A DNA stretch of 64,000 bases from Yuukianura sp. NJ FZ-2021. Its lineage: Eukaryota. Position 1 is the stretch's first letter. Every line of letters begins with the position of its first letter. Shown here one piece after another: positions 1-64,000 of the stretch. The notes under the pieces are model-generated. The model was given only the letters and a program-made list of their open reading frames with translations. It ran no database searches and had not been told where the DNA came from. The stretch covers positions 7,750,001 through 7,814,000 of the forward strand of contig CM102284.1 in NCBI GenBank assembly GCA_046563655.1, given 5' to 3'. The position numbers and the translations under genes are program-made.

Positions 1-3000
1 CTTCAGATGGGCTTCCCGAGGCAAAATATCGGAGTGCAATTTTCAGCTCTCAGAAAGCTCAGAATGACTTTTTGGGGAGTTTTGTATGAAAAAATGAATT
101 TTTTGACAAAAATTGAGCTTAGTTCATTTCAGATGGGCTTTCCGAGGCAACATATCGGAGTGCAATTTTCAGTTCTCAGAAAGCTCAGAATGACTTTTTG
201 GGGAGTTTTGTATGAAAAAATGAATTTTTTGACAAAAATTGAGCTTGGTTCATTTCAGATGGGCTTTCCGAGGCAACATATCGGAGTGCAATTTTCAGTT
301 CTCAGAAAGCTCAGAATGACTTTTTGGGGAGTTTTGTATGAAAAACATGAATTTGTTGGCAAAAATTGAGCTTGGTTCATTTCAGATGGGCTTTCCGAGG
401 CAACATATCGGAGTGCAATTTTCAGTTCTCAGAAAGCTCAGAATGACTTTTTGGGAGTTTTGTATGAAAAACATGAATTTTTTGACACAAATTGAGCTTG
501 GTTTACTTCAGATGGGCTTTCCGTGGCAAAATATCGGAGTGCAATTTTCAGTACTCAGAAAGCTCAGAATGAATTTTTGGGGAGTTTTGTATGAAAAAAA
601 TGAATTTTTTGACAAAAATTGAGCTTGGTTCACTTCAGATGAGCGTTCAGAGACAAAATATCGGAGTGCAATTTTCAGTTCTCAGAAAGCTCAGAATGAC
701 TTTTTAGGGAGTTTTGTATGAGAAAAAATGAATTTTTTGACAAAAATTGAGCTTGGTTCACTTCAGATGGGCTTCCCGAGGCAACATATCGGAGTGCAAT
801 TTTCAGTTCTCAGAAAGCTCAGAATGACTTTTTGGGGAGTTTTGTATGAAAAACATGAATTTGTTGGCAAAAATTGAGCTTGGTTCACTTCAGATGGGCG
901 TTCAGAGACAAAATATCGGAGTGCAATTTTCAGTTCTCAGAAAGCTCAGAATGACTTTTTAGGGAGTTTTGTATGAAAAAAAATGAATTTTTTGACAAAA
1001 ATTGAGCTTGGTTCACTTCAGATGTGCTTCCCGAGGCAACATATCGGAGTGCAATTTTCAGTTCTCAGAAAGCTCAGAATGACTTTTTGGGGAGTTTTGT
1101 ATGAAAAACATGAATTTGTTGGCAAAAATTGAGCTTGGTTCATTTCAGATGGGCTCTCCGAAGCAAAATATTGGAGTGCAATTTTCAGTTCTCAGAAAGC
1201 TCAGAATGACTTTTTGAGGAGTTTTGAATGAAAAAAAAATTAATTTTTTGACAAAAATTGAGCTTGGTTCATTTCACATGGGCTTTCCGAGGCAAAATAT
1301 CAGAGTGCAATTTTCAGCTCTCAGAAGGCTCAGAATGACTTTTTGGGGAGTTTTCAATGAAACAAATGATTTTTTTGACAAAAATTGAGCTTGGTTCACT
1401 TCAGATGGGCTTTCCGAGGCAAAATATCGGAGTGCAATTTTCAGCTCTCAGAAAGCTCAGAATGACTTTTTGGGGAGTTTTGTATGAAAAAATGAATTTT
1501 TTGACAAAAATTGAGCTTAGTTCATTTCAGATGGGCTTTCCGAGGCAACATATCGGAGTGCAATTTTCAGTTCTCAGAAAGCTCAGAATGACTTTTTGGG
1601 GAGTTTTGTATGAAAAAAATGAATTTTTTGACAAAAATTGAGCTTGGTTCATTTCAGATGGGCTTTCCGAGGCAACATATCGGAGTGCAATTTTCAGTTC
1701 TCAGAAAGCTCAGAATGACTTTTTGGGGAGTTTTGTATGAAAAACATGAATTTGTTGGCAAAAATTGAGCTTGGTTCATTTCAGATGGGCTTTCCGAGGC
1801 AACATATCGGAGTGCAATTTTCAGTTCTCAGAAAGCTCAGAATGACTTTTTGGGAGTTTTGTATGAAAAACATGAATTTTTTGACACAAATTGAGCTTGG
1901 TTTACTTCAGATGGGCTTTCCGTGGCAAAATATCGGAGTGCAATTTTCAGTACTCAGAAAGCTCAGAATGAATTTTTGGGGAGTTTTGTATGAAAAAAAT
2001 GAATTTTTTGACAAAAATTGAGCTTGGTTCACTTCAGATGGGCGTTCAGAGACAAAATATCGGAGTGCAATTTTCAGTTCTCAGAAAGCTCAGAATGACT
2101 TTTTAGGGAGTTTTGTATGAGAAAAAATGAATTTTTTGACAAAAATTGAGCTTGGTTCACTTCAGATGGGCTTCCCGAGGCAACATATCGGAGTGCAATT
2201 TTCAGTTCTCAGAAAGCTCAGAATGACTTTTTGGGGAGTTTTGTATGAAAAACATGAATTTGTTGGCAAAAATTGAGCTTGGTTCACTTCAGATGGGCGT
2301 TCAGAGACAAAATATCGGAGTGCAATTTTCAGTTCTCAGAAAGCTCAGAATGACTTTTTAGGGAGTTTTGAATGAAAAAATGAATTTTTTGACAAAAATT
2401 GAGCTTGGTTCACTTCAGATGTGCTTCCCGAGGCAACATATCGGAGTGCAATTTTCAGTTCTCAGAAAGCTCAGAATGACTTTTTGGGGAGTTTTGTATG
2501 AAAAACATGAATTTGTTGGCAAAAATTGAGCTTGGTTCATTTCAGATGGGCTTTCCGAGGCAACATATCGGAGTGCAATTTTCAGTTCTCAGAAAGCTCA
2601 GAATGACTTTTTGGGGAGTTTTGTATGAAAAAAAATGAATTTTTTGACAAAAATTGAGCTTGGTTCATTTCACATGGGCTTTCCGAGGCAACATATCGGA
2701 GTGCAATTTTCAGTTCTCAGAAAGCTCAGAATGACTTTTTGGGGAGTTTTGTATGAAAAAATGAATTTTTTGACAAAAATTGAGCTTGGTTCACTTCAGA
2801 TGGGCTTCCCGAGGCAAAATATCGGAGTGCAATTTTCAGTTCTCAGAAAGCTCAGAATGACTTTTTGGGGAGTTTTGTATGAAAAAATGAATTTTTTGAC
2901 AAAAATTGAGCTTAGTTCATTTCAGATGGGCTTTCCGAGGCAACATATCGGAGTGCAATTTTCAGTTCTCAGAAAGCTCAGAATGACTTTTTGGGGAGTT

Positions 3001-3352
3001 TTGTATGAAAAAAATGAATTTTTTGACAAAAATTGAGCTTGGTTCATTTCAGATGGGCTTTCCGAGGCAACATATCGGAGTGCAATTTTCAGTTCTCAGA
3101 AAGCTCAGAATGACTTTTTGGGGAGTTTTGTATGAAAAACATGAATTTGTTGGCAAAAATTGAGCTTGGTTCATTTCAGATGGGCTTTCCGAGGCAACAT
3201 ATCGGAGTGCAATTTTCAGTTCTCAGAAAGCTCAGAATGACTTTTTGGGAGTTTTGTATGAAAAACATGAATTTTTTGACACAAATTGAGCTTGGTTTAC
3301 TTCAGATGGGCTTTCCGTGGCAAAATATCGGAGTGCAATTTTCAGTACTCAG
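1..3352 (+). repeat. ~127-bp tandem satellite DNA array (segment 1)
   Basis: Head-to-tail monomer AAAATTGAGCTTGGTTCAYTTCAGATGGGCTTYCCGAGGCAAMATATCGGAGTGCAATTTTCAGTTCTCAGAAAGCTCAGAATGACTTTTTGGGGAGTTTTGTATGA(n)TGAATTTTTTGACA. Length is 126-129 bp depending on the A-run. An identical variant block recurs at 338, 1737 and 3132 (~1.4 kb = 11 monomers). Confidence 0.98.
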
Positions 3353-3937
3353 TGAGGGAAAGCTCGGAGGTGAACTCCCCAACGGGCCGACTCGCGGTCA
3401 CCCGAGAACGTCTGACGACGGAAATAAAGGGGCAGGGGGTCACGGGAGCTGTTAGAATATGATTAGTAATTTATTGAACGGACAAATGATACAGTTACGG
3501 CCAATTTTGTAGTAGTAGGAGAGATGAGCGTTCCTGGTCGGATCAACCAGGTATTCCTGGTCTGTCCAGGAAGTCCAGTGGGGGTGAATCGAGGTCAAAT
3601 CCGGGTCAATAGAGGCAGTAGCGGGTCCAGACACGAAGAAAGAAGATGGCTGCTACTGGGAACTGGAGTGACGAGGTCTTCTCCTTGTGAGATGTTGTGG
3701 ACGACTGTGTCCAGAGAAGATGGAGGAGGAAGAAGATGAAACTGCCAGAAGGAGCTGGGGGAAGTTGCTGATGCAATCCTCGGCGACTGTGATTGGCTGC
3801 TGAGTGGACTGGTGTTCTGGCGTCTCCGGAACTGCAGGGGGACAAGAGGGATTGTTGTGCTGCTATTGTTGAGTGGAGCGGAGGAGGACGAGGGAGCCGT
3901 ATAGGCTTTGAGAGGGGTTTGGGGATACCTCCCCACA
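3353..3937 (-). repeat. 3' LTR (585 bp)
   Basis: On the minus strand it reads TGTGGGGAGG...TTCCCTCA and is nearly identical to 15117-16254 once the TRIM is removed. AATAAA on the minus strand at 3470-3475. Confidence 0.95.
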
Positions 3938-4003
3938 GATTCCCAGCGATCAAGGGAGCCGCCACGGCGACAAACCGAGGAACTCCGAAGCGATTCGGGG
4001 AAG

Positions 4004-5239
4004 CTACTGAGATGGTGGAGGGGGATCCTTGGGATGATTTTTCTTTGGTGGTGGGGGACAATTCGCAGAGTTCTCTGCCCACCAACGAGCACGTCGCTGT
4101 TGCCGATTCGGGGCTGGGGGGAAACGTCCTTGTGCAGGAGCTTGGGGAAAACGTCCTTGTGCAGGAGCTTGGGGAAAACGTCCTTGTGCAGGAGCTGGGG
4201 GAACTGGAGCAGCGTTTGAAGGGTCCTGGGGGTTATTCCACGTGACGGTGACTGACGTTGCGCTGGCTGGAACGTATGCGTGGATGGGGATCAGTCCAGG
4301 GGGAACATTCGTTGACTGGAACGTGGAGCTGGAAGCTGCTGCTGAGATGGGGATAGTGATGGAACCGGAAGTGGCTGCTGGAACTGATGATGTGGCTTGG
4401 GGAACTCCTTGTGCTGGGGAAACTGCTTGTGCTGAGGAAGATGATGAAGAGGAATTCGAATTTGGGCGGGAATTTGAGGAATGTGGCCGAATTGATGATG
4501 CTGGAGCCGAATTTTGAGCCAATGGGGGACGAGTAGGATACGGAGCTGGACGAATTGGCCGAGTTAGGATCCGAATTGGTTGAGCCGAGGGGGTAGAGTT
4601 GCGGGATCCAGAATTTTGGGGGGTTTGAGTGTTCAGAGTGACTTTTGACATGTCACGAGCCAAGACGGAGAGGGAACCAGATCCAGAAGTACCAGCTTGA
4701 GGAGGTTTTGGGGGTCCATCCGGGAACTTCAAATCCATAAGCGGGACGACCTTGGCTGCAGCAGACTTCTGGACTTGCGGATTGGATTTCGTCGCAGGAG
4801 CAGAGGGACGACGAAACATCGGTGAATTTTGGGACGAGGGGGGAATCACAACGACCGAAGCAAGCTTTGGACGAGTGACTGGGGGAATAACCATCTCCTG
4901 AAGGCTCTTCTGAGGGGAACGGTGGTTGAAACTGCCAGAGCTATGGGGGGACTGACGATCCAGCTTCTTCGGCGATTTTGGCGGGGATGGAGGAGCGAGC
5001 GGCATGTCCCAATCATCCGGAATCGGATCCACTTGACGCGGAGTAATCGGCGCAGCGATGACAGTCGTAGGGGGCGAAGAAGACGAAGACGGAGATGAGG
5101 AAGAAGAGCCAGGAGAAGCAGTATCACGCGGAGGTGGAGAATTCAGCAGTTCATCTTCAGCGGCCAAGTCTATTTCCGCAATTCCCTCAGAAGCATCATC
5201 CTCTCCTTGTTCCATCAAATCCTCCGGTGGTTGGTCCAT
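4004..5239 (-). CDS. Third (env-position) ORF of the gypsy element, Pro/Ser-rich and predicted disordered, ~411 aa, not env-like
   Basis: Long open frame between pol and the 3' LTR. The ATG (MDQPPEDL) lies 1 nt after a polypyrimidine-CAG splice acceptor (tgttttttatgattttcag|G ATG, AG at 5241-5242). No signal peptide or TM segment is visible. Confidence 0.7.
   Translation of the reverse strand: MDQPPEDLMEQGEDDASEGIAEIDLAAEDELLNSPPPRDTASPGSSSSSPSSSSSPPTTVIAAPITPRQVDPIPDDWDMPLAPPSPPKSPKKLDRQSPHSSGSFNHRSPQKSLQEMVIPPVTRPKLASVVVIPPSSQNSPMFRRPSAPATKSNPQVQKSAAAKVVPLMDLKFPDGPPKPPQAGTSGSGSLSVLARDMSKVTLNTQTPQNSGSRNSTPSAQPIRILTRPIRPAPYPTRPPLAQNSAPASSIRPHSSNSRPNSNSSSSSSSAQAVSPAQGVPQATSSVPAATSGSITIPISAAASSSTFQSTNVPPGLIPIHAYVPASATSVTVTWNNPQDPSNAAPVPPAPAQGRFPQAPAQGRFPQAPAQGRFPPAPNRQQRRARWWAENSANCPPPPKKNHPKDPPPPSQ
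4113..4203. repeat. 27-bp in-frame minisatellite (3.3 copies) within ORF3
   Basis: GCTTGGGGAAAACGTCCTTGTGCAGGA x3, encoding (Q/P)APAQGRFP repeats on the minus strand. Confidence 0.9.
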
Positions 5240-5287
5240 CCTGAAAATCATAAAAAACACAGTATGAGTATTAAATAAAACACTCAG

Positions 5288-8200
5288 TCAGCGCTTTTTA
5301 GGTTTTGTAAGGCGGGAAATTAATGACAGAGCTTTTGTACGTGCCGCGCGCATTGGTTGAGCAGAAATCGCGGGATTTACGCTGGCAGGGGCGCAAATTA
5401 CGGGGTTTTCGCTCGCAACAGGGAGCAGGGAATCCTGTGCGGGTAAAACTGGTGGAACTGGTATTTCTGGGGCGGGGCTTTCTGGGGAAGCATTTTCGAC
5501 ATCATTTTGGGGATCAAAATTTGGGGTCAACTCGGGAAGCGTAAAAGGGCTAATTTCGGGATCTTCAGGGGGCAAACTCGGAATTTCAAGGGGAATTGGA
5601 TCGGGGGTAACTTCTGGAGCCTGTAACGACTGAGGGGTGTCAAAATCATCGTCAGACGACTCACGGGAACTACTGTCAAAATCAGAAACATCATAAAGAC
5701 GCTGGTGGTAAGGTTTTAATCGTTGTACGTTAACGACTGTCTCGTGAGGTTTTCGAGGGGGGACCGAAGATACACGAACAGTTCCATTTGCAAGGACGTC
5801 AATGACCTTGTAAGGGCCAATCCATTTCTTAGTGAACTTCCCGACGTGACCTTTTTTCCTTTGAAAGTTCTGGAGTAGAACTTTCATACCAGCAACGTAG
5901 GTGGGGAAACGAATCTGCATTTGAGCTTTTACTCGTAAGAGCTGTTGCTCACGAGACAACTCATGGGCTACGTTGTTGGCGATGAATAATCTGTCAAAAG
6001 GATCATTAGGGGTCAAATAATCTTGGGGAAGGGGAAACAACTTGTCTACCGGCAAAACCGGCTCCCGACCAAAGACAAGAAAATATGGGGAGAAATTAGT
6101 TACCCGATGTACTGAACAATTTACGGAGAAAACTGCTTTGGGAAGGTGGAGATCCCAATCTTTATGGTTTTCACTTACGAATTTGGCGATGACAGATTTT
6201 ACCGTTCCGTTATGTCTCTCACAGACACCGTTTGACTTGGGATTATAGGCAGTCGTAGAACGGTGGTCAATGGAATGGAGGGCAAGGAAATCCTCAAACT
6301 CTTCGGACTGAAAAACCGTGCCACGGTCTGAGAGAATCATCTTGGGAATACCATGACGATACAGGACGTGTTTGGTAAGGACTTTGATCGCTTGAGCAGA
6401 ATCTGCTGAGGGAACGGGCCAAGCTTCAACGTAACGGGTATGGAGGTCAACTATGGTAAGGATATAGGTATTTCTCCTCGCTGTGATGGGAAATGGACCA
6501 AGGTAATCCACAGCAAGTGCGTTAAAGGGAATGGCGGGAACGTCAAGGCCAACGCTATTAGGGGGAAGAGCAAAGTTCCGTCGATTATGTACTTGACACA
6601 AGTGGCAAGATGTGACAAATTTGACTAAGTCACGGTACATCCGGGGCCAATAAAACCGGGAACGAAGGAGATGCCAGGATTTGTGTAGTCCAAGGTGACT
6701 AAGGGAATCATTGTGGACGGATTCCATGGAGGATTTTCTGAGGGACTTAGGAAGACAAAGACGCCAAAGGTTACCAAATTCTGAGTAGTTCATTTTGTAC
6801 AAAACTCCATCACGCAGACTAAATTCGCTCAACTTTTTCGGTTCCGCTAAGGAGTGGGGTTTACCTAGCTGCTCTGCTTTTAAGTACTCAATTAGGGGTA
6901 GCCATTCTGGCTCTTTAAGTTGGAGTTCCTTCACCTTTGACTCACGAACTTTCCGGGGAGCTTCAGGGGAAACTGCTAAGGACAGAAGATGATGTTCAAT
7001 GGCCAAATGGTCTGTGTCGGAAGGGGCGGGGTCAACGGGGTTTCGGGAAAGCGGGTCCGCATCCGTGTGGATACGGCCACTCTTATGGACAACTGTAAAG
7101 TCGTAGGGCTGGAGGGCTAAGGACCAACGGGAAATTTGGCCATAAGGGTCTTTGAATTTTAGCATGTCACAGAGGGAATGGTGGTCTGTGACAACTTTAA
7201 AATGACGCCCGTATAAATACGGACGAAATTTCTCGACAGCCCAAACAAACGCTTTCATTTCCAATTGGGGGGTCCCAAACTTCGACTCGGAGGGGGAAAG
7301 AGCTCGCGAAGCAAAAGCTACAACTCTCTCTACACCATCTTGAATTTGACAAAGCGTTGCTCCGAAACCAAGTCCAGACGCATCACAATGGACGGACGTC
7401 TCTGCTTCTTCGTCGGGAAACGCTAGGACTGGGGGAGAAGTCAACTTGTCTTTCAAAGTTTGGAACGCTACCTCGGCTTCAGGGGTCCAGAAAAATGGGG
7501 TACCACGTTTTGTAGCTATTATAAGATGGAGGGGACGGGCAATTTCCGCGAAACCTTTAATAAACCTTCTGTAATAACTGCAAAGACCAACAAAGGAACG
7601 GACATTTTTAACAGTCGTGGGGGTAGGGAAATCACGAACTGCTTGGGTTTTCTGGGGATCAACTGCAATTCCTTCACGGGAGACAATGTGACCAAGGAAT
7701 TTCAAAGAATCTTCGGCAAAGTAACACTTTTTGGGTTTTAAACTGAGACCAGCTTTACGGAGAGCACAGAAAATCTGCGCTAAATGGTCCAAGTGTTCGT
7801 CAAAGGAACGGGAGTAACAAACGACATCGTCTAAGTAAACGAGTGCTATGGACCATTTTAAACGACCAAGGACATTGTCAATGAGACGCTGCCAAGTCGC
7901 TGGGGCATTGGTTAATCCAAAGGGCATGACAACGAATTCGTACTGTCCGTCGGGGGTAACGAAGCTGGTTTTCTCTCTGTCCTCGGGTTCCACCTCGACT
8001 TGGTAGTACGCCTGGTCACAATCCATTGAGGAAAAGTACTTGGCACCATTTAAACGATCCAGGGTGTCGTCTATTCGGGGGAGGGGATAGGAATCCTTTC
8101 TTGTCACTGCGTTGACTTTACGAAAGTCAACGCAAAACCGCCAACTTTCGTCGGGCTTTTTAACAAGAAGGACTGGGGAACACCAAGGGCTATCGCTGGG

Positions 8201-8500
8201 GGTAATCGCCTTAAGATCCAAAAGACGCTCGACTTGGTTTTGAATTTCTCTCCGCTCCGTGAAACCTGTTCTATGGGGATTGGATGCTATCGGTTTCGTA
8301 GTTCCTGTGTCAATTTTGTGGGTCGTTAAATGAGTACGGCCAAGAGTTGATGGATCGAAATTAAAAACATCCAAATTTGATACAAGAAAATCCTGCATCT
8401 TTTGGCGCTGTTCAGGGGTTAGGGTTTTGGAGATCTTAAACGCCTCAATCCTCTTTTGCAGTTTCAGAGACGCGATGTCATCCATCATCATCAACTGCAA
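5288..8500 (-). CDS. pol: Pol polyprotein, RT-RNase H-integrase part
   Basis: RT motifs (WRFCVDFRKVN, MPFGLTNAP, YLDD). RNase H (CDASG, TDHHSL, DADPLSR). Integrase HHCC (HNDSLSH...CHLC) and DDE (VDYLG, SDRG, ERHN). GPY/F motif (WIGPYKV). Confidence 0.96.
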   Translation of the reverse strand: MQLMMMDDIASLKLQKRIEAFKISKTLTPEQRQKMQDFLVSNLDVFNFDPSTLGRTHLTTHKIDTGTTKPIASNPHRTGFTERREIQNQVERLLDLKAITPSDSPWCSPVLLVKKPDESWRFCVDFRKVNAVTRKDSYPLPRIDDTLDRLNGAKYFSSMDCDQAYYQVEVEPEDREKTSFVTPDGQYEFVVMPFGLTNAPATWQRLIDNVLGRLKWSIALVYLDDVVCYSRSFDEHLDHLAQIFCALRKAGLSLKPKKCYFAEDSLKFLGHIVSREGIAVDPQKTQAVRDFPTPTTVKNVRSFVGLCSYYRRFIKGFAEIARPLHLIIATKRGTPFFWTPEAEVAFQTLKDKLTSPPVLAFPDEEAETSVHCDASGLGFGATLCQIQDGVERVVAFASRALSPSESKFGTPQLEMKAFVWAVEKFRPYLYGRHFKVVTDHHSLCDMLKFKDPYGQISRWSLALQPYDFTVVHKSGRIHTDADPLSRNPVDPAPSDTDHLAIEHHLLSLAVSPEAPRKVRESKVKELQLKEPEWLPLIEYLKAEQLGKPHSLAEPKKLSEFSLRDGVLYKMNYSEFGNLWRLCLPKSLRKSSMESVHNDSLSHLGLHKSWHLLRSRFYWPRMYRDLVKFVTSCHLCQVHNRRNFALPPNSVGLDVPAIPFNALAVDYLGPFPITARRNTYILTIVDLHTRYVEAWPVPSADSAQAIKVLTKHVLYRHGIPKMILSDRGTVFQSEEFEDFLALHSIDHRSTTAYNPKSNGVCERHNGTVKSVIAKFVSENHKDWDLHLPKAVFSVNCSVHRVTNFSPYFLVFGREPVLPVDKLFPLPQDYLTPNDPFDRLFIANNVAHELSREQQLLRVKAQMQIRFPTYVAGMKVLLQNFQRKKGHVGKFTKKWIGPYKVIDVLANGTVRVSSVPPRKPHETVVNVQRLKPYHQRLYDVSDFDSSSRESSDDDFDTPQSLQAPEVTPDPIPLEIPSLPPEDPEISPFTLPELTPNFDPQNDVENASPESPAPEIPVPPVLPAQDSLLPVASENPVICAPASVNPAISAQPMRAARTKALSLISRLTKPKKR

Positions 8501-10316
8501 GTCCGAGGATTTCGTGCGCTGGGAGGGGGGATTGGGAGAATTGGGAGCTCACATGACCGAATTCGTCTAGGTCACAGAGTACTGAGGACTCTGCGAAGGG
8601 TTCAAAGGTGCCTATGGAGATGTTTTGCAGAAGTTTAACTGGTCGGTCTCCCAAATTCCACAAGAAAGTAACTCCAGCACCATCCTTAAGGGTGGAAATA
8701 AAATTTCCAATGGCGATATGTTTTGCATACTGGAGCTCCTGACGAGGGGAAACAAGAACATCCCCGGTGAAAGGGAGATCTGTCTTGACGCTTACGCGTT
8801 TCATAGTTCTTGGGTTGATGATGATGGACCTGACCAGACGTAGGCACGGAGGGGGCGAAGATTTTTGTGACAAATTCGAGTTACTGACGAAGGAAACTTC
8901 AGAGTCAAGTAACGAAAGGGATTTAGGGGAATCAGACGAATTCTGGGTCATGTCATGAACTAGTTTAGGGGGATTGGCCGTACATGGGGGATTTGACACA
9001 GGTTCTGGATCCGACGCAATGGGAGAGCTGGGGGTATCTGAAACTTGTTCAGTTTCAGACAATGTTAATTTGTTTAGAACAGGGACTTGGGATTTGGGTA
9101 CACAGACATACTCATTTCTGAGGTCTGTGCAGGGGAGTTCACCTTTTACAAGGCGCTCGTTAGCGGGATCCAAGAGAAAACGTTCTGAACGGAGAAAGTC
9201 AGAACCCAAAACGATTTCATTTGAAAGGTGCTGGAAAATGTAGAACGGGTATTGGAATGGGACGCCGTCAATGGAGAAAGAAATCATTGTAGTCTGGGGG
9301 GAATTACAACGGACGTACGAACCAAAGGACAGTTTCACACGAACGGGTTCCACATCAACCGCTTGGGACACGATATTGGGTAATTTTCGGAGAAATTCGG
9401 GGTGGACACAACATAGGGAAGCACCTGTGTCACACAGGACTCGGAGGGTTTGGGTACCGAAGACTACATCAGTGTGGAACGTAGAATGTTGAGTAGAATG
9501 AATTTGGGACATGAATTTAGCCACTGAAATTCCCATAGGAAATTCGGACTCGGGGACTGGGGAATTAATTTGGGACTCATCAACGGGGGTTGTATCTGGG
9601 GTACTGGAATTTGCAGCTAGGATCTCTGGGGAACTATTAACCCAGTCAGCAGTTCTGCCTTGGATCGAGGGGGGATTTCCAAATTTTGAAGTGAGCGAAA
9701 CAGCTTTAGGATCTGGAGCAAAACGACAAATTTCGTCTTTGGGATCAGTTTTCGGATCATAGGGCCAATGAGCAGGGGGACCAACACAAACAGAAGCAGC
9801 TTTTGGAGCGGGAACGGAACATTGAACAAATATTTTCGGATCAGTAGCGTCAGTTTTCGGATCTGGAACACAAATAGGAGCAAGATTAGAACTAGGATAA
9901 ATTTTAGGAGCCGACTTAGGAGCAAAATTAATTTTAGGATCAGTTTTCGGAGCAAAATTAGGATCAGAATTAGGAACTATTGGAGCGTCAGAACAAGGAA
10001 CGGGGAACTTGGTTGTAAGGTTCCCAGCGATCAAAGGTGAAGTAGGGCTGGGATTACATTGGGAACATTTCTGCTGTTGGACAAAAAGAGTTTGCAATTT
10101 GGTAAAGAACTCTTCTAGGGAAAATGGACTTTGAAATTGGGGCTTCCTGCCAAAAGCCTTTAAATTTCTGTGGGTTTTGAAAGTTGGGGATTTGAATTTT
10201 CGATTATTGGAACGTTTGGGACAAGCTCTTATAGGAGCTGGGACCAAATTTTTAGGGATTGAATTGGGAGTTGGTAGAGGCTGTCGTCCCTGCAACGGCA
10301 GCTCTACTGGTTTTCC
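8478..10316 (-). CDS. pol: Pol polyprotein N-terminal part (long spacer + aspartic protease), in the -1 frame relative to gag
   Basis: Retropepsin motifs VLCDTGAS and IVLGSDFL. The frame is open back to the gag end. It joins the RT frame if one extra G in GATGATGATGGATGAC (8482-8483) is removed. Confidence 0.85.
   Translation of the reverse strand, partial: GKPVELPLQGRQPLPTPNSIPKNLVPAPIRACPKRSNNRKFKSPTFKTHRNLKAFGRKPQFQSPFSLEEFFTKLQTLFVQQQKCSQCNPSPTSPLIAGNLTTKFPVPCSDAPIVPNSDPNFAPKTDPKINFAPKSAPKIYPSSNLAPICVPDPKTDATDPKIFVQCSVPAPKAASVCVGPPAHWPYDPKTDPKDEICRFAPDPKAVSLTSKFGNPPSIQGRTADWVNSSPEILAANSSTPDTTPVDESQINSPVPESEFPMGISVAKFMSQIHSTQHSTFHTDVVFGTQTLRVLCDTGASLCCVHPEFLRKLPNIVSQAVDVEPVRVKLSFGSYVRCNSPQTTMISFSIDGVPFQYPFYIFQHLSNEIVLGSDFLRSERFLLDPANERLVKGELPCTDLRNEYVCVPKSQVPVLNKLTLSETEQVSDTPSSPIASDPEPVSNPPCTANPPKLVHDMTQNSSDSPKSLSLLDSEVSFVSNSNLSQKSSPPPCLRLVRSIIINPRTMKRVSVKTDLPFTGDVLVSPRQELQYAKHIAIGNFISTLKDGAGVTFLWNLGDRPVKLLQNISIGTFEPFAESSVLCDLDEFGHVSSQFSQSPLPAHEILGLAVDDDG
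10274..10316 (-). promoter_or_regulatory. Putative -1 programmed ribosomal frameshift signal (G_GAA_AAC + stem-loop)
   Basis: Heptamer GGAAAAC at 10310-10316, just before the gag TAG. It is followed by the hairpin GTAGAG-CTG-C-CGT/TGCAGGG/ACG-A-CAG-C-CTCTAC (10274-10307). The protease ORF is in the -1 frame. Confidence 0.65.
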
Positions 10317-11624
10317 GGAGGCGGTGTTTGTTTAGGAAGGACGGCTGCAGCGATGTTCTGGAGAAGATCCGTCATTGTTCCGAAAGCAGTCATCATCGTC
10401 TTGGTCCAATCAGCATCCGGACGAGGAACATTTTGAGACTGTGCTGGAGGGTTTGGACTGGTTTGCAATGGGCGAGTGTCAATATTTGGGTAGGGACGTT
10501 GAACAGCTTGGCTATAATAGCCTTGCTGCTGGGGGGATACAGGCTGAGGAGGATGGTTTTCTGGTAATGCACGCTGAGTGCCATTGTAACCAGGGAGCCG
10601 CCAAGTAGGGGTACGACAGTGTTTCATAATGTGCCCACTCCGGTTACAGCGATTGCAAATCGGTCGTCCTTCAGCATCTCGATTGTTAATGAACCGCGTT
10701 CTCTGTTGAGCAGGTTGAGCAGGAACTTGGGGGGTAACAGGAACGTTTGTAATTTGTTGGTTCTGGGTAGGGGACGACTGAGGGAACTGCATTGGGGGGT
10801 TAGGGGCAGCTGCCATTTCAAAAGCCTGCATTGAGACTACAGGGGAAGAGCCATCTTTGGGACGGGTATGGACTTCTGCAACTCGCCGTAGAATCTTCTG
10901 AAAGTCGGAGGGGGTTTGAATATTGAGCATTACAAAACCTTTTTCAAGGTCTGCTGGGAGTCCACAGATGAGATATTCAACCTTTCGGCTGTCACTCATT
11001 TTGGGATCCAAACGAGACAAAATAACAATTTTGTCCGCTACGTATTTGTCAATACAGTCACCCAATTTGTAACGTAGGGACTTATTCTGGGCTCGGAAAT
11101 CATCTCTACGCTCTTTAAGGGAAAAATGGGAAATGAACTGATTTTCAAACTCAGTCCAGACAGCATCAGGGTCTTTAGTGGGATCTTCAAGTTGTTCTCG
11201 AAAGTGGGGCCAAATTGAGATGAACCAAGAGCTAGCGACTCCAGTCAAAACTATCGAAGTGGCTCAATGCTCCATAAGATCCGAATCCAGTTCCTCTCAA
11301 ATCGTATTCGTAGCGAGCAAGAAATTCAGCAGGGTCACTCGTTCCATCGTACTTCCGGATGTGTTTGAAAATTTTGATGTCTTGGGTACAAGGGAAGGGG
11401 GCATTAGGAGCCCTATTGGCTTGTGTACCATCGCTGTACACAGAACCAGGAGTAGCTGGTTGCTGCGGATTGTTAGGAACTGGAGGGGGCATGGCAAAAG
11501 TAGGATGGTAGTTTTGTTGTGCTGGCTGCAGAGGAATTGTGGACTGGGATGGGGAAGGGCCTTGTTGTTGCGTTTGACCTTGTACTGGAGGGGAAGACCT
11601 GGGTCTCGCAAAATATGTCAACAT
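10304..11624 (-). CDS. gag: Gag (split by one frameshift near 11248)
   Basis: ORF 11232-11624 has capsid-like KYDGTSDPAEFLARYE. ORF 10304-11248 continues with LTGVASSWF, YLICGL and the CCHC knuckle CNRCNRSGHIMKHC. The break lies in a T4 homopolymer. Confidence 0.88.
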
Positions 11625-11636
11625 TGGGGAATCTCC

Positions 11637-12050
11637 TTAGTATCTTCGTTCTTGCAGACGGGGATTCTCGTATTCAAAGACAAGCCAGCCTTGGGTACTT
11701 GCGTAGTATTTGAAACACCAGCGGTAAATGGGACTGAAGAAGCTCCAATGATAGTACAAGAGTCTAACCAGAAGAGCTAGGCAGTAGTAGGTTTCAGTAC
11801 CGACAAGGACTCCAAGTAGTTCTGCGTAGGCTCGAGGATTCCGTCGTAAGTAGAGAACTGGGGCAACGTGTAGGGCCAGAAAATCAACAAAGACTGAAAA
11901 AGTCGATGCTACACAGGACTGGGTAATTTCTGCAACCAGTAGGGAGAATAGGTACAGGACTTCGGTTAGGAACAAGATTAAACAGCTTGCAAAAAATAAA
12001 GCTGTTGCAGCAATTAGAATAGTTCGGATTAGGGGCCAAGCGATCCACAT
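11637..12050 (-). CDS. Hydrophobic, probably membrane-spanning small ORF (137 aa) directly upstream of gag
   Basis: ATG-initiated. Hydrophobic runs TILIAATALFFASCLILFLTEVLYLFSLLV, TFSVFVDFLALHVAPVLYL and LLGVLVGTETYYCLALLV. Its stop is 12 nt before the gag ATG. Confidence 0.55.
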   Translation of the reverse strand: MWIAWPLIRTILIAATALFFASCLILFLTEVLYLFSLLVAEITQSCVASTFSVFVDFLALHVAPVLYLRRNPRAYAELLGVLVGTETYYCLALLVRLLYYHWSFFSPIYRWCFKYYASTQGWLVFEYENPRLQERRY

Positions 12051-12097
12051 TTGCAGTGGGTTTCACTATTACCTCAACCGCTTTTCAGCGTTTGGGC

Positions 12098-12214
12098 TTA
12101 TTGGAGGAAATTGACAAGGATCGAAATCAAAAAGAATAGGGTAAGGTACTGGACAACAACTGCAATAACTGCTATGAGTATGATCAAAACGATGGCAATG
12201 AAGGGGTGGGACAT
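12098..12214 (-). CDS. 38-aa hydrophobic upstream small ORF (not in the ORF track)
   Basis: Hand translation gives MSHPFIAIVLIILIAVIAVVVQYLTLFFLISILVNFLQ*. It has no charged residue except His and is co-oriented with gag. Confidence 0.45.
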   Translation of the reverse strand: MSHPFIAIVLIILIAVIAVVVQYLTLFFLISILVNFLQ

Positions 12215-12843
12215 CTCTCGGGTCAGTTCAGGGACTCTCTATAATACTTAAGAAATTGGATTAATTAAACAAATACTTTAAGAATTTTAAATAGTTTGAA
12301 CTTACTACTAGAAAAAATGAAATACAAAATTCAAAAATTTATGGGGGAGTACTTTAGAAGCTGCTGTCTAGGGCTATGGTTTCAAAAAAAAGAAACCAAA
12401 ATCCACAAAACAGAACTTAAAATCGAAGAAAGAATAGAACAATAAACAGAAAGATAACGAGCTGTAGAGACGGAGCAGCCAAGCCAAACCAAATTACAAA
12501 ACCGTAGAGCCACAAAGTCAATTCAAAAATTGTCATTTCTGAATTATTTTGAACCACATTGGAAGGAATAGGATTTTAGGAACTTAGATAACTTCAGTAG
12601 ATTTGCCTGCGATTTAAAATCGCAGGAGCGGGAAAATCTCCAAATTCCGAGGATTAGGTAGTCTTCAAGTGAACATACTATTTCTAGTAGCTTTATGAAA
12701 GTTCAAAGTTTTTCAACTTTTCAGAAATTTGGGCAGGGGTTTGGGGTAGCAAAACAACTTTCAATTTTGAAAAGTGGACAAAAATCTTTAAGTTTAATTA
12801 ATTAGGACGAAAACGCAACGTATTTTAGGATTTGGGAACAATT

Positions 12844-14132
12844 GTGGGGCTTAGACGTAAAAGGGCGTATATCGTTGCCAAGAAAATAATTTAATTCCAT
12901 TTGTTGATTCTAAGTGAAAGTGCTAATGTGTGAAAAATGTTGTCGGTCTGTCCGTTCCTCGTTCGCTGGTTCTGAAAGGGTCCAATTTTCTTTTCTTCTG
13001 GTAGTTAGTCCGATCGTAGAAAGTGAAATGCCCAAAACAATTTGGCCAAAAGTGAAATGGTCAGAGGTGAAATGGCCAAAAAGTAAAAAGATCAGAATTG
13101 AAATGGCCAAAAAGTGAAAAGGCCAAAATGTAAAAACGCCAGAATTAAATTGACCAAAAAGTAAAAATGCCAAAAAGTGAACAGACCAAAAAGTGAAATG
13201 GCCAAAATAAGAAAAGATCAGAAAGAGAAAAGATCAGAATTTGGAAAAAAAAAATTATTTTCAGTGGGTAACTCGGATTTTCTTCATTTTTTTTTTACAA
13301 ATACCTATGAACCCCTGACTGTGAAAATATATTTGTTTTTGACCCGCTCTCAAAGGAATTTCGGATTTATAGAATATTTTGAAAATTACAATTTCCCCAT
13401 AAGGGCACATGTAAATTTTTTCTCAAAATAGGTGTTCGCTTATATTTGGTTAAGTTAGGTTACGTTTAATGAGTGACAATGGCGTTATAGCCATTAGGTT
13501 ACGTTTGGTTGTTTCGAAAAATGGGATTTAAAAAAAAAGAGTGATATTTCCCATTTTGAAAATTTTCAAAAAATCAAAATCTTCGAGAGCGGGCCAAAAA
13601 AATATGTATTTTCATAGTCAGGGGTTCACAGGTATTTGTAAAAAAAATGAAGCAAATCCGAGTTATTCATTGAAAATGATATTTTTTTTTCCAAATTCTG
13701 ATCTTTTCACTTTCTGATCTTTTCTTATTTTGGCCATTTCACTTTTTGATCATTTCACTTTTTGGCCATTTCATTTCTGGCGTTTTTACATTTTGGCCTT
13801 TTCACTTTTTGGCCATTTCATTTCTGGTCATTTCACTTTTTGGCCATTTCACTTCTGCCCTTTTCACCTCTGACCATTTCACTTTTGGCCAAATTGTTTT
13901 GGCCAATTAAATTCACATGGAATCAGTCCGATTAACGTTAGCATCAGTCAGGCCTTTTACATTTTCGTGTCCATTACGCAAATAGATAATGTCGTTATGG
14001 ATCTCTGAACTGAATTCTAACTTTCGATACTTTTTTACGTTCATTTCAAATGCAAAAATTGCTTGTTTACAAACTTTTTTGCTAAACAATTTCCGTAGCA
14101 ACGATATACGCCCTTCTTCGTCTAAGCCCCTC
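12844..14132. mobile_element. Non-autonomous TIR DNA transposon (Sola-like by termini and TSD) nested in the gypsy leader
   Basis: ~35-bp TIRs GTGGGGCTTAGACGTAAAAGGGCGTATATCGTTGC / GCAACGATATACGCCCTTCTTCGTCTAAGCCCCTC, flanked by AATT on both sides (12840-12843, 14133-14136). The superfamily call is tentative. Confidence 0.72.
13015..13924. mobile_element. Fold-back/MULE-like non-autonomous element with long modular inverted arms
   Basis: Arms ~13032-13400 and ~13540-13902 are reverse complements built of AAAAGTGAAATGGCC-type sub-repeats. The 8-bp direct repeat AGTCCGAT at 13007-13014 and 13925-13932 is the candidate TSD. Confidence 0.72.
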
Positions 14133-15023
14133 AATTTAAGCCGGTTTCTGAAAAATCCGACTAGTCAGGGGAAAAGTGAAGCCTGCGTACGGTTGTAGTT
14201 GCGGGCTAATAGGAAATCGGAAAAATCTGCCGACTCAGGGAATTAGTCACTTTTGCAAATAAATTTGCAAAAGCGCGAAAATTTCAAACTGTTTTAGATT
14301 TCAAAAAAAATTTGACGGGGGGGTGTTAGGGGTTCTACTTTTTTTAATTTAGGACGTTGTACCAAATTTCAAAAACCAAAATTTCGAAAAACTTTCAATT
14401 TAAGGGACAGGGGGCAATAACTTTTGAAAAAGGGGCCAAAGCTAAGGGGATTAGGAGCTGTGATAGCTGTGGAGCTGTTTTTAGGTAGCTGGGGCGCTGC
14501 GCTATCTTTAAACAAAACTCGAATTTTGAAAAAAACGCTTATTTTGAAAAAAACGCTAAGTTTTTGAAAATTTAAAAAATTTTGGACAGGGGGACGGGTA
14601 TATTTTACAAAAGTTGCTCGGGGGACACGTTTGCTAAAAAAAAAACAAAACAAAACGCGCAAAAGAAAAGAAGGAAACGCTGACCTCGATGTGACCTTGC
14701 CTCACAGGTCAATTGATTGTTGGTTGGAGGCTGACGAAGAAGATGACGTGGTCCGAGGTGACGTGGCCAGGAGTGATGTGGAGCGTGGAAGGGTGTGGAG
14801 CGTGGAATTCGGCTCTACGGCTGCTATGGCTGAAGATGTGGTGTGTGTTGGGTGGTGTGGAGCGTGGCTTTTGGCTGGTACGGCGTGGCTCTCGCTCCGA
14901 ACTCGCTTTTCCAGAAAGATCTGGAAATTATCCAAAAAAAATATTTTAGAAAATTATGAAACAATGAAAAAAATTTCCTAAAAATGAAAAAAATTAGGGT
15001 GGGGTCACGGTGGGTCCTTTGGT

Positions 15024-15114
15024 GGAGCCGGTTGGCTCCGATTGGTATGATTCCGCTTCGGCTGTGTAGAGGTCAAGTGAGGTCACGGGTCTCGATTCCC
15101 GGCTGATGCGCCCA
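15024..15114 (+). ncRNA. Degenerate full-length tRNA-Pro(CGG)-like sequence ending in CCA, whose complement forms the gypsy PBS
   Basis: GTTGG..GGTATGATTC-CGCTTCGG..AGAGGTC..CGGGTCTCGATTCCCGG..CCCA follows eukaryotic tRNA-Pro(CGG) collinearly (comparison from memory). It ends 2 nt from the 5' LTR, so the minus strand reads LTR-AG-TGGGCGCATCAGCCGGGAAT. Confidence 0.7.
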
Positions 15115-15199
15115 CTTGAGGGAAAGCTCGGAGGTGAACTTGTGACGTTCAGGGGTCACATGGCTTGAGAGACAAAGAACGAGAGTGTAGAAAAAATAA

Positions 15200-15274
15200 G
15201 TGACCGAGTGGGATTCGAACCCACGTCTTTCTCCAATCCGGGGAGACTGCACTGCCCTTATGCTACCAGGCCAC
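15200..15274 (-). ncRNA. tRNA-like Pol III cassette in the TRIM 3' LTR
   Basis: GTGGCCTGG TA GCAT-AAGGGCA-GTGC AG TCTCC-CCGGATT-GGAGA AAGAC GTGGG-TTCGAAT-CCCAC TCGGTCAC. D, anticodon and T arms are present, with A box TAGCATAAGGG and perfect B box GGTTCGAATCC, followed by TTATTTTTT. Confidence 0.85.
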
Positions 15275-15388
15275 ATTCTACAAACCTCTCGAAGGATGGA
15301 GCAATTGGAAGGCAGCTATCCCAGCTATCTCTTCCATGCAATCCTCATCCAGTGGCGAGTGGGAATGGGTTTCTTCCCAAACGCCACA

Positions 15389-15400
15389 CCACCCGCCCCT
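15389..15400 (-). promoter_or_regulatory. TRIM polypurine tract
   Basis: AGGGGCGGGTGG immediately before the 3' LTR. Confidence 0.75.
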
Positions 15401-15425
15401 CAAGCCCCCTATTGCCGTATCCCGG

Positions 15426-15437
15426 CGTTGGGCGCCA
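15426..15437 (-). promoter_or_regulatory. TRIM primer-binding site, tRNA-Lys(CTT)
   Basis: TGGCGCCCAACG, 2 nt after the 5' LTR, matches the canonical Lys1,2 PBS start TGGCGCCCAACGTGGGG. Confidence 0.85.
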
Positions 15438-15498
15438 TATGTGACGTTCAGGGGTCACATGGCTTGAGAGACAAAGAACGAGAGTGTAGAAAAAATAA

Positions 15499-15573
15499 GT
15501 GACCGAGTGGGATTCGAACCCACGTCTTTCTCCAATCCGGGGAGACTGCACTGCCCTTATGCTACCAGGCCAC
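15499..15573 (-). ncRNA. tRNA-like Pol III cassette in the TRIM 5' LTR
   Basis: Identical copy of 15200-15274, offset by 299 bp. Confidence 0.85.
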
Positions 15574-16254
15574 ATTCTACAAACCTCTCGAAGGATGGAG
15601 CAATTGGAAGGCAGCTATCCCAGCTATCTCTTCCATGCAATCCTCATCCAGTGGCGAGTGGGAATGGGTTTCTTCCCAAACGCCACAAACTCCCCAACGG
15701 GCCGACTCGCGGTCACCCGAGAACGTCTGACGACGGAAATAAAGGGGCAGGGGGTCACGGGAGCTGTTAGAATATGATTAGTAATTTATTGAACGGACAA
15801 ATGATACAGTTACGGCCAATTTTGTAGTAGTAGGAGAGATGAGCGGTCCTGGTCGGATCAACCAGGTATTCCTGGTCTGTCCAGGAAGTCCAGTGGGGGT
15901 GAATCGAGGTCAAATCCGGGTCAATAGAGGCAGTAGCGAGTCCAGACACGAAGAAAGAAGATGGCTGCTACTGGGAACTGGAGTGACGAGGTCTTCTCCT
16001 TGTGAGATGTTGTGGACGACTGTGTCCAGAGAAGATGGAGGAGGAAGAAGATGAAACTGCCAGAAGGAGCTGGGGGAAGTTGCTGATGCAATCCTCGGCG
16101 ACTGTGATTGGCTGCTGAATTGGAGCTGGTGGTCTGGCGTCTCCGGAACTGCAGGGGGACAAGAGGGATTGTTGTGCTGCTATTGTTGAGTGGAGCGGAG
16201 GAGGACGAGGGAGCCGTATAGGCTTTGAGAGGGGTTTGGGGATACCTCCCCACA

Positions 16255-16298
16255 TCAGAAAGCTCAGAATGAATTTTTGGGGAGTTTTGTATGAAAAA
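16255..16298 (+). repeat. 44-bp satellite remnant between the gypsy and HINE insertions
   Basis: TCAGAAAGCTCAGAATGAATTTTTGGGGAGTTTTGTATGAAAAA continues the monomer interrupted at 3352. Confidence 0.95.
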
Positions 16299-17428
16299 CA
16301 AGGTAGGGCAATGCTCAAGGGTTGAGCATAGGTCTTCTGGAGGCAGTGGACAATTGATACGGTTTTTACACCCGCTGTCCGCAAACGCAAGAAAAACGAT
16401 AAGAGACCGTTTTCACGAGATTTATGCAACGAAACGTGGCTCATAATTTTCAGTGGAGATATGGTTCCTTTTTGTGCATGAGTTGACTCATCAAGACTAC
16501 GTTGATAATTTTACTGTTTAATTGCACCAAAATCATTTTCTAATTGTAAGTTCCAAAACATCTGCACTGAAATAATGTTCATATTTTTTGTTGAGTAAAA
16601 TGCACAAATGTCAATGTTGTCATGACAATATAGCACACACAGTGTTAACATAGCTGCACTAAAATTATGGTGTTAAACAAGTTGCACAACTGTTCCGCGG
16701 TATGGACAACTTGCTACGTAAAATGGTTTGCTTATAATGAACATTGTTTATGATAAATGTGCAATTGTTATCAAATATGCACAAATTGGTAGTATTAACG
16801 TACATTACCCAGCGTCAAAATAACTGCGCAATTCGACATTTATGTGCATCTACTTATAAATGTGCACAAAGTTGAACGTTGAGTAGCAGGCCTCGAATAT
16901 AGCTTTTTTAAAATCAAAATCAGTTCAAATACATGCACCATGTGTTAAATCAAGTGCATAAGTAATAGAATCGGATATCGCTTGTTCAAATCAAAATTAT
17001 AGAAATTTCTTGTAAAGGCCAAAATTGACACCTTTTATACACTATTCAGATATTAAACATTTAAGTCGGATTTTCTACCCTCTGATCAGTCTTAATTTAA
17101 CAACGTAACTAAACATACTACCAGAAAATGACCAGATCAAAACTCCGTTGTTTATAAATACTTTGAGTGCAATCGAAACCAAAACTGTTTTGCGGAGCCA
17201 CGATACTGCGGGTACGTAAAGTAGCCGCCCAATTCTACGTTGTTAATGTACGACTTTAAGTGCAATGTAGACCTAATGAAAACACTTAAGCGATACAAGA
17301 CACCCCGTCAATAATGGAGGTAATGTTTGAGCGCAAGTTGTCCTAAAAAACGTTACGGACAGACAGACAGACAAAGTCGTATCAATAGTCTTCTTCAGCA
17401 TGTCGTAGACATGCGTCTCCAGAAGACT
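16299..17428 (-). mobile_element. Helentron-associated non-autonomous element (HINE / DINE-1-like)
   Basis: 11-bp subterminal inverted repeats GTCTTCTGGAG (16332-16342) / CTCCAGAAGAC (17417-17427), a partial inverted subTIR copy and a (CTGT)n microsatellite (17357-17373) near the 5' end. 3' stem-loop ATGCTCAA-nnn-TTGAGCAT (16311-16329) and CTTGTT end. Inserted in the satellite A/T run without a clear TSD. Confidence 0.85.
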
Positions 17429-20400
17429 AAAATGAATTTTTTGACAAAAATTGAGCTTGGTTCACTTCAGATGGGCGTTCAGAGACAAAATATCGGAGTG
17501 CAATTTTCAGTTCTCAGAAAGCTCAGAATGACTTTTTAGGGAGTTTTGTATGAAAAAAAATGAATTTTTTGACAAAAATTGAGCTTGGTTTACTTCAGAT
17601 GGGCTTTCCGTGGCAAAATATCGGAGTGCAATTTTCAGTACTCAGAAAGCTCAGAATGAATTTTTGGGGAGTTTTGTATGAAAAAAATGAATTTTTTGAC
17701 AAAAATTGAGCTTGGTTCACTTCAGATGGGCGTTCAGAGACAAAATATCGGAGTGCAATTTTCAGTTCTCAGAAAGCTCAGAATGACTTTTTAGGGAGTT
17801 TTGTATGAAAAAATGAATTTTTTGACAAAAATTGAGCTTGGTTCACTTCAGATGGGCTTCCCGAGGCAACATATCGGAGTGCAATTTTCAGTTCTCAGAA
17901 AGCTCAGAATGACTTTTTGGGGAGTTTTGTATGAAAAACATGAATTTGTTGGCAAAAATTGAGCTTGGTTCATTTCAGATGGGCTTTCCGAGGCAACATA
18001 TCGGAGTGCAATTTTCAGTTCTCAGAAAGCTCAGAATGACTTTTTGGGGAGTTTTGTATGAAAAAATGAATTTTTTGACAAAAATTGAGCTTAGTTCATT
18101 TCAGATGGGCTTTCCGAGGCAACATATCGGAGTGCAATTTTCAGTTCTCAGAAGGCTCAGAATGACTTTTTGGGGAGTTTTGTATGAAAAAATGAATTTT
18201 TTGACAAAAATTGAGCTTGGTTCACTTCAGATGGGCGTTCAGAGACAAAATATCGGAGTGCAATTTTCAGTTCTCAGAAAGCTCAGAATGACTTTTTAGG
18301 GAGTTTTGTATGAAAAAAATGAATTTTTTGACAAAAATTGAGCTTGGTTCACTTCAGATGGGCTTCCCGAGGCAACATATCGGAGTGCAATTTTCAGTTC
18401 TCAGAAAGCTCAGAATGACTTTTTGGGGAGTTTTGTATGAAAAACATGAATTTGTTGGCAAAAATTGAGCTTGGTTCACTTCAGATGGGCGTTCAGAGAC
18501 AAAATATCGGAGTGCAATTTTCAGTTCTCAGAAAGCTCAGAATGACTTTTTGGGGAGTTTTGTATGAAAAAATGAATTTTTTGACAAAAATTGAGCTTGG
18601 TTCACTTCAGATGGGCGTTCAGAGACAAAATATCGGAGTGCAATTTTCAGTTCTCAGAAAGCTCAGAATGACTTTTTGGGGAGTTTTGTATGAAAAAATG
18701 AATTTTTTGACAAAAATTAAGCTTGGTTCACTTCAGATGGGCTTCCCGAGGCAACATATCGGAGTGCAATTTTCAGTTCTCAGAAAGCTCAGAATGACTT
18801 TTTGGGGAGTTTTGTATGAAAAACATGAATTTGTTGGCAAAAATTGAGCTTGGTTCACTTCAGATGGGCGTTCAGAGACAAAATATCGGAGTGCAATTTT
18901 CAGTTCTCAGAAAGCTCAGAATGACTTTTTTGGGAGTTTTGTATGAAAAAAATGAATTTTTTGACAAAAATTGAGCTTGGTTCACTTCAGATGGGCTTCC
19001 CGAGGCAACATATCGGAGTGCAATTTTCAGTTCTCAGAAAGCTCAGAATGACTTTTTGGGGAGTTTTGTATGAAAAACATGAATTTGTTGGCAAAAATTG
19101 AGCTTGGTTCATTTCAGATGGGCTTTCCGAGGCAACATATCGGAGTGCAATTTTCAGTTCTCAGAAAGCTCAGAATGACTTTTTGGGGAGTTTTGTATGA
19201 AAAAATGAATTTTTTGACAAAAATTGAGCTTGGTTCATTTCACATGGGCTTTCCGAGGCAAAATATCGGAGTGCAATTTTCAGTTCTCAGAAAGCTCAGA
19301 ATGACTTTTTGGGGAGTTTTCAATGAAAAAAATGAATTTTTTGACAAAAATTGAGCTTGGTTCACTTCAGATGGGCTTCCCGAGGCAAAATATCGGAGTG
19401 CAATTTTCAGTTCTCAGAAAGCTCAGAATGACTTTTTGGGGAGTTTTGTATGAAAAAATGAATTTTTTGACAAAAATTGAGCTTAGTTCATTTCAGATGG
19501 GCTTTCCGAGGCAACATATCGGAGTGCAATTTTCAGTTCTCAGAAAGCTCAGAATGACTTTTTGGGGAGTTTTGTATGAAAAAAATGAATTTTTTGACAA
19601 AAATTGAGCTTGGTTCATTTCAGATGGGCTTTCCGAGGCAACATATCGGAGTGCAATTTTCAGTTCTCAGAAACCTCAGAATGACTTTTTAGGGAGTTTT
19701 GTATGAAAAAAAATGAATTTTTTGACAAAAATTGAGCTTGGTTCACTTCAGATGGGCTTCCCGAGGCAACATATCGGAGTGCAATTTTCAGTTCTCAGAA
19801 AGCTCAGAATGACTTTTTGGGGAGTTTTGTATGAAAAACATGAATTTGTTGGCAAAAATTGAGCTTGGTTCACTTCAGATGGGCGTTCAGAGACAAAATA
19901 TCGGAGTGCAATTTTCAGTTCTCAGAAAGCTCAGAATGACTTTTTAGGGAGTTTTGTATGAAAAAATGAATTTTTTGACAAAAATTGAGCTTGGTTCACT
20001 TCAGATGGGCTTCCCGAGGCAACATATCGGAGTGCAATTTTCAGTTCTCAGAAAGCTCAGAATGACTTTTTGGGGAGTTTTGTATGAAAAACATGAATTT
20101 GTTGGCAAAAATTGAGCTTGGTTCATTTCAAATGGGCTTTCCGAGGCAACATATCGGAGTGCAATTTTCAGTTCTCAGAAAGCTCAGAATGACTTTTTGG
20201 GGAGTTTTGTATGAAAAAAAATGAATTTTTTGACAAAAATTGAGCTTGGTTCATTTCACATGGGCTTTCCGAGGCAAAATATCGGAGTGCAATTTTCAGT
20301 TCTCAGAAAGCTCAGAATGACTTTTTGGGGAGTTTTCAATGAAAAAAATGAATTTTTTGACAAAAATTGAGCTTGGTTCACTTCAGATGGGCTTCCCGAG

Positions 20401-23400
20401 GCAAAATATCGGAGTGCAATTTTCAGTTCTCAGAAAGCTCAGAATGACTTTTTGGGGAGTTTTGTATGAAAAAATGAATTTTTTGACAAAAATTGAGCTT
20501 AGTTCATTTCAGATGGGCTTTCCGAGGCAACATATCGGAGTGCAATTTTCAGTTCTCAGAAAGCTCAGAATGACTTTTTGGGGAGTTTTGTATGAAAAAA
20601 TGAATTTTTTGACAAAAATTGAGCTTAGTTCATTTCAGATGGGCTTTCCGAGGCAACATATCGGAGTGCAATTTTCAGTTCTCAGAAAGCTCAGAATGAC
20701 TTTTTGGGGAGTTTTGTATGAAAAAATGAATTTTTTGACAAAAATTGAGCTTGGTTCATTTCAGATGGGCTTTCCGAGGCAACATATCGGAGTGCAATTT
20801 TCAGTTCTCAGAAAGCTCAGAATGACTTTTTAGGGAGTTTTGTATGAAAAAAAAATGAATTTTTTGACAAAAATTGAGCTTGGTTCACTTCAGATGTGCT
20901 TCCCGAGGCAACATATCGGAGTGCAATTTTCAGTTCTCAGAAAGCTCAGAATGACTTTTTGGGGAGTTTTGTATGAAAAACATGAATTTGTTGGCAAAAA
21001 TTGAGCTTGGTTCACTTCAGATGGGCGTTCAGAGACAAAATATCGGAGTGCAATTTTCAGTTCTCAGAAAGCTCAGAATGACTTTTTAGGGAGTTTTGTA
21101 TGAAAAAAAATGAATTTTTTGACAAAAATTGAGCTTGGTTCACTTCAGATGGGCTTCCCGAGGCAACATATCGGAGTGCAATTTTCAGTTCTCAGAAAGC
21201 TCAGAATGACTTTTTGGGGAGTTTTGTATGAAAAACATGAATTTGTTGGCAAAAATTGAGATTGGTTCATTTCAGATGGGCTTTCCGAGGCAACATATCG
21301 GAGTGCAATTTTCAGTTCTCAGAAAGCTCAGAATGACTTTTTGAGGAGTTTTGTATAAAAAAAAAATGAATTTTTTGACAAAAATTGAGCTTGGTTCATT
21401 TCACATGGGCTTTCCGAGGCAAAATATCGGAGTGCAATTTTCAGTACTCAGAAAGCTCAGAATGAATTTTTGGGGAGTTTTGTATGAAAAAAATGAATTT
21501 TTTGACAAAAATTGAGCTTGGTTCACTTCAGATGGGCGTTCAGAGACAAAATATCGGAGTGCAATTTTCAGTTCTCAGAAAGCTCAGAATGACTTTTTAG
21601 GGAGTTTTGTATGAAAAAATGAATTTTTTGACAAAAATTGAGCTTGGTTCATTTCAGATGGGCGTTCCGAGGCAACATATCGGAGTGCAATTTTCAGTTC
21701 TCAGAAAGCTCAGAATGACTTTTTGGGGAGTTTTGTATGAAAAACATGAATTTGTTGGCAAAAATTGAGCTTGGTTCATTTCAGATGGGCTTTCCGAGGC
21801 AACATATCGGAGTGCAATTTTCAGTTCTCAGAAAGCTCAGAATGACTTTTTGGGAGTTTTGTATGAAAAACATGAATTTTTTGACACAAATTGAGCTTGG
21901 TTTACTTCAGATGGGCTTTCCGTGGCAAAATATCGGAGTGCAATTTTCAGTACTCAGAAAGCTCAGAATGAATTTTTGGGGAGTTTTGTATGAAAAAAAT
22001 GAATTTTTTGACAAAAATTGAGCTTGGTTCACTTCAGATGGGCGTTCAGAGACAAAATATCGGAGTGCAATTTTCAGTTCTCAGAAAGCTCAGAATGACT
22101 TTTTAGGGAGTTTTGTATGAAAAAAAATGAATTTTTTGACAAAAATTGAGCTTGGTTCACTTCAGATGGGCTTCCCGAGGCAACATATCGGAGTGCAATT
22201 TTCAGTTCTCAGAAAGCTCAGAATGACTTTTTGGGGAGTTTTGTATGAAAAAACATGAATTTTTTGACAAAAATTGAGCTTGGTTCATTTCAGATGGGCT
22301 TTCCGAGGCAAAATATCGGAGTGCAATTTTCAGTTCTCAGAAAGCTCAGAATGACTTTTTGGGGAGTTTTCAATGAAAAAAATGAATTTTTTGACAAAAA
22401 TTGAGCTTGGTTCACTTCAGATGGGCTTCCCGAGGCAAAATATCGGAGTGCAATTTTCAGTTCTCAGAAAGCTCAGAATGACTTTTTGGGGAGTTTTGTA
22501 TGAAAAACATGAATTTGTTGGCAAAAATTGAGCTTGGTTCACTTCAGATGGGCGTTCAGAGACAAAATATCGGAGTGCAATTTTCAGTTCTCAGAAAGCT
22601 CAGAATGACTTTTTAGGGAGTTTTGAATGAAAAAAATGAATTTTTTGACAAAAATTGAGCTTGGTTCACTTCAGATGGGCTTCCCGAGGCAACATATCGG
22701 AGTGCAATTTTCAGTTCTCAGAAAGCTCAGAATGACTTTTTGGGGAGTTTTGTATGAAAAACATGAATTTGTTGGCAAAAATTGAGCTTGGTTCATTTCA
22801 GATGGGCTTTCCGAGGCAACATATCGGAGTGCAATTTTCAGTTCTCAGAAAGCTCAGAATGACTTTTTGAGGAGTTTTGTATGAAAAAAATGAATTTTTT
22901 GACAAAAATTGAGCTTGGTTCATTTCACATGGGCTTTCCGAGGCAACATATCGGAGTGCAATTTTCAGTTCTCAGAAAGCTCAGAATGACTTTTTGGGGA
23001 GTTTTGTATGAAAAAAATGAATTTTTTGACAAAAATTGAGCTTGGTTCACTTCAGATGGGCTTCCCGAGGCGAAATATCGGAGTGCAATTTTCAGTTCTC
23101 AGAAAGCTCAGAATGACTTTTTGGGGAGTTTTGTATGAAAAACATGAATTTGTTGGCAAAAATTGAGCTTGGTTCATTTCAGATGGGCTTTCCGAGGCAA
23201 CATATCGGAGTGCAATTTTCAGTTCTCAGAAGGCTCAGAATGACTTTTTGGGGAGTTTTGTATGAAAAAATGAATTTTTTGACAAAAATTGAGCTTGGTT
23301 CACTTCAGATGGGCGTTCAGAGACAAAATATCGGAGTGCAATTTTCAGTTCTCAGAAAGCTCAGAATGACTTTTTAGGGAGTTTTGTATGAAAAAAAATG

Positions 23401-26400
23401 AATTTTTTGACAAAAATTGAGCTTGGTTCACTTCAGATGGGCTTCCCGAGGCAACATATCGGAGTGCAATTTTCAGTTCTCAGAAAGCTCAGAATGACTT
23501 TTTGGGGAGTTTTGTATGAAAAACATGAATTTGTTGGCAAAAATTGAGCTTGGTTCACTTCAGATGGGCGTTCAGAGACAAAATATCGGAGTGCAATTTT
23601 CAGTTCTCAGAAAGCTCAGAATGACTTTTTAGGGAGTTTTGTATGAAAAAAAATGAATTTTTTGACAAAAATTGAGCTTGGTTCACTTCAGATGGGCTTC
23701 CCGAGGCAACATATCGGAGTGCAATTTTCAGTTCTCAGAAAGCTCAGAATGACTTTTTGGGGAGTTTTGTATGAAAAAAATGAATTTTTTGACAAAAATT
23801 GAGCTTGGTTCACTTCAGATGGGCTTCCCGAGGCAAAATATCGGAGTGCAATTTTCAGTTCTCAGAAAGCTCAGAATGACTTTTTGGGGAGTTTTGTATG
23901 AAAAACATGAATTTGTTGGCAAAAATTGAGCTTGGTTCACTTCAGATGGGCGTTCAGAGACAAAATATCGGAGTGCAATTTTCAGTTCTCAGAAAGCTCA
24001 GAATGACTTTTTAGGGAGTTTTGTATGAAAAAAAATGAATTTTTTGACAAAAATTGAGCTTGGTTCACTTCAGATGGGCTTCCCGAGGCAACATATCGGA
24101 GTGCAATTTTCAGTTCTCAGAAAGCTCAGAATGACTTTTTGGGGAGTTTTGTATGAAAAACATGAATTTGTTGGCAAAAATTGAGCTTGGTTCATTTCAG
24201 ATGGGCTTTCCGAGGCAACATATCGGAGTGCAATTTTCAGTTCTCAGAAAGCTCAGAATGACTTTTTGAGGAGTTTTGTATGAAAAAAAATGAATTTTTT
24301 GACAAAAATTGAGCTTGGTTCATTTCACATGGGCTTTCCGAGGCAACATATCGGAGTGCAATTTTCAGTTCTCAGAAAGCTCAGAATGACTTTTTGGGGA
24401 GTTTTGTATGAAAAAAATGAATTTTTTGACAAAAATTGAGCTTGGTTCACTTCAGATGGGCTTCCCGAGGCGAAATATCGGAGTGCAATTTTCAGTTCTC
24501 AGAAAGCTCAGAATGACTTTTTGGGGAGTTTTGTATGAAAAACATGAATTTGTTGGCAAAAATTGAGCTTGGTTCATTTCAGATGGGCTTTCCGAGGCAA
24601 CATATCGGAGTGCAATTTTCAGTTCTCAGAAGGCTCAGAATGACTTTTTAGGGAGTTTTGTATGAAAAAATGAATTTTTTGACAAAAATTGAGCTTGGTT
24701 CACTTCAGATGGGCGTTCAGAGACAAAATATCGGAGTGCAATTTTCAGTTCTCAGAAAGCTCAGAATGACTTTTTGGGGAGTTTTGTATGAAAAAAATGA
24801 ATTTTTTGACAAAAATTGAGCTTGGTTCACTTCAGATGGGCTTCCCGAGGCAACATATCGGAGTGCAATTTTCAGTTCTCAGAAAGCTCAGAATGACTTT
24901 TTGGGGAGTTTTGTATGAAAAAAATGAATTTTTTGACAAAAATTGAGCTTGGTTCACTTCAGATGGGCTTCCCGAGGCAAAATATCGGAGTGCAATTTTC
25001 AGTTCTCAGAAAGCTCAGAATGACTTTTTGGGGAGTTTTGTATGAAAAACATGAATTTGTTGGCAAAAATTGAGCTTGGTTCACTTCAGATGGGCGTTCA
25101 GAGACAAAATATCGGAGTGCAATTTTCAGTTCTCAGAAAGCTCAGAATGACTTTTTAGGGAGTTTTGTATGAAAAAAAATGAATTTTTTGACAAAAATTG
25201 AGCTTGGTTCACTTCAGATGGGCTTCCCGAGGCAACATATCGGAGTGCAATTTTCAGTTCTCAGAAAGCTCAGAATGACTTTTTGGGGAGTTTTGTATGA
25301 AAAACATGAATTTGTTGGCAAAAATTGAGCTTGGTTCATTTCAGATGGGCTTTCCGAGGCAACATATCGGAGTGCAATTTTCAGTTCTCAGAAAGCTCAG
25401 AATGACTTTTTGAGGAGTTTTGTATGAAAAAAATGAATTTTTTGACAAAAATTGAGCTTGGTTCATTTCACATGGGCTTTCCGAGGCAACATATCGGAGT
25501 GCAATTTTCAGTTCTCAGAAAGCTCAGAATGACTTTTTGGGGAGTTTTGTATGAAAAAAATGAATTTTTTGACAAAAATTGAGCTTGGTTCACTTCAGAT
25601 GGGCTTCCCGAGGCGAAATATCGGAGTGCAATTTTCAGTTCTCAGAAAGCTCAGAATGACTTTTTGGGGAGTTTTGTATGAAAAACATGAATTTGTTGGC
25701 AAAAATTGAGCTTGGTTCATTTCAGATGGGCTTTCCGAGGCAACATATCGGAGTGCAATTTTCAGTTCTCAGAAAGCTCAGAATGACTTTTTGAGGAGTT
25801 TTGTATGAAAAAAAAATGAATTTTTTGACAAAAATTGAGCTTGGTTCATTTCACATGGGCTTTCCGAGGCAACATATCGGAGTGCAATTTTCAGTTCTCA
25901 GAAAGCTCAGAATGACTTTTTGGGGAGTTTTGTATGAAAAAAATGAATTTTTTGACAAAAATTGAGCTTGGTTCACTTCAGATGGGCTTCCCGAGGCGAA
26001 ATATCGGAGTGCAATTTTCAGTTCTCAGAAAGCTCAGAATGACTTTTTGGGGAGTTTTGTATGAAAAACATGAATTTGTTGGCAAAAATTGAGCTTGGTT
26101 CATTTCAGATGGGCTTTCCGAGGCAACATATCGGAGTGCAATTTTCAGTTCTCAGAAGGCTCAGAATGACTTTTTAGGGAGTTTTGTATGAAAAAATGAA
26201 TTTTTTGACAAAAATTGAGCTTGGTTCACTTCAGATGGGCGTTCAGAGACAAAATATCGGAGTGCAATTTTCAGTTCTCAGAAAGCTCAGAATGACTTTT
26301 TGGGGAGTTTTGTATGAAAAAAATGAATTTTTTGACAAAAATTGAGCTTGGTTCACTTCAGATGGGCTTCCCGAGGCAACATATCGGAGTGCAATTTTCA

Positions 26401-29400
26401 GTTCTCAGAAAGCTCAGAATGACTTTTTGGGGAGTTTTGTATGAAAAAAATGAATTTTTTGACAAAAATTGAGCTTGGTTCACTTCAGATGGGCTTCCCG
26501 AGGCAAAATATCGGAGTGCAATTTTCAGTTCTCAGAAAGCTCAGAATGACTTTTTGGGGAGTTTTGTATGAAAAACATGAATTTGTTGGCAAAAATTGAG
26601 CTTGGTTCACTTCAGATGGGCGTTCAGAGACAAAATATCGGAGTGCAATTTTCAGTTCTCAGAAAGCTCAGAATGACTTTTTAGGGAGTTTTGTATGAAA
26701 AACATGAATTTTTTGACAAAAATTGAGCTTGGTTCACTTCAGATGGGCTTCCCGAGGCAACATATCGGAGTGCAATTTTCAGTTCTCAGAAAGCTCAGAA
26801 TGACTTTTTGGGGAGTTTTGTATGAAAAACATGAATTTGTTGGCAAAAATTGAGCTTGGTTCATTTCAGATGGGCTTTCCGAGGCAACATATCGGAGTGC
26901 AATTTTCAGTTCTCAGAAAGCTCAGAATGACTTTTTGAGGAGTTTTGTATGAAAAAAATGAATTTTTTGACAAAAATTGAGCTTGGTTCATTTCACATGG
27001 GCTTTCCGAGGCAACATATCGGAGTGCAATTTTCAGTTCTCAGAAAGCTCAGAATGACTTTTTGGGGAGTTTTGTATGAAAAAAATGAATTTTTTGACAA
27101 AAATTGAGCTTGGTTCACTTCAGATGGGCTTCCCGAGGCGAAATATCGGAGTGCAATTTTCAGTTCTCAGAAAGCTCAGAATGACTTTTTGGGGAGTTTT
27201 GTATGAAAAACATGAATTTGTTGGCAAAAATTGAGCTTGGTTCATTTCAGATGGGCTTTCCGAGGCAACATATCGGAGTGCAATTTTCAGTTCTCAGAAG
27301 GCTCAGAATGACTTTTTGGGGAGTTTTGTATGAAAAAATGAATTTTTTGACAAAAATTGAGCTTGGTTCACTTCAGATGGGCGTTCAGAGACAAAATATC
27401 GGAGTGCAATTTTCAGTTCTCAGAAAGCTCAGAATGACTTTTTAGGGAGTTTTGTATGAAAAAAAATGAATTTTTTGACAAAAATTGAGCTTGGTTCACT
27501 TCAGATGGGCTTCCCGAGGCAACATATCGGAGTGCAATTTTCAGTTCTCAGAAAGCTCAGAATGACTTTTTGGGGAGTTTTGTATGAAAAACATGAATTT
27601 GTTGGCAAAAATTGAGCTTGGTTCACTTCAGATGGGCGTTCAGAGACAAAATATCGGAGTGCAATTTTCAGTTCTCAGAAAGCTCAGAATGACTTTTTAG
27701 GGAGTTTTGTATGAAAATAAATGAATTTTTTGACAAAAATTGAGCTTGGTTCACTTCAGATGGGCTTCCCGAGGCAACATATCGGAGTGCAATTTTCAGT
27801 TCTCAGAAAGCTCAGAATGACTTTTTGGGGAGTTTTGTATGAAAAAAATGAATTTTTTGACAAAAATTGAGCTTGGTTCACTTCAGATGGGCTTCCCGAG
27901 GCAAAATATCGGAGTGCAATTTTCAGTTCTCAGAAAGCTCAGAATGACTTTTTGGGGAGTTTTGTATGAAAAACATGAATTTGTTGGCAAAAATTGAGCT
28001 TGGTTCACTTCAGATGGGCGTTCAGAGACAAAATATCGGAGTGCAATTTTCAGTTCTCAGAAAGCTCAGAATGACTTTTTAGGGAGTTTTGTATGAAAAA
28101 AAATGAATTTTTTGACAAAAATTGAGCTTGGTTCACTTCAGATGGGCTTCCCGAGGCAACATATCGGAGTGCAATTTTCAGTTCTCAGAAAGCTCAGAAT
28201 GACTTTTTGGGGAGTTTTGTATGAAAAACATGAATTTGTTGGCAAAAATTGAGCTTGGTTCATTTCAGATGGGCTTTCCGAGGCAACATATCGGAGTGCA
28301 ATTTTCAGTTCTCAGAAAGCTCAGAATGACTTTTTGAGGAGTTTTGTATGAAAAAAAATGAATTTTTTGACAAAAATTGAGCTTGGTTCATTTCACATGG
28401 GCTTTCCGAGGCAACATATCGGAGTGCAATTTTCAGTTCTCAGAAAGCTCAGAATGACTTTTTGGGGAGTTTTGTATGAAAAAAATGAATTTTTTGACAA
28501 AAATTGAGCTTGGTTCACTTCAGATGGGCTTCCCGAGGCGAAATATCGGAGTGCAATTTTCAGTTCTCAGAAAGCTCAGAATGACTTTTTGGGGAGTTTT
28601 GTATGAAAAACATGAATTTGTTGGCAAAAATTGAGCTTGGTTCATTTCAGATGGGCTTTCCGAGGCAACATATCGGAGTGCAATTTTCAGTTCTCAGAAG
28701 GCTCAGAATGACTTTTTGGGGAGTTTTGTATGAAAAAATGAATTTTTTGACAAAAATTGAGCTTGGTTCACTTCAGATGGGCGTTCAGAGACAAAATATC
28801 GGAGTGCAATTTTCAGTTCTCAGAAAGCTCAGAATGACTTTTTAGGGAGTTTTGTATGAAAAAAAATGAATTTTTTGACAAAAATTGAGCTTGGTTCACT
28901 TCAGATGGGCTTCCCGAGGCAACATATCGGAGTGCAATTTTCAGTTCTCAGAAAGCTCAGAATGACTTTTTGGGGAGTTTTGTATGAAAAACATGAATTT
29001 GTTGGCAAAAATTGAGCTTGGTTCACTTCAGATGGGCGTTCAGAGACAAAATATCGGAGTGCAATTTTCAGTTCTCAGAAAGCTCAGAATGACTTTCTGG
29101 GGAGTTTTGAATGAAAAAAATGAATTTTTTGACAAAAATTGAGCTTGGTTCACTTCAGATGGGCTTCCCGAGGCAACATATCGGAGTGCAATTTTCAGTT
29201 CTCAGAAAGCTCAGAATGACTTTTTGGGGAGTTTTGTATGAAAAACATGAATTTGTTGGCAAAAACTGAGCTTGGTTCATTTCAGATGGGCTTTCCGAGG
29301 CAACATATCGGAGTGCAATTTTCAGTTCTCAGAAAGCTCAGAATGACTTTTTGGGGAGTTTTGTATGAAAAAAATGAATTTTTTGACAAAAATTGAGCTT

Positions 29401-32400
29401 GGTTCATTTCACATGGGCTTTCCGAGGCAACATATCGGAGTGCAATTTTCAGTTCTCAGAAAGCTCAGAATGACTTTTTGGGGAGTTTTGTATGAAAAAA
29501 ATGAATTTTTTGACAAAAATTGAGCTTGGTTCACTTCAGATGGGCTTCCCGAGGCGAAATATCGGAGTGCAATTTTCAGTTCTCAGAAAGCTCAGAATGA
29601 CTTTTTGGGGAGTTTTGTATGAAAAAATGAATTTTTTGACAAAAATTGAGCTTAGTTCATTTCAGATGGGCTTTCCGAGGCAACATATCGGAGTGCAATT
29701 TTCAGTTCTCAGAAAGCTCAGAATGACTTTTTGGGGAGTTTTGTATGAAAAAAAAATGAATTTTTTGACAAAAATTGAGCTTGGTTCATTTCAGATGGGC
29801 TTTCCGAGGCAACATATCGGAGTGCAATTTTCAGTTCTCAGAAACCTCAGAATGACTTTTTAGGGAGTTTTGTATGAAAAAAATGAATTTTTTCACAAAA
29901 ATTGAGCTTGGTTCACTTCAGATGGGCGTTCAGAGACAAAATATCGGAGTGCAATTTTCAGTTCTCAGAAAGCTCAGAATGACTTTTTAGGGAGTTTTGA
30001 ATGAAAATATTGAATTTTTTGACAAAAATTGAGCTTGGTTCACTTCAGATGGGCTTCCCGAGGCAACATATCGGAGTGCAATTTTCAGTTCTCAGAAAGC
30101 TCAGAATGACTTTTTGGGGAGTTTTGTATGAAAAACATGAATTTGTTGGCAAAAATTGAGCTTGGTTCATTTCAGATGGGCTTTCCGAGGCAACATATCG
30201 GAGTGCAATTTTCAGTTCTCAGAAAGCTCAGAATGACTTTTTGGGGAGTTTTGTATGAAAAAAAATGAATTTTTTGACAAAAATTGAGCTTGGTTCATTT
30301 CACATGGGCTTTCCGAGGCAACATATCGGAGTGCAATTTTCAGTTCTCAGAAAGCTCAGAATGACTTTTTGGGGAGTTTTGTATGAAAAAATGAATTTTT
30401 TGACAAAAATTGAGCTTAGTTCATTTCAGATGGGCTTTCCGAGGCAACATATCGGAGTGCAATTTTCAGTTCTCAGAAAGCTCAGAATGACTTTTTGGGG
30501 AGTTTTGTATGAAAAAAAATGAATTTTTTGACAAAAATTGAGCTTGGTTCATTTCAGATGGGCTTTCCGAGGCAACATATCGGAGTGCAATTTTCAGTTC
30601 TCAGAAAGCTCAGAATGACTTTTTAGGGAGTTTTGTATGAAAAAAAATGAATTTTTTGACAAAAATTGAGCTTGGTTCACTTCAGATGGGCTTCCCGAGG
30701 CAACATATCGGAGTGCAATTTTCAGTTCTCAGAAAGCTCAGAATGACTTTTTGGGGAGTTTTGTATGAAAAACATGAATTTGTTGGCAAAAATTGAGCTT
30801 GGTTCACTTCAGATGGGCGTTCAGAGACAAAATATCGGAGTGCAATTTTCAGTTCTCAGAAAGCTCAGAATGACTTTTTAGGGAGTTTTGTATGAAAAAA
30901 AATGAATTTTTTGACAAAAATTGAGCTTGGTTCACTTCAGATGGGCTTCCCGAGGCAACATATCGGAGTGCAATTTTCAGTTCTCAGAAAGCTCAGAATG
31001 ACTTTTTGGGGAGTTTTGTATGAAAAACATGAATTTGTTGGCAAAAATTGAGATTGGTTCATTTCAGATGGGCTTTCCGAGGCAACATATCGGAGTGCAA
31101 TTTTCAGTTCTCAGAAAGCTCAGAATGACTTTTTGGGGAGTTTTGAATGAAAAAAAATGAATTTTTTGACAAAAATTGAGCTTGGTTCACTTCAGATGGG
31201 CGTTCAGAGACAAAATATCGGAGTGCAATTTTCAGTTCTCAGAAAGCTCAGAATGACTTTTTAGGGAGTTTTGTATGAAAAAAAATGAATTTTTTGACAA
31301 AAATTGAGCTTGGTTCATTTCAGATGGGCTTTCCGAGGCAACATATCGGAGTGCAATTTTCAGTTCTCAGAAAGCTCAGAATGACTTTTTGGGGAGTTTT
31401 GTATGAAAAACATGAATTTGTTGGCAAAAATTGAGCTTGGTTCATTTCAGATGGGCTTTCCGAGGCAACATATCGGAGTGCAATTTTCAGTTCTCAGAAA
31501 GCTCAGAATGACTTTTTGGGAGTTTTGTATGAAAAACATGAATTTTTTGACACAAATTGAGCTTGGTTTACTTCAGATGGGCTTTCCGTGGCAAAATATC
31601 GGAGTGCAATTTTCAGTACTCAGAAAGCTCAGAATGAATTTTTGGGGAGTTTTGTATGAAAAAAATGAATTTTTTGACAAAAATTGAGCTTGGTTCACTT
31701 CAGATGGGCGTTCAGAGACAAAATATCGGAGTGCAATTTTCAGTTCTCAGAAAGCTCAGAATGACTTTTAGGTGAGTTTTTAATGAAACAAATGAATTTT
31801 TTGACAAAAATTGAGCTTGGTTCACTTCAGATGGGCTTCCCGAGGCAACATATCGGAGTGCAATTTTCAGTTCTCAGAAAGCTCAGAATGACTTTTTGGG
31901 GAGTTTTGTATGAAAAACATGAATTTGTTGGCAAAAATTGAGCTTGGTTCACTTCAGATGGGCGTTCAGAGACAAAATATCGGAGTGCAATTTTCAGTTC
32001 TCAGAAAGCTCAGAATGACTTTTTAGGGAGTTTTGTATGAAAAAAATGAATTTTTTGACAAAAATTGAGCTTGGTTCACTTCAGATGTGCTTCCCGAGGC
32101 AACATATCGGAGTGCAATTTTCAGTTCTCAGAAAGCTCAGAATGACTTTTTGGGGAGTTTTGTATGAAAAACATGAATTTGTTGGCAAAAATTGAGCTTG
32201 GTTCATTTCAGATGGGCTTTCCGAGGCAAAATATCGGAGTGCAATTTTCAGTTCTCAGAAAGCTCAGAATGACTTTTTGGGGAGTTTTCAATGAAAAAAA
32301 TGAATTTTTTGACAAAAATTGAGCTTGGTTCACTTCAGATGGGCTTCCCGAGGCAAAATATCGGAGTGCAATTTTCAGTTCTCAGAAAGCTCAGAATGAC

Positions 32401-35400
32401 TTTTTGGGGAGTTTTGTATGAAAAAATGAATTTTTTGACAAAAATTGAGCTTAGTTCATTTCAGATGGGCTTTCCGAGGCAACATATCGGAGTGCAATTT
32501 TCAGTTCTCAGAAAGCTCAGAATGACTTTTTGGGGAGTTTTGTATGAAAAAATGAATTTTTTGACAAAAATTGAGCTTGGTTCATTTCAGATGGGCTTTC
32601 CGAGGCAACATATCGGAGTGCAATTTTCAGTTCTCAGAAAGCTCAGAATGACTTTTTGGGGAGTTTTGTATGAAAAACATGAATTTTTTGACAAAAATTG
32701 AGCTTGGTTCACTTCAGATGGGCGTTCAGAGACAAAATATCGGAGTGCAATTTTCAGTTCTCAGAAAGCTCAGAATGACTTTTTAGGGAGTTTTGTATGA
32801 AAAAATGAATTTTTTGACAAAAATTGAGCTTGGTTCACTTCAGATGGGCTTCCGAGGCGAAATATCGGAGTGCAATTTTCAGTTCTCAGAAAGCTCAGAA
32901 TGACTTTTTGGGGAGTTTTGTATGAAAAACATGAATTTGTTGGCAAAAATTGAGCTTGGTTCACTTCAGATGGGCGTTCAGAGACAAAATATCGGAGTGC
33001 AATTTTCAGTTCTCAGAAAGCTCAGAATGACTTTTTAGGGAGTTTTGTATGAAAAAAAATGAATTTTTTGACAAAAATTGAGCTTGGTTCACTTCAGATG
33101 TGCTTCCCGAGGCAACATATCGGAGTGCAATTTTCAGTTCTCAGAAAGCTCAGAATGACTTTTTGGGGAGTTTTGTATGAAAAACATGAATTTGTTGGCA
33201 AAAATTGAGCTTGGTTCATTTCAGATGGGCTTTCCGAGGCAACATATCGGAGTGCAATTTTCAGTTCTCAGAAAGCTCAGAATGACTTTTTGGGGAGTTT
33301 TGTATGAAAAAAATGAATTTTTTGACAAAAATTGAGCTTGGTTCATTTCACATGGGCTTTCCGAGGCAACATATCGGAGTGCAATTTTCAGTTCTCAGAA
33401 AGCTCAGAATGACTTTTTGGGGAGTTTTGTATGAAAAAAATGAATTTTTTGACAAAAATTGAGCTTGGTTCACTTCAGATGGGCTTCCCGAGGCAAAATA
33501 TCGGAGTGCAATTTTCAGTTCTCAGAAAGCTCAGAATGACTTTTTGGGGAGTTTTGTATGAAAAAATGAATTTTTTGACAAAAATTGAGCTTAGTTCATT
33601 TCAGATGGGCTTTCCGAGGCAACATATCGGAGTGCAATTTTCAGTTCTCAGAAAGCTCAGAATGACTTTTTGGGGAGTTTTGTATGAAAAAAATTAATTT
33701 TTTGACAAAAATTGAGCTTGGTTCATTTCAGATGGGCTTTCCGAGGCAACATATCGGAGTGCAATTTTCAGTTCTCAGAAAGCTCAGAATGACTTTTTGG
33801 GGAGTTTTGTATGAAAAACATGAATTTGTTGGCAAAAATTGAGCTTGGTTCATTTCAGATGGGCTTTCCGAGGCAACATATCGGAGTGCAATTTTCAGTT
33901 CTCAGAAAGCTCAGAATGACTTTTTGGGAGTTTTCTATGAAAAACATGAATTTTTTGACACAAATTGAGCTTGGTTTACTTCAGATGGGCTTTCCGTGGC
34001 AAAATATCGGAGTGCAATTTTCAGTACTCAGAAAGCTCAGAATGAATTTTTGGGGAGTTTTGTATGAAAAAAATGAATTTTTTGACAAAAATTGAGCTTG
34101 GTTCACTTCAGATGGGCGTTCAGAGACAAAATATCGGTGTGCAATTTTCAGTTCTCAGAAAGCTCAGAATGACTTTTTAGGGAGTTTTGTATGAAAAATG
34201 AATTTTTTGACAAAAATTGAGCTTGGTTTACTTCAGATGGGCTTTCCGTGGCAAAATATCGGAGTGCAATTTTCAGTACTCAGAAAGCTCAGAATGAATT
34301 TTTGGGGAGTTTTGTATGAAAAAAATGAATTTTTTGACAAAAATTGAGCTTGGTTCACTTCAGATGGGCGTTCAGAGACAAAATATCGGAGTGCAATTTT
34401 CAGTTCTCAGAAAGCTCAGAATGACTTTTTGGGAGTTTTGTATGAAAAACATGAATTTTTTGACACAAATTGAGCTTGGTTTACTTCAGATGGGCTTTCC
34501 GTGGCAAAATATCGGAGTGCAATTTTCAGTACTCAGAAAGCTCAGAATGAATTTTTGGGGAGTTTTGTATGAAAAAAATGAATTTTTTGACAAAAATTGA
34601 GCTTGGTTCACTTCAGATGGGCGTTCAGAGACAAAATATCGGAGTGCAATTTTCAGTTCTCAGAAAGCTCAGAATGACTTTTTAGGGAGTTTTGTATGAA
34701 AAAAATGAATTTTTTGACAAAAATTGAGCTTGGTTCACTTCAGATGGGCGTTCAGAGACAAAATATCGGAGTGCAATTTTCAGTTCTCAGAAAGCTCAGA
34801 ATGACTTTTTAGGGAGTTTTGTATGAAAAAAAATGAATTTGTTGGCAAAAATTGAGCTTGGTTCATTTCAGATGGGCTTTCCGAGGCAACATATCGGAGT
34901 GCAATTTTCAGTTCTCAGAAAGCTCAGAATGACTTTTTGGGGAGTTTTGTATGAAAAAAATGAATTTTTTGACAAAAATTGAGCTTGGTTCATTTCAGAT
35001 GGGCTTTCCGAGGCAACATATCGGAGTGCAATTTTCAGTTCTCAGAAAGCTCAGAATGACTTTTTGGGGAGTTTTGTATGAAAAAAAATGAATTTTTTGA
35101 CAAAAATTGAGCTTGGTTCATTTCAGATGGGCTTTCCGAGGCAACATATCGGAGTGCAATTTTCAGTTCTCAGAAAGCTCAGAATGACTTTTTGGGGAGT
35201 TTTGTATGAAAAAAATGAATTTTTTGACAAAAATTGAGCTTGGTTCACTTCAGATGGGCTTCCCGAGGCGAAATATCGGAGTGCAATTTTCAGTTCTCAG
35301 AAAGCTCAGAATGACTTTTTGGGGAGTTTTGTATGAAAAACATGAATTTGTTGGCAAAAATTGAGCTTGGTTCACTTCAGATGGGCGTTCAGAGACAAAA

Positions 35401-38400
35401 TATCGGAGTGCAATTTTCAGTTCTCAGAAAGCTCAGAATGACTTTTTAGGGAGTTTTGTCTGAAAAAAAATGAATTTTTTGACAAAAATTGAGCTTGGTT
35501 CACTTCAGATGGGCTTCCCGAGGCAACATATCGGAGTGCAATTTTCAGTTCTCAGAAAGCTCAGAATGACTTTTTGGGGAGTTTTGTATGAAAAACATGA
35601 ATTTGTTGGCAAAAATTGAGCTTGGTTCATTTCAGATGGGCTTTCCGAGGCAACATATCGGAGTGCAATTTTCAGTTCTCAGAAAGCTCAGAATGACTTT
35701 TTGAGGAGTTTTGTATGAAAAAAAAATGAACTTTTTGACAAAAATTGAGCTTGGTTCATTTCACATGGGCTTTCCGAGGCAACATATCGGAGTGCAATTT
35801 TCAGTTCTCAGAAAGCTCAGAATGACTTTTTGAGGAGTTTTGTATGAAAAAAATGAATTTTTTGACAAAAATTGAGCTTGGTTCACTTCAGATGGGCTTC
35901 CCGAGGCAAAATATCGGAGTGCAATTTTCAGTTCTCAGAAAGCTCAGAATGACTTTTTGGGGAGTTTTGTATGAAAAAATGAATTTTTTGACAAAAATTG
36001 AGCTTAGTTCATTTCAGATGGGCTTTCCGAGGCAACATATCGGAGTGCAATTTTCAGTTCTCAGAAAGCTCAGAATGACTTTTTGGGGAGTTTTGTATGA
36101 AAAAATTGAATTTTTTGACAAAAATTGAGCTTGGTTCATTTCAGATGGGCTTTCCGAGGCAACATATCGGAGTGCAATTTTCAGTTCTCAGAAAGCTCAG
36201 AATGACTTTTTGGGGAGTTTTGTATGAAAAACATGAATTTGTTGGCAAAAATTGAGCTTGGTTCATTTCAGATGGGCTTTCCGAGGCAACATATCGGAGT
36301 GCAATTTTCAGTTCTCAGAAAGCTCAGAATGACTTTTTGGGAGTTTTGTATGAAAAACATGAATTTTTTGACACAAATTGAGCTTGGTTTACTTCAGATG
36401 GGCTTTCCGTGGCAAAATATCGGAGTGCAATTTTCAGTACTCAGAAAGCTCAGAATGAATTTTTGGGGAGTTTTGTATGAAAAAAATGAATTTTTTGACA
36501 AAAATTGAGCTTGGTTCACTTCAGATGGGCGTTCAGAGACAAAATATCGGAGTGCAATTTTCAGTTCTCAGAAAGCTCAGAATGACTTTTTAGGGAGTTT
36601 TGTATGAAAAAATGAATTTTTTGACAAAAATTGAGCTTGGTTCATTTCAGATGGGCTTTCCGAGGCAACATATCGGAGTGCAATTTTCAGTTCTCAGAAA
36701 GCTCAGAATGACTTTTTGGGGAGTTTTGTATGAAAAACATGAATTTGTTGGCAAAAATTGAGCTTGGTTCATTTCAGATGGGCTTTCCGAGGCAACATAT
36801 CGGAGTGCAATTTTCAGTTCTCAGAAAGCTCAGAATGACTTTTTGGGAGTTTTGTATGAAAAACATGAATTTTTTGACACAAATTGAGCTTGGTTTACTT
36901 CAGATGGGCTTTCCGTGGCAAAATATCGGAGTGCAATTTTCAGTACTCAGAAAGCTCAGAATGAATTTTTGGGGAGTTTTGTATGAAAAAAATGAATTTT
37001 TTGACAAAAATTGAGCTTGGTTCACTTCAGATGGGCGTTCAGAGACAAAATATCGGAGTGCAATTTTCAGTTCTCAGAAAGCTCAGAATGACTTTTTAGG
37101 GAGTTTTGTATGAAAAAAAAATGAATTTTTTGACAAAAATTGAGCTTGGTTCATTTCAGATGGGCTTTCCGAGGCAACATATCGGAGTGCAATTTTCAGT
37201 TCTCAGAAAGCTCAGAATGACTTTTTGGGGAGTTTTGTATGAAAAAAATGAATTTTTTGACAAAAATTGAGCTTGGTTCACTTCAGATGGGCGTTCAGAG
37301 ACAAAATATCGGAGTGCAATTTTCAGTTCTCAGAAAGCTCAGAATGACTTTTTGGGAGTTTTGTATGAAAAACATGAATTTTTTGACACAAATTGAGCTT
37401 GGTTTACTTCAGATGGGCTTTCCGTGGCAAAATATCGGAGTGCAATTTTCAGTACTCAGAAAGCTCAGAATGAATTTTTGGGGAGTTTTGTATGAAAAAA
37501 ATGAATTTTTTGACAAAAATTGAGCTTGGTTCACTTCAGATGGGCGTTCAGAGACAAAATATCGGAGTGCAATTTTCAGTTCTCAGAAAGCTCAGAATGA
37601 CTTTTTAGGGAGTTTTGTATGAAAAAAATGAATTTTTTGACAAAAATTGAGCTTGGTTCACTTCAGATGGGCGTTCAGAGACAAAATATCGGAGTGCAAT
37701 TTTCAGTTCTCAGAAAGCTCAGAATGACTTTTTAGGGAGTTTTGTATGAAAAAAATGAATTTGTTGGCAAAAATTGAGCTTGGTTCATTTCAGATGGGCT
37801 TTCCGAGGCAACATATCGGAGTGCAATTTTCAGTTCTCAGAAAGCTCAGAATGACTTTTTGGGGAGTTTTGTATGAAAAAAAATGAATTTTTTGACAAAA
37901 ATTGAGCTTGGTTCATTTCAGATGGGCTTTCCGAGGCAACATATCGGAGTGCAATTTTCAGTTCTCAGAAAGCTCAGAATGACTTTTTGGGGAGTTTTGT
38001 ATGAAAAAAAATGAATTTTTTGACAAAAATTGAGCTTGGTTCATTTCAGATGGGCTTTCCGAGGCAACATATCGGAGTGCAATTTTCAGTTCTCAGAAAG
38101 CTCAGAATGACTTTTTGGGGAGTTTTGTATGAAAAAAATGAATTTTTTGACAAAAATTGAGCTTGGTTCACTTCAGATGGGCTTCCCGAGGCGAAATATC
38201 GGAGTGCAATTTTCAGTTCTCAGAAAGCTCAGAATGACTTTTTGGGGAGTTTTGTATGAAAAACATGAATTTGTTGGCAAAAATTGAGCTTGGTTCACTT
38301 CAGATGGGCGTTCAGAGACAAAATATCGGAGTGCAATTTTCAGTTCTCAGAAAGCTCAGAATGACTTTTTAGGGAGTTTTGTCTGAAAAAAAATGAATTT

Positions 38401-41400
38401 TTTGACAAAAATTGAGCTTGGTTCACTTCAGATGGGCTTCCCGAGGCAACATATCGGAGTGCAATTTTCAGTTCTCAGAAAGCTCAGAATGACTTTTTGG
38501 GGAGTTTTGTATGAAAAACATGAATTTGTTGGCAAAAATTGAGCTTGGTTCATTTCAGATGGGCTTTCCGAGGCAACATATCGGAGTGCAATTTTCAGTT
38601 CTCAGAAAGCTCAGAATGACTTTTTGAGGAGTTTTGTATGAAAAAAATGAATTTTTTGACAAAAATTGAGCTTGGTTCACTTCAGATGGGCTTTCCGAGG
38701 CAAATTATCGGAGTGCAATTTTCAGTTCTCAGAAAGCTCAGAATGACTTTTTGAGGAGTTTTGTATGAAAAAAATGAATTTTTTGACAAAAATTGAGCTT
38801 GGTTCACTTCAGATGGGCTTCCCGAGGCAAAATATCGGAGTGCAATTTTCAGTTCTCAGAAAGCTCAGAATGACTTTTTGGGGAGTTTTGTATGAAAAAA
38901 TGAATTTTTTGACAAAAATTGAGCTTAGTTCATTTCAGATGGGCTTTCCGAGGCAACATATCGGAGTGCAATTTTCAGTTCTCAGAAAGCTCAGAATGAC
39001 TTTTTGGGGAGTTTTGTATGAAAAAAATGAATTTTTTGACAAAAATTGAGCTTGGTTCATTTCAGATGGGCTTTCCGAGGCAACATATCGGAGTGCAATT
39101 TTCAGTTCTCAGAAAGCTCAGAATGACTTTTTGGGGAGTTTTGTATGAAAAACATGAATTTGTTGGCAAAAATTGAGCTTGGTTCATTTCAGATGGGCTT
39201 TCCGAGGCAACATATCGGAGTGCAATTTTCAGTTCTCAGAAAGCTCAGAATGACTTTTTGGGAGTTTTGTATGAAAAACATGAATTTTTTGACACAAATT
39301 GAGCTTGGTTTACTTCAGATGGGCTTTCCGTGGCAAAATATCGGAGTGCAATTTTCAGTACTCAGAAAGCTCAGAATGAATTTTTGGGGAGTTTTGTATG
39401 AAAAAAATGAATTTTTTGACAAAAATTGAGCTTGGTTCACTTCAGATGGGCGTTCAGAGACAAAATATCGGAGTGCAATTTTCAGTTCTCAGAAAGCTCA
39501 GAATGACTTTTATGGGAGTTTTTCATGAAACAAATGAATTTTTTGACAAAAATTGAGCTTGGTTCATTTCAGATGGGCTTTCCGAGGCAACATATCGGAG
39601 TGCAATTTTCAGTTCTCAGAAAGCTCAGAATGACTTTTTGGGGAGTTTTGTATGAAAAACATGAATTTGTTGGCAAAAATTGAGCTTGGTTCATTTCAGA
39701 TGGGCTTTCCGAGGCAACATATCGGAGTGCAATTTTCAGTTCTCAGAAAGCTCAGAATGACTTTTTGGGAGTTTTGTATGAAAAACATGAATTTTTTGAC
39801 ACAAATTGAGCTTGGTTTACTTCAGATGGGCTTTCCGTGGCAAAATATCGGAGTGCAATTTTCAGTACTCAGAAAGCTCAGAATGAATTTTTGGGGAGTT
39901 TTGTATGAAAAAAATGAATTTTTTGACAAAAATTGAGCTTGGTTCACTTCAGATGGGCGTTCAGAGACAAAATATCGGAGTGCAATTTTCAGTTCTCAGA
40001 AAGCTCAGAATGACTTTTTAGGGAGTTTTGTATGAAAAAAAATGAATTTTTTGACAAAAATTGAGCTTGGTTCATTTCAGATGGGCTTTCCGAGGCAACA
40101 TATCGGAGTGCAATTTTCAGTTCTCAGAAAGCTCAGAATGACTTTTTGGGGAGTTTTGTATGAAAAAAATGAATTTTTTGACAAAAATTGAGCTTGGTTC
40201 ACTTCAGATGGGCGTTCAGAGACAAAATATCGGAGTGCAATTTTCAGTTCTCAGAAAGCTCAGAATGACTTTTTGGGAGTTTTGTATGAAAAACATGAAT
40301 TTTTTGACACAAATTGAGCTTGGTTTACTTCAGATGGGCTTTCCGTGGCAAAATATCGGAGTGCAATTTTCAGTTCTCAGAAAGCTCAGAATGAATTTTT
40401 GGGGAGTTTTGTATGAAAAAAATGAATTTTTTGACAAAAATTGAGCTTGGTTCACTTCAGATGGGCGTTCAGAGACAAAATATCGGAGTGCAATTTTCAG
40501 TTCTCAGAAAGCTCAGAATGACTTTTTAGGGAGTTTTGTATGAAAAAAATGAATTTTTTGACAAAAATTGAGCTTGGTTCACTTCAGATGGGCGTTCAGA
40601 GACAAAATATCGGAGTGCAATTTTCAGTTCTCAGAAAGCTCAGAATGACTTTTTAGGGAGTTTTGTATGAAAAAAAATGAATTTGTTGGCAAAAATTGAG
40701 CTTGGTTCATTTCAGATGGGCTTTCCGAGGCAACATATCGGAGTGCAATTTTCAGTTCTCAGAAAGCTCAGAATGACTTTTTGGGGAGTTTTGTATGAAA
40801 AAAATGAATTTTTTGACAAAAATTGAGCTTGGTTCATTTCAGATGGGCTTTCCGAGGCAACATATCGGAGTGCAATTTTCAGTTCTCAGAAAGCTCAGAA
40901 TGACTTTTTGGGGAGTTTTGTATGAAAAACATGAATTTGTTGGCAAAAATTGAGCTTGGTTCATTTCAGATGGGCTTTCCGAGGCAACATATCGGAGTGC
41001 AATTTTCAGTTCTCAGAAAGCTCAGAATGACTTTTTGGGAGTTTTGTATGAAAAACATGAATTTTTTGACACAAATTGAGCTTGGTTTACTTCAGATGGG
41101 CTTTCCGTGGCAAAATATCGGAGTGCAATTTTCAGTACTCAGAAAGCTCAGAATGAATTTTTGGGGAGTTTTGTATGAAAAAAATGAATTTTTTGACAAA
41201 AATTGAGCTTGGTTCACTTCAGATGGGCGTTCAGAGACAAAATATCGGAGTGCAATTTTCAGTTCTCAGAAAGCTCAGAATGACTTTTTAGGGAGTTTTG
41301 TATGAAAAAAAATGAATTTTTTGACAAAAATTGAGCTTGGTTCATTTCAGATGGGCTTTCCGAGGCAACATATCGGAGTGCAATTTTCAGTTCTCAGAAA

Positions 41401-44400
41401 GCTCAGAATGACTTTTTGGGGAGTTTTGTATGAAAAAAATGAATTTTTTGACAAAAATTGAGCTTGGTTCACTTCAGATGGGCGTTCAGAGACAAAATAT
41501 CGGAGTGCAATTTTCAGTTCTCAGAAAGCTCAGAATGACTTTTTGGGAGTTTTGTATGAAAAACATGAATTTTTTGACACAAATTGAGCTTGGTTTACTT
41601 CAGATGGGCTTTCCGTGGCAAAATATCGGAGTGCAATTTTCAGTTCTCAGAAAGCTCAGAATGAATTTTTGGGGAGTTTTGTATGAAAAAAATGAATTTT
41701 TTGACAAAAATTGAGCTTGGTTCACTTCAGATGGGCGTTCAGAGACAAAATATCGGAGTGCAATTTTCAGTTCTCAGAAAGCTCAGAATGACTTTTTAGG
41801 GAGTTTTGTATGAAAAAAATGAATTTTTTGACAAAAATTGAGCTTGGTTCACTTCAGATGGGCGTTCAGAGACAAAATATCGGAGTGCAATTTTCAGTTC
41901 TCAGAAAGCTCAGAATGACTTTTTAGGGAGTTTTGTATGAAAAAAAATGAATTTGTTGGCAAAAATTGAGCTTGGTTCATTTCAGATGGGCTTTCCGAGG
42001 CAACATATCGGAGTGCAATTTTCAGTTCTCAGAAAGCTCAGAATGACTTTTTGGGGAGTTTTGTATGAAAAAAAATGAATTTTTTGACAAAAATTGAGCT
42101 TGGTTCATTTCAGATGGGCTTTCCGAGGCAACATATCGGAGTGCAATTTTCAGTTCTCAGAAAGCTCAGAATGACTTTTTGGGGAGTTTTGTATGAAAAA
42201 AATGAATTTTTTGACAAAAATTGAGCTTGGTTCATTTCAGATGGGCTTTCCGAGGCAACATATCGGAGTGCAATTTTCAGTTCTCAGAAAGCTCAGAATG
42301 ACTTTTTGGGGAGTTTTGTATGAAAAAAATGAATTTTTTGACAAAAATTGAGCTTGGTTCACTTCAGATGGGCTTCCCGAGGCGAAATATCGGAGTGCAA
42401 TTTTCAGTTCTCAGAAAGCTCAGAATGACTTTTTGGGGAGTTTTGTATGAAAAACATGAATTTGTTGGCAAAAATTGAGCTTGGTTCACTTCAGATGGGC
42501 GTTCAGAGACAAAATATCGGAGTGCAATTTTCAGTTCTCAGAAAGCTCAGAATGACTTTTTAGGGAGTTTTGTCTGAAAAAAAATGAATTTTTTGACAAA
42601 AATTGAGCTTGGTTCACTTCAGATGGGCTTCCCGAGGCAACATATCGGAGTGCAATTTTCAGTTCTCAGAAAGCTCAGAATGACTTTTTGGGGAGTTTTG
42701 TATGAAAAACATGAATTTGTTGGCAAAAATTGAGCTTGGTTCATTTCAGATGGGCTTTCCGAGGCAACATATCGGAGTGCAATTTTCAGTTCTCAGAAAG
42801 CTCAGAATGACTTTTTGAGGAGTTTTGAATGAAAAAAAAATTAATTTTTTGACAAAAATTGAGCTTGGTTCACTTCAGATGGGCTTGCCGATGCAAAATA
42901 TCGGAGTGCAATTTTCAGTTCTCAGAAAGCTCAGAATGACTTTTTGAGGAGTTTTGTATGAAAAAAATGAATTTTTTGACAAAAATTGAGCTTGGTTCAC
43001 TTCAGATGGGCTTCCCGAGGCAAAATATCGGAGTGCAATTTTCAGTTCTCAGAAAGCTCAGAATGACTTTTTGGGGAGTTTTGTATGAAAAAATGAATTT
43101 TTTGACAAAAATTGAGCTTGGTTCATTTCAGATGGGCTTTCCGAGGCAACATATCGGAGTGCAATTTTCAGTTCTCAGAAAGCTCAGAATGACTTTTTGG
43201 GGAGTTTTGTATGAAAAAAATGAATTTTTTGACAAAAATTGAGCTTGGTTCATTTCAGATGGGCTTTCCGAGGCAACATATCGGAGTGCAATTTTCAGTT
43301 CTCAGAAAGCTCAGAATGACTTTTTGGGGAGTTTTGTATGAAAAACATGAATTTGTTGGCAAAAATTGAGCTTGGTTCATTTCAGATGGGCTTTCCGAGG
43401 CAACATATCGGAGTGCAATTTTCAGTTCTCAGAAAGCTCAGAATGACTTTTTGGGAGTTTTGTATGAAAAACATGAATTTTTTGACACAAATTGAGCTTG
43501 GTTTACTTCAGATGGGCTTTCCGTGGCAAAATATCGGAGTGCAATTTTCAGTACTCAGAAAGCTCAGAATGAATTTTTGGGGAGTTTTGTATGAAAAAAA
43601 TGAATTTTTTGACAAAAATTGAGCTTGGTTCACTTCAGATGGGCGTTCAGAGACAAAATATCGGAGTGCAATTTTCAGTTCTCAGAAAGCTCAGAATGAC
43701 TTTTTAGGGAGTTTTGTATGAAAAAAAATGAATTTTTTGACAAAAATTGAGCTTGGTTCATTTCAGATGGGCTTTCCGAGGCAACATATCGGAGTGCAAT
43801 TTTCAGTTCTCAGAAAGCTCAGAATGACTTTTTGGGGAGTTTTGTATGAAAAACATGAATTTGTTGGCAAAAATTGAGCTTGGTTCATTTCAGATGGGCT
43901 TTCCGAGGCAACATATCGGAGTGCAATTTTCAGTTCTCAGAAAGCTCAGAATGACTTTTTGGGAGTTTTGTATGAAAAACATGAATTTTTTGACACAAAT
44001 TGAGCTTGGTTCACTTCAGATGGGCTTTCCGAGGCAAAATATCGGAGTGCAATTTTCAGTTCTCAGAAAGCTCAGAATGACTTTTTGGGGAGTTTTCAAT
44101 GAAACAAATGAATTTTTTGACAAAAATTGAGCTTGGTTCACTTCAGATGGGCTTTCCGAGACAAAATATCGGAGTGCAATTTTCAGTTCTCAGAAAGCTC
44201 AGAATGACTTTTTGGGGAGTTTTTAATGAAACAAATGAATTTTTTGACAAAAATTGAGCTTGGTTCACTTCAGATGGGCTTTCCGAGGCAAAATATCGGA
44301 GTGCAATTTTCAGTTCTCAGAAAGCTCAGAATGACTTTTTGGGGAGTTTTGAATGAAAAAAATGAATTTGTTGGCAAAAATTGAGCTTGGTTCATTTCTC

Positions 44401-47400
44401 CTCAAAACTCCCCAAAAAGTCATTCTGAGCTTTCTGAGAACTGAAAATTGCACTCCGATATTTTGCCTCGGAAAGCCCATCTGAAGTGAACCAAGCTCAA
44501 TTTTTGTCAAAAAATTCATTTGTTTCATTAAAAACTCCCCTAAAAGTCATTCTGAGCTTTCTGAGAACTGAAAATTGCACTCCGATATTTTGCCTCGGAA
44601 AGCCCATCTGAAGTGAACCAAGCTCAATTTTTGTCAAAAAATTCATTTTTTCATTCAAAACTCCCCAAAAAGTCATTCTGAGCTTTCTGAGAACTGAAAA
44701 TTGCACTCCGATATTTTGCCTCGGAAAGCCCATCTGAAGTGAACCAAGCTCAATTTTTGTCAAAAAATTCATTTTTTTCATTCAAAACTCCCCAAAAAGT
44801 CATTCTGAGCTTTCTGAGAACTGAAAATTGCACTCCGATATTTTGCCTCGGAAAGCCCATCTCAGAAAGCTCAGAATGACTTTTTGGGGAGTTTTGAATG
44901 AAACAAATGAATTTTTTGACAAAAATTGAGCTTGGTTCACTTCAGATGGGCTTTCCGAGGCAAAATATCGGAGTGCAATTTTCAGTTCTCAGAAAGCTCA
45001 GAATGACTTTTTGGGGAGTTTTGAATGAAAAAAATTAATTTTTTGACAAAAATTGAGCTTGGTTCACTTCAGATGGGCTTTCCGAGGCAAAATATCGGAG
45101 TGCAATTTTCAGTTCTCAGAAAGCTCAGAATGACTTTTTGGGGAGTTTTCAATGAAACAAATGAATTTTTTGACAAAAATTGAGCTTGGTTCACTTCAGA
45201 TGGGCTTTCCGAGACAAAATATCGGAGTGCAATTTTCAGTTCTCAGAAAGCTCAGAATGACTTTTTGGGGAGTTTTGAATGAAAAAAATGAATTTTTTGA
45301 CAAAAATTGAGCTTGGTTCACTTCAGATGGGCTTTCCGAGGCAAAATATCGGAGTGCAATTTTCAGTTCTCAGAAAGCTCAGAATGACTTTTTGGGGAGT
45401 TTTGTATGAAAAACATGAATTTGTTGGCAAAAATTGAGCTTGGTTCATTTCAGATGGGCTTTCCGAGGCAACATATCGGAGTGCAATTTTCAGTTCTCAG
45501 AAAGCTCAGAATGACTTTTTGAGGAGTTTTGTATGAAAAAAAATGAATTTTTTGACAAAAATTGAGCTTGGTTCATTTCAGATGGGCTTTCCGAGGCAAA
45601 ATATCGGAGTGCAATTTTCAGTTCTCAGAAAGCTCAGAATGACTTTTTGGGGAGTTTTGAATGAAAAAAATGAATTTTTTGACAAAAATTGAGCTTGGTT
45701 CACTTCAGATGGGCTTTCCGAGGCAAAATATCGGAGTGCAATTTTCAGTTCTCAGAAAGCTCAGAATGACTTTTTGGGGAGTTTTGTATGAAAAAAATGA
45801 ATTTTTTGACAAAAATTGAGCTTGGTTCATTTCAGATGGGCTTTCCGAGGGAACATATCGGAGTGCAATTTTCAGTTCTCAGAAAGCTCAGAATGACTTT
45901 TTGGGGAGTTTTGTATGAAAAAAAATGAATTTTTTGACAAAAATTGAGCTTGGTTCATTTCAGATGGGCTTTCCGAGGCAACATATCGGAGTGCAATTTT
46001 CAGTTCTCAGAAACCTCAGAATGACTTTTTAGGGAGTTTTGTATGAAAAAAAATGAATTTTTTGACAAAAATTGAGCTTGGTTCACTTCAGATGGGCGTT
46101 CAGAGACAAAATATCGGAGTGCAATTTTCAGTTCTCAGAAAGCTCAGAATGACTTTTTGGGGAGTTTTGTATGAAAAAAATGAATTTTTTGACAAAAATT
46201 GAGCTTGGTTCACTTCAGATGGGCTTTCCCGAGGCAACATATCGGAGTGCAATTTTCAGTTCTCAGAAAGCTCAGAATGACTTTTTGGGGAGTTTTGTAT
46301 GAAAAACATGAATTTGTTGGCAAAAATTGAGCTTGGTTCATTTCAGATGGGCTTTCCGAGGCAACATATCGGAGTGCAATTTTCAGTTCTCAGAAAGCTC
46401 AGAATGACTTTTTGGGGAGTTTTGTATGAAAAAAATGAATTTTTTGACAAAAATTGAGCTTGGTTCATTTCAGATGGGCTTTCCGAGGCAAAATATCGGA
46501 GTGCAATTTTCAGTTCTCAGAAAGCTCAGAATGACTTTTTGGGGAGTTTTGTATGAAAAAATGAATTTTTTGACAAAAATTGAGCTTGGTTCATTTCAGA
46601 TGGGCTTTCCGAGGCAACATATCGGAGTGCAATTTTCAGTTCTCAGAAAGCTCAGAATGACTTTTTGGGGAGTTTTGTATGAAAAAAATGAATTTTTTGA
46701 CAAAAATTGAGCTTGGTTCATTTCAGATGGGCTTTCCGAGGCAACATATCGGAGTGCAATTTTCAGTTCTCAGAAAGCTCAGAATGACTTTTTAGGGAGT
46801 TTTGTATGAAAAAAATTAATTTTTTGACAAAAATTGAGCTTGGTTCACTTCAGATGGGCTTTCCGAGGCAACATATCGGAGTGCAATTTTCAGTTCTCAG
46901 AAAGCTCAGAATGACTTTTTGGGGAGTTTTGTATGAAAAACATGAATTTGTTGGCAAAAATTGAGCTTGGTTCACTTCAGATGGGCGTTCAGAGACAAAA
47001 TATCGGAGTGCAATTTTCAGTTCTCAGAAAGCTCAGAATGACTTTTTAGGGAGTTTTGTATGAAAAAAAATGAATTTTTTGACAAAAATTGAGCTTGGTT
47101 CACTTCAGATGGGCTGTCCGAGGCAACATATCGGAGTGCAATTTTCAGTTCTCAGAAAGCTCAGAATGACTTTTTGGGGAGTTTTATATGAAAAACATGA
47201 ATTTGTTGGCAAAAATTGAGATTGGTTCATTTCAGATGGGCTCTCCGAAGCAAAATATTGGAGTGCAATTTTCAGTTCTCAGAAAGCTCAGAATGACTTT
47301 TTGAGGAGTTTTGAATGAAAAAAAAATTAATTTTTTGACAGAAATTGAGCTTGGTTCACTTCAAATGGGCTTTCAGATGCAAAATATCGGAGTGCAATTT

Positions 47401-50400
47401 TCAGTTCTCAGAATGCTCAGAATGACTTTTTGGTGAGTTTTGTATGAAAAAATGAATTTTTTGACAAAAATTGAGCTTGGTTCATTTCAGATGGGCTTTC
47501 CGAGGCAACATATCGGAGTGCAATTTTCAGTTCTCAGAAAGCTCAGAATGACTTTTTGGGGAGTTTTGTATGAAAAACATGAATTTGTTGGCAAAAATTG
47601 AGCTTGGTTCATTTCAGATGGGCTTTCCGAGGCAACATATCGGAGTGCAATTTTCAGTTCTCAGAAAGCTCAGAATGACTTTTTGGGGAGTTTTGTATGA
47701 AAAAAATGAATTTTTTGACACAAATTGAGCTTGGTTTACTTCAGATGGGCTTTCCGTGGCAAAATATCGGAGTGCAATTTTCAGTTCTCAGAAAGCTCAG
47801 AATGAATTTTTGGGGAGTTTTGTATGAAAAAAATGAATTTTTTGACAAAAATTGAGCTTGGTTCACTTCAGATGGGCGTTCAGAGACAAAATATCGGAGT
47901 GCAATTTTCAGTTCTCAGAAAGCTCAGAATGACTTTTTAGGGAGTTTTGTATGAAAAAAATGAATTTTTTGACAAAAATTGAGCTTGGTTCACTTCAGAT
48001 GGGCTTTCCGAGACAAAATATCGGAGTGCAATTTTCAGTTCTCAGAAAGCTCAGAATGACTTTTAGGGGAGTTTTGTATGAAAAACATGAATTTTTTGAC
48101 ACAAATTGAGCTTGGTTTACTTCAGATGGGCTTTCCGTGGCAAAATATCGGAGTGCAATTTTCAGTTCTCAGAAAGCTCAGAATGAATTTTTGGGGAGTT
48201 TTGTATGAAAAAAATGAATTTTTTGACAAAAATTGAGCTTGGTTCACTTCAGATGGGCGTTCAGAGACAAAATATCGGAGTGCAATTTTCAGTTCTCAGA
48301 AACCTCAGAATGACTTTTTAGGGAGTTTTGTATGAAAAAAAATGAATTTTTTGACAAAAATTGAGCTTGGTTCACTTCAGATGGGCGTTCAGAGACAAAA
48401 TATCGGAGTGCAATTTTCAGTTCTCAGAAAGCTCAGAATGACTTTTTGGGAGTTTTGTATGAAAAACATGAATTTTTTGACACAAATTGAGCTTGGTTTA
48501 CTTCAGATGGGCTTTCCGTGGCAAAATATCGGAGTGCAATTTTCAGTACTCAGAAAGCTCAGAATGAATTTTTGGGGAGTTTTGTATGAAAAAAATGAAT
48601 TTTTTGACAAAAATTGAGCTTGGTTCACTTCAGATGGGCGTTCAGAGACAAAATATCGGAGTGCAATTTTCAGTTCTCAGAAAGCTCAGAATGACTTTTA
48701 GGGGAGTTTTTAATGAAAAAAATGAATTTTTTGACAAAAATTGAGCTTGGTTCACTTCAGATGGGCTTTCCGAGGCAACATATCGGAGTGCAATTTTCAG
48801 TTCTCAGAAAGCTCAGAATGACTTTTTGGGGAGTTTTGTATGAAAAACATGAATTTGTTGGCAAAAATTGAGCTTGGTTCACTTCAGATGGGCGTTCAGA
48901 GACAAAATATCGGAGTGCAATTTTCAGTTCTCAGAAAGCTCAGAATGACTTTTTAGGGAGTTTTGTATGAAAAAAAATGAATTTTTTGACAAAAATTGAG
49001 CTTGGTTCACTTCAGATGTGCTTCCCGAGGCAACATATCGGAGTGCAATTTTCAGTTCTCAGAAAGCTCAGAATGACTTTTTGGGGAGTTTTGTATGAAA
49101 AACATGAATTTGTTGGCAAAAATTGAGCTTGGTTCATTTCAGATGGGCTTTCCGAGGCAACATATCGGAGTGCAATTTTCAGTTCTCAGAAAGCTCAGAA
49201 TGACTTTTTGGGGAGTTTTGTATGAAAAAAATGAATTTTTTGACAAAAATTGAGCTTGGTTCATTTCACATGGGCTTTCCGAGGCAACATATCGGAGTGC
49301 AATTTTCAGTTCTCAGAAAGCTCAGAATGACTTTTTGGGGAGTTTTGTATGAAAAAAATGAATTTTTTGACAAAAATTGAGCTTGGTTCACTTCAGATGG
49401 GCTTCCCGAGGCAAAATATCGGAGTGCAATTTTCAGTTCTCAGAAAGCTCAGAATGACTTTTTGGGGAGTTTTGTATGAAAAAATGAATTTTTTGACAAA
49501 AATTGAGCTTAGTTCATTTCAGATGGGCTTTCCGAGGCAACATATCGGAGTGCAATTTTCAGTTCTCAGAAAGCTCAGAATGACTTTTTGGGGAGTTTTG
49601 TATGAAAAAATGAATTTTTTGACAAAAATTGAGCTTGGTTCATTTCAGATGGGCTTTCCGAGGCAACATATCGGAGTGCAATTTTCAGTTCTCAGAAAGC
49701 TCAGAATGACTTTTTGGGGAGTTTTGTATGAAAAACATGAATTTGTTGGCAAAAATTGAGCTTGGTTCATTTCAGATGGGCTTTCCGAGGCAACATATCG
49801 GAGTGCAATTTTCAGTTCTCAGAAAGCTCAGAATGACTTTTTGGGAGTTTTCTATGAAAAACATGAATTTTTTGACACAAATTGAGCTTGGTTTACTTCA
49901 GATGGGCTTTCCGTGGCAAAATATCGGAGGGCACTTTTCAGTTCTCAGAAAGCTCAGAATGAATTTTTGGGGAGTTTTGTATGAAAAAATGAATTTTTTG
50001 ACAAAAATTGAGCTTGGTTCACTTCAGATGGGCGTTCAGAGACAAAATATCGGTGTGCAATTTTCAGTTCTCAGAAAGCTCAGAATGTCTTTTTAGGGAG
50101 TTTCGAATGAAAAAAATTAATTTTTTGACAAAAATTGAGCTTGGTTTACTTCAGATGGGCTTTCCGTGGCAAAATATGGGAGTGCAATTTTCAGTACTCA
50201 GAAAGCTCAGAATGAATTTTTGGGGAGTTTTGTATGAAAAAAATGAATTTTTTGACAAAAATTGAGCTTGGTTCACTTCAGATGGGCGTTCAGAGACAAA
50301 ATATCGGAGTGCAATTTTCAGTTCTCAGAAAGCTCAGAATGACTTTTTGGGGAGTTTTGTATGAAAAACATGAATTTTTTGACACAAATTGAGCTTGGTT

Positions 50401-53400
50401 AAATTCAGATGGGCTTTCCGTGGCAAAATATCGGAGTGCAATTTTCAGTTCTCAGAAAGCTCAGAATGAATTTTTGGGGAGTTTTGTATGAAAAAAATGA
50501 ATTTTTTGACAAAAATTGAGCTTGGTTCACTTCAGATGGGCGTTCAGAGACAAAATATCGGAGTGCAATTTTCAGTTCTCAGAAAGCTCAGAATGACTTT
50601 TTAGGGAGTTTTGTATGAAAAAAAATGAATTTTTTGACAAAAATTGAGCTTGGTTCACTTCAGATGGGCGTTCAGAGACAAAATATCGGAGTGCAATTTT
50701 CAGTTCTCAGAAAGCTCAGAATGACTTTTTAGGGAGTTTTGTATGAAAAAAAATGAATTTGTTGGCAAAAATTGAGCTTGGTTCATTTCAGATGGGCTTT
50801 CCGAGGCAACATATCGGAGTGCAATTTTCAGTTCTCAGAAAGCTCAGAATGACTTTTTGGGGAGTTTTGTATGAAAAAAATGAATTTTTTGACAAAAATT
50901 GAGCTTGGTTCATTTCAGATGGGCTTTCCGAGGCAACATATCGGAGTGCAATTTTCAGTTCTCAGAAAGCTCAGAATGACTTTTTGGGGAGTTTTGTATG
51001 AAAAAAAATGAATTTTTTGACAAAAATTGAGCTTGGTTCATTTCAGATGGGCTTTCCGAGGCAACATATCGGAGTGCAATTTTCAGTTCTCAGAAAGCTC
51101 AGAATGACTTTTTGGGGAGTTTTGAATGAAAAAAATGAATTTTTTGACAAAAATTGAGCTTGGTTCACTTCAGATGGGCTTTCCGAGGCGAAATATCGGA
51201 GTGCAATTTTCAGTTCTCAGAAAGCTCAGAATGACTTTTTGGGGAGTTTTGTATGAAAAACATGAATTTGTTGGCAAAAATTGAGCTTGGTTCACTTCAG
51301 ATGGGCGTTCAGAGACAAAATATCGGTGTGCAATTTTCAGTTCTCAGAAAGCTCAGAATGACTTTTTAGGGAGTTTTGTATGAAAAAAATGAATTTTTTG
51401 ACAAAAATTGAGCTTGGTTTACTTCAGATGGGCTTTCCGTGGCAAAATATCGGAGTGCAATTTTCAGTACTCAGAAAGCTCAGAATGAATTTTTGGGGAG
51501 TTTTGTATGAAAAAAATGAATTTTTTGACAAAAATTGAGCTTGGTTCATTTCAGATGGGCGTTCAGAGACAAAATATCGGAGTGCAATTTTCAGTTCTCA
51601 GAAAGCTCAGAATGACTTTTTGGGAGTTTTGTATGAAAAACATGAATTTTTTGACACAAATTGAGCTTGGTTTACTTCAGATGGGCTTTCCGTGGCAAAA
51701 TATCGGAGTGCAATTTTCAGTTCTCAGATAGCTCAGAATGAATTTTTGGGGAGTTTTGTATGAAAAAAATGAATTTTTTGACAAAAATTGAGCTTGGTTC
51801 ACTTCAGATGGGCGTTCAGAGACAAAATATCGGAGTGCAATTTTCAGTTCTCAGAAAGCTCAGAATGACTTTTTAGGGAGTTTTGTATGAAAAAAAATGA
51901 ATTTTTTGACAAAAATTGAGCTTGGTTCACTTCAGATGGGCGTTCAGAGACAAAATATCGGAGTGCAATTTTCAGTTCTCAGAAAGCTCAGAATGACTTT
52001 TTGGGGAGTTTTGTATGAAAAACATGAATTTGTTGGCAAAAATTGAGCTTGGTTCATTTCAGATGGGCTTTCCGAGGCAACATATCGGAGTGCAATTTTC
52101 AGTTCTCAGAAAGCTCAGAATGACTTTTTGGGGAGTTTTGTATGAAAAAAAATGAATTTTTTGACAAAAATTGAGCTTGGTTCATTTCAGATGGGCTTTC
52201 CGAGGCAACATATCGGAGTGCAATTTTCAGTTCTCAGAAAGCTCAGAATGACTTTTTGGGGAGTTTTGTATGAAAAAAATGAATTTTTTGACAAAAATTG
52301 AGCTTAGTTCATTTCAGATGGGCTTTCCGAGGCAACATATCGGAGTGCAATTTTCAGTTCTCAGAAAGCTCAGAATGACTTTTTGGGGAGTTTTGTATGA
52401 AAAAAATGAATTTTTTGACAAAAATTGAGCTTGGTTCATTTCAGATGGGCTTTCCGAGGCAACATATCGGAGTGCAATTTTCAGTTCTCAGAAAGCTCAG
52501 AATGACTTTTTAGGGAGTTTTGTATGAAAAATGAATTTTTTGACAAAAATTGAGCTTGGTTCACTTCAGATGGGCTTCCCGAGGCAACATATCGGAGTGC
52601 AATTTTCAGTTCTCAGAAAGCTCAGAATGACTTTTTGGGGAGTTTTGTATGAAAAACATGAATTTGTTGGCAAAAATTGAGCTTGGTTCACTTCAGATGG
52701 GCGTTCAGAGAAAAAATATCGGAGTGCAATTTTCAGTTCTCAGAAAGCTCAGAATGACTTTTTAGGGAGTTTTGTATGAAAAAAAATGAATTTTTTGACA
52801 AAAATTGAGCTTGGTTCACTTCAGATGGGCTTCCCGAGGCAACATATCGGAGTGCAATTTTCAGTTCTCAGAAAGCTCAGAATGACTTTTTGGGGAGTTT
52901 TATATGAAAAACATGAATTTGTTGGCAAAAATTGAGATTGGTTCATTTCAGATGGGCTTTCCGAGGCAACATATCGGAGTGCAATTTTCAGTTCTCAGAA
53001 AGCTCAGAATGACTTTTTGAGGAGTTTTGTATGAAAAAAAAATGAATTTTTTGACACAAATTGAGCTTGGTTCACTTCAGATGGGCGTTCAGAGACAAAA
53101 TATCGGAGTGCAATTTTCAGTTCTCAGAAAGCTCAGAATGACTTTTTAGGGAGTTTTGTATGAAAAAAAATGAATTTTTTGACAAAAATTGAGCTTGGTT
53201 CATTTCAGATGGGCTTTCCGAGGCAACATATCGGAGTGCAATTTTCAGTTCTCAGAAAGCTCAGAATGACTTTTTGGGGAGTTTTGTATGAAAAACATGA
53301 ATTTGTTGGCAAAAATTGAGCTTGGTTCATTTCAGATGGGCTTTCCGAGGCAAAATATCGGAGTGCAATGTTCAGTTCTCAGAAAGCTCAGAATGACTTT

Positions 53401-55578
53401 TTGGGGAGTCTTGAATGAAAAAAATTAATTATTTGACAAAAATTGAGCTTGGTTTACTTCAGATGGGCTTTCCGAGTCAAAATATCGGAGTGCAATTTTC
53501 AGTTCTCAGAAAGCTCAGAATGACTTTTTGGGGAGTTTTGAATGAAAACAAAAATGAATTTTTTGACAAAAGTTGAGATTGGTTCACTTCAGATGGGCGT
53601 TCAGAGACAAAATATCGGAGTGCAATTTTCAGTTCTCAGAAAGCTCAGAATGACTTTTTAGGGAGTTTTGTATGAAAAAAATGAATTTTTTGACAAAAAT
53701 TGAGCTTGGTTCACTTCAGATGGGCTTTCCGAGGCAACATATCGGAGTGCAATTTTCAGTTCTCAGAAAGCTCAGAATGACTTTTTGGGGAGTTTTGTAT
53801 GAAAAACATGAATTTGTTGGCAAAAATTGAGCTTGGTTCACTTCAGATGGGCGTTCAGAGACAAAATATCGGAGTGCAATTTTCAGTTCTCAGAAAGCTC
53901 AGAATGACTTTTTAGGGAGTTTTGTATGAAAAAAATGAATTTTTTGACAAAAATTGAGCTTGGTTCACTTCAGATGTGCTTCCCGAGGCAACATATCGGA
54001 GTGCAATTTTCAGTTCTCAGAAAGCTCAGAATGACTTTTTGGGGAGTTTTGTATGAAAAACATGAATTTGTTGGCAAAAATTGAGCTTGGTTCATTTCAG
54101 ATGGGCTTTCCGAGGCAACATATCGGAGTGCAATTTTCAGTTCTCAGAAAGCTCAGAATGACTTTTTGGGGAGTTTTGTATGAAAAAAAAATGAATTTTT
54201 TGACAAAAATTGAGCTTGGTTCATTTCAGATGGGCTTTCCGAGGCAACATATCGGAGTGCAATTTTCAGTTCTCAGAAAGCTCAGAATGACTTTTTGGGG
54301 AGTTTTGTATGAAAAAAATGAATTTTTTGACAAAAATTGAGCTTGGTTCACTTCAGATGGGCTTCCCGAGGCAAAATATCGGAGTGCAATTTTCAGTTCT
54401 CAGAAAGCTCAGAATGACTTTTTGGGGAGTTTTGTATGAAAAAATGAATTTTTTGACAAAAATTGAGCTTAGTTCATTTCAGATGGGCTTTCCGAGGCAA
54501 CATATCGGAGTGCAATTTTCAGTTCTCAGAAAGCTCAGAATGACTTTTTGGGGAGTTTTGTATGAAAAAAATGAATTTTTTGACAAAAATTGAGCTTGGT
54601 TCATTTCAGATGGGCTTTCCGAGGCAACATATCGGAGTGCAATTTTCAGTTCTCAGAAAGCTCAGAATGACTTTTTGGGGAGTTTTGTATGAAAAACATG
54701 AATTTGTTGGCAAAAATTGAGCTTGGTTCATTTCAGATGGGCTTTCCGAGGCAACATATCGGAGTGCAATTTTCAGTTCTCAGAAAGCTCAGAATGACTT
54801 TTTGGGAGTTTTCTATGAAAAACATGAATTTTTTGACACAAATTGAGCTTGGTTTACTTCAGATGGGCTTTCCGTGGCAAAATATCGGAGTGCAATTTTC
54901 AGTTCTCAGAAAGCTCAGAATGAATTTTTGGGGAGTTTTGTATGAAAAAAATGAATTTTTTGACAAAAATTGAGCTTGGTTCACTTCAGATGGGCGTTCA
55001 GAGACAAAATATCGGTGTGCAATTTTCAGTTCTCAGAAAGCTCAGAATGACTTTTTAGGGAGTTTTGTATGAAAAAAAATGAATTTTTTGACAAAAATTG
55101 AGCTTGGTTTACTTCAGATGGGCTTTCCGTGGCAAAATATCGGAGTGCAATTTTCAGTTCTCAGAAAGCTCGGAATGACTTTTTGAGGAGTTTTGAATGA
55201 AAACAAAAATGAATTTTTTGACAAAAGTTGAGATTGGTTCACTTCAGATTGGCTTTCAGAGACAAAATATCGGAGTGCAATTTTCAGTTCTCAGAAAGCT
55301 CAGAATGACTTTTTAGGGAGTTTTGTATGAAAAAATGAATTTTTTGACAAAAATTGAGCTTGGTTCACTTCAGATGGGCGTTCAGAGACAAAATATCGGA
55401 GTGCAATTTTCAGTTCTCAGAAAGCTCAGAATGACTTTTTAGGGAGTTTTGTATGAAAAAAAATGAATTTGTTGGCAAAAATTGAGCTTGGTTCATTTCA
55501 GATGGGCTTTCCGAGGCAACATATCGGAGTGCAATTTTCAGTTCTCAGAAAGCTCAGAATGACTTTTTGGGGAGTTTT
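17429..55578 (+). repeat. ~127-bp satellite array (segment 2, ~300 monomers) with higher-order repeats
   Basis: Continuous monomers. Diagnostic variant blocks recur at 1400 bp (27203/28603), ~2921 bp (35844/38765, 36224/39145, 37239/40160) and 1270 bp (39652/40922, 40160/41430). Confidence 0.98.
44399..44862 (-). repeat. Inverted satellite block 1 (464 bp)
   Basis: Monomers in reverse orientation. Junctions are TTCATTTC|TCCTCAAAACTCCCC and GAAAGCCCATCT|CAGAAAGC. Confidence 0.95.
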
Positions 55579-55610
55579 TTTTTTTTTTTTTTTTTTTTAT
55601 TTGTAAATTA

Positions 55611-55641
55611 CTCTCCCTGCGGGCCCGAAGCCCATGGAGAG
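55611..55641 (-). promoter_or_regulatory. 3'-terminal stem-loop of the non-LTR element
   Basis: Minus strand CTCTCC-ATGGGC-TTCGG-GCCCGCAG-GGAGAG, ~12 nt before the poly(A). This resembles the RT-recognition hairpins of stringent LINEs. Confidence 0.65.
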
Positions 55642-56037
55642 GGAGTTCGAGTGGAGTTTGTGTACATTAGATTACTAATTTAAATGAAATGGAATTTTAG
55701 TATAAATTTGAAATGAGCGTTGGTTCCGATGTTTTGCAACTGTCTTCATGGTATTACTGGTTGCGATGAGTGTCGAATGCAATGTGCATTGTTTGCAGTT
55801 TCATTGGTGTTGGAGGTGCTTTGTAGGTCATAGAGCATTGCTGGATGGGCTGGATTCGGCTTTGAAAGATTTGGAGATTGTTTAAAGATGCTGATTCTGA
55901 GTTTATGGATGTATTTTGGATTCGGATGTGTCAGCAGTTCCGAGGGATGAGTCTCCTTCGAAATTTGGGTTGCGAGTACGTTTGCAAGTTGTTGGAACGA
56001 TGATGAATTTGTTGAATGATGATTTGTTTTTGAGAGG

Positions 56038-56796
56038 TTATTGACGTATCGGTTGAATGTCACCGTTGGGGTCAAGTTTGTAGCGCGAGGATCGGCCGTT
56101 GCTTGTGGTCGTCAAGGTTCCGTTCCGGACGGTGAATCTTAGTCCTGGGGTCAGCTTGGCCAAGTCGATGGCTGTGTTTCGCAGCTTCGTTTCTACGGTC
56201 CTTTCGTGTGCCGTTTTTTCGGAGCGAATTTGTATGGTTTTGAAATCCGGGTCGGGGCTCAGCGTCTTCAGTTTTCTGAAAATTTCAAACTTGTCTTTTC
56301 GCCTGATGAGCTTCACTTGAACTGGTCGAGGTCTTTGGATTCCTTGCTTGAATCTTCCCAATCTTCGGGTGTGGCTGTAGTCTGTGCCGGTCAAATCGAA
56401 TTTGGAAAGGAGAGTGTCAATTTTACCTTCTAGATCTGCTGTGGTTTCCGTGTCAGCGTCTGGAATGCCGTATACAATGATGTTCGATTCAATTGACTCC
56501 CTCTTAAGTTTTTCGAGTTCATTTTCCAGAACATCCACTCTGTTGACAACACTGACCAACGCAGAGAAATCGGTGTCATTGATCTTTGTAATCGCAGATT
56601 CAAAGTCAATAAGCTTCGAAAGTAGGTAGTTGATTTTGTCTTCTAAGTTTCCGCGTGATGCTTCTTCCCTAATCCTTTTGTCTTCTTTTCCTTGGTCGTT
56701 TGGTTTCAAAGGTGAAGACGCTATGCGTTTTGCAGCAGCAGTACCAAAGAGACTTTTTGGCTCATTAGGTGGTGGGGAGCGATTTACTCGGAACAT
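56038..56796 (-). CDS. LINE ORF1p-like protein (coiled coil + RRM/Transposase_22-like), 252 aa
   Basis: Heptad region VDVLENELEKLKRES followed by SNIIVYGIPD, RRLGR and RPRPVQVKL, motifs typical of L1/CR1/L2-group ORF1. Confidence 0.85.
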   Translation of the reverse strand: MFRVNRSPPPNEPKSLFGTAAAKRIASSPLKPNDQGKEDKRIREEASRGNLEDKINYLLSKLIDFESAITKINDTDFSALVSVVNRVDVLENELEKLKRESIESNIIVYGIPDADTETTADLEGKIDTLLSKFDLTGTDYSHTRRLGRFKQGIQRPRPVQVKLIRRKDKFEIFRKLKTLSPDPDFKTIQIRSEKTAHERTVETKLRNTAIDLAKLTPGLRFTVRNGTLTTTSNGRSSRYKLDPNGDIQPIRQ

Positions 56797-58966
56797 GTTT
56801 TCTATTGTTCTTTAATTAAGAGCAAAAGAGTGTACGTCTAATCTGGAGTGTGTCTAAACTCGAACTCCACTTTTTGGGGAGTTTTGTATGAAAAAAAATG
56901 AATTTTTTGACAAAAATTGAGCTTGGTTCATTTCAGATGGGCTTTCCGAGGCAACATATCGGAGTGCAATTTTCAGTTCTCAGAAAGCTCAGAATGACTT
57001 TTTGGGGAGTTTTGTATGAAAAAAATGAATTTTTTGACAAAAATTGAGCTTGGTTCATTTCAGATGGGCTTTCCGAGGCAACATATCGGAGTGCAATTTT
57101 CAGTTCTCAGAAAGCTCAGAATGACTTTTTGGGGAGTTTTGTATGAAAAAAATGAATTTTTTGACAAAAATTGAGCTTGGTTCACTTCAGATGGGCTTCC
57201 CGAGGCGAAATATCGGAGTGCAATTTTCAGTTCTCAGAAAGCTCAGAATGACTTTTTGGGGAGTTTTGTATGAAAAACATGAATTTGTTGGCAAAAATTG
57301 AGCTTGGTTCACTTCAGATGGGCGTTCAGAGACAAAATATCGGAGTGCAATTTTCAGTTCTCAGAAAGCTCAGAATGACTTTTTAGGGAGTTTTGTATGA
57401 AAAAAAATGAATTTTTTGACAAAAATTGAGCTTGGTTCACTTCAGATGGGCTTCCCGAGGCAACATATCGGAGTGCAATTTTCAGTTCTCAGAAAGCTCA
57501 GAATGACTTTTTGGGGAGTTTTGTATGAAAAACATGAATTTGTTGGCAAAAATTGAGCTTGGTTCACTTCAGATGGGCGTTCAGAGACAAAATATCGGAG
57601 TGCAATTTTCAGTTCTCAGAAAGCTCAGAATGACTTTTTAGGGAGTTTTGTATGAAAAAAAATGAATTTTTTGACAAAAATTGAGCTTGGTTCACTTCAG
57701 ATGGGCTTCCCGAGGCAACATATCGGAGTGCAATTTTCAGTTCTCAGAAAGCTCAGAATGACTTTTTGGGGAGTTTTGTATGAAAAACATGAATTTGTTG
57801 GCAAAAATTGAGCTTGGTTCATTTCAGATGGGCTTTCCGAGGCAACATATCGGAGTGCAATTTTCAGTTCTCAGAAAGCTCAGAATGACTTTTTGGGGAG
57901 TTTTGTATGAAAAAAATGAATTTTTTGACAAAAATTGAGCTTGGTTCATTTCAGATGGGCTTTCCGAGGCAACATATCGGAGTGCAATTTTCAGTTCTCA
58001 GAAAGCTCAGAATGACTTTTTGGGGAGTTTTGTATGAAAAACATGAATTTGTTGGCAAAAATTGAGCTTGGTTCATTTCAGATGGGCTTTCCGAGGCAAC
58101 ATATCGGAGTGCAATTTTCAGTTCTCAGAAAGCTCAGAATGACTTTTTGGGAGTTTTGTATGAAAAACATGAATTTTTTGACACAAATTGAGCTTGGTTT
58201 ACTTCAGATGGGCTTTCCGTGGCAAAATATCGGAGTGCAATTTTCAGTTCTCAGAAAGCTCAGAATGAATTTTTGGGGAGTTTTGTATGAAAAAAATGAA
58301 TTTTTTGACAAAAATTGAGCTTGGTTCACTTCAGATGGGCGTTCAGAGACAAAATATCGGAGTGCAATTTTCAGTTCTCAGAAAGCTCAGAATGACTTTT
58401 TGGGGAGTTTTGTATGAAAACATGAATTTGTTGGCAAAAATTGAGCTTGGTTCATTTCAGATGGGCTTTCCGAGGCAACATATCGGAGTGCAATTTTCAG
58501 TTCTCAGAAAGCTCAGAATGACTTTTTGGGAGTTTTGTATGAAAAACATGAATTTTTTGACACAAATTGAGCTTGGTTTACTTCAGATGGGCTTTCCGAG
58601 GCAAAATATCGGAGTGCAATTTTCAGTTCTCAGATAGCTCAGAATGACTTTTTGGGGAGTTTTGAATGAAAAAAATGAATTTTTTGACAAAATTGAGCTT
58701 GGTTCACTTCAGATGGGCTTTCAGAAGCAAAATATCGGAGTGCAATTTTCAGTTCTCAGAAAGCTCAGAATGACTTTTTGGGGAGTTTTCAATGAAAAAA
58801 AAATGAATTTTTTGACAAAAATTGAGCTTGGTTCACTTCAGATGGGCTTTCCGAGGCAAAATATCGGAGTGCAATTTTCAGTTCTCAGAAAGCTCAGAAT
58901 GACTTTTTGGGGAGTTTTGAATGAAAAAAATGAATTTGTTGGCAAAAATTGAGCTTGGTTCATTTC

Positions 58967-59430
58967 TCCTCAAAACTCCCCAAAAAGTCATTCTGAGCTT
59001 TCTGAGAACTGAAAATTGCACTCCGATATTTTGCCTCGGAAAGCCCATCTGAAGTGAACCAAGCTCAATTTTTGTCAAAAAATTCATTTTTTTCATTGAA
59101 AACTCCCCAAAAAGTCATTCTGAGCTTTCTGAGAACTGAAAATTGCACTCCGATATTTTGCTTCTGAAAGCCCATCTGAAGTGAACCAAGCTCAATTTTG
59201 TCAAAAAATTCATTTTTTTCATTCAAAACTCCCCAAAAAGTCATTCTGAGCTTTCTGAGAACTGAAAATTGCACTCCGATATTTTGCCTCGGAAAGCCCA
59301 TCTGAAGTAAACCAAGCTCAATTTTTGTCAAAAAATTCATGTTTTTCATACAAAACTCCCCAAAAAGTCATTCTGAGCTTTCTGAGAACTGAAAATTGCA
59401 CTCCGATATGTTGCCTCGGAAAGCCCATCT
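58967..59430 (-). repeat. Inverted satellite block 2 (464 bp)
   Basis: Same two junction sequences as block 1. Confidence 0.95.
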
Positions 59431-61164
59431 CAGAAAGCTCAGAATGACTTTTTGGGGAGTTTTGTATGAAAAAAATGAATTTTTTGACAAAAATTGAGCT
59501 TGGTTCATTTCAGATGGGCTTTCCGAGGCAAAATATCGGAGTGCAATTTTCAGTTCTCAGAAAGCTCAGAATGACTTTTTGGGGAGTTTTCAATGAAAAA
59601 AATGAATTTTTTGACAAAAATTGAGCTTGGTTCACTTCAGATGGGCTTTCCGAGGCAAAATATCGGAGTGCAATTTTCAGTTCTCAGAAAGCTCAGAATG
59701 ACTTTTTGGGGAGTTTTCAATGAAAAACATGAATTTGTTGGCAAAAATTGAGCTTGGTTCACTTCAGATGGGCGTTCAGAGACAAAATATCGGAGTGCAA
59801 TTTTCAGTTCTCAGAAAGCTCAGAATGACTTTTTAGGGAGTTTTGTATGAAAAAAATGAATTTTTTGACAAAAATTGAGCTTGGTTCACTTCAGATGGGC
59901 TTCCCGAGGCAACATATCGGAGTGCAATTTTCAGTTCTCAGAAAGCTCAGAATGACTTTTTGGGGAGTTTTGTATGAAAAACATGAATTTGTTGGCAAAA
60001 ATTGAGCTTGGTTCATTTCAGATGGGCTTTCCGAGGCAACATATCGGAGTGCAATTTTCAGTTCTCAGAAAGCTCAGAATGACTTTTTGAGGAGTTTTGT
60101 ATGAAAAAAAATGAATTTTTTGACAAAAATTGAGCTTGGTTCATTTCACATGGGCTTTCCGAGGCAACATATCGGAGTGCAATTTTCAGTTCTCAGAAAG
60201 CTCAGAATGACTTTTTGAGGAGTTTTGTATGAAAAAAATGAATTTTTTGACAAAAATTGAGCTTGGTTCACTTCAGATGGGCTTCCCGAGGCAAAATATC
60301 GGAGTGCAATTTTCAGTTCTCAGAAAGCTCAGAATGACTTTTTGGGGAGTTTTGTATGAAAAAATGAATTTTTTGACAAAAATTGAGCTTAGTTCATTTC
60401 AGATGGGCTTTCCGAGGCAACATATCGGAGTGCAATTTTCAGTTCTCAGAAAGCTCAGAATGACTTTTTGGGGAGTTTTGTATGAAAAAAAATGAATTTT
60501 TTGACAAAAATTGAGCTTGGTTCATTTCAGATGGGCTTTCCGAGGCAACATATCGGAGTGCAATTTTCAGTTCTCAGAAAGCTCAGAATGACTTTTTGGG
60601 GAATTTTGTATGAAAAACATGAATTTGTTGGCAAAAATTGAGCTTGGTTCATTTCAGATGGGCTTTCCGAGGCAACATATCGGAGTGCAATTTTCAGTTC
60701 TCAGAAAGCTCAGAATGACTTTTTGGGAGTTTTGTATGAAAAACATGAATTTTTTGACACAAATTGAGCTTGGTTTACTTCAGATGGGCTTTCCGTGGCA
60801 AAATATCGGAGTGCAATTTTCAGTACTCAGAAAGCTCAGAATGAATTTTTGGGGAGTTTTGTATGAAAAAAATGAATTTTTTGACAAAAATTGAGCTTGG
60901 TTCACTTCAGATGGGCGTTCAGAGACAAAATATCGGAGTGCAATTTTCAGTTCTCAGAAAGCTCAGAATGACTTTTTGGGGAGTTTTGAATGAAAAAAAA
61001 AAGAATTTTTTGACAAAAATTGAGCTTGGTTCACTTCAGATGGGCTTTCCGAGGCAAAATATCGGAGTGCAATTTTCAGTTCTCAGAAAGCTCAGAATGA
61101 CTTTTTGGGGAGTTTTGAATGAAAAAAATGAATTTTTTGACAAAAATTGAGCTTGGTTCATTTC

Positions 61165-62388
61165 TCCTCAAACTCCCCAAAAAGTCATTCTGAGCTTTCT
61201 GAGAACTGAAAATTGCACTCCGATATTTTGCCTCGGAAAGCCCATCTGAAGTGAACCAAGCTCAATTTTTGTCAAAAAATTCATTTTTTTTCATACAAAA
61301 CTCCCCAAAAAGTCATTCTGAGCTTTCTGAGAACTGAAAATTGCACTCCGATATTTTGTCTCTGAACGCCCATCTGAAGTGAACCAAGCTCAATTTTTGT
61401 CAAAAAATTCATTTTTTTCATACAAAACTCCCCAAAAATTCATTCTGAGCTTTCTGAGTACTGAAAATTGCACTCCGATATTTTGCCACGGAAAGCCCAT
61501 CTGAAGTAAACCAAGCTCAATTTGTGTCAAAAAATTCATGTTTTTCATTCAAAACTCCCCAAAAAGTCATTCTGAGCTTTCTGAGAACTGAAAATTGCAC
61601 TCCGATATTTTGCCTCGGAAAGCCCATCTGAAGTGAACCAAGCTCAATTTTTGTCAAAAAATTTTTTTTTTTCATTCAAAACTCCCCAAAAAGTCATTCT
61701 GAGCTTTCTGAGTACTGAAAATTGCACTCCGATATTTTGCCACGGAAAGCCCATCTGAAGTAAACCAAGCTCAATTTTTGTCAAAAAATTCATTTTTTTT
61801 CATACAAAACTCCCTAAAAAGTCATTCTGAGCTTTCTGAGAACTGAAAATTGCACACCGATATTTTGTCTCTGAACGCCCATCTGAAGTGAACCAAGCTC
61901 AATTTTTGTCAAAAAATCATTTTTTCATACAAAACTCCCCAAAAATTCATTCTGAGCTTTCTGAGTACTGAAAATTGCACTCCGATATTTTGCCACGGAA
62001 AGCCCATCTGAAGTAAACCAAGCTCAATTTGTGTCAAAAAATTCATGTTTTTCATAGAAAACTCCCAAAAAGTCATTCTGAGCTTTCTGAGAACTGAAAA
62101 TTGCACTCCGATATGTTGCCTCGGAAAGCCCATCTGAAATGAACCAAGCTCAATTTTTGCCAACAAATTCATGTTTTTCATACAAAACTCCCCAAAAAGT
62201 CATTCTGAGCTTTCTGAGAACTGAAAATTGCACTCCGATATTTTGCCTCGGAAAGCCCATCTGAAGTAAACCAAGCTCAATTTGTGTCAAAAAATTCATG
62301 TTTTTCATACAAAACTCCCAAAAAGTCATTCTGAGCTTTCTGAGAACTGAAAATTGCACTCCGATATGTTGCCTCGGAAAGCCCATCT
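61165..62388 (-). repeat. Inverted satellite block 3 (1224 bp)
   Basis: Same junctions (one A fewer at the left). About 6 monomers longer than blocks 1 and 2. Confidence 0.95.
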
Positions 62389-64000
62389 CAGAAAGCTCAG
62401 AATGACTTTTTGGGGAGTTTTGTATGAAAAACATGAATTTGTTGGCAAAAATTGAGCTTGGTTCATTTCAGATGGGCTTTCCGAGGCAACATATCGGAGT
62501 GCAATTTTCAGTTCTCAGAAAGCTCAGAATGACTTTTTGGGGAGTTTTCAATGAAAAAAATGAATTTTTTGACAAAAATTGAGCTTGGTTCACTTCAGAT
62601 GGGCTTCCCGAGGCAAAATATCGGAGTGCAATTTTCAGTTCTCAGAAAGCTCAGAATGACTTTTTGGGGAGTTTTGTATGAAAAACATGAATTTGTTGGC
62701 AAAAATTGAGCTTGGTTCACTTCAGATGGGCGTTCAGAGACAAAATATCGGAGTGCAATTTTCAGTTCTCAGAAAGCTCAGAATGACTTTTTAGGGAGTT
62801 TTGTATGAAAAAAAATGAATTTTTTGACAAAAATTGAGCTTGGTTCACTTCAGATGGGCTTCCCGAGGCAACATATCGGAGTGCAATTTTCAGTTCTCAG
62901 AAAGCTCAGAATGACTTTTTGGGGAGTTTTGTATGAAAAACATGAATTTGTTGGCAAAAATTGAGCTTGGTTCATTTCAGATGGGCTTTCCGAGGCAACA
63001 TATCGGAGTGCAATTTTCAGTTCTCAGAAAGCTCAGAATGACTTTTTGAGGAGTTTTGAATGAAAAAATGAATTTTTTGACAAAAATTGAGCTTGGTTCA
63101 CTTATGGGCTCTCCGAAGCAAAATATTGGAGTGCAATTTTCAGTTCTCAGAAAGCTCAGAATGACTTTTTGAGGAGTTTTGTATGAAAAAAATGAATTTT
63201 TTGACAAAAATTGAGCTTGGTTCACTTCAGATGGGCTTCCCGAGGCAAAATATCGGAGTGCAATTCTCAGTTCTCAGAAAGCTCAGAATGACTTTTTGGG
63301 GAGTTTTGTATGAAAAAATGAATTTTTTGACAAAAATTGAGCTTGGTTTACTTCAGATGGGCTTTCCGTGGCAAAATATCGGAGTGCAATTTTCAGTACT
63401 CAGAAAGCTCAGAATGAATTTTTGGGGAGTTTTGTATGAAAAAAATGAATTTTTTGACAAAAATTGAGCTTGGTTCACTTCAGATGGGCGTTCAGAGACA
63501 AAATATCGGAGTGCAATTTTCAGTTCTCAGAAAGCTCAGAATGACTTTTTAGGGAGTTTTGTATGAAAAAAATGAATTTTTTGACAAAAATTGAGCTTGG
63601 TTCACTTCAGATGGGCTTCCGAGGCAAAATATCGGAGTGCAATTTTCAGTTCTCAGAAAGCTCAGAATGACTTTTTGGGGAGTTTTGTATGAAAAACATG
63701 AATTTGTTGGCAAAAATTGAGCTTGGTTCATTTCAGATGGGCTTTCCGAGGCAACATATCGGAGTGCAATTTTCAGTTCTCAGAAAGCTCAGAATGACTT
63801 TTTGGGGAGTTTTCAATGAAAAAAATGAATTTTTTGACAAAAATTGAGCTTGGTTCACTTCAGATGGGCTTCCCGAGGCAAAATATCGGAGTGCAATTTT
63901 CAGTTCTCAGAAAGCTCAGAATGACTTTTTGGGGAGTTTTGTATGAAAAAATGAATTTTTTGACAAAAATTGAGCTTAGTTCATTTCAGATGGGCTTTCC

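Follow-up and report, generated by a model that had tools for sequence, protein, structure and literature searches.

The element and its three small ORFs

We begin by considering the window, by which we mean the whole stretch of 64,000 nucleotides that was analysed. It is a satellite array with a 127-bp unit, inside which lies one LTR retrotransposon on the minus strand. Near 61170-61925 a block of the array is inverted, and near 55000-57000 there is a segment of another kind. The retrotransposon is a Ty3/gypsy element, with TG...CA LTRs, a target-site duplication and a gag followed by protease, reverse transcriptase (RT), RNase H and integrase. The features are given here along the element from its 5' end, where F1 to F4 denote families of related elements, F1 being that of the window copy.

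1-3350 and 17400-64000: satellite array, 127-bp unit, about 360 copies
15117..16254, minus strand: 5' LTR, interrupted by a nested insertion
15093..15114, minus strand: primer-binding-site-like sequence, following the 5' LTR
12839..14138, no strand assigned: foldback-like insertion of about 1.3 kb in the leader, unique to the window copy among the F1 leaders compared
12417..12536, minus strand: sORF A, 39 aa, hydrophobic end to end
12308..12325, minus strand: pyrimidine tract ending in TAG between A and B, splice-acceptor-like, about 680 nt before gag
12098..12214, minus strand: sORF B, 38 aa, a strong transmembrane-like segment and a C-terminal hydrophobic or amphipathic helix
12071..12097, minus strand: predicted RNA hairpin directly 3' of the B stop, with a GAAA-containing loop in F1 and F2
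11637..12050, minus strand: sORF C, 137 aa, contains YLRRNPR, predicted all-helical membrane protein
10304..11624, minus strand: gag, Retrotrans_gag with one CCHC knuckle; frameshift near 11232-11263 in the window copy
8478..10331, minus strand: protease frame, overlapping the end of gag; frame break ahead of RT in the window copy
5288..8548, minus strand: pol, with RT, RNase H and integrase in the Ty3/gypsy order
4004..5239, minus strand: ORF3, 411 aa, Pro/Ser-rich, no hydrophobic segment, no Pfam family, in the position of env
3353..3937, minus strand: 3' LTR, TG...CA, with a TCAG target-site duplication

The copy that lies in the window is defective, given the frame breaks in gag and in protease-RT and the insertions in the leader and the 5' LTR. 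Its two LTRs are 98.9% identical over 567 nt.

The preliminary description of this DNA had placed two small hydrophobic ORFs ahead of gag; the cluster contains three, sORF A (12536-12417), about 200 nt upstream of sORF B, having been overlooked. What had been said of the other two holds. The coordinates of the 38-aa ORF are exact and its hydrophobicity is confirmed (GRAVY 2.30, no charged residues), the 137-aa ORF, credited with 2-3 transmembrane-like stretches, has one strong stretch and three weaker ones, and all lie co-oriented on the minus strand, the stop of C falling 12 nt before the gag ATG at 11624. Such hydrophobic ORFs occur at a background rate of 6 in 96 kb-strand windows (eight unrelated loci), at which at least three of them per kb would have a probability of about 4e-5.

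Conservation across four families

A protein search of the genome (98.7 Mb in 22 contigs) with sORF C gives 27 matches at 25 loci, which fall into F1 (5 loci, 99-100% identity), F2 (7 loci, about 54%), F3 (11 loci, about 41%) and F4 (2 loci, about 30%). Every one of the 25 lies directly upstream of a gag frame. C is full-length at 21 of them and gag reaches at least 400 aa at 15, a comparison that is biased because the loci were picked by C. Across the 23 loci of F1-F3, A is intact at all and B at 22; F4 has C with neither A nor B, so that the latter two are dispensable in that family, and we infer that C is the older core, A and B being later additions or lost in F4. The preliminary description had tied its reading to conservation in other copies, and the ORFs are indeed kept in further copies and further families. 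Genome searches with the F4 copy of C and with the outside homologue described below give no additional locus, and a host-gene origin of C was rejected, since its own-genome matches are all element loci. Five of the seven LTR pairs sought in F2-F4 were found (identities of 100, 100, 100, 99.8 and 97.8%), from which it follows that these families moved recently. Several further copies of the F1-F4 families are also hosted by tandem arrays, and one locus (L082 648-5872) is an F1 derivative with an internal deletion that has removed B, C, gag and pol and left in place the two LTRs, the leader, the greater part of A and some of ORF3.

A quick RT tree was computed from 68 sequences, of which 24 came from the loci, one was that of the window copy and 43 were taken from 120 database hits; in it the RTs of F1-F4 make up one clade (SH-aLRT 98), nested in a clade of unnamed metagenome elements (100). 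The closest named relatives are chelicerate proteins at 54-58% identity, and metagenome proteins stand at 59-63%. Judged by these relatives the host would be an invertebrate, probably an arthropod. The next family, F5 (RT about 50%), has no cassette at any of the six loci read; a different post-pol ORF with a CCHC zinc knuckle is seen in F5 at L066 3878-4516. Outside the genome, a single homologue of C was found among 1.84 billion representatives (P0121, 112 aa, E 4.5e-12, 38% identity), and 3930 word-sharing candidates contain none at E<=0.01. Metagenome and viral contigs queried with C, gag and RT yield no locus, a search for a longer gag homologue at E<=1e-10 finds none, and the cassette is known here from one genome.

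The primer-binding-site-like sequence, which we take to resemble the complement of the 3' end of tRNA-Gly, is strongly divergent between F1, F2, F3 and F4, and no tRNA gene matching it was found. Ahead of the 3' LTR, the stretch at 3938-3960 does not make a clean polypurine tract. Priming of the F1-F4 elements may be unusual.

Selection on the small ORFs

A, B and C are real protein-coding genes under purifying selection. The within-family dN/dS (Nei-Gojobori estimates without transition correction, from pairs that are not independent) is 0.036, 0.054, 0.149 and 0.171 for C, 0.063 (F1), 0.043 (F2) and about 0.9-0.95 (F3) for B, and 0.23, 0.30 and 0.18 for A; all computable values between families are below 0.6. 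The minimum numbers of synonymous/nonsynonymous changes within families, to be compared with site ratios of about 1:3, are 24/3, 31/6, 42/22 and 23/16 for C, 10/2 (F1), 11/2 (F2) and 4/9 (F3) for B, and 9.5/8.5, 9.5/10.5 and 4/3 for A. Binomial tests on these counts are significant for C in four of four families (p<=2e-6) and for both B and A in two of three. Within F3 the constraint on B is not significant (p 0.49) and that on A is borderline (p 0.057).

The constraint depends on the reading frame. C has a pN/pS of 0.03 when read in the true frame and of 1.07 and 7.8 when the sense frame is shifted; the corresponding values of B are 0.02, then 0.63 and infinity. The true-frame value of C matches that of the gag capsid region (0.05). 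In four of four F1 comparisons A, B and C are free of indels, and each time 2-5 indels fall in the A-B spacer. The preliminary description had named T-rich neutral sequence with dN/dS near 1 as the explanation that would undo it, and the values lie well under 1, in no frame but the true one, which favours real genes. The thymine of B is concentrated at codon position 2 (0.68, versus 0.24 and 0.29 at the others), so neutral T-richness is no explanation of its hydrophobicity.

Predicted structure and family searches

All three proteins are predicted to insert into membranes, and C is predicted to contain a helical hairpin. Residues M1, E5, L8, W9, G12, W16 and A20 of A are invariant. The B of F1 has no K or R, and in F3 hydropathy gives B a transmembrane segment with a basic amphipathic helix behind it. 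The strong hydrophobic stretch of C covers residues 11-29 (KD 2.55), and the weaker, partly adjoining ones cover 31-49, 50-68 and 77-95 (KD 1.5-1.7). Hydropathy also leaves about 10 residues, a basic one among them, ahead of the first hydrophobic helix; by the positive-inside rule the preceding basic residues suggest that this helix is N-in, not N-out as in FAST proteins. Helices 2 and 3 are weakly hydrophobic, with approximate insertion energies of +3 to +6 in most members. Residues W5, C46, P64, R69, V81, L82, E86, R96 and H101 are invariant in C. The basic patch YLRRNPR pointed out earlier is present in C, and as a basic patch it is modest, with 3 K/R per 10 residues and R69 alone invariant.

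From shallow alignments of 11 and 10 sequences, AlphaFold2 gives two models of C, and both show three long helices, of which the second and third form a hairpin via a basic loop (pLDDT 77 and 76; pTM 0.48 and 0.41). By prediction an N-terminal hydrophobic helix precedes the hairpin (44-68 and 72-100, with a short basic loop), and an aromatic C-terminal helix follows. No Pfam family matches A, B, C or ORF3, PDB sequences give one weak unrelated match (DPS, E 0.036), Foldseek has no match at E<=0.001 and the ESM Atlas no usable match for C. A fold search with the window's C returns generic helical hairpins (best Z 7.0, rmsd 4.2, 76 aligned), and SARS-CoV-1 Orf3a (Z 6.7, rmsd 5.0, 77 aligned) is tied with unrelated entries. 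With the outside homologue the best match is a designed protein (Z 8.3, rmsd 2.5, 65 aligned), and MARVEL or FAST proteins do not occur among the 50 matches listed. A language-model score of this homologue against the MARVEL domain (PF01284) is 0.77-0.78, under the 0.9 mark, and hhalign against two partial host MARVEL-like frames gives a probability of 0.1-0.4%. That A, B and C are paralogues of each other was considered and rejected (hhalign probability at most 1.2%).

The leader and its translation

The leader from A to gag is cleared of start codons. The 912 nt of the window contain no ATG other than the starts, against 10.7-13 expected, and four representative copies (about 900 nt each) have 0, 2, 0 and 0 non-start ATGs against 9.3-10.7 expected from dinucleotide content, while the anagram triplets of ATG occur 6-19 times. 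Three uninterrupted F1 leaders (2.18 kb) hold 4, 7 and 6 ATGs in all, against 18-19 expected. Conservative Poisson probabilities for the depletion run from 0.019 to 4e-6, and pol has no depletion (41 versus 37). This clearing points to leaky scanning or reinitiation as the means by which A, B, C and gag would be translated. The F4 leader is less cleared and has several short ATG ORFs before C, so pure scanning is not universal, and in the window copy the foldback-like insertion (12839-14138) brings many upstream ATGs into the leader. Scanning over about 895 nt to a third ORF is described for rice tungro bacilliform virus, a plant pararetrovirus (PMC3542737), and the p10 of avian reovirus is reported to be encoded on a tricistronic mRNA that is translated by leaky scanning (PMC2978376).

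The hairpin after the B stop is replaced in F3 by a different predicted hairpin in the same place, the z values in F1-F3 being -3.1, -3.8 and -3.1. Between F1 and F2 both sides are changed in 2 of 10 pairs, which may be two events only. The splice-acceptor-like site between A and B is kept in F1-F3, and a branch-point/pyrimidine/AG sequence stands directly before ORF3 in all four families; spliced RNAs that use these two acceptors may also exist. No strong splice donor was found in the element families examined.

Two kinds of fusion protein were tried and rejected. As to a C-Gag readthrough product, the C stop and gag share a frame in 13 of 21 copies, but the spacer varies between 11 and 18 nt (54-55 nt in F4), and TAA is the usual stop. 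For a fixed spliced fusion of a membrane ORF to ORF3, the offset from acceptor to ATG differs (1, 0, 0 and 2 nt for F1 to F4), and A, B and C contain no strong conserved donor; the sole shared donor-like word, aagGTCAG, is weak and upstream of A.

ORF3 and the absence of env

The element is an env-less Ty3/gypsy retrotransposon, as had been stated before: the interval between pol and the 3' LTR holds a hydrophilic ORF alone, and in F1-F4 no env-like ORF, with signal peptide and membrane anchor, is found between pol and the 3' end. ORF3 is hydrophilic in all four families, with about 400 aa (197 aa in F4), and is under purifying selection (dN/dS 0.12-0.30, 8 pairs). A C-terminal RxQRRAxWWA-like motif is conserved in F1-F3.

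Comparison with known systems

The closest counterpart in organization is the Drosophila MDG1 group (412, mdg1, Stalker, Blood and Tabor), which likewise consists of env-less Ty3/gypsy elements with co-oriented short ORFs before gag that are under purifying selection, and with a small membrane protein (here predicted) adjoining gag. In the report on that group, sORF1 is nuclear and sORF2 is a single-pass protein, usually myristoylated, with a juxtamembrane polybasic patch; sORF2 lies upstream of gag on unspliced RNA of env-less elements, and it sits on protrusions of the membrane by which capsids are brought into the oocyte (10.1101/2025.03.14.642691). The same text states that two of six MDG1 sORF2s have no myristoylation motif, that palmitoylated FAST variants exist and that fusion was not reproduced in cell culture, and it describes two smORFs upstream of the capsid gene in a nackednavirus (10.1101/2025.03.14.642691). 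Its screen, which yielded 105 insect sORF2/FAST-like candidates, requires a myristoylation motif and a single membrane helix and, according to its authors, misses other forms (10.1101/2025.03.14.642691). According to two further papers, env and sORF2 never occur together in drosophilids (PMC13486581) and the 412/MDG1 clade groups with insect errantiviruses (PMC13524379).

The differences are considerable. The cassette has three hydrophobic ORFs where the MDG1 group has a nuclear sORF1 (about 110 aa) and a single-pass sORF2 (about 70 aa), and F1-F4 carry the additional ORF3 after pol. Between the primer-binding site and gag, the uninterrupted F1 copies have no ATG ORF of at least 20 aa besides A, B and C, and no non-membrane sORF1 of about 110 aa is present. 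Unlike the MDG1 sORF2, C is built round a core of several helices with conserved polar residues, the length of A and B is about 40 aa, and the myristoylation motif is missing: MGxxxS/T occurs in 0 of 11 proteins tested, C having an invariant Cys46. The preliminary description had reported no Gly2 motif and claimed no homology, a caution that was right. With respect to the length range of 60-210 aa for sORF2/FAST, C (108-137 aa) lies inside and A and B (38-44 aa) lie below. As regards a single N-out/C-in helix with an ectodomain of 10-50 aa, C has, from hydropathy only, one strong and two or three weak segments; no polybasic region directly follows its first helix, and the basic loop comes about 40 residues later, with 2-4 K/R in 10. 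By the published criteria, the predicted proteins A, B and C are not members of the sORF2/FAST group and are analogues at best.

There is a likeness, too, to small membrane proteins from viruses that have no envelope, namely the reovirus FAST proteins (p10, p13-p15), the nackednavirus smORF2 and the megrivirus ORF2. A FAST protein passes the membrane once in the N-out sense, is acylated and has a polybasic region beside the membrane; in A, B and C these features are absent or doubtful. Among class II viroporins, such as HCV p7 and picornavirus 2B, the likeness to C is in the predicted helical hairpin with its short basic loop and in the N-terminal hydrophobic helix before it; C differs in that it has no sequence link to them and in that its hairpin is weakly hydrophobic. 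Plant-lineage Ty3/gypsy elements with extra ORFs, one of them upstream of gag, are known as well, and there the ORFs are large and no similarity is shown. The literature searched, with most subscription papers and Repbase outside its scope, reports no cassette of three membrane ORFs in a gypsy element. Accessory membrane sORFs of env-less gypsy elements are already known; those described here encode candidate membrane proteins of no known family.

In another gypsy family of this genome, with an RT 43-45% identical to that of the window, an ORF of 460-540 aa lies directly upstream of gag, at the following places:

L055 4771-6148, minus strand
L056 4782-6161, plus strand
L059 4760-6388, minus strand
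L060 4655-6037, minus strand
L018, in a nested copy

The ORF of L056 is a membrane-type matrix metalloproteinase (Peptidase_M10 at E 3e-44, hemopexin and a C-terminal hydrophobic anchor).

Possible functions of the cassette

We propose that A, B and C form an accessory cassette of an env-less Ty3/gypsy clade, which would remodel the host-cell membrane for an envelope-free transfer of capsids between cells; we would put the probability of this reading at about 0.45. The full-length RNA would give A, B and C by leaky scanning or reinitiation; splicing, at the acceptor between A and B as well as at that before ORF3, would be optional. The three proteins would insert into the host-cell membrane and remodel it, and capsids would then pass into a neighbouring (germ) cell without an envelope. 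We favour envelope-free transfer because of the position of the ORFs, the absence of env, the proposed coupling of their translation to that of gag and the precedent of the MDG1 group; the role in transmission is an analogy with the sORF2 of that group. Counting against transfer, A, B and C fail the sORF2/FAST screen (no motif in any, A and B too short, extra helices and no polybasic run in C), the first helix of C is probably N-in, F4 does without A and B and has a less cleared leader, B looks neutral and A borderline within F3, F5 is env-less without a cassette, and even for sORF2 fusion could not be repeated in cultured cells.

Several other explanations may be considered. It is possible, if somewhat doubtful, that C is a viroporin-like or membrane-shaping protein of the producing cell, which oligomerises in the ER, the endosome or the nuclear envelope with A and B as small partners, and which would support capsid assembly, trafficking or nuclear entry without any transfer between cells. 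The predicted helix-loop-helix of C, which we take to resemble that of class II viroporins such as HCV p7, with invariant R69 in its short basic loop and conserved polar residues in hydrophobic helices (H61, E86, R96 and H101), is consistent with such a protein, as is the F3 form of B, with its transmembrane segment and basic amphipathic helix. Helices 2 and 3 of C, however, are so weakly hydrophobic that they may sit on the membrane and not cross it, and to our knowledge most Ty3/gypsy elements finish their intracellular cycle without such a gene. Small single-pass viral accessory proteins often antagonise host factors, HIV-1 Vpu being an example, and the proteins could in the same way counter a restriction or immune factor at membranes, with ORF3 as a further host-modulating factor. 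The fast divergence of A and B between families (24-50% identity, where RT has 85-94%) and the captured host-modulating genes in other gypsy families of the genome agree with this, but there is no sign of positive selection, as all computable between-family dN/dS values are below 0.6, and no host partner has been identified, so we regard it as unlikely.

A role in cis is also improbable for the cassette as a whole. The ORFs would then be regulatory upstream ORFs, whose translation throttles Gag synthesis or whose nascent hydrophobic chains bring the genomic RNA to the ER for assembly. The cleared leader, the fixed spacers and the hairpin after B show a tuned translation and could fit A and B in particular; C, on the other hand, keeps W5, C46, P64, R69, E86, R96 and H101 in four families and the outside homologue at 26-38% identity, which exceeds what a targeting signal needs. 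That all three are chance frames in T-rich leader DNA is scarcely credible. The sense strand of the leader does have 34-37% T, and B in F3 alone looks neutral, but frame-specific purifying selection, the indel-free ORFs of F1, the fixed length and position in three or four families and the outside homologue of C all stand against chance, which is already refuted for C, and through F1 and F2 also for A and B.

A bolder form of the transfer reading is that the cassette is an independent multi-protein apparatus for envelope-free infection, in which C, with A and B as micropeptide subunits and a spliced, proline-rich and cytoplasmic ORF3, would carry capsids from soma to germline. We hold this rather unlikely. 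If true, it would add a third route to those of Env and sORF2/FAST, together with a new family of fusogens or pores. Envelope-free spread of LTR retrotransposons has so far been shown for one protein type, sORF2, and the cassette would be either a form missed by the sORF2 screen or an unrelated solution. It consists of three selected genes for predicted membrane proteins, of no known family, which stand on the leader that gag translation must traverse. The proteins are tiny and easily expressed, which makes the number of Env-free routes across cell boundaries directly testable, and any other function of A, B and C would still make them a new class of retrotransposon accessory protein.

Other mobile elements in the window

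The foldback-like insertion in the leader has long terminal inverted repeats, in which 16-bp tandem units occur. The insertion that interrupts the 5' LTR is as follows:

15141..15687, no strand assigned: nested miniature LTR element with two 248-nt repeats, target-site duplication AACT

The two 248-nt repeats are identical, ARAGORN calls a tRNA-Ser(GGA) in each, and the 51-nt interior has a TGGCGCCC-type primer site. We take this element to resemble a TRIM carrying a tRNA, to be compared with Cassandra and its 5S RNA. Outside the 5' LTR, and adjoining it, lies about 1.1 kb of non-satellite DNA (16290-17430), the ends of which recur next to other element copies; it is probably another small mobile element.

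Follow-up and report, generated by a model that had tools for sequence, protein, structure and literature searches.

Reverse transcriptase has been seen to copy its primer tRNA past position 58 in mutant cells and in rare, aberrant DNAs of retroviruses, and such copying has been viewed as a dead end. The tRNA that normally primes MMLV is tRNA-Pro. When the stop at m1A58 or at position 54 is missing, plus-strand synthesis continues into the tRNA, and in lentiviruses complementarity extends beyond a primer-binding site (PBS) of 18 nt to the base before m5Um54, the second stop of reverse transcription (excerpted text of PMC8599865). Reverse-transcribed tRNAs of nearly full length have turned up within viral genomes or attached to the ends of retroviral LTRs. 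Cases in the excerpted sections of PMC12220202 include an MMLV circle with a tRNA-Gly lodged between its LTRs (Colicelli and Goff 1986, cited in PMC12220202), HIV variants with 63-65 nt of tRNA-Asp or tRNA-Glu, and a tRNA-Gly beside an HIV provirus end. The extended PBS of Ty1 consists of a 10-nt PBS and boxes 0, 1, and 2.1, which are complementary to other parts of tRNAiMet (PMC3592414, in the sections excerpted). Further, TRIMs of the Helenus/Cassandra type ('TRIMp3') are LTR elements that carry tRNA- or 5S-like sequences (excerpts of PMC10886601).

Next to the 5' LTR of a Ty3/gypsy retrotransposon, we identified a decayed, family-wide DNA copy of a tRNA-Pro(CGG)-like body that continues the PBS. 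Its origin is most likely read-through of the primer tRNA, a reading that we hold with moderate confidence. The stretch resembles the LTR-joined tRNAs of retroviruses in being a near-full-length tRNA complement with its CCA end abutting the U5/LTR end. The retroviral molecules are made by reverse transcriptase copying the tRNA beyond the usual 18 nt (both points from the excerpts of PMC12220202), and we infer an origin by the same route here. However, the retroviral cases are described in those excerpts as rare aberrant single molecules, whereas the copy reported here occupies the normal Ty3/gypsy PBS position, is present family-wide in two organisms, and has decayed. As in Ty1 (PMC3592414, excerpted sections), the element RNA is complementary to a tRNA's T and D regions immediately downstream of its PBS. 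Ty1, which is of the copia type, has three short boxes, whereas the likeness reported here, from sequence alone, is collinear with a tRNA over about 55 nt and includes the anticodon arm. The PBS complement extends into the T loop, as in the lentiviruses, but the lentiviral extension described in the excerpts of PMC8599865 adds only four bases and the likeness here reaches the D loop. The Helenus/Cassandra TRIMs are also LTR retroelements with a tRNA-like sequence, and such a member is nested within the 5' LTR at 15141-15687. As far as the excerpts of PMC10886601 describe it, the tRNA-like unit of these TRIMs lies within the LTR in sense orientation, has a terminator, and is unrelated to the PBS. 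In contrast, the tRNA-like stretch studied here is in antisense orientation, falls outside the LTR, and joins the PBS without a break.

The window (the whole 64-kb stretch of DNA analysed) is made up of a 127-bp satellite array at 1-3352 and 17429-64000, with a sole interruption at 3353-17428. A minus-strand LTR retrotransposon of the Ty3/gypsy type makes up the bulk of this interruption and has two LTRs with TG..CA ends, a 4-bp target-site duplication (TCAG) in the satellite flanks, and the order gag-PR-RT-RNase H-IN. Its 3' LTR (3353-3937, minus strand) borders on the satellite, as read at the junctions. This LTR is 98.9% identical over 567 nt to positions 15688-16254, and its first 24 nt match 15117-15140 at every position (24/24). 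Both of these segments belong to the 5' LTR (15117-16254, minus strand), which has the nested TRIM inside it. The coding region for gag, protease, and RT-RNase H-integrase (4004-12062, minus strand), defined by the list of open reading frames and by Pfam, contains several broken frames and has matches to RVT_1, RT_RNaseH_2, Integrase_H2C2, rve, gag-asp_proteas, and Retrotrans_gag. In a collection of 5.8 billion proteins, the nearest pol relatives are only about 50% identical and derive from metagenome contigs and from a pseudoscorpion, ticks, and a green alga. Searching viral contigs by protein pattern revealed no related elements. A 13-sequence pol alignment run against viral contigs recovered two distant gypsy elements (L167 and L168, 34-37% identity), and ARAGORN at default settings found no tRNA in either of them.

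Several other features of the interruption were noted. After pol, with one in-frame stop between, the minus strand has a 427-aa open reading frame (4004-5287) without a Pfam match. It includes tandem repeats of 27 nt at 4110-4203 and might represent a third open reading frame or a read-through extension. Within the 3-kb leader, positions 13026-13908 contain two inverted blocks of 16-nt tandem repeats, each about 360 nt long and 84% alike, which could form a very long hairpin in the element RNA. Between the 5' LTR and the resumed satellite is an AT-rich, non-satellite insert of about 1.1 kb (16301-17428). This insert has imperfect terminal inverted repeats (16332-16366 versus 17373-17427) and looks like a non-autonomous DNA transposon.

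The nested Helenus-type TRIM (15141-15687, minus strand) was delimited by its two 248-nt LTRs, which are 100% identical, by Rfam and ARAGORN, and by its junctions. Its identical LTRs suggest a recent insertion. The element is short, with a 51-nt internal part that holds a PBS-like TGGCGCCCAACGCCGGGA and a purine tract, and it is flanked by a 4-bp target-site duplication (AACT). Each LTR carries a tRNA-like unit in sense orientation (Rfam tRNA, 31.4 bits, with an ARAGORN match), which is followed at once by a T6 run. According to the excerpts of PMC10886601, Helenus TRIMs have 4-bp target-site duplications in animals, and Gypsy elements are presumed to mobilise them. In all four of the DNA runs compared below, contig depth over 15166-15249, the 3' half of the TRIM tRNA-like unit, is 20 to 40 times that of neighbouring positions, and many loose contig ends fall at 15224 and 15228. 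This 3' half is common to a very abundant host SINE or tRNA-related repeat.

In element sense, the 5' LTR terminates in ...CCCTCA at 15117 and is followed by an AG spacer (15115-15116, minus strand), as determined from the sequence and the junction reading. The PBS, TGGGCGCATCAGCCGGGA, starts two bases past the LTR end and is read from 15114 to 15097 on the minus strand, which is where the earlier note had placed it. It begins with TGG at 15114 and is complementary to a tRNA 3' end. The same note had described this PBS as an imperfect hybrid of Pro and Gly types, and comparison with 95 distinct non-host tRNAs agrees with that description. The best fit is to tRNA-Gly with a GCC or UCC anticodon (17/18 with one window base skipped), certain tRNA-Pro genes match at 16/18, and the 18-mer has no perfect match among the 95. 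The PBS is also one base longer than the corresponding part of any of these tRNAs. The 16-mer at 15094-15109 is identical to the 3' end, from T loop to acceptor strand, of seven tRNA-Gly genes with GCC or UCC anticodons, found at 6 of 9 newly fetched loci. The T arm of a real tRNA-Pro gene can be identical to that of a tRNA-Gly gene (L031, L170), so it is conceivable that the first 18 nt changed later towards a tRNA-Gly-type primer.

The 17-mer at 15094-15110 occurs at a minimum of 120 metagenome loci, nearly all of which are chance matches in bacterial coding DNA. Three tRNA-like remnants with this 17-mer are among the loci listed (L078, L107, and L118); the at least 120 loci listed include no intact tRNA that ends in the 17-mer and no further copy of the element. 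The metagenome contig L118 is eukaryote-like and carries ten tRNA genes. Its tRNA-Gly(GCC) at 905-975 has a 20-mer in common with the window, including the unusual TCTCGATT T loop, and a separate tRNA-Gly 3' remnant is present at 5089-5105.

Beyond the PBS, the plus strand has a tRNA-Pro-like body at 15041-15096 with a D loop, an anticodon arm with CGG, a variable region, and a T arm, as delimited by nhmmer, Smith-Waterman comparison, alignments, and a flank test. The tRNA-Pro references were fetched from viral contigs with a pattern derived from the window itself (15044-15061, one optional gap). This pattern retrieved 42 loci, and ARAGORN identified tRNA-Pro(UGG) genes at 28 of them (20 distinct). 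These genes are mostly on giant-virus-MAG contigs, and all reference tRNAs are from giant-virus-MAG and metagenome contigs. A profile of the 20 tRNA-Pro genes matched 15041-15105 on the plus strand with nhmmer (17.7 bits, E 1.4e-4), covering profile positions 14-67 of 72. This was the only match above the inclusion threshold on both strands of the 64-kb window (128 kb in total).

Because the Pro references had been picked with a window-derived pattern, two controls were run. In the first, 15020-15096 was compared by Smith-Waterman with 82 distinct tRNAs covering many isotypes, and the likeness proved Pro-specific, with a score of 41 to tRNA-Pro versus 26 to the best non-Pro tRNA. Dinucleotide shuffles of the same segment had a mean score of 20.6 and a maximum of 32, and none of 300 reached 41. 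In the second control, the pattern positions were left out. The remaining segment, 15062-15096, scored 29 against a shuffle mean of 13.2, a score reached by 0 of 2000 shuffles, and it ranked top among 5148 windows taken from both strands of the whole element. The 5' flank (15020-15043) resembles tRNA only at chance level, as 728 of 2000 shuffles equalled its score. This flank includes a perfect 6-bp hairpin, GGAGCC-GGTT-GGCTCC (15024-15039, in a part delimited at 15024-15040 and assigned to neither strand), which had been taken for the tRNA 5' end. The earlier note had read about 90 nt as tRNA-Pro from the 5' end to the CCA. Likeness to tRNA-Pro is upheld for about 15041-15096, but it does not extend to the 5' end. 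The motifs quoted for the tRNA-like reading (GGTATGATTC, CGCTTCGG, and GGTCTCGATTCC) are all present in the sequence, as are the hairpin and the 10-nt duplication (15070-15089, with GAGGTCA-AGT-GAGGTCA at 15070-15086).

Compared to real tRNA-Pro genes, the body has one base fewer in the anticodon stem, the 10-nt duplication, which falls in the variable region, and a T loop of 8 nt. Uninterrupted blocks of identity to real tRNA-Pro remain in the D loop (11 nt), in the anticodon stem (5 nt, or 8 nt if the anticodon is CGG), and in the 7-nt AGAGGTC. The T-arm complement runs directly into the PBS, and the collinear tRNA complement extends past tRNA position 58. The strand antisense to the element is a decayed copy of a tRNA with a Pro(CGG)-type body; it begins at about tRNA position 14, ends with the CCA, and keeps register with the PBS.

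The stretch is not a working tRNA gene. The Rfam tRNA model RF00005 did not match it on either strand at E<=10, whether 15005-15125 (121 bases) or 14900-15700 (801 bases) was searched. This model has a gathering score of 29 bits, and the tRNA-like units of the nested TRIM reach their 31.4 bits in the same searches. The Infernal-type check proposed in the earlier note came out negative in this respect. ARAGORN gave no result at default settings, and relaxing its thresholds to 60% gave none in register. The complement of the 3' acceptor strand CTGATGC is absent upstream, and an acceptor stem is therefore lacking. The stretch folds no better than its shuffles (z -0.24 on the plus strand and -0.13 on the minus strand). 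A covariance model specific to tRNA-Pro, whose RNAalifold consensus is without a D stem, matched 15026-15105 (15.0 bits, rough E 0.038). This match was rejected on account of its acceptor pairing, which is out of register: the model pairs AGCCGG with CCGGCT and ends the 'tRNA' at 15105, not at 15114.

Pol III promoters follow an A-box and B-box consensus. The 8-nt T loop of the stretch is B-box-like, and its extra base is kept in all variants listed. On the plus strand, a T4 run first occurs about 150 nt inside the LTR, so there is no Pol III terminator nearby, and a unit of A and B boxes with a T-run terminator shortly past the 3' end was not found. These features bear on a proposal that the element would transcribe its own antisense primer. 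According to this proposal, Pol III would transcribe the plus strand into a private primer, an RNA resembling a tRNA and perfectly complementary to the PBS. The strand, the encoded CCA, and the A- and B-box-like motifs are present. The nested TRIM also demonstrates that other LTR elements in this genome carry Pol III-type tRNA-like units, and TRIMs with such units have been described (PMC10886601, in the excerpts). However, the stretch has no match from the Rfam tRNA model or from ARAGORN, and it has no acceptor stem in register, which leaves 3'-end processing at 15114 with nothing to act on. Likewise, the T loop has 8 nt in all variants listed, the Pro-specific model places the tRNA end at 15105, and the first T4 run is distant. 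Moreover, in the account given in section 16 of PMC10886601, the tRNA-like part of the Helenus TRIM LTR has no complementarity to the PBS. This second alternative of the earlier note is not supported by these comparisons, and we regard a self-encoded primer as extremely improbable.

Several of the same results might be read as signs of a chance or compositional resemblance, in which an ordinary PBS is followed by an unrelated leader. The missing Rfam match at E<=10, the lack of an in-register ARAGORN result, folding no better than that of shuffles, and the chance-level 5' flank would all fit this explanation, as would the fact that the isotype was picked after the sequence had been seen. It is difficult to reconcile with the nhmmer E value and the collinear register of the match, with observed scores that none of the 300 and 2000 shuffles matched, with the top rank of 15062-15096 across the element, and with the 42 loci retrieved by the 18-nt pattern from the window, since ARAGORN identified tRNA-Pro genes at 28 of them. 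Chance resemblance is already disfavoured, and we consider it quite improbable.

The leader of the element was found in five DNA runs, and the contigs of four of these, from two organisms and two studies, were compared. Contigs of all four runs cover 14998-15123. In organism B, a 166-nt contig spans 14951-15109 with six other letters and six gap letters. None of the 12 joints listed skips the tRNA-like stretch. Among the variants listed, those inside 15024-15116 are a C>T at 15091, which leaves the extra T-loop base in place so that the loop still has 8 nt, and a G inserted after 15076. The stretch has one substitution row against about four expected from the upstream density, among the rows listed, and this difference is not significant. 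Coverage in all four runs and both organisms indicates that the stretch is family-wide and not a one-off insertion. The tRNA-like stretch belongs to the retrotransposon family. The absence of the extension from other copies had been put forward as the mark of a one-off SINE or pseudogene insertion, but the extension is present in contigs of all four runs.

An insertion could still have happened earlier, with a SINE or a tRNA pseudogene entering the leader of the family ancestor in antisense orientation and its 3' end becoming, or abutting, the PBS. In favour of such an insertion, the genome contains a very abundant tRNA-related repeat, to judge from the 20- to 40-fold depth over 15166-15249, tRNA-like sequences are carried in the LTRs of the nested TRIM, and tRNA-Gly-like 3' remnants with the same 17-mer are present in metagenome contigs (L078 and L107/L118). 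For an unrelated insertion, however, a CCA end exactly two bases from the LTR end would be a coincidence. There is also no target-site duplication and no poly(A) or other tail around 15024-15114, and the likeness of the stretch to the tRNA-like sequence of the TRIM is confined to the T loop (score 16). We consider an ancestral insertion of this kind improbable.

Read-through of the primer tRNA is the most likely explanation of the arrangement. In the family ancestor, plus-strand strong-stop synthesis would have failed to halt at tRNA position 58 and would have continued through the primer tRNA while it was still joined to the minus strand, and the extra tRNA copy would have been kept between the PBS and the leader. 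A copy made and retained in this way would be expected to lie antisense to the element, to be collinear with the tRNA, and to have its CCA end in exact register with the end of the LTR, as is seen here. The CCA end of the tRNA-like strand, at 15114, coincides with the point at which the 3' end of the primer anneals. The first alternative of the earlier note, that reverse transcriptase copied the primer past position 58 and that the copy was kept, is favoured by this orientation and register and by the family-wide presence of the stretch. It fares less well for the 5' part and for a single source tRNA. The 5' 20 nt are at chance level and do not support copying as far as the tRNA 5' end. Further, plain read-through predicts one tRNA for both the PBS and the body, yet the PBS fits Gly slightly better than Pro (17/18 versus 16/18). 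A read-through origin, any current role in priming, and a possible later shift to a Gly-type primer are what we infer from the locus. At most, the present-day stretch might offer the primer tRNA a longer annealing surface that includes complements of the T arm, the anticodon arm, and the D loop.

Selection may have maintained such a surface. In this explanation, which is compatible with a read-through origin, the stretch would act as an extended primer-binding platform that helps, with its complements of the T arm, the anticodon arm, and the D loop, to select and anneal the primer. The survival of uninterrupted blocks of identity to tRNA-Pro (11, 5 or 8, and 7 nt), the T-arm complement contiguous with the PBS, and the occurrence of the stretch in many copies from two organisms are in line with this idea. 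Precedents are provided by Ty1, with boxes 0, 1, and 2.1 downstream of its 10-nt PBS (PMC3592414, as excerpted), and by lentiviral genomes, which remain complementary as far as the base that precedes position 54 (PMC8599865, as excerpted). However, the one substitution row against about four expected, among the rows listed, is not significant evidence of constraint, a long duplex would be interrupted by indels of -1, +10, and +1, and the 3' end fits Gly at least as well as Pro, although the body is Pro-like. The broken frames make this copy uninformative on activity. We regard selection for an extended platform as possible but rather unlikely.

Extended PBS complementarity and tRNA read-through products are already known. 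In the open-access literature searched, no LTR-retrotransposon family, Ty3/gypsy families included, was described in which the complement of a tRNA body is fixed beside the PBS. In its furthest form, the proposal would be that a near-whole tRNA complement, inherited as a read-through product, has been kept as a working part of the leader, a primer-docking platform of about 70 nt. Given the identical T arms of tRNA-Pro and tRNA-Gly genes, such a platform may have allowed a switch from a Pro-type to a Gly-type primer. We consider this combined proposal doubtful. A bolder form, in which the antisense strand supplies its own primer, has no structural support.

For genome annotation, stretches of this kind are open to being mistaken for tRNA pseudogenes or SINE fragments. 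The mixture of Pro and Gly characters, if borne out by the tRNAs of the host, would be a natural record of primer switching. If the read-through origin is true, it would offer a natural explanation of how the tRNA-complementary boxes beside some primer-binding sites could have arisen, and it would mean that a read-through product can be inherited and tolerated in a retrotransposon family.
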